64,000 nucleotides of DNA from Dipteris shenzhenensis. Taxonomy: Eukaryota. Made by a program: the position numbers and the translations under genes. The stretch lies in the NCBI GenBank assembly GCA_047967505.1, contig CM106538.1; one strand, 5' to 3'. Of this stretch, positions 1-64,000 are shown piece by piece (positions within the stretch are counted from its first letter, which is position 1; each line of letters starts with the position of its first letter). Below the pieces are notes generated by a model. The model was given only the letters and a program-made list of their open reading frames with translations. It ran no database searches and was not told the origin of the DNA.

Positions 1-1924
1 GCCATATTTCTCCCACCAGGAGACAGGTTGCAACTGTGTCTCTCGGAGCCTAGCTGTAGGTCGACCAAAGGAGAGGCTGTGATTGCGGAACAATAGAAGT
101 TCATCCTCCAGTCTTCGTTGCATCTCCAAGTCACCACCCGTCCAATTTTGTAGATACTGTTGCATCCCCTCCTCCAACTTGTCATTCTCATATTGCTCTT
201 GACTGCGCCAGAGCGGATGCAATACATGTGCCACCGCATGGATTGGGCGGTGGAACCAATTCGACCGCTTATTCCATATAGCACGGATGGACTCAACCCT
301 AAATCATGCCACAAGAAATTAGAATGCATTATGCATGCAAAATTCATAGACTATAGATAATAGTACATACATAATATATATCTGAAAATTCCAGGCTTCA
401 TGATAACAAATTGCCATTTAGTAACTGCAATAATGATACATATTACAAAAGTAAAAAGTCTTACTTATCAGGCGATAGGGAAGTGTTTCTGTTGAGGGCC
501 TCTCCAATCTTGTCCATAAACTCGTACAAGAGCCCTAATGTGCTTCCCTCCATGTCTGTGATGCGAAGCACCGTGTAGATAGGATTAATCGATTTGATTA
601 ATGCCTCCGCCTGATTCCACCTAGACTCATCCATGATCATGCGAAAAAATTTGATAGACTTTGCTTGGCCTCTATCATCCCAATCTCCCCACTCCCGAGA
701 CACAACCGTGTGCAACAAGCCCTGGCGCACTCGCACAAGCCTCTCCACCACTATGAACATATAAGCAAACCTTGTGGTTGGAGGTTTCAATAGCTCAAGG
801 TCACTGTAAGCCCGATAGATGCTAAGGACTTTGGGTCTCTTCGTGACAAACTTCACGATACTGCGGGCTGTGGAGAAGATGGCATCAATCCAAGGTATCT
901 TCCCTAGGTCCTCGATCAAAAGATCAAGGCAATGTGAGGCACAGGGTGTCCACACAATCTTAGGGAACTCATCTTCTAACATGGCACCCATTGACACACA
1001 ATTGCTGCCATTATCTGTCACCACCTGCACCACATACTCAACACCTATCTCCATAATGGCTGCTCGTAAATGCTCCCAAATATACAGCCCTGTAATCACT
1101 GTACCTGCAGTGGAAGCGTCTATGGCTCTCAAGAACATGGTTCCCTTGCAAGAAGACACTAAAATATTGTACACATTCCTCTTGCGTGCATCTGACCATC
1201 CATTGCATAAGAGTGTGCATCCATATTTTTTCCAAGTCTCTTTCAAGGGCTTCATTTGGTCTTCCACACATTCCCTCTCTCTTCTTAGCTCTCTTGTCCG
1301 CAAGGCCTGATATGTAGGCCCTTCCCATTCATACCCAATGCGGCTTACGGCTCTCATGGCCTTCCTCCATCGTGTAGTCTTCGCCACATGAAAGGGTATT
1401 GCACATTGTATGAAGAGCTTTGTGAGCTCACTAGTGGCCTCCTTCACTGCTTGCTTTTGCAAGCGTGCTTGAATGCTAGACCTTTGCAGTGATCCTCTTT
1501 TCCCCGCACTAGCATCCACACTAATTGATCCATGTGGCAAGGGTGTTCTTGTGGCACTAGGACCCGCGCTCGATGTAGTTGATGCCCCTCTACTTCTCTT
1601 TGCAGAACCCAATGTGCTGGCATCATCCAATGGCTCAGTGTCAGCAGCCTCTTCTTCATCTTGCAGCCCTTGTCCTCCACTTTTTGCAGCCAAGGCTGCC
1701 ATACGCGCACGCTTCCATTTTGTTAGGCCACCTTTCACTGCAGTAGGCACGAACTCACAAGGTCCTACATCCTTGCAGGGAACACCTGCTAGATGGTCTT
1801 TCACCCGTGTGACAGACCCCGTCTTGCTTATGCCGCAATAGTTGCATCTCCACTTCTTGGAGCCATCGCCTCCTTTATAACTATCCAGGAGGGAGACATG
1901 CACCCAATAAGCATCTCTCGGCAT
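1..1924 (-). CDS. hAT-family transposase (BED zinc finger, RNase-H-like core, C-terminal dimerisation domain); exons 1924-465 and 298-<1, 3' end outside window
   Basis: ATG at 1924 (MPRDAYWVH). BED finger WRCNYCG...RVKDHLAG, core motifs VQVVTDNGSN, PCASHCLDL and TTRF. GT-AG intron 464..299 joins in frame to IHAVAHVLHP...QPVSWWEKYG. The first catalytic Asp motif reads CNGW instead of the usual DGW, so the copy may be inactive. Confidence 0.92.
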
Positions 1925-2315
1925 TGAGGAGGATGGAGAGGTGAGAAGGAGGATGGAGAGGTCACAAGTGACTCGTGAGAAAGGATGGGAGGTAGACTGT
2001 AGAAGGAGGATGGAGAGATAGAGGTAAAAGAGGATGGAGAGGATGGAGAGGTAGAAGTGAAGGAGAATGGAGAGGAGGAGGATGGAGAGGTAGAAGGTAA
2101 GATTAAAGAGAGGATGGAGAGAAGAAGGATGGAGGGATGGAGTCAGAAGAGCAGGCTGCCAAGCTGCAGGCTGCAGCTTGCAGGATGGAGGAGATGGAGC
2201 AAAGGATGAAGAGGATGGAGAGAGCTCAGAGAAGGATGGAGGTGAGGGTAGGTCCAAGAGTAAAGGATGGGATGGAGAGAGCTTGAAGAAGTGGAGGAAG
2301 GATGCTGAAAGGATG
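1925..2315. repeat. Degenerate GGATGGAGAG purine-rich repeat in hAT leader
   Basis: Many imperfect copies of GGATGGAGA(G); explains the low-complexity N-terminal extension of the 660-aa ORF. Confidence 0.8.
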
Positions 2316-2448
2316 CGGGAGGCGGCGAAAGACGAAGGCGACGAAATTCTGAAAGAAAACCTGTTTTTAGGGTTTCTGGGAAAACAGGAAATACGAAACG
2401 CCGGCGTTTCCGTTTCTGCCCACGAAACGTACGTGTCGTGCAACTATG

Positions 2449-3468
2449 CACCTAGGATACAGTCGGCGGGAGGTCAGTGGATGATTAGGAACGGCTTGCT
2501 GTTCCGGAATGAAAAGATTTGTGTGCCAGATGTTTCGGACCTTAAATCCAAGATTCTCTGGGAGTGTCATGATGCTCCTAGTGCTGGACATCCGGGTATA
2601 CATAGGACTCTGTCTCTTGTGAAGCATACCTTTTATTGGCCTAAGATGCGTGCATTTATTGAGAACTATGTAGTAGGTTGCCGAGTTTGTCAGGTTACTA
2701 AGGCAGAACGCCTTAGAAGCGCGGGCTTATTACAGCAGCAATTAGGGCTGGGATTTTGATCGGGATGGATTTCCTTCTAGGGATTAGACCCCATGGGATG
2801 CTGGAGGCCTCCTGATGTTAAAGTACATCCAGTCTTTCATGTCAGTAGACTGAAAGAAGACTTGGGTCCTCACGAACCTGAGTGTATTCTTGAATTTCTT
2901 GACAGACAGATTCGTAATCGATCTATCACGGAATACAAGATCAAGTGGAAGGATCGTGTTGAGGAGGATGCAACATGGGAGACATTACAAAAACATTTCC
3001 GGGTTTTTTAGCGAACTCAGGAGTGAGTTCCTAGAGGAGGGGGAGTATGTCATGTGCACGGATTGGTATCTGACGTGTACTAGGTACACAGGACTAGCTC
3101 AGGTTAGCCTGGGGAGGCTTAGAGCTAGGCAGGCTTGATTCTCGGCTTGAGTGGCAAGGGTATGAACTATTTATAGGTCTTCGCTATTTTTGGCGCTTGG
3201 GGCCCGAGTCTATAAAAGGGGCCGAGGGGGTTCAGTTCTCAGTGTGCAGTTGGGAGCAAGTTTCGTTCCCAGGTGCTAGGTCTGTTCTTGGATTGAGTCG
3301 CGGACGCGCGCCTGCATCTTAGCGTAGCCCAAGGCCCAGTGGCAGATCCAGGGCTTCACAGCGCCACCTGGTGGTATGGGACACCAGGCGGGTTTGGATC
3401 TAATTGGGAGTTCGTGCCAGTAGCTCAGCTCGTGGCTCGGAGGGGACATCTCCTGATTCGGGATCACA
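2449..3468 (+). mobile_element. Ty3/gypsy chromovirus 3' remnant (integrase Zn finger, GPY/F region, chromodomain, PPT, 3' LTR)
   Basis: ECHDAPSAGHPG...CRVCQ, then VHPVFHVSRLK and EYKIKWKDRVEEDATWE; integrase core deleted. PPT AGAGGAGGGGGAG is followed by TGTCATG at 3048. LTR end at about 3468 is tentative. Confidence 0.8.
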
Positions 3469-3675
3469 TCCCGTAGATGTCATGGTTGGGTGGTGAGCAG
3501 CCTGCTCAGTTCTCACGTGGTGTGTGTGTTTGTTTGCAGATCAGGGGTTTCAGGAGTGCTGGGATGTGTCATGAACTGATCTCTTTATTTCCCTTAAAGG
3601 CTGTATGAGCAGGATCATATTTCAGCTGTATATGACACAGGTCCAAGCTGGTATATGAGCCATATGGTTTAAATC

Positions 3676-5133
3676 TAAGAGGGAAAGGAATCCGAGATCA
3701 GTATTCCATTCGGAATGGTCTCTTGTTCGGAAAGGGTAAAGGGTGCATACCAAACATCCAGGACACAAGGAATAACGTCCTTTTCAACTGTCATGACACC
3801 TCTTGTGCCGGACACCCTAATACCCAACGTATGTTGGTTTTGGTCAAGTAGGATTTTTATTGGCCAAAGATGCTGATTGATGTCGAATGATAGGTTCGAG
3901 AATGTCAATAATGCCAAGTCAATAAGACAGAATGCTTGAGACAAGGTGGCTTGTTGCATCTGTTGGAGATTTCAGATAAGAAATGGGAAAGTACTCCATA
4001 GATTTTATTTTGGGCTACCTGACATGATGCCATATGGGTAGTTGTGGATAGACCGACAAGATGGCCAGGTTTATTCCAACCAAGACAACAATTTTGGCTC
4101 TACAATTGGCATGGGTGTTTGTGGAAAAATTGTTTAGTCTTTATGGGCTTCTGTCTGAGGTTGTCAGTGATCACGATTCTAAGTTCAGGACACTAATCTC
4201 ACCATGAGTTGCTCTGAACATCTGGAGTCAGATGGACAGACAGAGCAAGTTAATCGGATTCTTGAGGATATGCTTCGTGCATGTCTCTCTCAAAAGCAAT
4301 CTGATTGGGAAGAATATTTTCCCATGGCCGAGTTTGCATGCAAAGCATTCAGCCACAAAGCTGAGTCCATTTGTGTTTATGTATGGATTTCAGCCTAAGG
4401 CTTCATGGTTCGTTGGACTACCAAAGATAAATGTACGAACAGCTGCTGATTTTCTGCAATTGCGATAGGATGTGTTGCAGTTTACGAAGGATAACCTTGG
4501 CACAGCTCAAGAGAGTCTTGAGCCCAGTTTTATGCAAATCAGAAGCGCTCGCCTTGCGTTTTTGCAGAAGGCCAGTTTGTTCATTGGAGAATCCCAAAGA
4601 TTTTGGAGCACTACCATCTGATGAAGCTTATAAGCTTCCAGCTGGTTATTGTGAACCTTTCAAGGTCATCCCAGTAATCGATAACGCAGCCTATGAAATG
4701 GAATTGCACTTGATGTACAGGTACATCCGGTTTTCCATGTTAAGAGAAATTAGGTGGGGATCTTAGCGTGGTTTAGCAGAGGAGCTTGTGTCTGATTACA
4801 AGATCTGTCGGAGTATATCCTCATGAACCAGAAGTGGTTCCCGATTATAGGGAAAGACCCCTCAGAAATAGGGCGGTCCTTGAACTTCTTATCGAATGGA
4901 AGGAGAGATCCAGTGACGACAACTTGGGAGAGTTCTGCATCCATGCAGAAGCAGTAATTTCCTAGCTTAAAACTTTCTGGTATAGGTTGTTTTGTGGTGG
5001 GAGAAATGTTATGACCCGAAGGTCATAGCATGAGAAACAGCACGCTACACTAGGTGGTATAGGTTGTTTTGTGGTGGGAGAAATGTTATGACCCGAAGGT
5101 CATAGCATGAGAAACAGCACGCTACACTAGGTG
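3676..5133 (+). mobile_element. Heavily decayed Ty3/gypsy integrase/chromodomain remnant
   Basis: Frameshifted CHDTSCAGHP and ESDGQTEQVNRILEDMLRA motifs; purine tract GTGGTGGGAGAAA followed by TGTTATG near 5007. Confidence 0.75.
4978..5133. repeat. 77-bp tandem duplication (2 copies) spanning the PPT/LTR junction
   Basis: TATAGGTTGTTTTGTGGTGGGAG...ACACTAGGTG starts at 4981 and again at 5058; copies identical by eye. Confidence 0.93.
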
Positions 5134-5259
5134 TTCTAACTGACCCCTTGTAAAGGGTCCAATGCTTGGATCTAACGCCACCATTAATGCCAGCTCATAC
5201 TACGACCTTGGGGTCGTAACAAAAACACTCTCAAATGGGAACCTCTTTCGTCGTGACTG

Positions 5260-6025
5260 GATGTGTGTACCAAAACCTGCAATTGCAAGTAGTGATGTTT
5301 CTTGATGGGCGTGGTTACGTGCATTGTAGTAAAGTCTTTTTGATTTCATGCTTGCATTTATGTCACATTGATGTAATAACAGCTCCCTTGAATCTTCAGT
5401 GATGCTATGTGGGAATGCCCGCACGTAAATAGAATAACTTCTTAATGATATGTGCCAAAAGTTTCAGTCCAAACACATCAACATGCTCTACTAGCAATGC
5501 AATCATAGCAACTGGCTGGGTTCATGTACAAGTTCTTTTGCTCAAAGAGTTTCTGCCTGTGTGCTACATGGCCATGAAATATTCAACCTTGATAAACAGT
5601 ATATAAAGTTTGGCATCCCCTAACATGACTTTGTTCAGTCTTAATGAGATGTGTGTACCAAAACCTGCAATTGCAAGCAGTGATGTTTCTTGATGGGCGT
5701 GCTTATGTGCATTGTAGTAAAGTCTGTTTTTGATTTCATGCTTGCATTTATGTCATATTGATGTAACAACAGCTTCCTTGAATCTTCAGTGATGCTTTGT
5801 GGGAATGCCTGCACGTAAATAGAAATAACTATGTGCCAAAAGTTTCAGTCCAAACACATCACCGTGCTCTACTAGCAATGCAATCATAGCAACTGGCTGG
5901 GTTCATGTACAAGTTCTTTGGCTCAAAGAGTTTCTGCCTGTGTGCCACATAGCCATGAAGTATTCAACCTTGATAAACAGTATTTAAAGTTTGGCATCCC
6001 CTACATGACTTTGTTCAGTCTTAAT
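5260..6025. repeat. About 388-bp tandem duplication (2 diverged copies)
   Basis: GATGTGTGTACCAAAACCTGC...TTGTTCAGTCTTAAT at 5260-5645 and 5648-6025, with scattered substitutions and small indels. Confidence 0.92.
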
Positions 6026-7158
6026 TTTAAATGCACCATAACTTTTTTCTGCAAGTCGTAATACATGGCAGCAACTTTCATCGCATGCTGTACACTACTT
6101 GAGGGCAATCTTCCGAAGTTTTTTTTTTTGCATTCCCATGAGATGTCATTGTTCTCATTATGGCATCCAAGTGTAGAACCTTAAACTCCTGTGTATACTC
6201 ACCTAGATTAATTATGTTAAAGCTAGCCTTCATCATGGCTGAGTCTGCTCTTCACCTCCGAAGTGCCGATAGAAACTCATTAAGAAAACTTTGTATAAAT
6301 GGATGCTCAAGTATGTGTGGGTGTGTGGATTTGTATGTGTGAGAGCATATGTCTATACTATGGTCTACACCCACTGTTGGGCGCTGATGATGTCAGTGGG
6401 GATATCATAGGAGCTAGTCCCTGCTATGCGTGATGGAGTTTATGGTTTTCAACCTTATGAGTGACTATCATGAGATTGAAACTGCACTATATTGTGTTTT
6501 TAGAGCATGAGTTTGGGCATGTTCTTGGACTCATCTAGGTATATAATTATGTTAAAGCTATGGCCATGCTCCCCACAGTAATACTCCCCAATGTTTGGCG
6601 ATACAGCTTCAAGATGAAACCTGTCATGCATTTCTTGTTCTGGCTGCACAAGCTGCTCCTTGTTGCCTTGTGCAAATTTACTTTGGCCACCTTTTCTATC
6701 AACTAAGTGGTCTTCCATATGTTCTTTCCTTATGGCTAGCAAGTACATGCAGCCATACACAGCCCGTGCATCAGACAAGAGGCTCCAATATCTCAGCAGG
6801 GTGTTGGTTATGTAACAAGAGGCCGCTATTGATGCTTCTATGAATCGGGGGGGGGGGGGGGGGGCGGGGGGCTCTAGAAGCATATTTCAAGCAAGGGCTT
6901 CCTTCAAAATTGGAAAAGTTAGTTCTCAGCTAGCTGAAATGATGTTTGACAAATTTGAGCTGATTATTGGGGTAAATTCAATTTGATGATGGTCAGTGTT
7001 GCAATGCCAGCCCATTAGTGTAGGCTCATGGAAGCAAAAGGATGCACAAGAGTGGAGCAAGAAGTGGAAGCCGTCACATCAACTAGTATGAAAATGAAAG
7101 TACAAAGTACTATAAAAGAGAACCCTAGGACCTAGTGTCCTAGTGGTACCACTAGTAC

Positions 7159-7710
7159 TGTTGGAGACCTTCTCAAGGGGTCGATCTATTGTTGGCTGGC
7201 TGGTCGTATGAGACGTTCACGTGATCATTAGGCGGTGGTAACATTCTGATTGGACCATGCAAGTTTTGGAGGCCAGCTAGTGCATGGCGTACATGTGGTT
7301 ATCTCAGGTTGGTAGCGAGAAGCTTCTAGTTGAGTGGAGATCATCCAAGGCGGCAACCGACTTCCTCAGGCGCTGCTTTATATGGGCTATGAAGCCAATT
7401 AGTTTCGTCTCTTTGTTGAGCTGTTATGCAGCTGCTAGTAGTTGCACGTTGGTGTCTGTAGGGTCCTTAGATTGAGTTAATAATCTTGTATAGCCAACAA
7501 ACCCTGTAGGGATGAGGCTCTTTGCATCAGGTTATATCAGAGAATAAAAGAGTAGAGTGAGTCGTCGTTATTGGTATATGAAAGTGTAGTCGATTGAATC
7601 TGATGCATAGAGAGAGGCATGAAGTTGTGTCGTCATTTTATGTGTTGATTTCTATATTTTATTTGGAGAATTGCATGCATGTTCGGGTTGTGAGGCCCTA
7701 AAAGCCATCA
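7159..7710. mobile_element. Solo LTR nested inside the copia 3' LTR
   Basis: 552 bp, TGTTGG...CCATCA, flanked by perfect 5-bp TSD AGTAC (7154-7158, 7711-7715); absent from the partner LTR. Confidence 0.92.
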
Positions 7711-10700
7711 AGTACTAGGTGTCATAAGACACTAAAAGTACTAGGTGACCTAAGTGCCAATAACTAAAGCTACATGGTACATACTAGGGCCCAGAGGGCA
7801 TCGGTACGACCGGGAGAAGATGGCCTACAAACCCCCCTCCATGGTATGGGCTGAAGTATTTTGGAAACATCTAAGAATACCTGGTATTTTCTGGTCATGG
7901 TGGTACATGTTCATCCAAAAGGATATAGCCACCTATGAATGAGGTATGCTAGATCATGTAACAAAGGGAACCAAGGGTAAAGCCTGTCGAAAGACTTCAA
8001 ACTTGGAACGAGGAAGTGCCTTTGTAAACATATCTGCTATGTTGTCCTTTGTGGGAAGGTAGGACAACTCTATGTCTCCTGATGACAACCGCTCTCGAAC
8101 ATAATGATAGTGAACTTCAATGTGCTTGGTACGCGCATGAAACACTGGATTACGTGCAATGGCCAAAGCACTCTGGCTGTTAGTGTAGACTAGTGGAGGA
8201 TGTTTGGCGAATCCCAAGATCGGTAAGTAACTATCGAAGCCAAACACACTCTACTGTAGCGATGAAGGCTGCTCTGTACTCAGCCTCACAGCTGGATGGG
8301 GCAACTGTTGGTTGCTTCTTGTTGAGCCAAGAGATACATGAACTGCCAAGCAAAAAACAGTTGCCGGTATGTGACACTCTGGTGTCGGAACAACCTGCCC
8401 AGTCACTATCCGTGTAAGCATGCATGGTAAGTGAACCCTGATCACCATAGAAGAGGGCTAAATCCTGAGTGCCTCTGAGATATCTGAAGACTCTCTTCAC
8501 TGCCTGCCAATGTTGTGAACTGGGCATGTGCATGAACTTGCTGAGCTGGGATACTGCATATTGTTAGTCAGGTCTGGTGTGGCATAAGTAAATGAGACAT
8601 CCAACAGAGTGATATCACATGGTGGGCTCCCATCATGAGCTAAAAATTTGAAGCCAGGGTCCACTGGAGTAGAGATTGGCTTGCAATCCTCAAACTGAAA
8701 ACGATCAAGGAGCTGTCCAATATAGTTGGACTGTGACATCACGATACCTCCCTCAACATGAGCAAACTGAATGCCCAAATAATAGTGCAGTTGTCCCATG
8801 TTTGACATTTCAAAAGCTTCCTGCAAATCAGCCTTGAAAGCTGCAATATGCTGAGTGTTAGGGCCCGTGATTAGCATGTCATCCACATATAAAATCAGGA
8901 CTACAAAATCAGATCCACTCCCACGGACATAAAGAGTGGGCTCTACGGGGCTATTCTGAAAACCAAGGGACAGTAAGTATGCATGAATTTTAGCATACCA
9001 TGCCCTAGGTGCTTGCTTCAAACCATAAAGGGCTTTTCTCAGCTGGCATACCTTGTTTTTAGAGCCAACAACCTCAAAGCCAGGAGGTCGTGTTACATAA
9101 ACTTCTTCTTGTAGGTGTTCTATTCAGCACATAGTTGGCACACATCATTGCATCAAGCCAAAATTTATTGGGCAAGGACTTGGCCTTAAGCATGCATCTG
9201 GCCATCTCCATAGTGGTCCTTTCAGGAACATGATTATGCTGAGGAGTGTAAGGAGTAGTGCATGAGTGAACAATGTCCTGTGAAGACAAAAGTACATCAA
9301 ACTCCTTTGACATATACTCTCCCCCCCTATCTGTGTTGAGGGTGACAAGCTTACATCCTGATTCATTCTCAACCATATTCAGCCACCTTTGAAAGCATGA
9401 GAACACTTCAGATTTGGCTTTTAAAGCAAATACCCAGCAATATCTTGTGAAGTCATCAATTAGAATCTTGAAATATTTGTACCCCCCAATGGCATTTGTC
9501 CTCATTGGGCCACAGACATCACTGTGCACTAGCTGCAATTTCCTTTGTGAGAGTTTTGGACATTTCTTTTGAAAAGGAAAGTGATGCATCTTACCCAAAA
9601 GACAACCCTCACACACATGTTTGGAAACTGTGTGAGTTTGAGGTACATCGTTTGCCATGCCCTGTGAATGTAACTTGGCAAGAGCTCTGTAATTGAGATG
9701 ACCCATTCTCTCATGCCAAAGATGAGTTTCAGCAAGCCTGAAATAGCAAATGCTTCAATAGAAAGTGCAGCTGAGTGATGATCAAGGTGATCAAGCCCCT
9801 TTTACAAAGTGCCAGTGAGAACTATGGCATTGTCATCACGAAGATCATATACTAAGCATCTATATGCATCAAATATCACTCTGAAACCTGAAGTGGCAAT
9901 TGTTGAAATTGAAATCAAGTGGACTTCAATTCCAGGCACAAAAGAACATTTGTCAAAGTGACAAGATGGTTTGAAATGGATGTGAGCTGCGCATCTCCAA
10001 TTCCTTTTACTGCATAGGAAGCATTATTAGCACGTGTGACAGTCCCCCCTCGAGGTGCATTAGCTAAGGAATGAAACAATTGTCTACAAGAAGTGACGTG
10101 CTTAGAAGCACTACTATCAAAATACCAAGACTGAGCATCATTAGCAATAAAGAATGCATCAACTTTGGAGGGATCGAAAGAGCAATGGACAGTCCATGCC
10201 CAATCATCCTGGAGAGCATGTGCATGTGAGGCATTTGCTGGCTCATGGGATTCAATTGCATGTGAGGCATTGACTGTCAATCCTGCTTTCTCAGAGAATG
10301 CGCTTCTTGCATTCTGAAATTTCATGCCCTGGCTTGCGACAATAGTTACATCTTCTCTTCTTTGACTTATCTGCTGTTTTTTGAGATGCATTGGAGGAAT
10401 TGCCATTGATAGGCGCATATTTAGGCTTGCCTATAGGCTTGGAAGCCTTGCCTTTTTCTATCGGCTGTGAAGCAAATGCATGATCAAGAATAGTAGCTTG
10501 CCTGTTAGCAGGACTTTACTCTTCCTGCAAAAGCAAAGTGACTAACTAATCAAAGGAGTAGTGGTTTGGATTACCCATGGCCACTAGTCGAAGGGTTGTA
10601 GCAAACCCTTGATATGTAACTGGCAGCCCATTCAATGTGGTATTGACAAGCTGAGAATTTGGCACCACTTGATCAATATTGGCAAGTTGTTCCATGACGT

Positions 10701-11489
10701 CCTTGACCTCTGTCAGGTATGCATCCATAGAGTCACCTGCATTTATGCTGACTTCCTGCAATTGCCTTCTTAAACATGCAACACGTGCCTCGTTGCGAAT
10801 CTGATAAAGCGAAGCCAATTTGTTCCAAGCATCCTTTGCTGTCCTGCATGACTGGATGTGTGGAATAATGATTCTCTTGCATGATAAAGCAATATAGGAA
10901 TGTGCATTTGCATCTCTTGCATCCCATCTTGTTTGTTTCTGAGTCGGAGGAGCAGCAACAGGGGTGCTAGAGGATAAAGCATCTGGAGGAGTAGCCTCTA
11001 CAGAAGGACCAGCAGTAGGGGCAGCCTCTGTAGCATTGGCTGGCCGTTTCATGAGATAAGACCACATCGGATAGTTGGTGCCATCCAACTTATCATCTTC
11101 ACGGAATGCCAAATAAATCATGATTGTTGCCAGCCATTGCCAATGGGACAAGTAAAAAGGCATCGACAAAGTGGCCCAAAAGATAGCCTCAAGTCTTGCA
11201 ATTGCAAAAAATAGGACCAGCTGTCCAAATCTGAAAAAAGCCCCAAAATAAGCTGTAATTTGCAAATGTGATCAAATGGCCTGCAATTTCTTGCCAAATT
11301 TATTGCAAATCTGAAAGTATTGTGCAATTTGCCTTCAATTTGTAGAGCAAAACTGAGCCGAAAATGGGGCAAATTCAGGAAAAGCCCCAAATTGTCTGCA
11401 AATCTGCAATCTACCTGCAAAATCGTAGCCCGAATGCAAAAGCCCCAAATGTCACCAAAAAATTGCAGATCTGCTGTAATGTCTGCTCC

Positions 11490-11815
11490 GGACGATACGG
11501 AATATTACGGACGGTATTGAACTGTACGGACGGCGAAGTGCGGAAATGTACGGAAATCAAAAATCTACGAAAATCAAAACTGTACGGAAATATGTGCAAT
11601 TGTACGGACGGATTCTGACGCGCTGTACGGACGGCCGTATGGAATCGTGCAAACAGGTTTTTTTAATAAAATAAATAATTTTTATAAATGCTGTTGTGTT
11701 GTTGTTGTGGGTGGGTGTGTGGACAGCTCACGCGTCATACGGGGATCCGTACGATTGTACGGCATTGTACGGACAGAAGGTTGCGGGGTCGTGTCGGAGC
11801 TGTGCGGGACGTCCG
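11490..11815. repeat. Clustered (T)GTACGGA motifs in copia leader
   Basis: About a dozen TACGGA/GTACGG copies in a CpG-rich stretch between PBS and gag. Confidence 0.75.
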
Positions 11816-12170
11816 GTAGCTGAGCTTGACGATGGAGCTGAAGTACCGGAGCAGGAGCTCGAAGCAGGAAGCTAGGAGTAGGGAGTAGGTGCGGGAAGGA
11901 AGTGCTCTGATACCACTGTAGGCTCACGGAAGCAAAAGGATGCACAAGAGTGGAGCAAGAAGTGGAAGCCGTCACATCAACTAGTATGAAAATGAAAGTA
12001 CAAAGTACTGTAAAAGAGAACCCTAGGATCTAGTGTCCTAGTGGTACCACTAATACTAGGTGAGACACTAAAAGTACTAGGTGACCTAAGTACCAATAAC
12101 TAAAGCTACATGGCACATACTAGGGCCCAGAGGGCATCAATACGACCGGGAGAAGATGGCCTACAATTAC

Positions 12171-13697
12171 AACTGTGAATGCTAAAAAGTCATGTGCACA
12201 TGATTGTAAAAAGGGAAAAATATATAACAGCACAAACGATGCGAGTCAGTGTGAACAAGAAGAAAAAGATGGCTGTTATACCACATTGAAGGAACCAAGC
12301 AATGCTCCAAATGATTTTGGGTACATCAACATGCAAGTAGCAATAATAGATTGTTTTGGGAACTTCAAGGCAATGATTACAGGCCAAGCAATGATGCTGT
12401 GGGGTACAGACTGCTCAAACTGCAATGGTGTAAAAGGCTGAAAACCAGAAGTATGGTGGCGAGCATCTGCCATAAAGCCTCTGCCTGGCACAGGGAATCC
12501 ATCTTGGCTGTCCAAATGATCCCATGCTGGGGTACGGGCTGATTGCCTTTGTTTGGAAGTGCATGTGTGGCAACTTGGCTTAATTGCTGGTCAATTTGCT
12601 GGGAGATTTGCTAACCAAGTTGCTGCTCCAGTTGCAGAAATGTACCCTGAATCATGGAGGACAAGGCCTCAAAAAACTGTCCCTGTATATGAGCAGATGC
12701 ATCAGATCGAGGACAGGTAGAAACCTGTAGGTGCTCACTGCTCCCACTGTCGAAGGTGTTTTCTCATGTTGAACAGCAGTACTATCACTGCCAAGTAGTA
12801 ACTCCTCAAAACAGGGCAAACACTTGGGTGACATGGTAAGTTGTCTAATGCAAAGAAAAGTCCAAATGTGGCTAGACTCTTGCAAGAAGATCCCAATCGG
12901 ACAGACAGGGCTGCCCCACAAGTGAGTGCTACCGTGGTGCAATGAAGGAATGGGGCTGAAAAAAACCTTGTAAGAGCTTGTAAAGACCTTCAGAAATGTG
13001 TTGTAAAGGCTTGAAATTCTAGTGGTGGCTTTTTTTGACAACAATGTCACCTAAGACACTTAGGACTCTTGGACTAAGATAACTAGGATAGCTTGGACCC
13101 TTAGTATAGTTAGGACACTTAGGCAGCAAGCATCAACGCCAATTGCCAGTGTTTTGTCCAGCTTCTCTGGCTGCCAGCTGCGGCTGAAGGTAGAAGCAGG
13201 CAATGATTTCAAGCAGCCGTCAGCTAACTTAAGAATTTTCATCCGCTAGCCGCTCGTACACTCCACCAATCTCGCGTTGCCCATCAATTTGCATCAGCCA
13301 CCGGTTAGAAAGGGCTTTGATACCAATGTAGAAAAGATTGTGAGCGTAGATCTGGAGAGGGGAGTAGAATAGCAGAAGGGAGGTGAGAGGAAGGAGGAAG
13401 AGGGAGACAGAAAAGGGGTAGGAGAGAGAATGAGAGAGAGAGATGGGAGTGAGGGGCAGAGGGAGAGAGTGTGGAGGAACGTAGGAGGAGAGTAGTCCAA
13501 AGGTACCTACAAAAGAAGAGAGGTGGGCTTATAGAGTCCTCAACTTATATCCCTTTAGCCCTGGTAGTGCTATTCCTAAACCCTGAAACTTGGCCTGATG
13601 TTGGCCTTCATTACATTTTGTGGGACACTGTTTGGGCAGTGTCAATCCCAGGTCTTCAATGTGCAAGAAGCATGCAGAAAATGGAGAAGCACCTGCA
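12171..13697 (-). mobile_element. Old LTR retrotransposon 5' part (LTR about 13327-13697, PBS, unreadable gag/pol), probably gypsy and host of the copia insertion
   Basis: Minus strand TGCAGG...CTACA followed by TTGGTATCAAAGC. Left of the copia, the minus strand reads DHHQIEFTP (about 6970-6995), resembling the gypsy pre-RT motif. Confidence 0.55.
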
Positions 13698-14051
13698 AGG
13701 AAAAATGTTGGGGGCAAAGATTTTGGGCGGGCTGGGCAGTGGTGTGAACTTCAGACGTTTGTGGGATCAATCCAAGTCTGTTTGAACTATTTTCCATTTC
13801 CAATTTTTGTATTCCACCTGTGCAGAATGTTTATTGCAGAAAGGAACAAAATTCTGGACTGTCATGGTTGAAGCGGATTTCTATTTCTCCTTTTCTAATC
13901 AATTATATATGTAAGAAGTAAATGTGCAATATTGTGAGCTCCGTGTATTAATCTCATTTGATACAAATGTGATAGGACGACTTAGGATATGTTATCTTCT
14001 GACCTTAAAAGGACTAATGTTACTCAGGGTAAAGGGTGAGAAACACTGCAG

Positions 14052-15304
14052 GGAAGTGCTGTGGTTGATCACACAACGGGGCTGAAGAAAATTCTGGAGC
14101 TCTTGCGCTTGGATAAGAGCCATAAAGATGGCATATGTGCTGTTGGTCACCGAGTTGTACATGGAGGGGAGCAGATGACACAGCCAATGCTTGTTACGGA
14201 AGAGGTTAAGAAAGGAATTGAACGAGCCATTCCCCTTGCTCCTCTTCACAATCCTCCAAATCTTGAGGTATTTGATTGCAAACAATTATTCTTGACTTTG
14301 AACTGCAGGAATTAAGTCCATCTGGATGAGTCAGATTCTATATTAGTCTTTCTTTGGTTCAGATATCATGATGGCCATATTGCACATGATTTGCACCCTG
14401 ACGGTAACAAATTCTGCCTTCTGTGCAGGGTATCCGGGTTGCAGAGCAGCTATTTGATTGTCCTCAAGTGGCTGTGTTTGATACAGCTTTCCATTCAACA
14501 ATGCCTGCATGTGCATATATGTATGCACTTCCATACAATTATTATGAAGAGCTTGGTTTACGAAGGTATGGATTTCATGGAACAAGTTATGAATATCTTC
14601 TTGGAGAAGCAGGGAAACACCTTGGTAAGTCTAAGGAGGAGTTGAATTTAATAGTTTGCCACCTTGGGGCTGGGGCCAGTATGGCCGTAATCAAGGGTGG
14701 GAAGTGTGTTGATACCACAATGGGTGTGACTCCTTTGGAGGGCTTGGTGATGGCAACTAGATGTGGTGATATTGACCCAGCAATTTGTGAAATTTTGGAA
14801 ACTCGCAAGGGTCTTACATTAAATCAGATAGGCACCATTTTAAACAAAGAAAGTGGTATATTCGGTATTTGTGGGGAGAAAGATATGAGGTCAGTGATAG
14901 ATTTGTCAGAAGCTGGTAGTGAGAGGCACAGATTAGCATTACAGGTTTATGTGCACCGCATTCGCAAGTATCTTGGAGCATATTATTTGAATCTTGGTGG
15001 CAAAGTTGATGCTCTCATTTTTAGTGCAGGCATAGGAGAACGGTCTGCAAGTGTACGTGAAATGGTTTGCACTGATCTTGACATGCTTGGCCTGAGTATT
15101 GATCAAATAAAGAATCAGGGTGAAGGAAGAGGCTTTCGAGAGATTCAAGCAGACAATTCAAGGGTTAAAGTGCTTGTCATTCCAACTGATGAAGAGCTTT
15201 GCATTGCTCAACAGACCTTGAAAGTTGTCAAAGAGTCAATGCTAATGCCCGAGGAAGAAAGCAAGTGTGGGAACTTACCCTCTCCTATTAAGGAATCTGA
15301 TTGA
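14052..15304 (+). CDS. ACK: Acetate kinase (acetate/propionate kinase family), last two exons: about 14052 (or 14028)-14267 and 14429-15304; N-terminal exon(s) not found
   Basis: Signature motifs [73 protein letters not shown] and [10 protein letters not shown]. Phase-0 GT-AG intron 14268-14428 joins NPPNLE to GIRVA; stop at 15302-15304. Confidence 0.93.
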
Positions 15305-16275
15305 GCAAGGTAATGATGATCAGAATTTGCAGATGTTCACATCAGGTAGCTCCTTTGGACAGGGAGATCTGCTGTGGATGATGTATCGTGGCCAAATTGA
15401 TGTAGGGGACACGGAAAACCTTGATACCAGTACGAACATTGCTTATGGTGCATCTTGGATGCTACCTTCATGCAGATGCAGATACTTTCTATGAATGTTT
15501 GCCTACAAAGATGCTGGAATGGTGTTATAGAGATAGTGTTCTCATTGTTTTGAATAGAAACAGGGTGTGCTTGTCATGTAAAAGCACTTGTTACCAACAA
15601 GTAGTAGTGAGAAAAAGCTTATGCTAGCTTCTAATACCCATCATAAACAGACATTACATGAGAAAGAGATGGAAGTGTGAAGCTTTTCAGTCCTGAACTT
15701 TTCTTGAATAATAGTAGTGAACTGGCAAAGCTTTTGGACATATTGATGGACCCAGCCTCATGGGAGTCGAACTTTTTCTTTTTTGCTCATTTTCTTTATT
15801 TTTTGCCTTTGTGTGTTGTGGGGGGGGAGGGACAAAGGGGGCGATCTGTCCGGAGGTTAAAACTGCACTTTCCGTTTTGCTTGTAGAGGAAGAGGTTGGG
15901 CATATTCATAGGTTTATCTTTTGTTGTATTGGCGGACGTGCAAATATAACCTTGTAAAGTTTTCGTCAAAATTGTGGCTTGCTGATATTGCCTTAATTCT
16001 TTCTGTTTGTAGTGGTGCCTTGCCTTGTCAACTATTTCTTCTAAGCTATTTTACTTAGAATTGTACGTTTGGGAGAGACTAAAGGGAAATGGTGTTGTCT
16101 TCACAAGTAGTTGTAGCTTGGATGAAGAAGAGGATGGGAACTACTTTTTTGCTTAGCCTTCTCCTTAAGTGGTGGCCTTTGTCAACCGAACAGCAAAAAA
16201 TTCTTGCCAGAGGAACACACACACACACACACACACACACTTTTGCGGAAAACCATAATCAATATCCAAACACAC

Positions 16276-17430
16276 TTTTTTTTTGTGGAATCTTTGAGTC
16301 ATTGTATTATAAAAGAAGCTATCCTAGAAAGGGGAGAGCTATAATACATCAAGAGAAAATCTCATTGTAGGATAAAAATATACATCATGATCAAAGACAC
16401 GAGATTGCAAGCAATCAAAAGCAATTGTTGCAAAGAGCAAGCAATCAAAAGCAATTGTTGCAAAGAGTGTTTGAAGAAACAGAAAGTGGAAAAAATAGGA
16501 TCAGTAAAGACCCTATGATTGCGATCCTTCCAGAGTGCCCAGTACCGAATCCAAACAAAAAAGAAATCAAACTCTTGTCTAGGTGGATGTACACCAAAAA
16601 GCTAGAGGAACTTGCCAAAAGCAATATGAGAAAATCGAGCTCTTAAAATCTACCCAAGGAACTGCTCGAGAGGAAGGACAACGCCAAAAGAGATGAGGCA
16701 CAGTCTCTCTCGGAGCTAGACATATGTGACAAATAGAGGAAGCAATATGTCGTCGTGCCAAGAGTTGTCCATGAGGAAGAACAACCAACAAAGCTCTCGA
16801 CAAGAAAACCTGCTGACGGAGAGGAATCTTAGAATGCCAAATTTGTCTCAAACGTTTCCGCCACCATTTCATAGGACGATTTAGATGCCAAAGCTGATTT
16901 GCCTTTTGTGAGAGAAATAGCGGAGGAAGTAGAACTTTATAAAGAGAAGAGACAGTAATATGTGCAAACTGTAGAGGACGGTATGACAAGCCCACAGAAG
17001 AAAGTGTCTAGTCTTGAAGACGATCTTGTAGATGCGATGGAGGAACCGGCTGAAAGACTGGAGCATCAAAGTAAGCTTATGCCAAAGTGGACAATAATGC
17101 ATTCCAAGGCCAAATTTGGCAACGGCCAAAGGAAAAGTAAGGGGAATTCTAGCATCATCATCAACATCCTGAACCAAACGAATCCCCTTGAGACTCAAAA
17201 AATACGAATGTCGAGGCTCTTGCAAAGCCAAAGGAAGGGCGAACACTCTAGACTAATGTATACTTTTAGCTTTGAAAGAGTTGCCTTGCAAGGAATCATT
17301 GCCATGCCAATCCAAGTGAGAAAGGATATGTTATCAATCCATCAACAAGTGGGAAACCAAGGGTGTTACGCTCTAGCTGAGGTAGCATGACCTCGGAAGA
17401 ATCAGTCGACATTTCCCTTAAAGGATCTAT
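16276..17430 (-). mobile_element. LINE (L1-like) 3' remnant with zf-RVT-type zinc finger
   Basis: CHICLAPRETVPHLFWRCP preceded by IWHSKIPLRQQVF; oligo(A) tail on the minus strand at about 16276-16284; 5' side abuts the gypsy LTR. Confidence 0.8.
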
Positions 17431-17433
17431 CTT

Positions 17434-20400
17434 TGTAATATATTTGTTTGCGCTTCATGTAAATGATTGGGAGGGAATTAATGTCGAGGTCCTAGGTGAG
17501 GGCTGATAGCACCAGACTAGGTAGATCTAAGGCCAAGGGCCTAATGCAAAGATTGTGCCTAGGGGCAAAGGATTTAATGCATCCCAAGAGAGGGGTGAAG
17601 TGTTGCATTAGGAAGGCCCTATATGGACGACATGTGGCATCTAGATCTATCTAGGGAGTTGGGGCTTGTTGAGGCTAGAAAGGGAAGAGAAGGATTTCAC
17701 GTATGGTTTTTTTGATCGGAATTTCTCTGTCTGCTCGTTAGCTTTAACAAGGTTGGCTGGGAGGATATACATGGTGCTGCTCCCGTGATCTGCAGTAGGA
17801 ATTAGATAGCTAGTCTTTACATTTGGTATCAGAGCCCAAGGCTACGAATTGGAGGGGATTGCACGACGATGACGAATGGATGAGTGAAGTGCGTGGGAGC
17901 GTGGAGTGATTCGGCTGCTCATAAACCCCATGCGACGGGCTGATCGCAATGACGCTGCGATGTGACGAAACCGTTGATGACCAGGGAGCTCTCTTCGACC
18001 TCCATTAGTTTCGTGTTGTTTTTTTTCTTCCTTGATTTAGTCGGGGGATGCTCTACTTTCATAGATAGGATCTTGAGAGTAATCAGCTTGCATGAGGCTT
18101 TGATGTTGTAGCAGGGACAGATCATGCCTGTGCATATGCCTATGTGCTACAGTTTGAGTTAGTTGCAAGAATTTCCCTAGTATAGGGAAAAGCGCGGTCT
18201 CAGATAAATGCCTGGTCAGTGTGCATGTGGGATTGTAGGAATTCCCTAGTATAGGGAATTGTGTTAGACTGTTAGTACACTGACTTGTGTCAGCTTGCAA
18301 ATACAGCTTTCTAGCGGTGGTTAAATAAAAAAAAAAAAAACCCCACAAATCAAACCAAAACAAAACAAAGCAAAACACCCATTGGACTAAATGGAAGCAG
18401 AAGAAGGGGCTTCCAGGAGGGACCCTGGTGAATCAGGAGTCCGGCCGACCCAGCAGGTGTTGCGCCCAGTAGCTCATACTTTATCTGGCAGGATTGCATT
18501 GCTGGAGGATGCCTTGCAACAATTGTTAGCGCAGCAATTACAGGCCAATGCAGGGCAGTTCGAACTTAGGAGAACAATACAAAGTATGTCTGCCAGACCT
18601 TCTCGAGAGGAGAAGGGAAAGGCTCCAATGGAACCGGAGTCTAGTGTCCATACGGTCAAGCCTAGGAAGGCTAAAGTGCCAAATATTGCCAATTACAGAT
18701 CGGAAAAGTATTCTGGTCGGATGAACGACGGTAGCTCCGATGTCATCGAGACCTGGTTACACAAATGGGACGAGGCGTTCGCCATTTGTGAAATCAGAAA
18801 TGACATCAAGAAGATCCGTGAGGCCACCCACATGTTTAGTGAGGCAGCGGATCGGTGGTGGATTAAACAACAAAAAGATGGTATAGCATCCACTACCTGG
18901 GAGGAGTTTAAAAGAGAGTTTAGGAAACACTTCTACCTCCTGACGAAGCATCCCGAGCTTGGGATCAATATAGGAATCTTCGTCAGAGAAATTTATCGGT
19001 GGCAGAATACATTGATAAGTTTCGAGAGAGTGTAATAAAAAGGTTGATGAACCCCTGCCTCAATCAATCCAAGTGAAAGATTTCATATTTGGATTGAATG
19101 ATCGAATAAAAATGGAAGTTCGGGCTAAGTACGCGAACACGTTAGATGATGCAATAGCTATAGCCTTGAACTATGAGGATGCCAAGGGTAGCAAGCCAAG
19201 TGGGTTTGCACATGTCGGAACCCAGTATGGGTATCCGAAGAAATCTGGGTTTAAGAAGAAATGGACTAGTAGAGGGAGTGGTTCTCAGCCGAGTGGTCAA
19301 GCCAAGCAGGCGAAACCGGCTGAAACTCCTAAACCAAGTACCACCATTGGAGTGAAAATGAAAGTAACCCCAATGGCAACTCGGGCTTGGTCTAAGTCTC
19401 CCTTGAACCCAGAACAAAGGGAAAAAGCGAGGAGAGAAGGCTTATGTTTTGGTTGCCTTCAGCCTCATTAGTGGAAGGATTGTCCACGTAACAAAGATCG
19501 TCGGATGGCTGAGATGGTGATCTCAGAGTGCGACGTGGAGATGGAGGGAAGTCCCAGAGCGAAAGAGATGCACATTTAGCTAGCGGGATCTTCTCAGAGG
19601 TTAGTACCTTGTTTGTTATGTGTGTCTGTTGCTAAGCTAGTGACGAGTGCACCTGATAACATCCTATCTAAGCCCGTAGCAACGGGTTATACAGCCTTTA
19701 ATGATACGGAGTTAATTAAAATGAAAGGGCAAGTGGCCAATCATGATGTCATTGTGTTGTTTGACTCGGCGTCAACTCACAATGTGATTAACTCCAAGCT
19801 CGTGAAGAGGCTGAAACTAAAGACAAGTCCATCTGACTATGCGTATATAGTCAGGATGGCAGATGGAAGTTCAATTGAAGTATGGGACCAAAGGGTTACC
19901 CAGTTGGAGCTTCATATTCAGGACTATGCTGAGAAGCTTGATTTTGAGATGACCAAGCTTGCTCATGCAGATATAGCCTTGGGTATGGCATAGCATTCTA
20001 AGAAGAATCTAGCCATTGATTGGAAAAAGCACGTATATCAGTTCAAGATGAATAATGTGCTTTATACCTTGCGAGGTGAAAAAGATATACCTCAGGGACC
20101 GTTGGTTTCTGTGATGGAAATCCGAAAAGCTCAAGTAGAGTTTTTATTCCTTTGCACAGCATCGGTAGAGCCGGTTGATGATTCTTCGGCTAGCACTGAT
20201 GTTACGCAGTGGTGAGATGGCCAAGCTGGCTAATCTTATAACAGAGGAGTTCTCTGAATGTTTTAGGGATGAACTACCTTATGGGTTACCTCCAGAGCAG
20301 AATGTCCAGCATAAGATTGAACTGATTCCGGGGGCAGAACCTGTAAATAGACCTCCCTATAGAATGAGTTTTATTGAAGAGGCAGAGGTGCGTAGACAAT

Positions 20401-22846
20401 TGGAAGAATATCTCAACTTGGGGCAGATTCAACCAAGTTTCTCACCTTTTGCTTCCCCAGTGATATTAAAGAAGAAAAAGGATGATACGTTTCGCCTCTG
20501 TATAGATTACAGAGCATTGAATAATATCACTCTTAAGCACAGGTATCCGATGGCTCGGATTGATGATTTGCTAGATGCATTACATGGAGCCGTGATTTTC
20601 AGCAAGATAGATCTTAAGTGTGGCTACCATCAGATCCGGATTAGAGCCGAGGATGTGCATAAAACTGCTTTCAGAAGCAAGTTTGGTCATTATGAGCTTT
20701 TGGTAATGCCCTTCGGACTTACCAATGCTCCAGCGACATTCGTCATGCTTATGAACGATTTACTCCGTCCGTATATCGGAAAGTTCATAGTACATTTTAT
20801 TGACGATATCCTGATATTCAGTAAAAGTATTACTGAGCATCATGAACACTTAAGAGTAGTGTTCAGTACTTTGAGGAAAGCCAGTCTTTATGTAAATAAA
20901 AAGAAAACTATACTGTGTATGGTTAGGCTTGAATATTTAGGATTCATAGTTACTCCAGAGGGGGTAGAAATGGATCCAAAGAAAGTGGCTGTGATACTAA
21001 CTTGGCCAATCCCTCAGAGTCTGACCGCGCTGCAATCATTCTTGGGGTTTGTCCAGTTTTATAGAAGGCATATCAAAGGATATTCCGGAATAGTATCGCC
21101 ATTGACTGATCTGACCTCAGATAAAGTACCTTTTATTTGGGGACAGAATCAAGAAGAAAGTTTTAACACCATAAAACAAGCTGTGGTCACAGGACCGGTG
21201 TTAAAAATAGTTGATCCCCAGAAACCGTTGTTCCTAGAAACCGATGCAAGTGGCATTGCGGTAGGGGCAGTTCTCCTCCAAGAGGGAAGGCCAGTAGCCT
21301 TTGAAAGCAAGAAGCTTTATCCCTCTCAAAGGAATTGGCCAACTCATGAATTGGAGTTGTATGCTGTTATCCATGCTTTGAAAACATGGAGGCATTATTT
21401 GTATGGTTCAGAGTTTTATGTGGATGTGGATCATGATACTCTGAAACATTTTACTAAACAACCTGACTTGAGGGGCTACCAAGCTAGGTGGGCAGAGCTC
21501 ACGCAGGAGTTTAATTTAACGATTCGATACCGAAGAGGAAAAGACAATAAGGTTGCTGATGCGTTGTCTCGCATTATGCACAACCTGAGTTTCATGGTAT
21601 TAGAGAGTGCTCTAATGACCGAGATTAGAGAAACTCAAAAGGTGGACAAGTTTGTCCAGAGCTTATGGCCTAAAGCTCATGTATCAAAACCCGGGGAAAA
21701 TGAAAAGGATGACCTGGCATCCAGAAAAGGCCAAACTTATGCAAGATATACCATAAGGGATGGTATGCTAAAAAGAAATGGCAAGGTTGTAGTGCCTAGT
21801 CAAAATGATCTCAGGCTGAGAGTCATTCGACAGTGCCATGATAGCCCATGTGCGGGACATCCAGGAGTCGAGAAGACATATGATCTCGTGAAGCGAGATT
21901 TCTTTTGGCCAAAGATGAAAAAGCATATTCATGAATATGTGACACGGTGTTTCTCGTGTCAGGTAAGCAAGGCCGAGCTGGTGAAGCCACCCGGACTTTT
22001 ACAGCCCTTGGAAATACCACTAAGTGGGAGAGCATTTCCATGGACTTTATGGTAGGGCTGCCTATGACACAAGGAGGGTATGATTCTATCGTTGTGGTGG
22101 TTGATCGTCTAACCAAGATGGCTTACTTCATTCCGACTAAAGAGTCTGTTAGTGCCCCGTAAGTGGCGGATTTGTTCATTAGACATATTTCGTCTGCATG
22201 GATTGCCTAGATCCATAGTATCAGACAGAGATGTCAGATTTACAGGTCATTTTTGGACAGCGGTATTTGAGACACTAAGGACTGAGTTGGGAATGAGTAG
22301 TGGGGATCATCCTGAGACGGATGGTCAAACGGAGAGAGTTAACCAGACTTTAGAGGATATGCTGAGAGCATATGTGTCATTGAGGCAACATACGTGTGAC
22401 AAGTGGTTGCCATTGTTGGAGTTTGCCTACAATGATAGAAAACATTCCTCTACCAGGTTCAGTCCGTTTGAGCTGAACTATGGTTATAGACCAGCAAATC
22501 CAACTATAGTTGGAGTACCTTAGAAAGTGCCTAGTGCCGCGAACTTTGTGGCTCAGATGCGGGAGATGCTAGCACTTGCGAGAGCTAATATCCACCAGGC
22601 TATGAATAGAACCAAGGTGTATGCGGATGAAAACCGGTCTATAAGAGTATTTAAGGAAGGAGAAAAAGTTTTTCTCAGAGTTCCTTCGCACTCAAAGTTG
22701 TCGACTTCAGGAGAGTGTGCTAAGTTATCACCTCGATACTGTGGGCCGTGGTTAATTCTAAAGAGAATAGGTAAGGTAGCCTATAAATTAGAATTGCCAC
22801 AGGGGTGTAAGGTGCACCCGGTTTTTCATGTTTCGTGCTTAAAGAA
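17434..22846 (+). mobile_element. Ty3/gypsy retrotransposon (chromovirus-like pol), 3'-truncated
   Basis: 5' LTR 17434-17821 (TGTAA...TTACA), PBS TGGTATCAGAGC at 17824. Gag from 18391 with CFGCLQPH knuckle, protease LFDSASTHN, RT FIDDILIFS, RNase H ETDASG, integrase HPETDGQTERVN. Homology ends abruptly after VHPVFHVSCLK. Confidence 0.96.
18391..22846 (+). pseudogene. gag-pol polyprotein with stops and frameshifts
   Basis: Consecutive ORF fragments 18391-19035, 19073-19471, 19613-19993, 20175-22055, 21947-22162, 22152-22523 and 22527 onward, in gypsy domain order. Confidence 0.92.
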
Positions 22847-23044
22847 CATTAGGAAAAAAGGGAGCTCATTTTGGGGCCTTTTAGAAGAGAGAGAAAATAG
22901 GCTCCCAACCAATCAGGAGTGGGCCAACATAACGTTGAAAATTCAACAAAAGAAGATGAAAATAAGAAAAATAAATAGTACTATATGTTCGTAGAAGCAT
23001 GTCACATTAATGAGGTGATCTAATTTGAATATTTTAAAAATTTA

Positions 23045-23247
23045 TTTTCTGTGCAGAATTTGGTGATTTTGACATCGCAAACGCATTCGGAACGGCCCAA
23101 AACCCCAAAAACGGCACTGGAAACGTTGGAATTGGACATCCGGAGGCCCGAAAACGGCCAAAAAAGGCCGAAAAGTGAGATTTGCAGCAAAACGCGATTT
23201 GGCACCTTTTGAAATCGTGTCAGAATCACCAAATTCTGCACAGAAAA
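23045..23247. repeat. 30-bp inverted repeat pair, 143-bp spacer
   Basis: TTTTCTGTGCAGAATTTGGTGATTTTGACA (23045-23074) versus TGTCAGAATCACCAAATTCTGCACAGAAAA (23218-23247); 1 mismatch. Confidence 0.92.
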
Positions 23248-24551
23248 GTGTTCCTCTTATATGAACATATGTTATGAGTATGTTATTACAAGGATTCAAG
23301 TAGGGATGTCACTCCCCGTGTATGTGGCATTCTTCTTGTATATTCAAGGAACAGTTGGTGTAGGGGCTCAATCGAAGAGGTAGAAAGCTTGAAATAATAA
23401 TTGTTGAACCTCTACCTCGATAGCCATGCTTTACAAAATAGCACCCAAGTTGGTTATGCTTCATAAACCTCCATTGGCTAACCATTGGCCTCTTCAAAGT
23501 ATTTAATATCATGACAAAAACTTCAATCGACCTCTTCTCCAACCAGTCGACTTTCTCGTACCTCGACACTAATTTTCATCTATTTTCATCAATCAAAGAC
23601 CACTAATGTGTATAGCCATGTGCTATAATATGGCCGCCTTTCATAATCTTCACAACCTTCTAGAGTGTCTATCATGACCCTATAAAATGTATTGTATATA
23701 GCACCACTTGTGAAAAGAGCCTGTGTGGATCATGTGGCCAATATTACCCTCTACATACATTATGATTGTGTGCATGGGTCCTATGGTCAATATCTCATTT
23801 GTAAAAAAACCACCACACTGACATTTTCAATGACACTTTTTATTACTCTTAACATTGGAAAACATGCCGTCAATGGTTGCTATATCAAGAATTTGGGAGT
23901 CTCTCCATTATAGAAGTTTTCCAATTCCTATATGTCAATAGTATCTAAATAGAAGTGACTCATGGTGCATCCATAGTCCTCATTATCCGGAAGTGTCCCC
24001 AATTCTTGCTCAAGCAATATTGAACATAAGGACAAATCTACCAAAACTAACTATGTGTGCATAGTTTGTTAACCCTATGTTGCCTTTCCAATAGAAATCC
24101 TTTTGGTAGTGTACCTTTGTCAACCCTATGCTATCTTTCCAATAGTAATCCCTTTGGTAGTGTACATTCTAGTATGGATTCACCAAAAAAAATAATAGTT
24201 TACACATGTGTTTGTAGTTATAATCCTTGCCACAACACAAAGTGCATTATATAATGTACATTCAAATCAATTTATGTGCCTCTTTATCCCAATTTTTGGA
24301 ACATTTGAAACACATGTCATTGTGTAAGTAATAAATTAACCATACAATTATCTCCATCATTTGGATAAAAAAGGTATACATGAGACACGACAAAAATATT
24401 TGAGATAACTAAATTGAATATTTTGACAAAATTGTTACAAATTGATAGTTTTTCTTAATATAGAGTTTGCAAAAAGTTATGACAAAAATTTAAAAAAAAT
24501 ATAATATTAAGTTTTCAAAAAAAAAAACCACAAGATTTGTAAAAAAGTGAT

Positions 24552-24720
24552 GAATCCATCAAGTAGTCTAGGTTCCTAGGTCAAGGTCCACTTACCTGCC
24601 ACCATCCAAAAAAAACTAGGTGTTAGAAAAACATAGTTTCATTTGGGTAGACAGGTAATGCCTATTTTCCCTAGCTTGTTATCATTTTACCTAAGAACTA
24701 GACATCCCTCTAGATTCTAG
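24552..24720. repeat. 169-bp conserved self-complementary module, copy 1
   Basis: Colinear homologue at 60092-60260; flanks are not similar. Confidence 0.9.
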
Positions 24721-24753
24721 AGTTTAAAAAATATGGTATATCTTCAAACACAT

Positions 24754-24903
24754 AGGGGGTATTTCACACCCATGAGAAACAAAACATATTGGGGGGTATT
24801 CCACGCCCAATGGTAAAAACCTAATCCTCTCATGAGAAAAAATCCCAAGGGTATTCCACACCCTTAAGTGAGGGAGACGATGAAGGGTGGTATTCCATAC
24901 CCT
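24754..24903. repeat. Four spaced copies of a GGGTATTCCACACCC-like motif
   Basis: Copies at about 24756, 24794, 24849 and 24888. Confidence 0.8.
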
Positions 24904-25522
24904 TAACACACAAGGACCATCTCAAAAAGGAAAAACAAAACAAATAAAAAAACTTACTCTAAAATAATAAAGCCTTTGCTTTAATAAAGGAAAAAGCAAT
25001 TTAATGAAGAATCTAAAATGAATAAAGTACTTAAAAGTATTTAATTGAACCGATTATGGGTTGGTAGTGAGGGGGTAATTGTATTAAGCACATTCAATTT
25101 AGAACAAAAAGAAAAATATTTGCATATAAAAGTTAAATGAGAATACCCATGAAGTTTGGGCTAACAAGAATAAGCAATAGGCATTTGGCAAATTAAACAA
25201 AGAAATCCCTAAGATATTTATAACAACAAATAAAGGTTGTATGGAAGGGAATTAATTTCGGAATGCCAATAGAATTTAAGATGGACATTACGAGTTAACT
25301 AAAGAACCAAAGAAAAACTTGGAAATTAAGAAGGAAACGTTAAGGAAAATAGGAAGAAAAAGGAAGGAAAAAATAACAAGTGAGTACAAGTACTCGTGAG
25401 CACTGCCTTCAAATTGGTTCTGTCAAAGGAAAACAATTGTCAAGATGATTGGATGATTAATTTGCAACACCTGTGATGGAAGCCTATGCATAGGAAAGTC
25501 TGAATGATTTGCAAATTCTCTA

Positions 25523-25571
<49 letters not shown>

Positions 25572-28241
25572 TGGTGGTGGAGGAGGAGCGATGGAGAGTG
25601 ATGGAGCCTCCCTCTCGCCCGTATAGCCCCAACCTACCTCGCTTTCCTACTCGCAGCCTCCCGCGTTCCTGCTCCGTTATCCTTTGTCCCAGCTCTGTAC
25701 ATCCCCATCCCTTTCCAACCTGCAACCATACCTTTCCAGCCTACATCTGTACCCTGCTCATCTTCATCCATGCCTTTCCTGCACTCGACTATACCCTCTT
25801 TGCATTCCATATAGACTGTACGAACGTCCATACAGTCCCAGCCTCAAGTCACCTCTGATTTCTATACATCCCCTCTGCATAGTCTCCATACAGTTTGATT
25901 ATGCTCCTTTTGTGCAATTTGTACCTCTTCTGGAGCAGCCCTCTTCGTCTTGCTCTTTCCTTGATGCCTCTTCTTCCCCTTTCCTGTTGCTTCGACAGAT
26001 GCCTCGTTTGTGTTCTCTGCTTTAACTCCTCTTTTTGCCTCTGCTCCCACATGTGTTTTCATTTAGAGGAAGAGAGGTGCTTTGCTTCCTTCGTGCTCTT
26101 TCAAATCGGCCAAGTTGGATGTTGCAGATGGACCTTCTTCTCCTCGCTAGTTGGATCTTTTTCGCCATATGTGTGCTGCCTCTGTTACAGAAGTTCCTTC
26201 TTTGGGTTCTCCTTTGGTTTGTTCTTTGGACTCTACCTTTGTGATCTTTGGTCTTCGATAGGCTCAGCAGCTTGGGATTTGTCTCTACTTTAAATATAGG
26301 CCCCAAATCCAAAAAACTTTTTTTGTTCACTTTCACTATCATCCAAATTAAAGATTTTTTTAATGATATATTCTAAATATTTGAGATTTTCTAATAATAA
26401 TTGGTAAATAATTAAAATATTCTATAATGTTTATTTTTTTCATGCACTCAACCCCCTAGCTATGGGACTGCCTATAATGTTAAAGTTTTTTTGTGCGCTC
26501 AACCCCCTAGGTATGCAACTACCTTTAAGAACTGTTAATGATATTGTTTCCAAATAAATGAGATTTTTTAATGAGAATGTGAGGAGAATGTTGAGAATGA
26601 TGACAATTTTTGTATATCTACCCCCTTAGTTATATAACCTCCCTAAAGGATAACTGAGCGTTTTTTACATTATACTTAATAACAAACGCCCTCTCCTCCT
26701 TCGTTTATACATGCTCACCCCCTAACATAACCCTTGACCACTCCTCAAACTAACCCTAACCCTTACATGTACTCACTTAACCCCTTAACTGGATCCATAT
26801 AAACCCCTAGATCGTAAAAACCCCTTTAAAATGTTTCTTTTCCACGGCCCACGACCATGCTTGTGTTTGAGCAGCGTGGATGCTCTTGTAACGGATCTCT
26901 TTTTAAGAAAATCAACCTTCTAGTCGATTGCTACTAACAACTCACCTCTTGGTAGATTCCTACAAAGTTCCTATTGACCTCTTTTGCATGCTTTTAAATC
27001 TATTGACCTCTTCCACATTAGCTGTTTTGCACTGCCATTCTTTTACCGCCATGCACCATTCAAGGGAACACTTCTATCTTCTTGCTATTGCTCACGCTCT
27101 CTTCCTTCGTTGTTTTTTACCACCTCGCTCTTCTCAAGGTCTCATTTTTGAGAGATTTTTCTCGGCAACACAGCACCTTGTTTCCGGGCAACATAACCTC
27201 TTCTTATAATAGTGCTCCTTAGCTCCTTTTGGGCTCGCCTCCATAGCTACCTCCATAGCTCTTTTCGAGTTATGTAGGCGAGCGAAGTGCTTGCAGTGGG
27301 ATTGTTCCACACACTCAATGGGATTGCCTAAGCTTAGGCGGCTCTCACTTGGAGTTATGTGTGCTCTAAGTAGTTTATTCATGGCATTGACTCTATTTAG
27401 CAGCTCGACTCTCTGCTAAGATGTAGGTTTTTGTTCCTGGTACTCTCTCTTGGTTCCTTGTACAGAAATCAGCTAGCTGTGCCTTTTATTGTGCTGAGTT
27501 TTTCTGCCCCCTTAGTCTGATTCCATGTCTACTTTTAGACGGTTTGATTGCTCTAATTCACAGTTGACAGCACAACTGTGTCCACTTTAACTCCTTTTTC
27601 CTTTCTTGCTTGCCATCCTCTACTAAAGCACCCATCACAGCGATGCTCTTGTTTCTTGGCTCACTTGTTTTGTATAATTTTTTATAGCTTAATTTTTATG
27701 CTTTCTATTTATATATTTATATATATAGAAAGATAGAGAGATTTAGACTTTTCCCTCTATTTTATGAAATCGTGGTTCCTCTTGATTTATGTAATGTTGA
27801 CTTTATATACAAATATATATGATATATATATATAGTATTTACATTTTGTCCATTTCATTAAGCTTATTTATGTAGATAAGAAAGCTTTTACTTATTTTTT
27901 TAACCCTTTAATTTGCTCTTTAAAACTTTATATTATGGTTTTTTATTTCTTTTAATGTTGTCTATTTTGGTTACATGTTTTGACTCTTTATGGTTAATTA
28001 GTTGCTTCAATCAATTAATTGCCACTAATACTTATAGAAATTCTTAAGAAAATTGGTTTAATTTCCCTTTAAAAGAAATCTTTGTCTAAATTGCCTTTGT
28101 TGTACAATGATGGGTGAGGATTACACCCCCCATTTTTATTTACTTTTTTCTAAAAAGGGGGTGGATTTTTTGCTCTAGAAATTCCCAATCAAGCAATTTA
28201 TGTGCATTTTGCTTCTCTAACCTTTTTTTAACCTAGTTTAC

Positions 28242-28274
28242 CATTAGGGGAGAATTGGGGTCTCAAAAGGGCCT
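28242..28274 (+). repeat. Putative transposon terminus CATTAGGGGAGAATTGGGGTCTCAAAAGGGCCT
   Basis: 32/33 identical to 60466-60498; diverged same-length version at 22847-22879. Confidence 0.6.
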
Positions 28275-28449
28275 CATAAGGAATGGATTAGTCCTAATGA
28301 AAGGGCCAAGGTAGGTCCCAAAAAGTCCTAACCCCCCCTCACGTAGGTGGGTTAAGCCCACAAGTGACCCCACCTCTTACACAACTCTTACTCCTAGGTG
28401 GGAACCAAAAATTTCAGAATTCAAAAATCCAAAATTCAAAATTTGAATT

Positions 28450-28950
28450 CCCTCCCTCCTTCTTTCTCCTCCCTCCCTCCCTCCCCCTCCTCCTTCCCCC
28501 TCCCTCGCTCCCCCTCCTCACTCCCTCCTCCCCCTCCCTCCTCCTCCCCCTCCCTCCCTCCCTCCTCCCCCTCCCCTCTCCTCCCCTCCCCCTCCTCACT
28601 CCCTCCTCCCCCTTCCTCCTCCTCCCCCTCCCTCCCTTCCTCCTCCACACCTGCTCCTTCTACCCTCCCCCTCCCTCCCTCCCCCATGCCTGCTCCTCCT
28701 GCCCTCCCCCTCCCTCCTCTTCCACTGTTGTTCCTCCTCCCCCCTCCCTCTTGCTCCTCCCTCCTCCCTCCTCCCTCCTCCCTCCTTCCTCCTCCATGCC
28801 TACTCCTCCTCACCTGCTGGTCTGCCCCCCTTTCCTCCTCTCTAACTATTGGTCCTCCCACCTCCATCCCTCCTCCTCCTCGCCCTCCCTCTTCTTGCAT
28901 GTTGCTCCTTTAAGCCTCCATCTCCACACCTTCTCCTTCTCTACACTCCT
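28450..28950. repeat. C/T-rich low-complexity leader
   Basis: Near-continuous CCT/CCCT runs upstream of the transposase-like ORF. Confidence 0.9.
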
Positions 28951-28956
28951 TTAGTC

Positions 28957-31353
28957 ATGGCACCATTTGAGGACGTCTCCAACAAGTACCAAGTTCACTT
29001 AGAGTTGGAGGCTGAATATGCAAGCACACATAGTCTAGGATTGATGGGAGCTTCCAAAATCCACAGTCTTCATTCACAAGGAAAGAAGCATCTCGACCTT
29101 TGGGTAGAAGGATCCTTGTATCCTTTAGATCCTGCCAACCAAAAGAGCCCTCCTTTCCATACAATGCATGAGCTAGTTCGGTTTGTTGGAAATGGACATG
29201 CGAGGTTGCTTGGTTATTGCAATCGGTTAAACAATGCTCAGTCAATGGCTATGCAAGCAAGCGAGATGCGCAGAGCCCAAGCAGAGATGCTAGCACATTT
29301 AGGAAATAGCACCATTGTTGCAATGCATAACTCTATGCAGGTCAAAGGGAGAATCCTTATGATAAAGCCAAAGGATTGGGACATAAATTAGAAGAGTCAC
29401 TCTGTAAGCTAGCTGAGTGCAAAAAAGGCTTGGAAAGATCTATATACAATCAAGTACGATGAGCCGTAGAGAAGGCAGAAGAATGAGTGTAAAAGATGAA
29501 AGAAACACCTTTGGGACTGAAGGAGAGGAAAAGAAGGTACTTGCATAACATGGATGCATTGGCACCCACTGGTGGTGCTAGAAAGAGGAGAGTCTAGGCT
29601 ACAAGGTTGGTTATCAAATGTTCCAATGAGATTACACTCTTTTGTGCTACACTGTTTGTGACAAAGTTTCGATTGTGTTCTTCTTTAGGAACTTCATGGA
29701 AGATGTGATGGGAAGAACAGACAGGGATGATATTGATTGTTATATGCTCTAGCTAGTTTATTAAAGTCAAGCGATGTCATTGGGATACTAAGGGACCCAA
29801 TACACAAGCGCCTACATGTGCAAGTTGCTGAGGAGGTGATGAAGGACTTCAAGGATATTGTGGATACAAAGGAGATGCTTGCAGCTTGTGATACTACCGG
29901 TGTAAGTCGTGAAGCTTACACATCTGTTTTCAAAATTTTCAAGTCTACTATTTTGGGAAAGTATAAGAAGTCTACAGTGCCCCTACCCACACCTTGGTCT
30001 GTGAGATGTGCACGGTGAGAAACAAACCAATGTGCAAGTGAAATGCTTGGAGGGTACCATTGCATAAGGGGCATAATGACTTGGAAGAGTAAAAAGAAAT
30101 CTGGCTTGCAAACCTTTGAGATGAATGCTTTCAACAATGTCTACTTAGATGTTGAGAAACTGCAACAAGCAATGGTCAAAGTCTATGGCATGAGAGAAGA
30201 TGGTAAGAGGAAATCCATTATAGCATTGCACTTTACTTAGTTCATTTACTATATCATGTTTATCCTAATGATTTTTCTCTTTTGTTGTACAGATTGCAAT
30301 GGAAAGCTCATATTTGCCATCAAAATGGATGAAGCTCAATTGGTGAAAGAACACAAGTTAGAGAGAGTCAGCATCTACATTATGAATAAAGCCTTAGCCT
30401 TTGTTGAAGGGGATGAAGAAGTAGAGAAAGATTTCTCAGTGCAATCAGAGAAAGATATATGGTGGCTTGCAGCATTTGAGACTCCGAAAGAGTGCCATGA
30501 GACATTGAAGTGGGTTCTAGATAGAACAAGATTCCCATCAACCATCCGAAGACAAGAGGAAGGGCAAACATTGACAGCCGATGGCCATGAAACCTTTCAA
30601 GTTGAATGACATCGTGCTGGTGATTTGAAAACCCTCAAGTGCTTGCATGGTTGTGATACAGGGGCAAATGCAATGAATACATGCCTTTATTGCATGTGTT
30701 TGCAATGTAAGCAAAAGGCTGGCTTACAATGGGAGAATGGCATTCTATCTTGTAGCCAAATGCAAGCTCTGAATTGCGACAAGAAGGATCCAAAGTGGGA
30801 TCCCATCTTGCCCATCCCACTTGAGAGAGTACATATATGTACTTTACATGCAGAACTGCACGTACTTGATAAGTTGTTGTATTTGCATCTTGTTTATGCT
30901 TGGAATTTAATTCCGCAAGAAGTATCCACACGGTGCATTGTAGAAGCTGAGAAGTTGTTATCAGAAATGGGGTTCCATGGAGGACATGTCAAACTTAAGG
31001 AGGATAAGAAAATGTCTGGTGTAACACAGAATCTTCCTGCAAAAGTGTCCATGGGTGGAGGGAAGGCAAGGAGATTCCTATCGAACCATAATCTCGACAA
31101 ACATCCATTGTCTCAAAGTAGTTTGGGTTGGGAATACTAGAAAGAATTGTGTGAATGCACGACCAATAAGGCTTCTCATCCTCAAGTAGCAACTTTGAGA
31201 GCTAAAGTATGGACAAAGGTAGATGCATTGATAAAATTGCTTCACCAGGTTCAAATCGATGAGATGTATTATGAAAGGTTCAAGATGGCTGTGAAAGAGT
31301 TTATGCAATTAATGGTGAAAGCATGGGGGGAGTCGCACATTATGCATTACATG
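28957..31353 (+). pseudogene. RAG1-core/Transib-like DDE transposase, spliced and disrupted
   Basis: Exons about 28957-29605, 29689-30202 and 30293-31353 with phase-compatible GT-AG introns. Motifs IKMDE, QSEKDIWWLAAFETPKECHETL, AGDLKTL, CLYC, ICTLHAE, MGGGKARRFL and HYM(H) occur in RAG1 order. In-frame stops at 30016, 30607 and 31138 among others. Confidence 0.72.
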
Positions 31354-31759
31354 GTAATCTTGGCACCATCGTAATGGGTCTAACCACCAACAGAAGCTAT
31401 GGTGTAATTGTATACAAATATGAAATAAATATATTGCTGATTTTGACCACAATTTGTGTACTCACTCTTTAATATCTTGCTTATTTTGACCACAATTTTT
31501 GTCGATAGCACATGACAATGCCTTGCACTTCAGCAGCTCCAAAGGAGCTTAGGGAGAAAATTTGCCGTGAAAGACCACGATATGCTCTTCGACTTTGCCA
31601 AGGTAATGGGCCAAAGAATGATCTCGCCCAAATGTGCTGCAAACATTACCCCATCAAGATGAGAATTCATCAAGCTCGAATGCATCGTGCAACAATTCAA
31701 CAAACATTAGAAGACCGACAAAACAAATTATACTAAAAGAACATCAAAATAAAAAATAT

Positions 31760-34700
31760 TGTTTGAACTTACCACTATAGCATCGTTGGCTTCTATCCCT
31801 TGAGCTTCCTCATTGCTTTGCCTAATGCTTTGGCTTGCATCCTCGTGATGACTTGTAGTGGCACTGTGGCCACATGATGGCCCTATTCAGTGCTAAGCAG
31901 ATTAGGCTGGTGCTCTTTCATGGGATGATTGGGGTGGTTGGTCTCCTCATGGGATAGTCTTGGAATAGATGCTCGGTTCCACACCCCATACATAAGGGGG
32001 TGGGGTTGGTCATGGTTGGGGCAGTGGGGTACGATCCCTATATGGACAGTCCTTCAAGAAGTGTGGGCCCTAGCATTTGAAACAGGACACTAGAGGGTTT
32101 GAAGTACCTCGGTAGGGGAATTCAATTGCTCTATGGGGACCATGGTAGGTGTAACATTGGAGTGGGGGTGTCCAAGCAATTGAGTTTAGGTCTCTCGCCC
32201 TTGCATTCATAGGGGCGTTCTAGAATATGGGAACTTGTTGATCCATTGGTGGGAGGTATTGGATCAGGGTGCCACTTCCCTCCTCATAGGGGTAGTAATC
32301 ATGAGGTCCATGATTAGGATCCGCCGTCTCCTCCCAGTCGTTGGGCACTTCTTCTACCAACACTTGATTGACTGGGACTATATGGGTTAATGGGGGTTGC
32401 GGACCCAATATGGGTGGTGGTAATGGAGATGGCTATGTTTTTTACTAGCTAGAACTAGCCAGAGGGCCACCTTGAGAGATCTGGGGGTTAGGCAGGGCCG
32501 TTAGGCCTAATGGGGGTCTCATTTGATACATGGTTGGGGAAGGGACCTCGAAAATTGACATTGGGAGGTATCATGATTTCCCCACCTATGGCAATGTGCG
32601 TAGTAGAGTGTTGGACTTGCCCTTAGGTGTGAGCATTCATTGGAGGGGTGGTTGCCTTTGCATACCCCACACTAGACATTGTCTCTTCGTGGAAACAAGT
32701 GGGGGTTGCTCGGCACCTCCTTAGAGGTTCCTGTCCTAACTAGCTATTTCTGAGGGGGATCTGGGGCTTTATCCAAATTCACCTTGTCCATCATGTTGTC
32801 ACATATACGGATGGCCACCTTGCTGCATAGATCAAAGGAAGTAGGGTTCATCACCATGAGGTGGTCGTGCAGCTTTGGGTCTGACAATCTGATAAGGAAA
32901 CGAGGCAATAGTCATTCGTCGCTCATCCGCTTGTATGGTTCATAGCAGGAATTGAGGTGCTTGATCCTAGCAATGTAATCCCTTAGGGATTCCGTATCGT
33001 TCTGCTTTACACCATACAATTGGTTGATCGGGCTCCATTTATGGCCGTTGGGGGCGAACCCCATAATAAAGGCCTTTCTCAATGTCTCCCAATTAATCTT
33101 TTCTTTTGGGGTGAGAGCCCTATACCATTGGCTTGCTTGCCATCTAGGTTGAGGCCAAACACATTGGCCATCTCTAGGTCTTGGGGAGCGCCAAAGGCTT
33201 CACAAATTTATTGAAACTACTCCACGTGGGAGACCGGGTCTCCTTCTCCAAGGAACTTGGTCATTAGCTTGGAGATGGCTATGGGTTGGCTCCTCAAGGG
33301 ATTCGCAATCCCTACCAGGAACACTGGGGTGGGTGGAGGTGTCGTGGCCCCCCTTCCAAGGGCATTCACCAAGATACACATTGCCTCATCAGTCAACACC
33401 GTGGGGATGAGTTCACCACACCGACAACAGGGTAGCAGAATAGCATCGAACACACATTTAATTGGGGTGACGGGTTAGTCTGTGGTCAGAAAGTTAGGTC
33501 GATGGGATAGCTCTATGGCACCAGGGTTTGACTAGCGAGATACGACTAATGCATCGATCGGTGTGATATTTGGTTAGCAGGATAGCTCTATGGCATCGAC
33601 TGGGTGGGATAGCAAGACACATTGTCACCGAATTTTTTTTGTGGAATTTTTGCACGGTTTGAGTTTTTGTCCTAGATTTGTTATGCTAGCGGGGTACTAC
33701 ACTACCTAGTTCACTTATACAATGAAAAAAACTTGAAGAAAAAACACTTTTTGGAAGCAAAAATGCAAAATTTCATGAAGGGTGAGTTCTAAAACACAAA
33801 ACAACTTCAAGATTTAGAAAGAATCAACATTTTGGTTGTTTTTTTATGGGATTGGACCTCACACATTCCTTAGCAATCACACCCACTATGTACCTATCAA
33901 CTTAAAACACCAAAAAGCATAAAAAACAAGCTCCCAATGCTCCAAAATGACTTTCCAACAAGAAAAAATAGTTTTCCTACTTTTTCATCCACACTCTCAC
34001 TTCCTCCCTCTCTTTTCTCCTACAACTCCAATAACAAGCTCCAAGTTAAGCTTGAAGACTTGTGCAATGGGTAGATATAGAAGGGAAACAAATGCAAATG
34101 CAAAAGCATATCTTTTCTCCCTGGTAGTGGCACCAAAAATGTTGTGGGTCTTGGTGGTGACTCATGTGTCATGGGGATGTTGAAGATATGCCGATGGAGC
34201 CTCCACTCCAAGCTAGTCCTTGTGGGAGCAATGCATAGCATGAGTAGTTCGCAAGTGTCACTTGAGCGACCTTCGGATTGTTGCAATGTGTCTCCATGCA
34301 AGGAAGAGGGAAGGGAAAGAGAGGAGAGGATAGGGAGGAAGGGAAGGAGACGGAGAAGAGAAGAGGAAGAAGAAGGAAAGAGGAGAGTCAAGGGGGATGG
34401 AGTGGTAGACACAAGGGCACTACAATGGAAACAAGGGAACACCCAAAACACTCTCTTGGCAGAGAAGAGGGAGTTTGTATTTAATTTTGTGCAATCCTTT
34501 TTAGCACTCTCCTTCTCTTTACAACCAAAGACTCTTGGGCCCGTAGGGTGCAAGGTATATTACTATTCTTTCCATCTCTCCTTATTGGCAGAAACAACAC
34601 TTGTGTTAACCATATTAAAGTGCTTGGAACAAACTTGGCATTAGGACGTGGTCCTAACCACTTCCAAAATAGTGCTTGTATTAGCCTCATGTCTCCTAGG

Positions 34701-35188
34701 CTTAGGTGATTTGGGGCTCAAAATCCCTGAGTGCCCTCATGCCTTAAACCATTTGTGGCTCAAATCCCATGCCTGAGGCTCAAAAGCTAGAGTGGCGAGG
34801 ATTAAGTTCTGTGAGACACTCCACGAAAACCCTGCACATTGCTTGGAATCTTTTGCTTCGAAATATCTGGGGATCAAACTCCTTGAGTTTGAGTTGCACT
34901 CCTTTCATGGATATTTTCATTGGCATGGCTATTTTCATGGACATAGACTTGAATGTGCACGTTGCCTACAATGTTTGGTCTTGGTGTTAGCTGGAACATA
35001 CAACCTGTGCCTGGAATCCTTGGACTTTGGGTATTTGGGGATCAAACTCCTTGAGTTTAAGCTATACTTCTTCCATGTGCACATTTCTTGCTATCACTAG
35101 CTCGTCCATTGAAGTAGATCATGTGGCTTGATCACCTCTAATCATTGATTATCTTGCATTTGGCCGTTGTACTCTATGGATGTTAACA
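31760..35188 (-). mobile_element. Decayed Ty3/gypsy 5' portion: long LTR (about 33623-35188) plus gag
   Basis: Minus-strand fragments KFLGEGDPVSHVE and KQNDTESLRDYIARIKHLN (retrotransposon gag-like), and CFKC*GPHFLKDCP knuckle at about 32040-32085. TG...CA bounded segment 33623-35188; no canonical PBS seen. Confidence 0.65.
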
Positions 35189-36455
35189 CGTGCACTCACA
35201 TGCTTTTGCTTAGACACATTGTCAATTGCATGAATAATTGTGCCGCATACTTTTATTCCACACTCTCAAAGCATGTGTAAAAATAAGATCACTCACAAAC
35301 ACACACAAATGTCATACCTGCATGCCAACTAATCTAATGATCAATGGTACACTATATGCACATGGATACAGATTCAGAAATAATGCCGCCACTAAAGAGG
35401 ATGCACAGAAAGAGCCCACCACCTCAACCACAAGACCCCCTCTAGAGTTCGCAGCCATCTACCTCCTCTCAACCACGGTGTGCATTTTTGGTTCAGATAG
35501 ATAGCTCTGAATAGAATTCTTTTTGCATGACATGGAAACCCAAGAAGAACAAATGCCACCCTAGTCACCACCGGCCCACACACATCCATTGATGGGGCCT
35601 AGTCATTGGAACTTGTGTAGCCACCTACATTGACTTATGCTCTTTCCAATACAACAACATTTTTTTTAGAGCAAAGGGGTCTGGGCAGTTTGTATGAGAG
35701 CCTAAAATCCTTGGAATATAGTCCTACAATGACCACATACATTAGGGACTTTCTCCATTCTTACCACTCCAGCAATGCATAGGTTGGCAAGTATGGAACC
35801 ATCACTATACATCAAAGCCCACTCAACATTATCCTTGACAATACAGTCATTCAAAGGGCCTTCTCACTCCCAATACAAGTTGCCAAATACCTACAAGGCC
35901 TGCTAATGCTAAATTTCTCGAAGTACAGCCTCTCCTTGCTAAGGGCACAATGTTCCATAGGGACAGCATATTACTTCGTACCATCATTAACCCTCGCCTC
36001 AAGGAAGTAGCACAATTCTTATCCACAATCTTGGGGGTTGAGTTAGGCAAGAATCCATCCCTTCCACTCTGCACATTTGTTTTTTGAGTAGGAAACTAAA
36101 GCAATACTAGATCTAACACTTAGTCATCTTCTTCATAAAAAAATTGGATGGTTCATCAGGCCAAAAATGTAAATTTCCACACTTATTGGATGTAATCATA
36201 AAAAAGGAGCTACAAGAATGAGAAATGACTCTGCCCCAATAACCAAAACCTATTGATGAGTTGGACATTCCCATATCACCAGCATGGGAGCCGTCACCAA
36301 CTTCTCCTCCTATAGCATTGGCAAATGCGGATACCTCAGAAGAAATGCCTATTCTAGAGGTCAAAATTGAGGAATTGCCCCACAAGATGCTACAACTCGG
36401 TGCATAACTGCAACCAATATATCTCCAACAATAGCAACAGCCAGAGCTTTCAGCA

Positions 36456-36690
36456 CTAGAGCTTGAGGGCAGGCACCAGCATCGCCCATCGATGCCATGC
36501 CAATCCATGAGCCACAAGGAGAGCTAGTGCTAGATCAACAGTATGACTAATGTATCCAAGTGCCGATGTAGTCTGAAGCTAGAGCTTGAGGCTACATCGG
36601 CACCAGCACCACCCATCGATGCCATGCCAGTCCATGAGCCACAAGGAGAGCTAGTGCTAGATCAATAGTATGACTACTGTATCGAAGTGA
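36456..36690. repeat. About 125-bp tandem duplication
   Basis: CTAGAGCTTGAGG...CCATGAGCCACAAGGAGAGCTAGTGCTAGATCAA...AAGTG occurs twice. Confidence 0.85.
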
Positions 36691-39037
36691 TTGAAATACC
36701 ATTGGAACAACTCCCAACAAGTACCACAAAATCATTAGGATAGTACATGGACACCAATTATATCAGTAGTATCGCCAGTCCTCATCACCATCTATCATTC
36801 TCGATCATCAAGCTAGGCAAATGATCCAAATATCCAAACTATTCACTAGCTTGGCCAAGGAGGAACATGCACAAGAATTGGACAGATAGACTGCAACAAC
36901 AATCGAAGACCAATTCTAGGAAATCGCCAAAGAGGTCAAGCCACTTCGGGCACAAATATATGAGAAGGAGGTTGAAGAAGTGCGCATGAACCAAGTTCTC
37001 CAAGCTCAAGAGCAGGCAGTGATGGATGTGACCTGCAACCTTCACCAAAGCCAAATACAGCTGACAGTAGTAGCAGTACAACAAGCTACGACAATCCTAT
37101 AGACCTACTATAACTCCTTGGCCTCCGCACATGCTTAGTAAATGGAGGCACTAGCACAAGCTCGACTCACTCTAATCCACAAATAAGAAGAGTTCCAGGA
37201 TTGCTAAGACAAGCTTGAACACATGCAATAGTCTTTGGCAATATGCACATTCAGCATTGAAGAGCTTACAAGGGACTACAGAATCTTACAGGACCAACTT
37301 GCTACCACTAAAGAGGCCAACACTTCACTAGCACAAGTCTTAAACCAATGGTCCAATAACACTGAAGTCATTCCTCAACAAGTGCATGCCACCATGCAAA
37401 TGAGAAAGCTTAAGGAGGCATATACATCCATATACCATAAATATAAAGAGAAAATGGATGAGATGCAATCCCAAAAGATGATCATCTCCAAGCTTGAACT
37501 CCAATTGCTAGTGCACAACAATGAGGCAATGGAAGACAACACCAATGAAGTCCCACTCCAATGCACAATGGTGGTATACCAAGAGTTTGTGGCCACTCTA
37601 TAAGAGGAAGACCACCTCAACGCATGAGTGCTTATCCAATGGAAGCAACTCCAAATAAGAATCCCATTGCACTAGCAAAAAGAAGTGTCGGAAGATGATA
37701 GGGCCTATCTCCAACTTCCCATATCTAACCACTCTCTCTGCCAACTTCACAACCTCACTTCCCCTTGCTGCTACCACCATCTTGACCTTCCCTGAGCTCC
37801 ATCCTAACATCTATTCCCTTTATCTTCTCTTTGCTCATGGCTCTCACCATTTTCAACTAACCCAACAGTCACAAACTTACGAGCCTCTCACATCTAGCTT
37901 CTTCCCTTCCCTTGCTGATCCTACCCTCGAGGATTACCAAGCTGCTCAAATCATTTGAGTAGTTCTTCCCCCCCTCCCTCTGCTCCCCCTACCACAACTA
38001 ACACTCTTCCATATTTCTCCCCCATGTCCCCAGATTCTCTCCCTGTCTCATCATCACCTCTGACACTACTTGTGCTACCATCAGTAGAAAATGACACAGT
38101 ATTTGATTTTGAATATCAGGATCTGGATAATCCAATTCGCACTCCCATGTCGAATTCCAATGATGGGTGTGATTTTGATGAGGTACCACTTCTTAGTAAC
38201 CCCATCAAGGAATTTTGGAGCAAATATCTTGATATGAATAATCAAGAAACTTCGTCAGCATCAAATTAGTGAAGATTGGATAAGTAAGTTGGATCCCCAA
38301 CCTGATTGGCACCGTCCCAAGCTCTTTGATGTAATCTTTTTGAAAGAATACTTGCATGCACCTACATTCTCAGAACCAATCCCAAGTTCTATGTAGTTCC
38401 ACGACATCACAAATGGGAAGCCAACATACACATTTTAGGTGAAGATCGCACCATTAATTGGCCAATGATCGAACCATACTCTAGTGTAGGGCACACTGAT
38501 CCAAGCACTTCAGTAGCATGAGCAAATAATGCATGGCAACATTGACCGCTTCCTTCGCCAAAGTGCTATCTTGTGCAAAACATTGGAATACATTCTAGAG
38601 GTCTCTAGCCACCTCAACTGCCATTTGCCTCCACTCACTTTCAATACCAATGAATGGATTGATGCCCAGATTACAAGCCGACTCTATTAAAGAGTAATCT
38701 TCTTAGAAGCACGCCACATATCTCTATTCAAAAAAATGGTGGATACAGGTTATCTGGAAACTTGAGCAAAAATTGTATGGTGCCAAGACTTTACAGTAGG
38801 ATCAACTAGCATGACACAAGTTCCATAGCCACTGGATTTCATGCATGGCATCCTAGCTACGTGATCACAATAAGCCATAACCCGAGGATGGGTAATAAAA
38901 TGGATCCAGGAGTATGTTGTCTCTCTGGCAACATGGACTTAGGTACTACAGAATGTGTGTGTAGAGTAGTGGTGGAAAAGCTTCACTTGTACTTGCATAA
39001 GGCTAGGAATAATCTCTCTTAGGAATCCTCAACAAGA

Positions 39038-39258
39038 AAGTCCTACTTGCAACTCCTACATGCAAGTCCTACATGTGATTCCTACATGCATGTTCTACAA
39101 GCAAGTTTTACATGCAAGTCCTACATGCAATTCCTACATGCATGTTCTACATGTGAGTTCTACATGCAACTCCTACATGTAAATTGCAACTGCTACATGC
39201 AAATTCTATATGCAAGTTCTACATGTAGAGAGAGAATGTCTTATAATTCCTACATGCA
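39038..39258. repeat. 13-bp minisatellite (AAGTCCTACATGC-like), about 15 copies
   Basis: Contiguous degenerate units with no unique spacers. Confidence 0.9.
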
Positions 39259-39419
39259 GAGAAAGAAGCTCTCTAACTTGTATAAATACACCATAATTGA
39301 ATGAAGCCCACACTCTTTGGGGCATTGTGTTGAGTTCTACTTTGGTATTCCAAGCAATTGTCTCAAGTGTCCATGCTTCCTTGCACTCCATGTCCAAAAG
39401 CATGTCCTAACCTTGCAAC

Positions 39420-39600
39420 TCCTCCTCCCCTCTCCTCCAACCTTGCAACCCACCCTCTCCCTCTCCTCCTCCCCCCCTCATTCTACTCCCTTCTCCTCCT
39501 CCTCCTCCCTCCTCCCTCCTCTCTCCTCCTCCTCCTCTTCCCTCCTCCCTCCTCCTCCTCCTCCTCCCTCCTCCTCCTTTCTTCTCTCTCTCGATTCCTC
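39420..39600. repeat. CCT-rich low-complexity tract
   Basis: (CCT)n-like runs. Confidence 0.85.
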
Positions 39601-40789
39601 CCATGCTCTTACATCTTCTTCCTCTCCCACTCTTATGCTCCCCCCAAACCCTTAGTTCCTCAACCCTTAACCTCCATGATGTATGAGGGAGACACGTCTC
39701 CACCATGTACTCTACCGTGAACCTTGGAACCTACTTGTTGGGGATTGTTCCAATGGTATCTCCATCACCTGGGTACAGTAGTCATACTGTTGTCTGGCAC
39801 TAGCTCCCCTTGTGGCTCATGGACTGGCATGTTGTGTTGGTGCCAATGTAGCCTCTGGTTCTGCTGATCTTGACTCAGGCTCTGGCTACCTCTATTGTTG
39901 GAGCTATATTGGTTACAATTGTGCATCGAGCTATAGCATCTCGTGGGGCAATTCCTCAATTCCGACCTCCAGAATAGGCATTTCTTTTGAGGTATCTGCA
40001 TTTGCCAATGTGATAGTAGAAGAAGTTGGTGACGGCTCCCATACTATTTATAAGGGAATTTCAACTCCTCAATAGCTTTTGGTGACTGGGGCAGAGTCAT
40101 CTCTCGTTCCTGTAGCTCTTTATTGATGATTATAGCCAAAAAGTGTGGAATTTTACATTTTTGGCCTGACGAACCATCTAGTTTTTTTGTGAAGAAGATG
40201 ACTAATTGCTGGATCCAATCTTGCTTTAGTTTCCTTCTTAGCAAAACAAATGTGCAAAGTGGAAGGGATCAATTCTTGCCGCACTTAACCCCTAGGATTG
40301 TAGATAGGAATTGTACTACTTCCTTGAGGCAAGGGTCAATGATGGTGCGAAGTGCGAAGTAATATGCTGACCCTATGGAACGTTGTGCCCTTGGCAAGGA
40401 GAGGCTGTACTTCAAAAAATTTAGCATTGGCAAGCCTTATAGGGTATATTTCACCTTTTATTGGGAGTGAAAAGTCCCTTTGAATGACTGTATTGTCGAG
40501 GATGATGTTGAGTGGGCTCTGATGTATAGTGATGATGCCGTACTTGCCAACTTGTGCATTGCTGGAGTGGTAAGAATGGAAAAAGTCCTTGATGTATGTG
40601 GTCATTGTAGGACTGTCCTCCAAGGATTTTAGGCTCTCATACAAACCATCTGAGACCCCTTTGCTCTAAGAAAGATGTTGTTGCATTGGAAATAGCATAA
40701 GTCGATGTAGGTGGCCTCACACGTTCCAATGGCTGGGGTCTGTCAATGGTTGTGTAGGCTGGTGGTGACTGGGGTGGCATTCCCATTGC

Positions 40790-42716
40790 ATCAATTTGTC
40801 CTTCATTCCCCCCCACAAATTGATGACCTCAACCCTAGCAATAGTCCATGGGAAACTTCATGGCTTGCCCACCTCTAGTGCCACAACCTGTTGCATCGAC
40901 AATAGACTCATTTGGGCATCCTCATCCCAACATGATCTCACTCTGACTTTGGTTTGTTGGTTTACAATTGGGAGATAGACAATGACTATGCATGGGAATA
41001 CCCTTAGATCTAATAAGGTAACACATAAGACTAAAAATCATTTGAGGGGGACATCCCAAGGCAGAAAACCCTTATTGACCACACACACAAAAATATTCTA
41101 AGTGGAAGATGTGGGGAAATACCCCCTTTGATGGCATATCTTGTCCTTTTCCTTCTTCTCTTACAAGCTACCATAGTGTGAGGCTCATTGTCATTGGAGA
41201 GGTTCTTGGTGTAGCCAATCTTGTAACTCCTTTGCTGTTTGTCCTTCTCTACACTCTTCAATATATCTTGTCCATATTCTACAATACAAGATCCTTGTAG
41301 TCCTTCACCTTATTTGAGTGTCCAAGCCTTAAAAACATTTTTTGAATCATATGGACTGAAGAGGGTCTTACCACTTGTCATGCAAGGGCAGTGTCTAGTC
41401 TTGTACAAGAGGTGGTCATGATTGTATGGCAAGGTATAGTCAACCAAATGCAAGTACATTTCATACATCATGAAAGATAGTGAAACCATAACTAAGGCAT
41501 CATAATGGTTGTAGTTGAACCTTTTTTCCAATCATATCCATTGGAAATCATCATGCAAGTCATGATATATTCTTCCTTCATGTAAGCTCCAATCCACACT
41601 AGTCAACTAGTCAACAAGATAGCATGGCTTGAAATCCACTTCAAAGTATCATAACCTCAATCCTCAACATAAAAGGTGAAAAATGCATTCAACTGAACTT
41701 AAAAAGTAATCTCTAAATCTCTGATCTGTACTTTAACTCCTCAAGCATCACCTTAGCATTTAGTGTAACATCAAACTTTAAAAATAGTCTAGAAATGCTT
41801 GCAAAAAACAGAGGAACCCTGGAGGATTGCTACCTCACTCCACAAAGCATCAAATAGAGGGCATTTTCTACACAATTAATGATCCTTGGGAGTAGAAGAC
41901 TCAGTGCAAGTCTCAGACCAAAATCTCCAGGGGCAGCAACATCTTCTCTACCTCTAAAAACATGTCTTATTCAAAACCCAACTATTTTTTCTTGATTTTC
42001 TCCTCATTCCCTTGACCATTTGCCCTCAAAATTCACCAGTAGGTGGCTCATAGGGTCTCCTAAGTGCACCTGAGACCATTTTTGAAATGGTGGCTCCAAC
42101 AAGCTAAATTTAAAGAAATGGTGTAGAATGCAGCACAGGCTATAGAGGCAATATTCCTTCAATTCCTCTCAAGTGGAAGTGCACCTTAACTAGGGGAATC
42201 TACACTTAAAAGGGCTAAAGCAATGGTTCAAAGATGAAAGAGAACAAGCACTTGGAAATTTCATGGGAAGAAGAGGAAGAAAAACTTCAAAAACTTCATG
42301 TGGTGAAGAAGATGATGACATGGCACTCAAAGAGGTCTCAAGGAGAGTGAACCAAGGCTTTGATACCACATGTTGGAGTTGCAAGAATGATTGAGAAAGT
42401 GAAGCAAAAGAGAGAGCATACTATTCAAGAGAGGGGCCCAATATATAGGCTCCAGCTACATCCAGTAGTGACATCACATATGAGTTGAGTAGAGCATCTA
42501 GATCCACAAATCTCTCAATCAGTTCCATGATTCTCTCAATCACACACCACACACCTAGATTCACTCAATCACACCTACTGACACCTATCCAGGCACACCA
42601 TGTGTTCACACACTCACAACCTTAGACCTTAGGACTCTAGATCCCATTACATCAATTTGTCCTTCATTTCCATGTCATGCACAGAATCCTCCTTGGAGCT
42701 ATCACTCTGAACCTCA
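40790..42716 (-). mobile_element. LTR retrotransposon 5' remnant (LTR about 42371-42716, PBS, decayed gag) interrupting the right inverted-repeat arm
   Basis: CTTTGATACCA (Met-PBS on the minus strand) adjacent to TGTTGG at 42371; arm homology resumes at about 42717. Left boundary is approximate. Confidence 0.65.
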
Positions 42717-43477
42717 AATGCATGTGGTTGCCATGGTTGAGAGGAGGTAGATAGTTGCTGTGAACTCTAGAGGGAGTCTGGTGGTCTCTTTCTGTGCATC
42801 CTCTTTAGTGGCGGCATTGTTTTTGAACCTGCATGCATGTGCATATGGTGTACCATTGATCATTAGATTAGTTGGCATGCAGGTATGACATTTTTGTGTG
42901 TTTGTGAGACAGCTTATTTTTACACATGCTTTGAGAGTGTGGAGTGAAAGTGTGTGGCACAATTATTCATGCAATTGACAATGTGTCTAAGCGAAAGCGT
43001 ATGAGTGCACGTGACCTAGTAACTAGGTTGGGACTAACTATATGCTTTTCTGTTGTTGCTGGGATTTCAAAGGGTAGCTAGGACTCAAGCATCACTTCTA
43101 AGCCCTAGGTTGAAATCGGTTGATGCTACCTATATGCATAAAGATGTACGTATGCAAGTGAGTTCTCATGATACAATCTAATCCTAACTAAGGAAGACTT
43201 GGGTTTCCCAAATCTTCATTTTTATCAGGGATGGCATGCGTGTTGAAGTAGTAGCACTTTAGCCAACTCCCGTTTATGGTTGTGTTGAATTGGACTCCAT
43301 CCAATGTTTCTAGTAGCATAGCTTTGATGGGATTCATTGTTTTGACTCAGTAGGTTCCTTGACCTAGAAACTTTAGTTGTCCCTTGTGTACTTTGGAATT
43401 GATTAAAGTCAATTCCATGAGGCTAGTAAGTCAATGATGCACATCAAGTTAATTGATTGAAGTTGTATAATATTTGG

Positions 43478-46400
43478 TGTCAACATTATGAAAAGAAGTG
43501 GGATTCCAAGATCATAAGGCATGGATATAGTTACATTTACAAAGTATACAATAACTAATTTGTGGTAGCTCAAAGTGTCCACAGGTTCATCACTCTGAGG
43601 TCACAATATGACAAAATATGAAGAGAGGAGAGGAGAAGAGTGGAGATGAGGAGAGAGGGCATAGCTAGAGAGCACACCACAAATGACTAACTATACACTA
43701 GATTTAGTTGAAAAAATAGAATATATACAAACCCATTTAGGGTTAGGGTTAGGGGATCTAACCCTTTCCTTTATAGCACTCTATAAGGTTAGTGCTCTGC
43801 ACATATGGTCACGTGATGGTGCTATGCACACATGATCACATGATGTTGAGCGTGAACTCTCAACACCTTCCCTCAAGATCAACATCATGAAGTAGGCCTT
43901 CCCTCAAGATGATGATTCTGGGGAATGAAAGAAGGACTGAGCATTACATTCTGTCACACCCCTTTAATGGGAATGTCCTTCCTTTGTGTCAAACCAAGAG
44001 CTAGTCGGTGTTTCTCGAAAACCCCTTTACCGAGTGGTTTGGTAAAGATGTCTACAACATTCTCTTTATTATCACAATGCTGTAGTGTGATGTCACCAAG
44101 TAACACTCTTTCTTTGATGAAGTGCTCTCTGACATCAATGTGCTTTGTCTTGGAGTGATATACTGGATTCTTGGCCAATGCTTGAGCTAATTGATTATCA
44201 CAGTATATTGTTGTTGGCTTTGACTCATCAAAGTAGTCTGTTTATGACTATAGTCTTCTGAGCCATATAGCCTCACATGCACCTGTAGTGAGTGCCCTAT
44301 ATTCTGGTTTAGTTGAAAACAAAGAAATAGTTGGTTGTTTGTTTGACAACCATCATTATAACACCTTGACCAAGGAAAAGTGCATATCCATGTGTCGATC
44401 TCCTAGTCTCATGATCTTCGGCATGGTCACTATCATAGTATCCATGCAACCGTGGATGACTTTCTTTGTATTCTATCCCAAACTGTCTTGTAGCTCTGAT
44501 GTATCTTAAGACTCTTTTGGCTGCATTCCAGTGAGACTGTTTTGGATTTTCCATAAACTGTGCTAGTGAGCTTACTACATAACAAATATCTGGCCGTGTG
44601 ATAGTCAAATATATAAGAGATCTGATGAGTTGCCTGTAATATCTATCATTGACTGTAGGATTTTCTAGTAAGTTTCAAACTCTGTTCCATGGGAGTGGCT
44701 AGAATCTTGCAATCTGCCATATGAAATTTCTTCAAGAGACTGTTAACATACTTGAGCTAACTCATGAATGTGCTATTTGAATCTCTCCAGAATTCAATTC
44801 CAAGACAATAGTGCATATGTCCAAGATCTTTCATGTTGAACTCTGCAGATAAGTATGAGCTTTGTAGTAGAGAGTATGATCTGCATTGGATTTCATGTAT
44901 CCCAGATCAGCAAAATACTTGTCGATTCTGCTGTACCAACTTTTGGGTGTGTGCTTTAAGCCATAGAGACTTTTCTTGAGATGGCAAACCTTATTCTTTT
45001 TTCCTAGTTCAACATATCTTGCTAGTTGTTGCATGTAGACTTCCTCATCTAGATAACCATTGAGAAATGCATTCTTGACATCGAGCTGATACACATTCCA
45101 TCTGTTGAGTGTCGCTAGTGATATCAAGAACCGCATGGAATCCATCTTTGGTACTGGAGCATAAGTCTCATCATAATATTGACCATATTGCTGTGCAAAT
45201 CGTTTTGCAACTAATCTGGCTTTGTATCTTTGAATACTACCATCTAGATTGTACTTCACTTTGTATACCCATTTGTTTTCTATGGCCTTCTTTCCTGGTG
45301 GAAGGTCGCATAATTCCCAAGTATTATTCTTATACAAAGCATCCATTTCATCATGCATAGCAGTTTGCCATTCTGGCTTGTCTATTGTGTCTTCGAAGTA
45401 CACTGGCTCTTCTATAGCCATGATGGTAGTCATAAGAGCATAGTTGGTCGTTTCAACCTGAATTGCTTTGCCTCTATGAGCATATGTCAATCTGGTTGGT
45501 GGTCTACTTTCGCTAGTAGTAGACCATCTGAGCTACTGTGGCTCTGCTTGGGGTGTTTTTGGCAATTCTTGCTCTTCTTAATGAACCTTTTCTGTAGATG
45601 ACTGTGAAGTCTATGCTTCTATCTCCTATGTATTTGAGGTTTTCCATTCTGATTCCTCATCAAAGATTACATCTCTGGAGATAATGACCTTGCGGTGGGA
45701 TCATACAACTTGTATGCTTTGCTTTCTTCACTGTAGCCAACCATGATGCTGACTTTGCATCTAATTTCCTGCGATGATCATTATGTATGTGGGCATATAC
45801 TATTCAACCAAATATGCGGAGATGCCCAATGTATGGTTTATGTCCAATGAATGCTTCATAAAGAGTCATACTCTATATCGGTTCGGTAGGTTGCTGATTA
45901 AGCAAGTAGTTCACAGTGGCTATTGCTTCTACCCAATATTGATTCGGAAGATGCTTCTCGCTAAGCATTGCTCAAGCACTATCTTGCTAAATTCTTCCTT
46001 TTAGCTCTTGCAATCTGATGAGGAGTATTTGCATAAGTGAATTGTCTTCGAATGCCATGACTTTGACAAAAGTTCATGAATGTTGAAGACATGTATTCAC
46101 CTCCTCTATTTGATCTCATGACTTTGATCTTTCTACCTGTCTAGTTTTCTACATGGCTTTGAATTCTTGAGATCTAGAAAACACTTTAGATTTCTCTTTC
46201 AGAAAGTAGACCCAACAATATCTGCTGTAGTCGTCGATGAAAGTGAAGTAGTAAAGTGAACCATTGATGTTGCAGGTCTCGACATAACCCCATACATCTG
46301 TATGTATCAAATAAATAATACCTCATGCACGAGAGGTACTTCTGCCAAAATTGGTTCACTTTTGTTTGCCAAAGCAGCATGCTTCACAAACTTTTGAAAG

Positions 46401-48475
46401 AAACTGTAGCTTTGGAATCCCTATTGCTATATTCTGATTCTTGAGATCTAACAAAAGTACTTGAAATTGACATGATCATATCTCTTGTGCCATTTTGCAG
46501 ATAGTGGCATCTGTTGCAGTTGAGCTAACATGGCATGCGTGTTTGGTATTGTAGCTAGCATTCTATATAAGCGTCCTTACTTGAAACCTTTCGCTACTAA
46601 GCTGAGATCTTCTAGATTTATCTCCGATATTGCATTCATCTCTGTTGAAGATGACTCAATAGTTGTGTTCCCTCATTTGACCTACTGATAAGAGGTACTT
46701 GCTGAGCTTCGAAACATAGAGTATATCTTTCACCAATACTTTCATACCAATGAAATTGTTCATAGGGTAACACCTGTCCCTTGAACTAGATTCAATGTGT
46801 TATCTACTATGTAGATGACATTTTTTTGTCCTTCTAATGGTTTCATCTCTGCGAACCATTCCTGATGATTTGTCATGTGATATGATGCACCGCTGTCAAT
46901 GTACCAAGGATCCTACTCTGCTTGATCGACTTGATAGCTAAAATCCTCTTTTGGATTAAAATAAGTGTCTAGGTACATTGTATCAGTCTATTGCATTTCC
47001 TCACTTGCAAGAAGCATATTCCCATGTTCATTTGGAAAATGACTATCACTAGATAGTCCACCACGATGATTTCCTCTGCCGTGGAAATTCCCTTGATTAC
47101 TACTGGATTGACTACCTTGGTTGTACTGCTTCTTGCAGCAATCTCTTTCATAGTGTCCAAACTTGTGATAGTAGTTGCATTGAATGTTTGATTCCCTCGT
47201 CCTTGGAATCTTTCTTGGTTGGAATGATTTCCTCTTTGTGGATTCTGATGTTGCTGAGGATGATGCTGATGTTGATGCTGATTCTGACTTTGCTAATGAT
47301 GACCACTTCTCTAGAATGATCTACCTCTACCTCTGCCTCTGCCTCTACTTCTGTCTAAAGCTATGAATGCTTGATCATTAGAATGACCTTTTCATGCTTG
47401 AATAGTTTGAGTCCTGAGTTCTTCACCAAGCAGGATTGACTAGAGCTCTTCCAATGTTGGAATTTGCCTTTGGATGGCAATAATCTAGACTAGATTCATG
47501 TATCCCTCTCCTAGTCCATGCAAGGTGCTTTTATCCAGAGTACATAAGCATGACCGATTTCACTGCTATTGCGAAAACTCTGGTTGATTTGGTTTCTCAG
47601 TGTGAGAATCCTAGAAGTGTTCTTAGACTCGAAGAGAGCCATGAACATATCCCATGCTTTTTTCGATGTCTTGAATGTGTTGAGATGTACTAGCATGACG
47701 TCTTGCACATTTTGCTTAATCAAATAATAAGCATACTTGTCTTTCTTATCCCATTTTGTTGTGCTCCAGGCAATGGAAGGATCTGCTATAGGTGTGAAAA
47801 TTGTCTGTGTAGCTATAGATCCCATTGTAGATCCCGCTATTGGTGCTGTAACAATAGGTGGAGTAGAGCTACTGGTGGCTGGATCGTCCAATGGTCTAGG
47901 TGTAGACCCATCGACATACTCCCATTTGTCTTGAAGTACAAGAATGGTTTCCATTCGATATTTCCATGTGCCATAGTTGGAATCGTCTAGCTTAGTAGAT
48001 GCCTCCAGATTGAGGTTGCTAGTTGTAGACATGGTGCAAGAAATGTACTCAAAATATCGTGAAAATCTCTGAATGAATCAATTGCAAAACACTGACTCTG
48101 CCAAGTGAAATATGAGCTGTCGGTGAAGATAGAACTATAATAGATAAAATCCGATTTATATTACAAGGCTTGTGGCAAATGATGTCGAGAATAGCCAAGA
48201 GGCTTTACTAGGCTGAAATGATGTGCACAATGCCATGAGATAGCCAAATAGGCTTAAAAATGATGGCATGTGTGTGTGAAATCAAATCATGTGCTATCTA
48301 CCCACTTAATAATAAGACAATGCCTTTGAACACTGTGAGATCTGCTCACTGAACTGATGAACGTCAAGTTTTAGGTAATGTGATGATGTGAAACCATATG
48401 TGAGCGTATGGATTGACTCCAAATACTAGGTACTAGTCAGGAATTTTGCGCATGGCTTAGATTGGCAACTTGGGG
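43478..48475 (-). mobile_element. Ty1/copia element, decayed, 5' LTR missing
   Basis: Gag from 48032 (KLDDSNYGTWKY), RT (KWVYKVK, QLDVKNAFLNG, LKKSLYGLK), RNase H (KTKHIDVREHF). PPT abuts a putative 3' LTR at about 43478-43865. Confidence 0.9.
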
Positions 48476-50295
48476 GTTCCCGCGTAGTTACACGAGAGTG
48501 GAGCATTGATATCTAACACCCCCCCCTCAATGTCCACCTGCAAGTGAACTTACTTTTTTGGCCCAATGCCAAGTCGATGAAGATGCCTCTCCAGCAAGTC
48601 TCTTCCAAGAGCCTTCATGAAGATGTCCACAGCATTCTCTGTAGTCGGGCAGTACACCAAGTCGACCTCTCCATCCATGATGAGCTCGCGTATAAAGTGA
48701 TATTGAATCTCAATGTGTTTTGTGCGAGCGTGGAACACAGGGTTCTTTGCAATCACCATGCAACTCTGATTGTCACATGATAACTGCGTAGGCTTGTTCT
48801 TCACTGCACTCATGTCCCCTAAAATCATCCTCAACCATACTGCCTGGTAAGAAGCAAAGCATGGTGATTTGTACTTAGCCTTGGTAGAAGCAAGAGCAAC
48901 TGTGGGTTGCTTCTTGTTGACCCATGACACAGCTCTAGATCCAAGTGAGAAACAGTAACCTGTCATTGATCTCCTGCTGTCCACATCTCCTGCCCAATCC
49001 GAGTCACAGAATCTAGTCAAGATGTTGCTCTTGATATAGGTGATGCCATAATCAAGTGTGCCTTTGATGTATTTCAGCACCCGCATCCCTGCCCTCCAAT
49101 GGTTCTCCCGGGGCTTATTGGAAAACCTGCTTAGTACACCAGCCGCAAAGCTGATGTCCGGCCATGCATGATGGAGTTTATGGTTTTGAAACATGGGCCA
49201 ACTTCCCTAGGCAGCTAAAGCCAAAACGAATCACTTACACTGCAGACAATAGAACACAGTGCATCTGCATTTCTTCTTGTCCATGCGAGAATCTCATCTG
49301 TAGTTGGTACTATCTGTTGTGCTACATTGGCTGGATTCAGTCTCGGAACCGGCTTCAAGTCCACCCCAGTAGCAGTATCCCAAAGCTCGTATGTGCTTAG
49401 GATGGTCTTCATTTTGAACTTCCAAAGTGGATAGTTAGTGCCGTCCAACGTTTCGCTTTCGCCGAACGGTGGGATTCACAGTCTTGCGGGTTGGGCCATC
49501 TCTCACAATCTACTCGCAAACAAAAACACACTACCAAATCTTCTTGCTAGAGTCCAGTCTCTGATACCAATGTAAGAAAACAATACAACGTCTATGCTCA
49601 ATAGATAACAGGATCTCGTACACAAGAGATAGTATGGAGAATCAAAAATTTGATTACTGTAAAATTGATACAATAGATGGCACTGCCTCCCAACCGTGCG
49701 CTCCTGTGAGAGAAGCTTCGATGGCGTGCTGGAAATAGTAGAGGATGGAGGTTGGATGCTAAGGAATCAGGGTTGCTGTAGCCAGTGATGAAATGGGCTT
49801 CACGGGCTTGCTCTTATATAGCCACCACTAGTAGTCGGTTAGACCCAATTGAGTGACCGAGCCAGTCTGCCCAAAACGACCAACTAGGGGTCGGTCCCAA
49901 AATAGGCACCGACCAGACGAGAGAACTGGTGCACAAAATAGAGCAACTAACCTATGGTCTTTGTTTGGTCCAAAGCCATCCAGGATCATCTGAGGCTCGA
50001 AACGGTGGGCCCCATAACCCGAGAGTGGACTTGCCTCGGGAAATGCTCCATCTACCCTCAATGCGGTCAGTCATGGGATACCTTCCCGCACTTGCATGTA
50101 GCCTAGTTGGCAGTGTGCCAACTCTATCTAAAGCCGTCCAGCCATCAAGCCACACATGGCCCCCATCTAGTGTCCAAACCAGGACCTACCGGATAACCGA
50201 GCTACTCAAATGCCTTCTCCTCATATGGGGGGCTTACAAGTAGAGTTAGCTAGTTCCCGCATAGTTATAGAAGAGTGGAGCATTGATATCTAACA
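48476..50295 (-). mobile_element. Ty1/copia deletion derivative: 5' LTR 49571-50295, PBS, gag fused to RT end/RNase H, 43-bp stub of 3' LTR
   Basis: TGGTATCAGAG PBS; DGTNYPLWKFKM; PDISFAAGVLSRF...CDSDWAGD...RTKHIEIQYHF; PPT at 48519-48530; GAGTGGAGCATTGATATCTAACA ends at both 48518 and 50295. Confidence 0.92.
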
Positions 50296-52480
50296 AATAT
50301 ATGGACATGAGGGGAGTAGATCTAGCTCTTTGTGTTCACCGTATTAACTTAAAGAAAGATGCCAAGCCCGTAATTTGGTAGTGCTATCAGATGAACCCAA
50401 ATTATGCAAAGAAGGTGAAGGAGGAGATAGATAAACTGTTGAGGGTGGAATTCATTTATTCGATAGATAAAACAACTTGGATATCACGAATTGTCATTGT
50501 GCCAGAGAAAACTAGAAAACTCTAGATTTGTGTGGATAACAGGAAGCTGAATGTAGCAATGATCAGGATCCATTTCCTTTTCCTTTCTGTGACACACTGC
50601 TAGATGCAGTGTTGGGGCATGAAATGTACAGTTGGACAGCTTTAACGAGTACAATCAGTACAGATGGCTGAGGAAGATAAGGATAAAATAGCATTTGTCA
50701 CAGAATGGGGAGTTTATGCTAGCAATGTCATGACCTTTGGATTGAATAACGCACCACCAACATTTCAGTCTAGATATAGAAGGTCTTTGAACCATACCTG
50801 ACCACATTCATGTAAGTGTTCTTGGATTACTTTAGTGTGTTGAGAAGTAAAATTGAGCATCTGGACTAGCTGCAATTGTTCTTTGAGAAGTGCCGAAGTA
50901 CAAGGTTGAGGTTGAAGCCTAGTAAAGTGTACATTTGTAATAAAGAGAGGAGTTTTACTAGTAGGTAACATCATTTCAAAAGAATGTATGGCAATTGATC
51001 CCCGGAAAGTGGAATCCATCCAGAAAGCCATGGTCCCTTGGAATGTTAAGGAGTTATAGAGGTTTGTAGGTCAGATGAAATGGCATAACTAGTTTCTATG
51101 ATATTTGTCATATGTCTTCCAGCCTCTCACCAAGTTGACGAAGAATGATGCTCCATTCAATTGGGGGCAGGAACAAGAGAATGCATTTTGACTATTGAAG
51201 AAGATCCTAGTAGTTTCCCCGGTACTACAATTGCTAGCTTGGATTTTGGACTTCCATGTATTTGTGGGTGCATCGGATATTGCTATCGGCGCAATGTTGA
51301 TGTAGAAATGACGCAAAGGTTGGTATCATGTAGTGTATTACACAAGTCAGACACTCACCAGTGCGGAAAGGAACTATTTACTCATAGAGAGAGAAGGCCT
51401 TGGAATGATTTACTCTTTGGGGAAATTCCATCATTACTTATTGGAAAACAAGATTGTATTCCATGTAGATCATCAGGCATCGATGTACTTGGTAAATAAA
51501 GTAAAACCAATTGAGAGATTGGCATGATGGATCCTTCTCTTGCAAGAATTTGACAACATGTTAGTGCATACACCAGGAAGCCAACACTTGGTGGCAGATT
51601 ACCTAAGTAGGTTGGAATTGGGAGAAGTATCTTTGGAAGGCATTTTGGATGATTTACCGGATGCACATTTGTTTGCAGTAGAACCTATTCAGGGGATGTA
51701 CTGGTATGATAACATGATACAGTTTCTGACAAATAGGGATTTCTCGAAAGAAATGTCCCTGAATTAGAGGAAGAGGATGGCATTAAAAGTCAACCGTTTG
51801 TAATAATTGTCAGTATTGTATATCGATGAGGAGTGGGTCAAGTATCGATGAAGTGTTCAGAAACATGCATTGGATGCAATGCTAATAGAGGCACATCAGG
51901 GGGTATCCGGTGTTCGTGTCACAAGAGATAGTATAGCAAAGAAGGTCTTCCAAGCAGGTTTGCGGTGGCTAACAGTTATCAAAGATGCACATGAATTCGC
52001 AAAGCAGTGTTGGTGTTGCCAAAAGTACAGTCATCCAATGAACGTAGATAGGATTCCTTTGAACCCAATTCTTCCATTGGAACCTTTTAAAAGTGGGGCT
52101 TGGATATTATGGGACCATTTAAACCAGTAGACCAGTATGGGACCGTTAAAACTGACAGCCCAATATATGAGAAACAAATACGTGGTGATGGCCACATACT
52201 ACTCGACCAAATGGGTGGAAGCATAGGCACTCTAGGAAAACACTGTAGCTAGTACATCAAAGATTATATACAAGAACATCATCACTAGATTCGGTTGCCG
52301 AAAACCAATTGAATTAGTATCAGATCAAGGAACTCATTTTTAGAATGCCATAGTAAAACAACTGACAGAGATATACATGGTAGTGTATAAAATGGCCATG
52401 ATGTATCATCCACAAGAAAATGGAGATGCAGAGAGTAGCAACAAGACTGTGAAGCAGATCTTGAAGATGACCATATTTGC
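50296..52480 (+). mobile_element. Decayed Ty3/gypsy pol of non-chromovirus (Athila/Tat-like) type
   Basis: CVHRINLKKDAKPV, KVKEEIDKLL, MTFGLNNAPPTFQ, YYTSQTLTSAERNY and YSTKWVEA with many stops. Confidence 0.85.
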
Positions 52481-52574
52481 CAAGCTGACTCTGATTCCCA
52501 AACTCAATCAAAAAGCATGGGGAAGATAAAGTTGTCTTTTGGAACATCTCGGACATTGCGCTCTAAGGCCTAGA

Positions 52575-54750
52575 AGATGGAAGAGCTCGAGGAGTAAGTG
52601 GAGGAGTCGGACATGAAGCGAGCCAAAAGAGTAAGCTAGTATGCCATCACCGAGTCATGTCCATTTGTAGATTTCAAGTTTTATTTGGATGACAACATAT
52701 TAGAGAACCTAGTCTAGTTAAAGAAGATGGATCTGGAGGGCTACCACAACTACCATTAGTGGAAGTGGAAAATCAATATATAGGGTGACGAGAAATTTGT
52801 TGCTCATTTACAAGAGTCTAGGGGACATGTAGCACCAGGTGTCTAGGTGACAAAGCAAGTTATTTCTCAAGTATTCAATTTACCGTGGTATCCAAATGCA
52901 CCTACAAGGTCGGAAATGAAATGTACTTCACAACATATGGTTGCAGAGTTCAGAATGCCTCAAACAACTAGACTTTATTACATGATTAAAATTTGTAGAA
53001 CCACAGTAAGATAGAAATAACTCTTATGGTTTCTGGAGCAAATAATGTTTCTTACTAAGTACAACTACATGTCAGAATCAAATTACTCATTATTTCAGCA
53101 GAGAGTGGATGCAAGTATAATTGCAATAGAATTGTGTATGCAATAATAAGGGGGGAAGTCCTTGGTAAGGAAAAAATAAGAAATGTGACACAATCAACTA
53201 TTAAACAAACATTGGTAGGGCTTTTTGAATATGCAGATACAGTCACACAGATAAAAAGACCTTTGAAAGGAAGGGATGATGCAACTAGCCCAAATATAGT
53301 GCCACTGACAAAAGAAGAAAGGGCACCCATGAAAGAAACCGAGTATATAGATCAAGACTTATAGCAGTCATATAAGAGAGTTAAAATTGTTGAAGATGTT
53401 CTGCCATCTCCACCCCACACTACTAACCCCACCAGAAAGTTGATGAAGCTAAGATCCAAATAGTGAGTTATCAAATTAGAGACCAAGGAAGACAAGGGGA
53501 TGGAAATCCTAGAATCACTAACCACAAAGAAGGAGGCATTGCTTTTAGAGCAAGATAATGAGAAGGAGAACACAAATCCAATTAAAGAGAAGCCTATGGG
53601 AATAGTGGGAAAAGATTAGACAATAAAGTGCCAAGATTTCATTTTAATTCCTTCATCAGATAAAGAGGAGTGCAACAGTAGAAAATACCAATTTTGAATC
53701 TTCCCAATACAATTTTTTAACACATCCTTCAGGATCAGGAGTAACAAGAGATATTTATGAGGAGTAGGTGTATTTGGCAATAAGCCACATGGTTTTTTCA
53801 ATTAGTAGTTTAACTACATATCAACAGCAGCAAAGGCTAAAATATCACTATGAACAGATGTTGCTAGAAGCATTAGAAATGAAACAACAGATGCACAAAA
53901 CTTCAGGGAGGGTCATGAGAGGCAAGTAAAACAACTCATAGATAAGAAAATAGTGTGGACTTAGGAGAAGAATCAACTGCTACAACAATAGAAGGAAGCC
54001 CCGGAGAGAGAAGCAGCTAGCATGATAATTGTGGGAGAACTACAACAGTAGAATGCACAGATCATGGAGAAGATAAAAAAGTTTTAGAGCTTGTTGGTTG
54101 TTGCAAAAAAATAGTATGGTTGAGGATGTCTAGAAGTGGTTAGTAGATGTCAGAAGCACTTTGACTAAACAATTGAATGTTTTGATGGAGGGCAATTCAA
54201 AGATGTCTACTGATGAGAACACAATCTTGTAGTCTAGGGTGAATGCACATATAGAAGTAGAAACTCAGATTAAGGTGATGAATGATGAGGATACACTTGA
54301 AATAGAGGGTATGTTTATGAGAAGTAAGAGTGTGGAGGAATTGCACAAAACTCTATATGATATTATGACCAAGATGTGGCTAAACATGAAGGGGAAACTG
54401 TTGGTTGCACTTGAACAACCCTTTGGAGAGCACACCAAGATTATAGAGTCAATTTAGGTAACTATATTGCAGGAGCAGTTGGAGGTCTTGCAGAAGGAAT
54501 TATATGAAGAGAAGAAATCCAAGAAGATTATATTGGTAGCCTCTATGTGTGAGCTTGAAGAGTCCTAATTTATGAAAGAAGAGTTTAGAACATCTAAATA
54601 GCAAGAGGTAATTAGTGCCCCAGCTGCTAAAGTGGGAGCAAAAATAGAGAATGCAGATGGAAAAGATGAGGAAGGAGATGCACAGACTGCGCTCACAGTG
54701 CATACACAGTTTAATGATGAGCAGGAAGATTGTGATTTGCTGTCATTTGC
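52575..54750 (+). pseudogene. Decayed extra ORF (K/E-rich, coiled-coil-like) downstream of gypsy pol
   Basis: Purine-rich coding-like composition in broken frames (53134-53364, 54239-54457); position typical of 3' extra ORFs in Athila/Tat elements. No recognisable domain. Confidence 0.4.
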
Positions 54751-55299
54751 AGCCCCGACAATCTCAAAGTTAGTGGGTAGAATTTGTGATATGTCACGAA
54801 AAAAGGAAACACGTAGGTCAAGTGGTATCACCAGGAAGGCTGGAAAGATAGGAAGATGCTGGGCTAGTTCCTTTGCAAAAAGAGTTGGAAAAATCAGCAC
54901 AGCAGACATATGTTGAGCACCAAAGATTTCACCCAGACTAATCTTTTAAGATCAGCATATATTTTTTCTTTCAACACAATCACCAAAACTATTTTTTTAA
55001 CACAACATTATCATTACCACACATCCACCAGCTGTGTTTTCAAACACAAATACATACAAACAGGATTTGCTTATATTTTGCAAATGGTTTCAATTTTTCT
55101 ATAGGATATAATAACACTGGGCTCAGAATATTTTTTTGTAAACCATGTAAGCAGCTATGTGTAGGAATAGTTTGAATCTTGGTACTGCACTAGGTCTTGG
55201 ATTGATGTGATTTTTACATCATGAAGAGGGCCTATTTGGAAAGCATTAAGATTTTCTTATGAAAGCATTTCGGTGGGTTCAAGTCCAGGAATTTTTTCA

Positions 55300-55342
<43 letters not shown>

Positions 55343-55410
55343 CTGTCCATCCATCCATCCATCCATCCATCTATCTATCTATCTATCTATATATATATAT
55401 ATATATATAT
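55300..55410. repeat. Compound microsatellite (CT)n(AT)n(ATCC)n(ATCT)n(AT)n
   Basis: Direct reading. Confidence 0.95.
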
Positions 55411-58400
55411 TCAACGGTGATATTTTTCCATGCCAGTGGCCACCATCTTTGCCAGCTTAGACTCGGAGTGCAAATCCAATACAGAGATATATAATGTTGC
55501 TACACAATAGCTTCCTGCTCTCTTGACACTTATCAATAAGTTAATGTGCTTGTCTTTACCAATTCTTGGTTGAAATCATTTGATCATCTATATATCATCA
55601 AATCCTGAATCCTAATGGATTATGAATATCGATGAATGTATGTTGTTCTATTTTATTGTACATACAATAGTATCTGATTTGTTTGAGAAGTTCTTTTTCT
55701 TACGAGCAGTGCCAATACGAGCAGCATCCAACTGCTCACATTTCAATCTCCTCTTTTGTGCATATCAATAAACGTAGGTTGTATAAACAACAGTATCACA
55801 TTTTTTAGAAGGTCTTATTCTTACGAGCAGTGGCGATAGGTCTGCAAGGAACGGCACTTTATTCCTACACTCTAGTAGTACACTTATCTGAATTCTAGTT
55901 GGACTTGAACTTTATCAAGAGACACGAAAATTATGGTGCACTTTGCAAAACATATTTTTAAGATCCCTATATTGTTAACGGTTTTCAATTAGGCATAAAT
56001 GAGAGCTCTAGAAGTAGCAAGCTCAAACACATGCATGCCATGAATTGTTAGGATGCATTTATTTCAAGTTCTAGGAACAAAATTCAAAATCCACTCACTT
56101 CTTCTTCCCAAATCTCAACTATTCTGAATAACATTCAAACTTAACACTACGTTCTTCAATCCTTCTTTGCTACTGAAGATCCATCAACAGTCAAGTTAAA
56201 CACACAGTCTTTAGAAGTTCCGCCGAATATCATAGAATTCCAACCACCAGAGTCACGGGCCACATGATATAATTCCTCCATTCAATTGACATCACTGAGC
56301 TTTACAAGAGCATCATCATCTACTCCTCCCAACACACCAGTACCACCAAACGTACCATCATCACTAGTAGAAACTGTATTACAAATTACCGAACCTCCAA
56401 CACCAACGACTCGAAACGCTCACCAGCTTACTTGGACAACTCCCACTAGAAACATTGCAACCCACACCCTCATAAACCTCAACATAACCACTCGAGCTTC
56501 CACTAGGCACTCCCCCAAATACTAAACCCCCTGGATCAAAAGAAACCAAACGACCTTCCACACCTACCTCACCACTACGACCCCCAACAACACCTTCATC
56601 ACCTCGCACCTTGCAGAAACCTCCCCACCCTCATCACCAAACGATAGACCATTGAAAGCCCCAACATTCTCCATACGCAACGGAAAACCAACACCGAACA
56701 AAACCCCTCCTATCAAACGCCACCCTAACTCTAAACCTCCACTAGATCCGAGAGCAACAGAAACCACAACCTCACCAACTCAGAGCCCCCATCAACTCAA
56801 CAACCAAATGAGCCTCACCACATTCAGAACGTCCATCAACTCAGCAAGCAAATGAACAATGAAATGACAGACAAGAAAGCACGTGTCGGTAAACCCACCC
56901 ATTGCCACATAAGCACATGATGCCCACCACAACGGCCATCACAAAAACACCCAACGTAAACACTTCACGTCGCACACGAGACCCTCCCAACTACTTGGAA
57001 AGGGCCGCCAGTCAGCCTTTCCCGATCAGCCTCCCGGATTCCTTGAGCGAAAGTCCTCCCGGGGGCCCTTCCCTACCGTGTCGATCATTGAGGCTTAAAT
57101 CTCTCAAACCTTAACCTCGACGTGGCACGAATGCCCTCGAATGTATTTGACCATGTCCATTTCTCCAATAGCCCGAAGCACATTGTGCGAGGCTTGTTTC
57201 GTAGAGGATGACGTCGGGACTCGAGAAAGAAAAAAGAACAGGTTGATTTCGTAGTGCATGACGTTTTAAATTGGGATTGTGCTCTTTTAAATTCTGAATC
57301 CAGTCGGACAGGAGCGAGAATGTCGAGGTTAATTCGTTTAAGGTTTGTGACGACACTGACGACCGGCAATGCTTGAATCCAGATAAATAACGCTTAGATA
57401 AATCGAGAAGACGCTGCCGAACCGACGCATCTTGTGGCCCACGCAAGTGATGCAACGGCGTTTGCAACGCCAGTGGCCACAACCTTCGTTTGCCCGTGCA
57501 GTTATATCACATTGAAAAGCATGCCGCACGACAATCTATGCGCCGTCCTCGATTTCCACAAAAATACCTACAAAAGATGCTGTCCACGAAATCGACGTTG
57601 CTTCAAAGTGCGGCGTGCCTACGGCTTCGTTGCAGATCCTCGGAACTGTAAGCAATATGATAATTCTCACGTTTTAGAAATCCATCGTGATCGACCCTTT
57701 GTTAGCATTGTCTAGCTAGGCAGCACTCTACTAGTTTCCTGCCCTCGGGGAGCCCTGAAATTTGAAGCGTTCAACGGGCTTCAAGCCCTTAGACACACAT
57801 TCTACGGAAGGCCAATGAAAAAATTCATGTTGTAAATGAAGGCCAACAGTTGAACAAGGTTTCAAATTTTTGCATATAAATACCTATTTCCTTACTTTTG
57901 AAGGCGACTCTCAGATTTTGTCCTTCAATATGAAGGTTAGGGCAGACCTTCACATTTTAGGGCTGCCCTCGCGTACCCTTTTAGCATTGACTCCAATTTG
58001 AGAAAGCAGAAATAAGCGAATCTTTTTTCGAATTGGCCAAAGGTACGCCACGTGGCTTTCTTGAAGCATGTATGTAATTGCCCTTTGCTGAGTTCCCCGC
58101 ACAACATCGTTTTGTCGTTTCGTTGCTTTTTCTTTGTGGATATGTGCGATTTTTCTTGGTATCTGGAATTGCTGTTTTTGGGTGGGTATCGATTGCAGAT
58201 CGTTTTGTTGCATCCGTCAACGGCGGGGGTCGATGGAGAGGAAATCCCCACCGTCTGATCTCGCCGCATGCATAATGATAATTGAGGGACTGCTTAAAAT
58301 TAGGATATCCATTGGCTACCAAAGGTAATTTATCGCAGCCATTCGATCGTGACAAATCGACGCCTCACGAGCAGCGCCAATTTTTAGCCTTTGGATCATC

Positions 58401-58849
58401 ATGTACATCCAACGATGCACAAATTGCATCCATTGGATTAAACATCAATCCAATGGCCATGACAGATCGCAATAATAACATGAACGCCACATGCGTCGAC
58501 ATGCCATCCGCACCAACCAACACATAACACGTGTACTCATTCCCCCTCCCCACGTCGTTGACGGTCGAGAATTTGGCCCGATCACCAATCTCGATCGAAA
58601 ACCTAGGCCAACCTTCGGCCACCCAGCTCTCAACTCACGTTGCCAGCTCTCGCGTACCGTGGACTTATAGTACCTTAGCGACCTCTCCAACATCGTACAA
58701 AAACAGCTCCTGAGTCCTCAGCTCCTCAGTGTGCTCTCGAGTCCTGCCTAGCTGTGGTTGCCACTCGGTTATCCTTCCTCTTACATAGTTGAATTAGATC
58801 ATGCCTCAAGGGGTGTTCTTAGTATCAGTGCTAGATAATAACTTTTGTA

Positions 58850-58883
58850 TGGCAATTTTTTGTATGTGGTTCATTTTGTATGA

Positions 58884-58931
<48 letters not shown>

Positions 58932-59042
58932 GTATGTGGTTCTATAGCTATATCTCCACATTTGAAAGAAGACTTAAATCAAGATTAATTCTTTACTATC
59001 GACATGACCATTTTTTTAGGTGGAAATATAAAGGTTAGATAC

Positions 59043-59078
<36 letters not shown>

Positions 59079-59203
59079 GGAGGTATATGAAATGCACACA
59101 CACACACACACACAATCTTGAATATTGTTTTCTAATGCTTTGGAAGCTTAGATTCTGAGAGGGGAAAATTGAAGTAAGAACCATTTTAAAAAATATATAT
59201 GGA

Positions 59204-59248
<45 letters not shown>

Positions 59249-59400
59249 GTGTGTGTGTGTGTGTGGTCATCCTATCCCGCCGAAGGTACCTGAGCACCTC
59301 TTTATGCATAGTCAATTGGCTCCTCATTGGCTCTCCTTATTTGTGTAGAAGGGTGGCTTAGAAAAATTATCGAAATTCATGGGAGGAAAAATATGAAGCT

Positions 59401-59456
<56 letters not shown>

Positions 59457-59782
59457 CTAGGGGGTACACACACACACACACACACACACACAATCTCTTA
59501 AGGATGGAGTTTTCTTATTCTTTGGATGCTTAGATTCTTGAGAGGGAAAAACTGAAGAAATAACCATGTTTTAAAAAAGATAAGGGAGGGGGGGGAGAGA
59601 CACAGAGAGAGAGCTACATTTGCATTGCTTAAGACAAGCTACATTTTTCAAAATAATCGAAACCATTCTGATCTTATAATTTGTGGACGCTCACACACAC
59701 GCAATCTTGAATATTATTTTCTTATTCTTTGGATGCTTAGATTCTTGAGAGGGGAAAAATAAATTAAGAACCATTTTTAGAG

Positions 59783-59864
<82 letters not shown>

Positions 59865-59872
59865 TGTGTGTT
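58850..59872. repeat. Higher-order repeat of (GA)n/(CA)n microsatellites with a shared unique spacer
   Basis: GCTTAGATTCT(T)GAGAGGG(G)AAAA...AACCAT at about 59146, 59528 and 59735, each between CA and GA tracts. Confidence 0.88.
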
Positions 59873-60091
59873 TAGATTTAATAATCCCATCAATAAATGA
59901 ATCATACAAATAATTCAATCCTTTGGATAATTATAAAAAGTAGCATATGATAAATGGACTGAAAATTCTTTAAGAAAATAAAATGACTGCTTTTAACAGT
60001 ATTGCAATCCAAATAATTTTTTGGTAGGGACCTGAGCAATATGATTGGCAATAGAAAATTTCTTTATATTGAGTTTACACATTTAAGAAAA

Positions 60092-60260
60092 GAATCCATC
60101 AAGTAGTCCATGCACCAAGGTCAGGGTCCACTTACCTTCCACCATCCAAATACACTGTATGTTAGAACAATATAGCATGATTTGGGTAGACAAGTAATGC
60201 CTCTATTCCCTGGCTTGTTATTGCTTTACCTAGGAACATGCACAACCTTCTAGATTCTAG
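60092..60260. repeat. 169-bp conserved self-complementary module, copy 2
   Basis: Homologous to 24552-24720 in the same orientation. Confidence 0.9.
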
Positions 60261-60465
60261 TGCATAAAAAGAGTCATCAAGGAGCAAAAATAAAAGGAGA
60301 TAAACCACAAAAAATGTGTCAAAAAAGAGGGTGTTAGTTCACAACCATTAAAATGACCATCATTTAAAATAGACCAAGAGATGAATGATCCTCTTAAGAG
60401 AAGAATTACATCTTGTTATAGGGGGATTGTTCACACCCTTTTTTAAATATGGGGGTAATCCTTAG

Positions 60466-60498
60466 CATTAGGGGAGAATTGGGCTCTCAAAAGGGCCT
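60466..60498 (+). repeat. Putative transposon terminus CATTAGGGGAGAATTGGGCTCTCAAAAGGGCCT
   Basis: 32/33 identical to 28242-28274. Confidence 0.6.
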
Positions 60499-60911
60499 CC
60501 AATTAGTGTTTCCTAATTTCAAGGGATTAGAGAGTGATTTGAGGTGTACCAATGAGAGTGCTAAAAGGTGTGGGGCAATGGTATGTTGAGGTGGAGGGTG
60601 GGCAACCTGCAGAGAGCCCCTATTGGTTGCTCCCCTTACAATAGGGACCACCCAAACCATCCCCCCCCCCTCGTAACCCATGTTTGACCCTCCTACCAAG
60701 TGCACCTCCCCCACATGAGCCCAAAACTACCTTCAATGGGATGGTAGGGCCCTTGTGGTGAATTTTTCTTCTCCCCTCCCTCTTTCTAGGACCTCTGCCC
60801 CCCACTATTCTGGTCTAGCCTGCAAAATCACTCAGATTTGAACCAAATCCCATGCATTTTCGCTCTCCCCCCTCTTTCTCTACTCCCTCCTACTCTGACC
60901 TGCTTGCTACA

Positions 60912-61150
60912 GCTCCTCTCTCTCTCTTTCTCTCCCCTCTCCCTCTCCTGTGCCTCTGTTGGAGCTGCTCTGTCCCTCTTCTTCTCCCTCTCCCGTGCCT
61001 CTGTTGCTGTTGCTTTGTCCCTCTCCTTCTCCCTCTCTTGTGCCTCTGTTGTTGCTGCTCTGTCCCTCTCCTTATCCCTCTCCTATGCCTCTGTTGCTGC
61101 TGCTCTATCCCTCTCCTTCTCCCTCTTTTGTGCCTCTGTTGGATCTGCAT
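60912..61150. repeat. 45-bp tandem repeat, about 5 copies
   Basis: GCTGCTCTGTCCCTCTCCTTCTCCCTCTC...TGCCTCTGTT units; 15-aa periodicity in the overlapping ORFs. Confidence 0.9.
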
Positions 61151-61196
61151 TACCTTATGCAGGAGTCCCATTCTTGCTGTTGCAACCTCTGCAAGC

Positions 61197-62480
61197 ATGG
61201 TGAGGAGAAAGGCTACAAGAAAAGCAATGCTGTGACCTCTTGTGTCTTCCACAACACCAAAAATGCATTGGATGAGTGGATCCCTTGCACCTACAGCTTA
61301 AATGACTAGATAGTGATGAAAGGATCAGCCAAAGGTCCACATAAGCTTCCCAAGAGCAAGAGAGGTGACATCTTGCATGAGTGGAAGGGGCGCATCTTGA
61401 AGTTCAAGTTTGGGAAGAAAGGATGGCTTGCAAATGTGCATTATGTTTACATGGGAAAAGATATGCGGCTTCCTCCATCATTCAATCAATCTAGGATACC
61501 ATCACACTATGAGCCTTTCTATCTATGTACCTTTTTCACCTGCAAGTGTAATGAGTCCATTTGGAAATTTTGTGTTTGGTTTCTAAGAGCTCTTATTTAT
61601 GGTGGCAGATGTCTTCCCTTCGGACCTCGAGGAGTGGGAACTAGTTGAATCATTCATAGGCAAGTTCACTGCAATTCATGAGGATTTAGGTAAGCAAATG
61701 CATGCCGGGGAGAAGTTGGCCTCCTTGCGAATGAAGAATGTGTGTTGGTATAATGCAACATACATCACTCCAATGACATCATCAAGCTATGGCCATCTGC
61801 AAACCATTGCACCACCACAACTTCAAGACATGGATTGTAGCAATGTGGACTCGAGGACATTGCAATCATACAAGGACAAGATTGCAAAGGATGTGGGCAT
61901 GGCCATGAAGTTTACATTTGGATCCAAATGGGCAAGGTTATCTTGGTTTATGCCTCTACACATTTTTGCTTCTTTATTTTAGAATATACATATGCATAGA
62001 ACAAAAACTATGTGGTCCTGCAAGCGTGTAGATGAAAATGCTCTTGAAGATTTACTTGGGATGAATTGGGGAACCAGGTCAGGTGACCAAAAGGGTGATG
62101 TGTTTCAATGTCACGCATGTAAAGACAATGTGGTTATTAGATACCATTTGTCACGCCAAATGTTGTATTTAGCTTTTCAGTACAGGCGCTGGAAGAAAAC
62201 AAATGGCCGGTGGCTTCCCCTAGACTCTAATGATGAAGACAATACGGGGGTAAGTTTGTCTATTGATGTTGAAGAGGGAGATGTCAAGAATGTGAATGTC
62301 ACATCGCAATGGACTCTAAGGGATGTGCGAGAACACCTATTGGTCATGGAGGATGGCATGTCAGAGTCCTACTTTACCTTAAATGGTGGTAAGATCAGCC
62401 ACAGTGTGGAGAAGTGCATGCATAGTGCCAATTTCATTCCTCCTGCAACTTTGAAGATTGCTAACAATGTGTTTGACTAG
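61197..62480 (+). pseudogene. Disrupted gene with N-terminal BAH-like domain and C-terminal ubiquitin-like segment
   Basis: TYSLND*IVMK...HEWKGRILKF...ANVHYVY, then VFPSDLEEWELVESFIGKFTAI...VCWYNATY follows the BAH pattern. C-terminal VNVTSQWTLRDVREHL...YFTLNGGKI resembles a beta-grasp fold. Probable intron ending at AG near 61608; stops and a frameshift present. Confidence 0.5.
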
Positions 62481-62757
62481 TGCAGCATTATATTTTTTGT
62501 CTGTCAAATCCTAGTTATTGCTTCAAAAGATGATGGACAATTAAATTAAAATGTTATTTCTTTTAATGTTTTCTCCTTTCAGTTCATGGTGGTAAATGTT
62601 TTTCAAAAATTTTGGGGATTTTATGATTGATTTTTAGGGTTTTGATATATATTAAGGGGTAAGAGCCCTTTTTACATCACATTCTCACTTTCACATTTAG
62701 AGAACCATAGAAACTCCCATCCTCAAAAGTTACTCCTTGCATCAATTGCTATTTGCC

Positions 62758-63432
62758 ATGGATTCAGCTAGAACTGTGTTCCATGACTTCATCTCACGAA
62801 CTGCATTTGCAGATCGTGAGGAAGAACTATTTTTAGTGTTTGATAGGACTTTAGATGTCCTAGGCACATATATGCGATCATATATATGCGAGCCAAGGAT
62901 GACTTTTCAGCTCTCATCCTTTACATACAAGATAATTTCTCAAATTTTGCCTATACACTTGACCACACTTCAAAGAGATGGGTTCCCATAGATTACATAA
63001 AGTATCTGTTCGTAAAAGAACCCAAGTTTGTAAAGTGCTTGGCCCACTTTTGTGACAACCTTACAGATGAAGGGTTTAGGATAGTCGAAGTTCAAGACAT
63101 CCTAAATGCAGGGATCACAGGAAAATACAGGCACCAAATTCCTTTCATGGGAGATGACATTCATCTTCCTTCTCCAAGAAGGAAATTTAGAGGAAGAAGC
63201 CTCATTGTCTAGCACCCCCTCTATTAGAACTGCTGATCTGGTCGTCCCTAGACTAGACTCGGACATCTACATGGAAGAGAGTCTTGACAATCCAATAGAG
63301 GAGATGGAAGTAGCTCAAGCATTGAGCCTACTTCAAGAGCCCCCAGTAGAGCAAGAATCTGCATTGAAGACCGTTGACCCAGACTCAGAATTATGGTCTT
63401 TGTCCCCCCTCATCATCGATGGAGAAGAGTAG
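62758..63432 (+). pseudogene. Frameshifted ORF of unknown function
   Basis: Overlapping protein-like fragments 62758-62991, 62886-63212 and 63106-63432. Confidence 0.35.
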
Positions 63433-64000
63433 GCATTCCTCCATGACATAGAGATTCTTTTTGGACTATGAGAGGATGAGGCACTTGGAGTCCTATCGGG
63501 GTTCGATGTTGACACGTGTCAAAGATCCCGGGGTTTTAGGTACTGAATACTAGACAATGGAAGACTTTCTCTTGCCGACGCTGGTTTCAATGAGGGATGC
63601 AAACATGTCCATATACTATGCACAACCCTCTCCAGGAGAAAGCGTCCACCTCCCAAATGGAACATCACACAGCACCTGGTTCCATCAACATTGCAAATGA
63701 GGTGACGGCTCCGACTAGGTGCTCACCAGGATGGCTCTAATGAGGAAAAAACTACTCTTGCCCCCTCCTCTGCTTTTGAAAAGGATTCCACCCAGGGTGA
63801 CCCTGAAGTGCCCCTGATCCCACATGTGAACAATCCAGTGTCGGGACTGGCACCCTTGCCCTTCTACAAGGAGACCTATCCTAACCCAGTCTTAGAAAAG
63901 CAATGCATAAAAGATACACAGAGCTCGGTACAATATTGCCAAGAGATGTTCGAGCATCGACTAAAGGCTAGTAGAGGGTCAGACACTATTCATCCAACCC

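Follow-up and report, generated by a model that had tools for sequence, protein, structure and literature searches.

A BAH- and ubiquitin-like-domain gene as candidate accessory gene of a RAG1-fold transposon in Dipteris shenzhenensis

Within 64,000 nt of Dipteris shenzhenensis contig CM106538.1 (hereafter the window), a short sequence starting with CATTAGG lies ahead of a transposase-like gene and, some 30 kb further on, in the same orientation ahead of a second, quite different gene. A sequence-only reading of this DNA had seen in the second gene a BAH-like N-terminus and a ubiquitin-like (UBL) C-terminus, and had taken it for the partner of a RAG1-like transposase, analogous but not homologous to RAG2. 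What is such a gene doing behind the terminus of a transposase gene: does it act in transposition, does it protect the element, is it idle cargo, or does it lie there by chance?

A terminus shared by two repeat copies

The two termini are identical at 33 of 34 nt and read CATTAGGGGAGAATTGGG[G/C]TCTCAAAAGGGCCTC (Table 1). With up to three mismatches allowed these are the only two matches in the 64-kb window, with 0.00 expected from 100 shuffles, and when the window is compared with itself by blastn, 38 nt alone are common to the 28-kb and 60-kb regions. Position 60466 is a true repeat boundary. In DNA contigs from two runs of a related genome the depth is 0 over positions 60300–60461 and 172/262 in the bin 60462–60542; loose contig ends fall exactly at 60466 (4 + 5), and their flanks disagree (agreement 0.53). 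One X2 contig follows the 60466 copy for its first 33 nt and then resembles the 28-kb copy, with a loose end behind 60498. The earlier reading had described the same terminus and the same leader layout at both places, and both observations hold: C/T-rich leaders stand behind both termini, and the succession of terminus, C/T-rich leader and ATG recurs at 28242–28957 and in the metagenome locus L004. Since the two termini share one orientation they mark two elements, and a single element bounded by 28242 on one side and 60466 on the other is ruled out. We infer that both ends belong to one type of element.

The CATTAGG-type end pattern has four matches in the window against 0.40 expected. A third terminus of the family interrupts a Ty3/gypsy integrase ORF at its SH3 end; a family gene was looked for behind it and none was detected. 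The heptamer is invariant in five of five aligned ends and is present in L022 too. Together with a GCC block it precedes the transposase ATG by 290–530 nt in L001, L004, L011, L022 and the window. An inverted heptamer, CCTAATG, is found at 28293–28299, downstream of the transposase-side terminus, and beyond it the window holds no inverted copy of the terminus. Inverted-repeat searches of the window and seven metagenome loci gave no convincing second end, and neither the window nor the metagenome loci yielded an element complete at both ends.

Table 1. Coordinates of the features described in the window
Feature	Position	Strand	Characteristics or basis
Third family terminus	22847..22890	+	CATTAGG...GGGGCCTT; window pattern search
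Terminus, transposase side, another copy	28242..28275	+	match to 60466–60499
Decayed transposase gene, predicted RAG1 fold	28958..31371	+	homologue alignment; ~130 last residues missing
Terminus, BAH-UBL side	60466..60499	+	CATTAGG heptamer, ~20-nt spacer, GGGCCTC block
Untranslated leader	60500..61196	+	C/T-rich from ~60760; four 45-nt tandem units at 60935–61159
Exon 1	61197..61526	+	start codon and first part of predicted BAH domain; broken
Intron	61527..61608	+	82 nt, GT..AG, phase 1; splice junction restores P0063/P0064 motif
Exon 2	61609..62480	+	rest of predicted BAH, middle domain, predicted UBL; stop at 62478–62480

A decayed gene and its protein family

The gene at 61197–62480 has two exons, two in-frame stops and one frameshift, and the window copy is a pseudogene. 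It is indeed distinct from the transposase-like ORF at 28.9–31.4 kb, as had been proposed. A gene model with two introns has to be given up. The ATG at 61197 opens a frame different from that of the downstream coding sequence, and the first TAG lies in frame at 61307–61309; residues 7–119 of P0024, the closest full-length relative, align to 61217–61546. In other copies a single additional C stands behind 61220 (X4, two contigs, 63.5/63.5; X2, 13.8/42.3). There is just one intron, and the motif across its junction is uninterrupted in P0063 and P0064; P0024 reads through its own intron. The supposed second intron (~61946–62010) is coding sequence with the second stop: homologues are continuous here and other copies carry CAG at the position of the stop. 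This TAG, at 61980–61982, is private to the window copy; homologues read straight through it and all covering contigs have T>C at 61980 (X2 2/2, X4 3/3). Other copies in the DNA contigs are open where the window copy is broken. Two RNA runs yielded 3 reads in total, 90–95% alike, too few to judge splicing of 61527–61608, and a search of sequencing runs for RNA with this gene listed none (best share of words 0.25). On the minus strand after 62480 the window holds no transposase. Because this copy is dead, its value is that of a pointer to its family.

The BAH-UBL family comprises 61 proteins (E ≤ 1e-3) among 1.84 billion representatives, mostly on short contigs of multi-copy appearance; the full-length members P0024, P0063 and P0064 align across all three parts of the window gene. 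A fold model of P0024, which is 35% identical to the window copy, reached a pLDDT of 85.3 and a pTM of 0.78, the stretch read through from its intron (residues 102–126) lying below 50. The model predicts a protein of ~400 residues with an N-terminal BAH domain, a middle domain conserved in the family (P0024 residues 209–337), to which the searches assigned no fold, and a C-terminal UBL. Mapped onto exon 2 through the alignment of P0024 with the window, the BAH domain would extend to ~61840, the middle domain would span ~61840–62250 and the ubiquitin-like part ~62253–62465.

Among the best 50 of 48,161 chains in an unbiased structure search, ranks 1–19 are BAH domains and ranks 20–50 (31/31 rows) are ubiquitin-superfold domains on model residues 338–412. 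BAH domains also make up all 38 Foldseek matches listed and 50 of 50 rows listed in a second structure comparison. EBS comes closest (5z8n_B; Z 13.7 with an rmsd of 2.9 across 127 residues, on model residues 10–198), and the best matches to the first ~200 residues are altogether the plant BAH readers EBS, SHL, AIPP3, ASI1 and ORC1b (5z8n, 5znr, 7cce, 7xpj and 5hh7; Z 13.7–11.4, 12–23% identity). Unlike these readers, the family has no PHD, TFIIS or RRM domain and adds its own middle domain and the UBL. The C-terminal part is closest to the UBLs of USP7 (Z 7.4, rmsd 2.0 over 68 residues) and Herpud2 (Z 7.3, rmsd 2.1 over 66 residues); a beta-grasp Z of about 7 is middling for this tool, yet the whole small domain is covered. 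A profile search of the PDB matched, over profile positions 213–272, SUMO2 (E 0.021), ubiquilin-3 (0.1 and 0.12), polyubiquitin (0.21) and a redesigned ubiquitin (0.4), the five best of 8 PDB matches, none significant singly.

The BAH and UBL assignments of the sequence-only reading are therefore borne out by the predicted folds of a homologue, but not by Pfam, where neither BAH nor ubiquitin matched at E ≤ 1 for the window ORFs and 12 family members; across all ORFs of both regions and the homologues, Pfam brought up no relevant family. Likewise, no BAH match for the family came out of profile searches against the PDB at E ≤ 10. In the ESM Atlas no usable match was found for the whole protein, and the middle domain scored 0.76–0.78, below the level at which the tool is meaningful. 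Across the family alignment a tryptophan is conserved in W[KR][GA]x[IV]xxF, and [HY][VA][YF] stands at what is presumably the W-x-Y cage site, with H or Y in place of the tryptophan, in a register set by the motif of BAH readers. The C-termini of the family proteins lack the Gly-Gly pair required for conjugation; the UBL is a built-in domain and not a conjugatable modifier.

The transposase and its second genes

The gene behind the 28-kb terminus is decayed as well, with in-frame stops at 30016–30018, 30607–30609 and 31138–31140, and has kept its motifs. Its fold was modelled on the L004 ORF, a relative (core pLDDT 75–96). Residues 255–762 of this model superimpose on residues 461–979 of RAG1 (4wwx_E) with Z 14.4 over 406 aligned residues; BbRAGL (Z 12.7) and HzTransib (6pqn, Z 11.2) follow, and next comes the P element at 6.1. 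The six chains with Z ≥ 8 are all RAG1, BbRAGL or HzTransib, and Foldseek ranks 1–47 (E 1e-7) are RAG1, RAGL or Transib, a ranking in which CACTA-type transposases could not compete because they have no solved structure. The family conserves KLDE, EWH..D.K, C..C (32/32), H.C..H (32/32) and, in the 6 rows reaching that part, H....H with GME 19 residues on. As in Transib, the conserved residues follow the order D..D..CxxC..HxxxxH..E, which we take to correspond to the RAG1 numbering. Pfam returned no family for three full-length transposase ORFs at E ≤ 10 or for ten proteins at E ≤ 0.1, HMMER did not recognise the transposase as RAG1 or Transib, and a 15-sequence profile compared with the PDB found only coiled-coil noise. 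Thus the RAG1-like nature attributed earlier to this neighbour is supported by fold only, and no sequence method detects it; the predicted structure points to a RAG1/Transib fold for the family.

How often the two genes occur together was counted in 29 metagenome loci retrieved via the transposase, 13 of which extend at least 500 nt beyond the transposase match. A BAH-UBL gene lies beside the transposase in one of the 29, L015, which is also among the 13. There the transposase occupies 514–3401 on the plus strand, and tail-to-tail with it, on the minus strand, the BAH-UBL gene extends from 4207 to ~3580, with the stops ~180 nt apart. Identity of this member to the family members it was aligned with is 24–45%. 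In 6 of 15 loci with flanks read, the convergent gene that follows the transposase is another one, ORF2A. By profile–profile comparison it is unrelated to the BAH-UBL family (probability 0.08%), and in a word search it matched just its own cluster. A histone H3-like ORF (PF00125, E 7e-34) follows the transposase on the same strand in L008 and L009, which suggests that this transposase family repeatedly carries chromatin-related second genes.

No locus in the window or among the metagenome loci examined has both genes between two ends; in the window the two genes lie in separate copies of the element, each behind a terminus of its own. A complex prediction for the L015 transposase exon with the C-terminal half of the BAH-UBL protein scored 0.00, with the partner poorly folded and modelled without alignments. 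The proposed link between the two genes is thus favoured by the shared terminus, by L015 and by the two-gene relatives, although L015 is the sole locus that joins them.

A proposed chromatin tether and its alternatives

Taken together, we lean towards the view that 60466–62480 is the accessory-gene end of a two-gene, cut-and-paste transposon with a RAG1-fold transposase, whose partner protein tethers it to chromatin. Such elements would carry two genes, each read inward from a terminus starting with CATTAGG, so that the two would converge tail-to-tail. One gene would encode the transposase and the other, in this lineage, the BAH-UBL protein; in the window, 60466 would then mark the accessory-gene end of one decayed copy and 28242 the transposase end of a second decayed copy. 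The BAH domain might dock on the nucleosome or on a modified histone tail, with the UBL, the middle domain or both holding the transposase or a host factor. A given chromatin state could in this way direct where cutting and integration take place, or license them. We infer that the BAH-UBL protein binds chromatin and acts together with the transposase, and its role would be analogous to that of RAG2 with its PHD finger, without homology to RAG2.

The same linkage evidence would serve equally well if the BAH-UBL protein shielded the element from host silencing and did not guide integration at all, a role comparable to that of VANC in VANDAL elements. It could occupy the marks read by host BAH readers or chromomethylases, or recruit a deubiquitinase or the proteasome via the UBL. 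Its closest folds are readers of plant silencing pathways (EBS, SHL, AIPP3, ASI1, ZMET2 and MET1), and X2 copies show an excess of C>T and G>A (25 and 30 of 117 changes), as expected of methylated, silenced DNA. A reader-like fold, however, does not tell what follows binding, and the protein has no similarity to any known anti-silencing protein; we regard this explanation as unlikely. Still more reserve is due to the idea that the unit at 60466 is non-autonomous, shares only the transposase-binding end and carries a captured host gene that is idle in transposition, for which gene capture by Pack-MULEs and Helitrons would be the model. Only ~34–38 nt are common to the two window copies, and the second-gene slot appears exchangeable since relatives carry quite different second genes. 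Moreover, the P0031 cluster (594 residues, an N-terminal zinc ribbon, 29 near-identical members in many runs) resembles a conserved gene of the cell that has the same domains, and the cargo of the element could have been copied from a host gene of this form. Against capture, the L015 member is diverged yet sits in the same convergent position beside the transposase, which argues for long retention over a one-off event; the spread of the 61 representatives over mostly multi-copy-like contigs and a BAH-UBL leader that mirrors that of the transposase gene also tell against it.

An ordinary host gene, now a pseudogene, that came to lie behind a solo transposon end by chance would fit with the missing right end, which leaves the element undelimited in the window. 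Depth of related copies is nevertheless unbroken from 60466 to at least 62700 in two runs (87 and 89 contigs), with many diverged copies, and in one contig an internal deletion of 60587–62037 joins the terminus to the gene. A single-copy host gene would not give this pattern of depth and deletion, and we consider chance placement very improbable.

In this context, several two-gene plant transposons encode accessory proteins, namely the Myb-like ORF of PIF/Harbinger, TnpA of CACTA elements, MURB of MuDR and VANC of VANDAL, which are non-catalytic and have presumed roles in DNA or chromatin binding or against silencing. To our knowledge this set includes no BAH or ubiquitin-like protein and no companion of a RAG1-fold enzyme. 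A partial literature search found neither a BAH or ubiquitin-like transposon protein nor a RAG1-fold two-gene element of plants.

The closest parallel is offered by the ProtoRAG/RAGL transposons, in which RAG1-like and RAG2-like genes lie between asymmetric terminal inverted repeats (PMC9435367, PMC4411706). As in these, the transposase is predicted to have a RAG1 fold, the second gene is convergent (in L015 and, with a different gene, in six other loci), the partner would carry a domain from a class of histone-tail readers, and the end is bipartite, a spacer separating the conserved heptamer from a further block. In contrast to RAGL, the heptamer is CATTAGG and not CAC..., and the host genome is plant-like. 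The partner consists of BAH, middle domain and UBL in place of a Kelch propeller and a PHD finger, neither of which is among the matches listed for the P0024 model, and therefore it is not a homologue of RAG2, as had been supposed from the start. Transib elements have a terminal inverted repeat of CACAATG, a 23-nt spacer and a nonamer, a 5-bp duplication and, in the classical members, a single encoded protein (Kapitonov and Jurka 2005, PMC1131882). The present transposases resemble them in predicted fold and in size (~700–850 residues), but the family would be two-gene and CATTAGG replaces the CAC start; an assignment to Transib proper is unsupported, given CATTAGG in all the aligned ends. PMC9435367 counts 39 plant Transib-like proteins, among which the present family may be included.

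If the preferred reading is right, the BAH-UBL protein would join the short list of accessory proteins of plant transposons, and intact copies would be a candidate tool for chromatin-directed integration. We put forward, tentatively and as a possibility short of probable, that RAG1-fold transposases of the green lineage independently gained a convergent chromatin-reader partner which recognises a specific histone mark and, via its UBL or middle domain, licenses or aims cleavage. Histone readers would then have become coupled to RAG1-type nucleases on at least two separate occasions in evolution, and the exchangeable slot, filled by BAH-UBL, ORF2A or a histone H3 variant, would represent a general toolkit for handling chromatin. 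How RAG1 became dependent on RAG2, a reader of H3K4me3, has long been asked in connection with the origin of V(D)J recombination, and as natural comparisons we know to date only RAG-like transposons in which a RAG2-like gene is already present. A RAG1-fold family that is distant from these and has an unrelated, reader-like partner in the same layout would provide an independent case in which to ask whether, and why, such enzymes need a chromatin tether.

A transposon end present in many copies

The terminus preceding the BAH-UBL gene, which encodes a BAH domain, a middle domain and a ubiquitin-like domain (UBL), lies on the same strand as the terminus of the transposase copy and is identical to it but for one of 34 nt. 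Only these two matches occur within the window at up to three mismatches (0.00 expected from 100 shuffles), and when the window is compared with itself by blastn the sole stretch common to both regions is 38 nt long (60462-60499 and 28238-28275). Both copies continue with a leader turning C/T-rich and then an ATG, the leader at 60.9-61.2 kb containing four tandem units of 45 nt. The layout of the 28.2-kb copy thus does recur in front of a different ORF, as the sequence-only reading had it.

Contigs of two DNA runs from a related or identical organism were placed on 60300-62700 at a likeness of at least 90%. Contig depth, 0 across 60300-60461, climbed to 172 in one run and 262 in the other within the bin that opens at 60462. 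Four and five contigs, respectively, break exactly at 60466 and two more at 60464; since their flanks disagree (agreement 0.53-0.65), there are many copies at different places. The depth step, the breaking contigs and the discordant flanks show that 60466 is a transposon end. One contig carries the first 33 nt of this terminus followed by sequence as in the 28-kb copy. In another, from run X4, just three foreign letters separate 60587 from 62037; this internal-deletion derivative retains the terminus together with the gene's 3′ portion.

CATTAGG, followed after ~20 nt by a GGGCC(T/C)..TAAG(A/G)A block, also precedes the transposase ATG, at a distance of 290-530 nt, in four metagenome loci (L001, L004, L011 and L022), the heptamer being invariant in 5/5 aligned ends. 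Within the window the pattern CATTAGG-N(16-28)-GGCC has four matches versus 0.40 expected (see Table). The third terminus cuts a Ty3/gypsy integrase ORF exactly at the end of its SH3 domain, and neither transposase nor BAH-UBL gene was found behind it. An inverted heptamer lies ~50 nt inside each of the two known termini, with ATTAG/CTAAT motifs nearby; these may be subterminal binding sites. Searches of the window and of seven metagenome loci turned up no partner end in inverted orientation.

Just upstream of the 60466 terminus, 60092-60270 matches 24552-24730 at 81% identity over 180 nt; the shared stretch is either an older repeat favoured by the element for insertion or itself belongs to the element family. 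GGGGTATTCCACACCC-like motifs occur at 24756, 24793, 24849, 24889 and 60421, with a weaker one at 28.12 kb. The window is plant-like and contains many repeats, with ORFs of copia, Ty3/gypsy, hAT-DUF659 and zf-RVT. A large, segmented inverted repeat consists of eight arm pairs of 61-235 nt, 85-92% complementary and enclosing ~3-7 kb. The window also holds a spliced acetate kinase gene (PF00871, E 2.5e-105; TIGR00016 ackA above cut-off), its upstream exon being followed by an uninterrupted exon of 298 residues. Acetate kinase is unusual in land plants. A contaminating origin is made less likely by the presence of an intron and by plant transposons flanking the gene.

Table. Positions of features in the window and in metagenome loci
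Feature	Position	Strand	Basis or remark
Acetate kinase gene	14040-15304	+	upstream exon 14040-14315
Third terminus, CATTAGG...GGGGCCTT	22847-22890	+	pattern match
Terminus of transposase copy	28242-28275		pattern match, known terminus
Inverted heptamer CCTAATG	28293-28299		pattern match, just inside first terminus
Transposase ORFs	28958-31371
Inverted repeat	35187-43013
Terminus of BAH-UBL gene	60466-60499		pattern match, known terminus
Inverted heptamer CCTAATT	60513-60519
BAH-UBL start codon ATG	61197	+	homologue alignment
BAH-UBL exon 1	to 61526	+	homologue alignment
In-frame TAG	61307-61309
BAH-UBL intron	61527-61608	+	82 nt, GT..AG; homologue alignment
BAH-UBL exon 2	to stop 62478-62480	+	homologue alignment
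Second in-frame TAG	61980-61982
L015 transposase exons	352-3401	+
L015 BAH-UBL gene	contig end 4207 down to ~3580	-	tblastn
ORF2A, L001	4962-3045	-
ORF2A, L004	4884-3261	-
ORF2A, L011	5120-3290	-
ORF2A, L013	~4866-3105	-
ORF2A, L019	3687-3036	-
ORF2A, L022	5347-3467	-
Histone H3-like ORF, L009	1675-2226	+	PF00125, E 7e-34
Histone H3-like ORF, L008	2129-2704	+	PF00125, E 7e-34

The BAH-UBL gene and its predicted fold

Gene structure was derived from tblastn with homologues and from the homologue alignment, and comprises ~400 codons in all. A second intron (about 61946-62010) was rejected: homologues read through this stretch, which is therefore coding. The window copy is dead, since its ATG is in a different frame from the rest and two TAG codons interrupt the frame. 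Two of these three defects are absent from other copies among the listed contigs of runs X2 and X4: position 61980 is C in all covering contigs (2/2 in X2, 3/3 in X4), and an extra C behind 61220 is present in two X4 contigs, equal to full depth, and in one X2 contig (13.8/42.3). C>T and G>A dominate the changes among copies (25 and 30 of 117 in X2), an excess that is the pattern of methylated repeats.

Searching 1.84 billion representatives with the last 165 residues yielded 61 proteins at E ≤ 1e-3, 20 of them at 1e-10 or better, mostly fragments on short contigs; P0057 and P0059 were excluded, both being long repeat proteins of bacterial type that match other Pfam families. Full-length forms are P0024 (412 residues), P0063 (373) and P0064 (418). 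P0031 (594 residues) combines the BAH-middle-UBL form with a zinc ribbon at the N-terminus (PF18073-like, E 2.6e-5). Many sequencing runs contribute to its cluster, whose 29 members are nearly identical and lie on contigs of ~2.2 kb; this may be a cellular gene that is conserved, or one that has been domesticated. The family members examined carry neither names nor Pfam families.

The BAH N-terminus and UBL C-terminus had originally been called by eye, with structure prediction proposed as a check. Pfam finds neither domain in the window ORFs or in family members; the predicted fold agrees with both. An AlphaFold2 model of P0024, made with a 48-row alignment including the exon-2 pieces of the window, has a mean pLDDT of 85.3 and a pTM of 0.78, its sole poor stretch (102-126) being the homologue's own unspliced intron. 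Foldseek against the PDB returned BAH-containing chains in 38/38 rows listed (E 2e-7 to 2e-5), and VIA-align on the Foldseek list gave BAH in 50/50. Arabidopsis EBS and ORC1b lead this list, both with Z 13.7; EBS superposes on model 10-198 over 127 residues at an rmsd of 2.9 and 20% identity. A search independent of Foldseek placed BAH domains at ranks 1-19 (Z 13.7-8.0, model 8-208) and exclusively ubiquitin-superfold domains at ranks 20-50 (model 338-412), among them the UBLs of USP7 (Z 7.4, rmsd 2.0 over 68) and Herpud2 (Z 7.3), ubiquitin, TBK1 ULD, PCGF1 RAWUL, UBX and FERM-F1. The family profile matched PDB entries weakly (E 0.021-0.4), the best five of eight being SUMO2, ubiquilin-3 (twice), polyubiquitin and a redesigned ubiquitin, in a register of strands 1-2, helix and strand 3. 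Because the protein ends without Gly-Gly, the UBL is an integral part of it rather than a modifier. The middle domain (209-337) is the best-conserved part of the family and had no match in structure searches with this model. In a register set by motif, the family would keep, at the putative aromatic cage, a W and an [HY]x[YF] pair at positions where methyl-lysine readers have Y, W and Y.

A RAG1-fold transposase and its second genes

The transposase belongs to a family of proteins of ~700-860 residues (15 matches) with no match in Pfam, nor in the PDB when searched by sequence profile. In-frame stops interrupt the window copy, which also lacks its last ~130 residues; the ORF modelled was that of L004 (783 residues, 33-row alignment), with a pLDDT of 64.1 overall and mostly 75-96 in core blocks 260-705. 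The top match of this model is the RAG1 core (Z 14.4, 406 residues aligned, 255-762 versus RAG1 461-979), followed by zebrafish RAG1 (13.9), amphioxus BbRAGL (12.7) and HzTransib (11.2). The next fold is P element transposase at Z 6.1, among solved structures only, which places CACTA-type enzymes outside the comparison; we know of no solved structure for these. RAG1, RAGL or Transib structures fill Foldseek ranks 1-47, and the RAG1-likeness suspected from sequence alone is thereby supported at the level of the predicted fold. Conserved residues (KLDE, D 25/26; EWH..D.K, D 32/32; C..C and H.C..H, each 32/32) are consistent with a D..D..E enzyme carrying a zinc site. Six rows extend as far as an H....H followed 19 residues on by GME, a spacing presumably resembling RAG1 H937/H942/E962. 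Transib and RSS ends begin CAC... (PMC1131882), whereas the terminus here begins CATTAGG; 39 Transib-like plant proteins have been published (PMC9435367). Because of this terminus, and with CACTA-type enzymes outside the structure comparison, we name the enzyme for its RAG1 fold and leave it unassigned to Transib.

A single metagenome scan, queried with the transposase alignment, recovered 29 loci, 13 of them with at least 500 nt beyond the match; flank ORFs were read in 15. By tblastn with all family proteins, the BAH-UBL family occurs in one of the 29, L015, where the two stops are ~180 nt apart and the BAH-UBL member is 24-45% identical to the family members aligned with it. ORF2A, another convergent second gene (~550-630 residues), is found in 6 of the 15 loci; it has no Pfam match and is unrelated to the BAH-UBL family by profile comparison. 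In two further loci a histone H3-like ORF directly follows the transposase on the same strand. A second gene facing the transposase is thus habitual in the family, and its identity changes from locus to locus.

Proposed chromatin docking and its alternatives

The end-leader-BAH-UBL unit of the window would be the opposite end of a two-gene element, viewed from its own side. If so, a transposase gene in inverted orientation should lie beyond 62480, though tblastn found none in the window; on this model the 60466 copy is therefore truncated, interrupted or a non-autonomous derivative. The earlier proposal of a partner gene of the transposase stands as to the domains and, in L015 as one locus of 29, as to convergent linkage. 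That the BAH-UBL protein acts as an anti-silencing factor seems unlikely, and capture of a host gene without a role in transposition somewhat less plausible still. A host gene that happens to sit behind a solo transposon end is very improbable.

Chromatin docking by the BAH-UBL protein is most likely how the element works. The BAH domain would bind nucleosomes or a histone tail bearing a modification, and the UBL, the middle domain or both may touch the transposase or a host factor. The same logic applies to the RAG2 PHD finger, chromodomain integrases and LEDGF, which tie action to chromatin. In the part of the literature covered, we found no description of a RAG1-fold transposon with an accessory gene of the BAH-UBL kind. 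The element would be a two-gene cut-and-paste transposon with a putative chromatin-binding accessory protein, through which its cutting and joining may be coupled to chromatin state.
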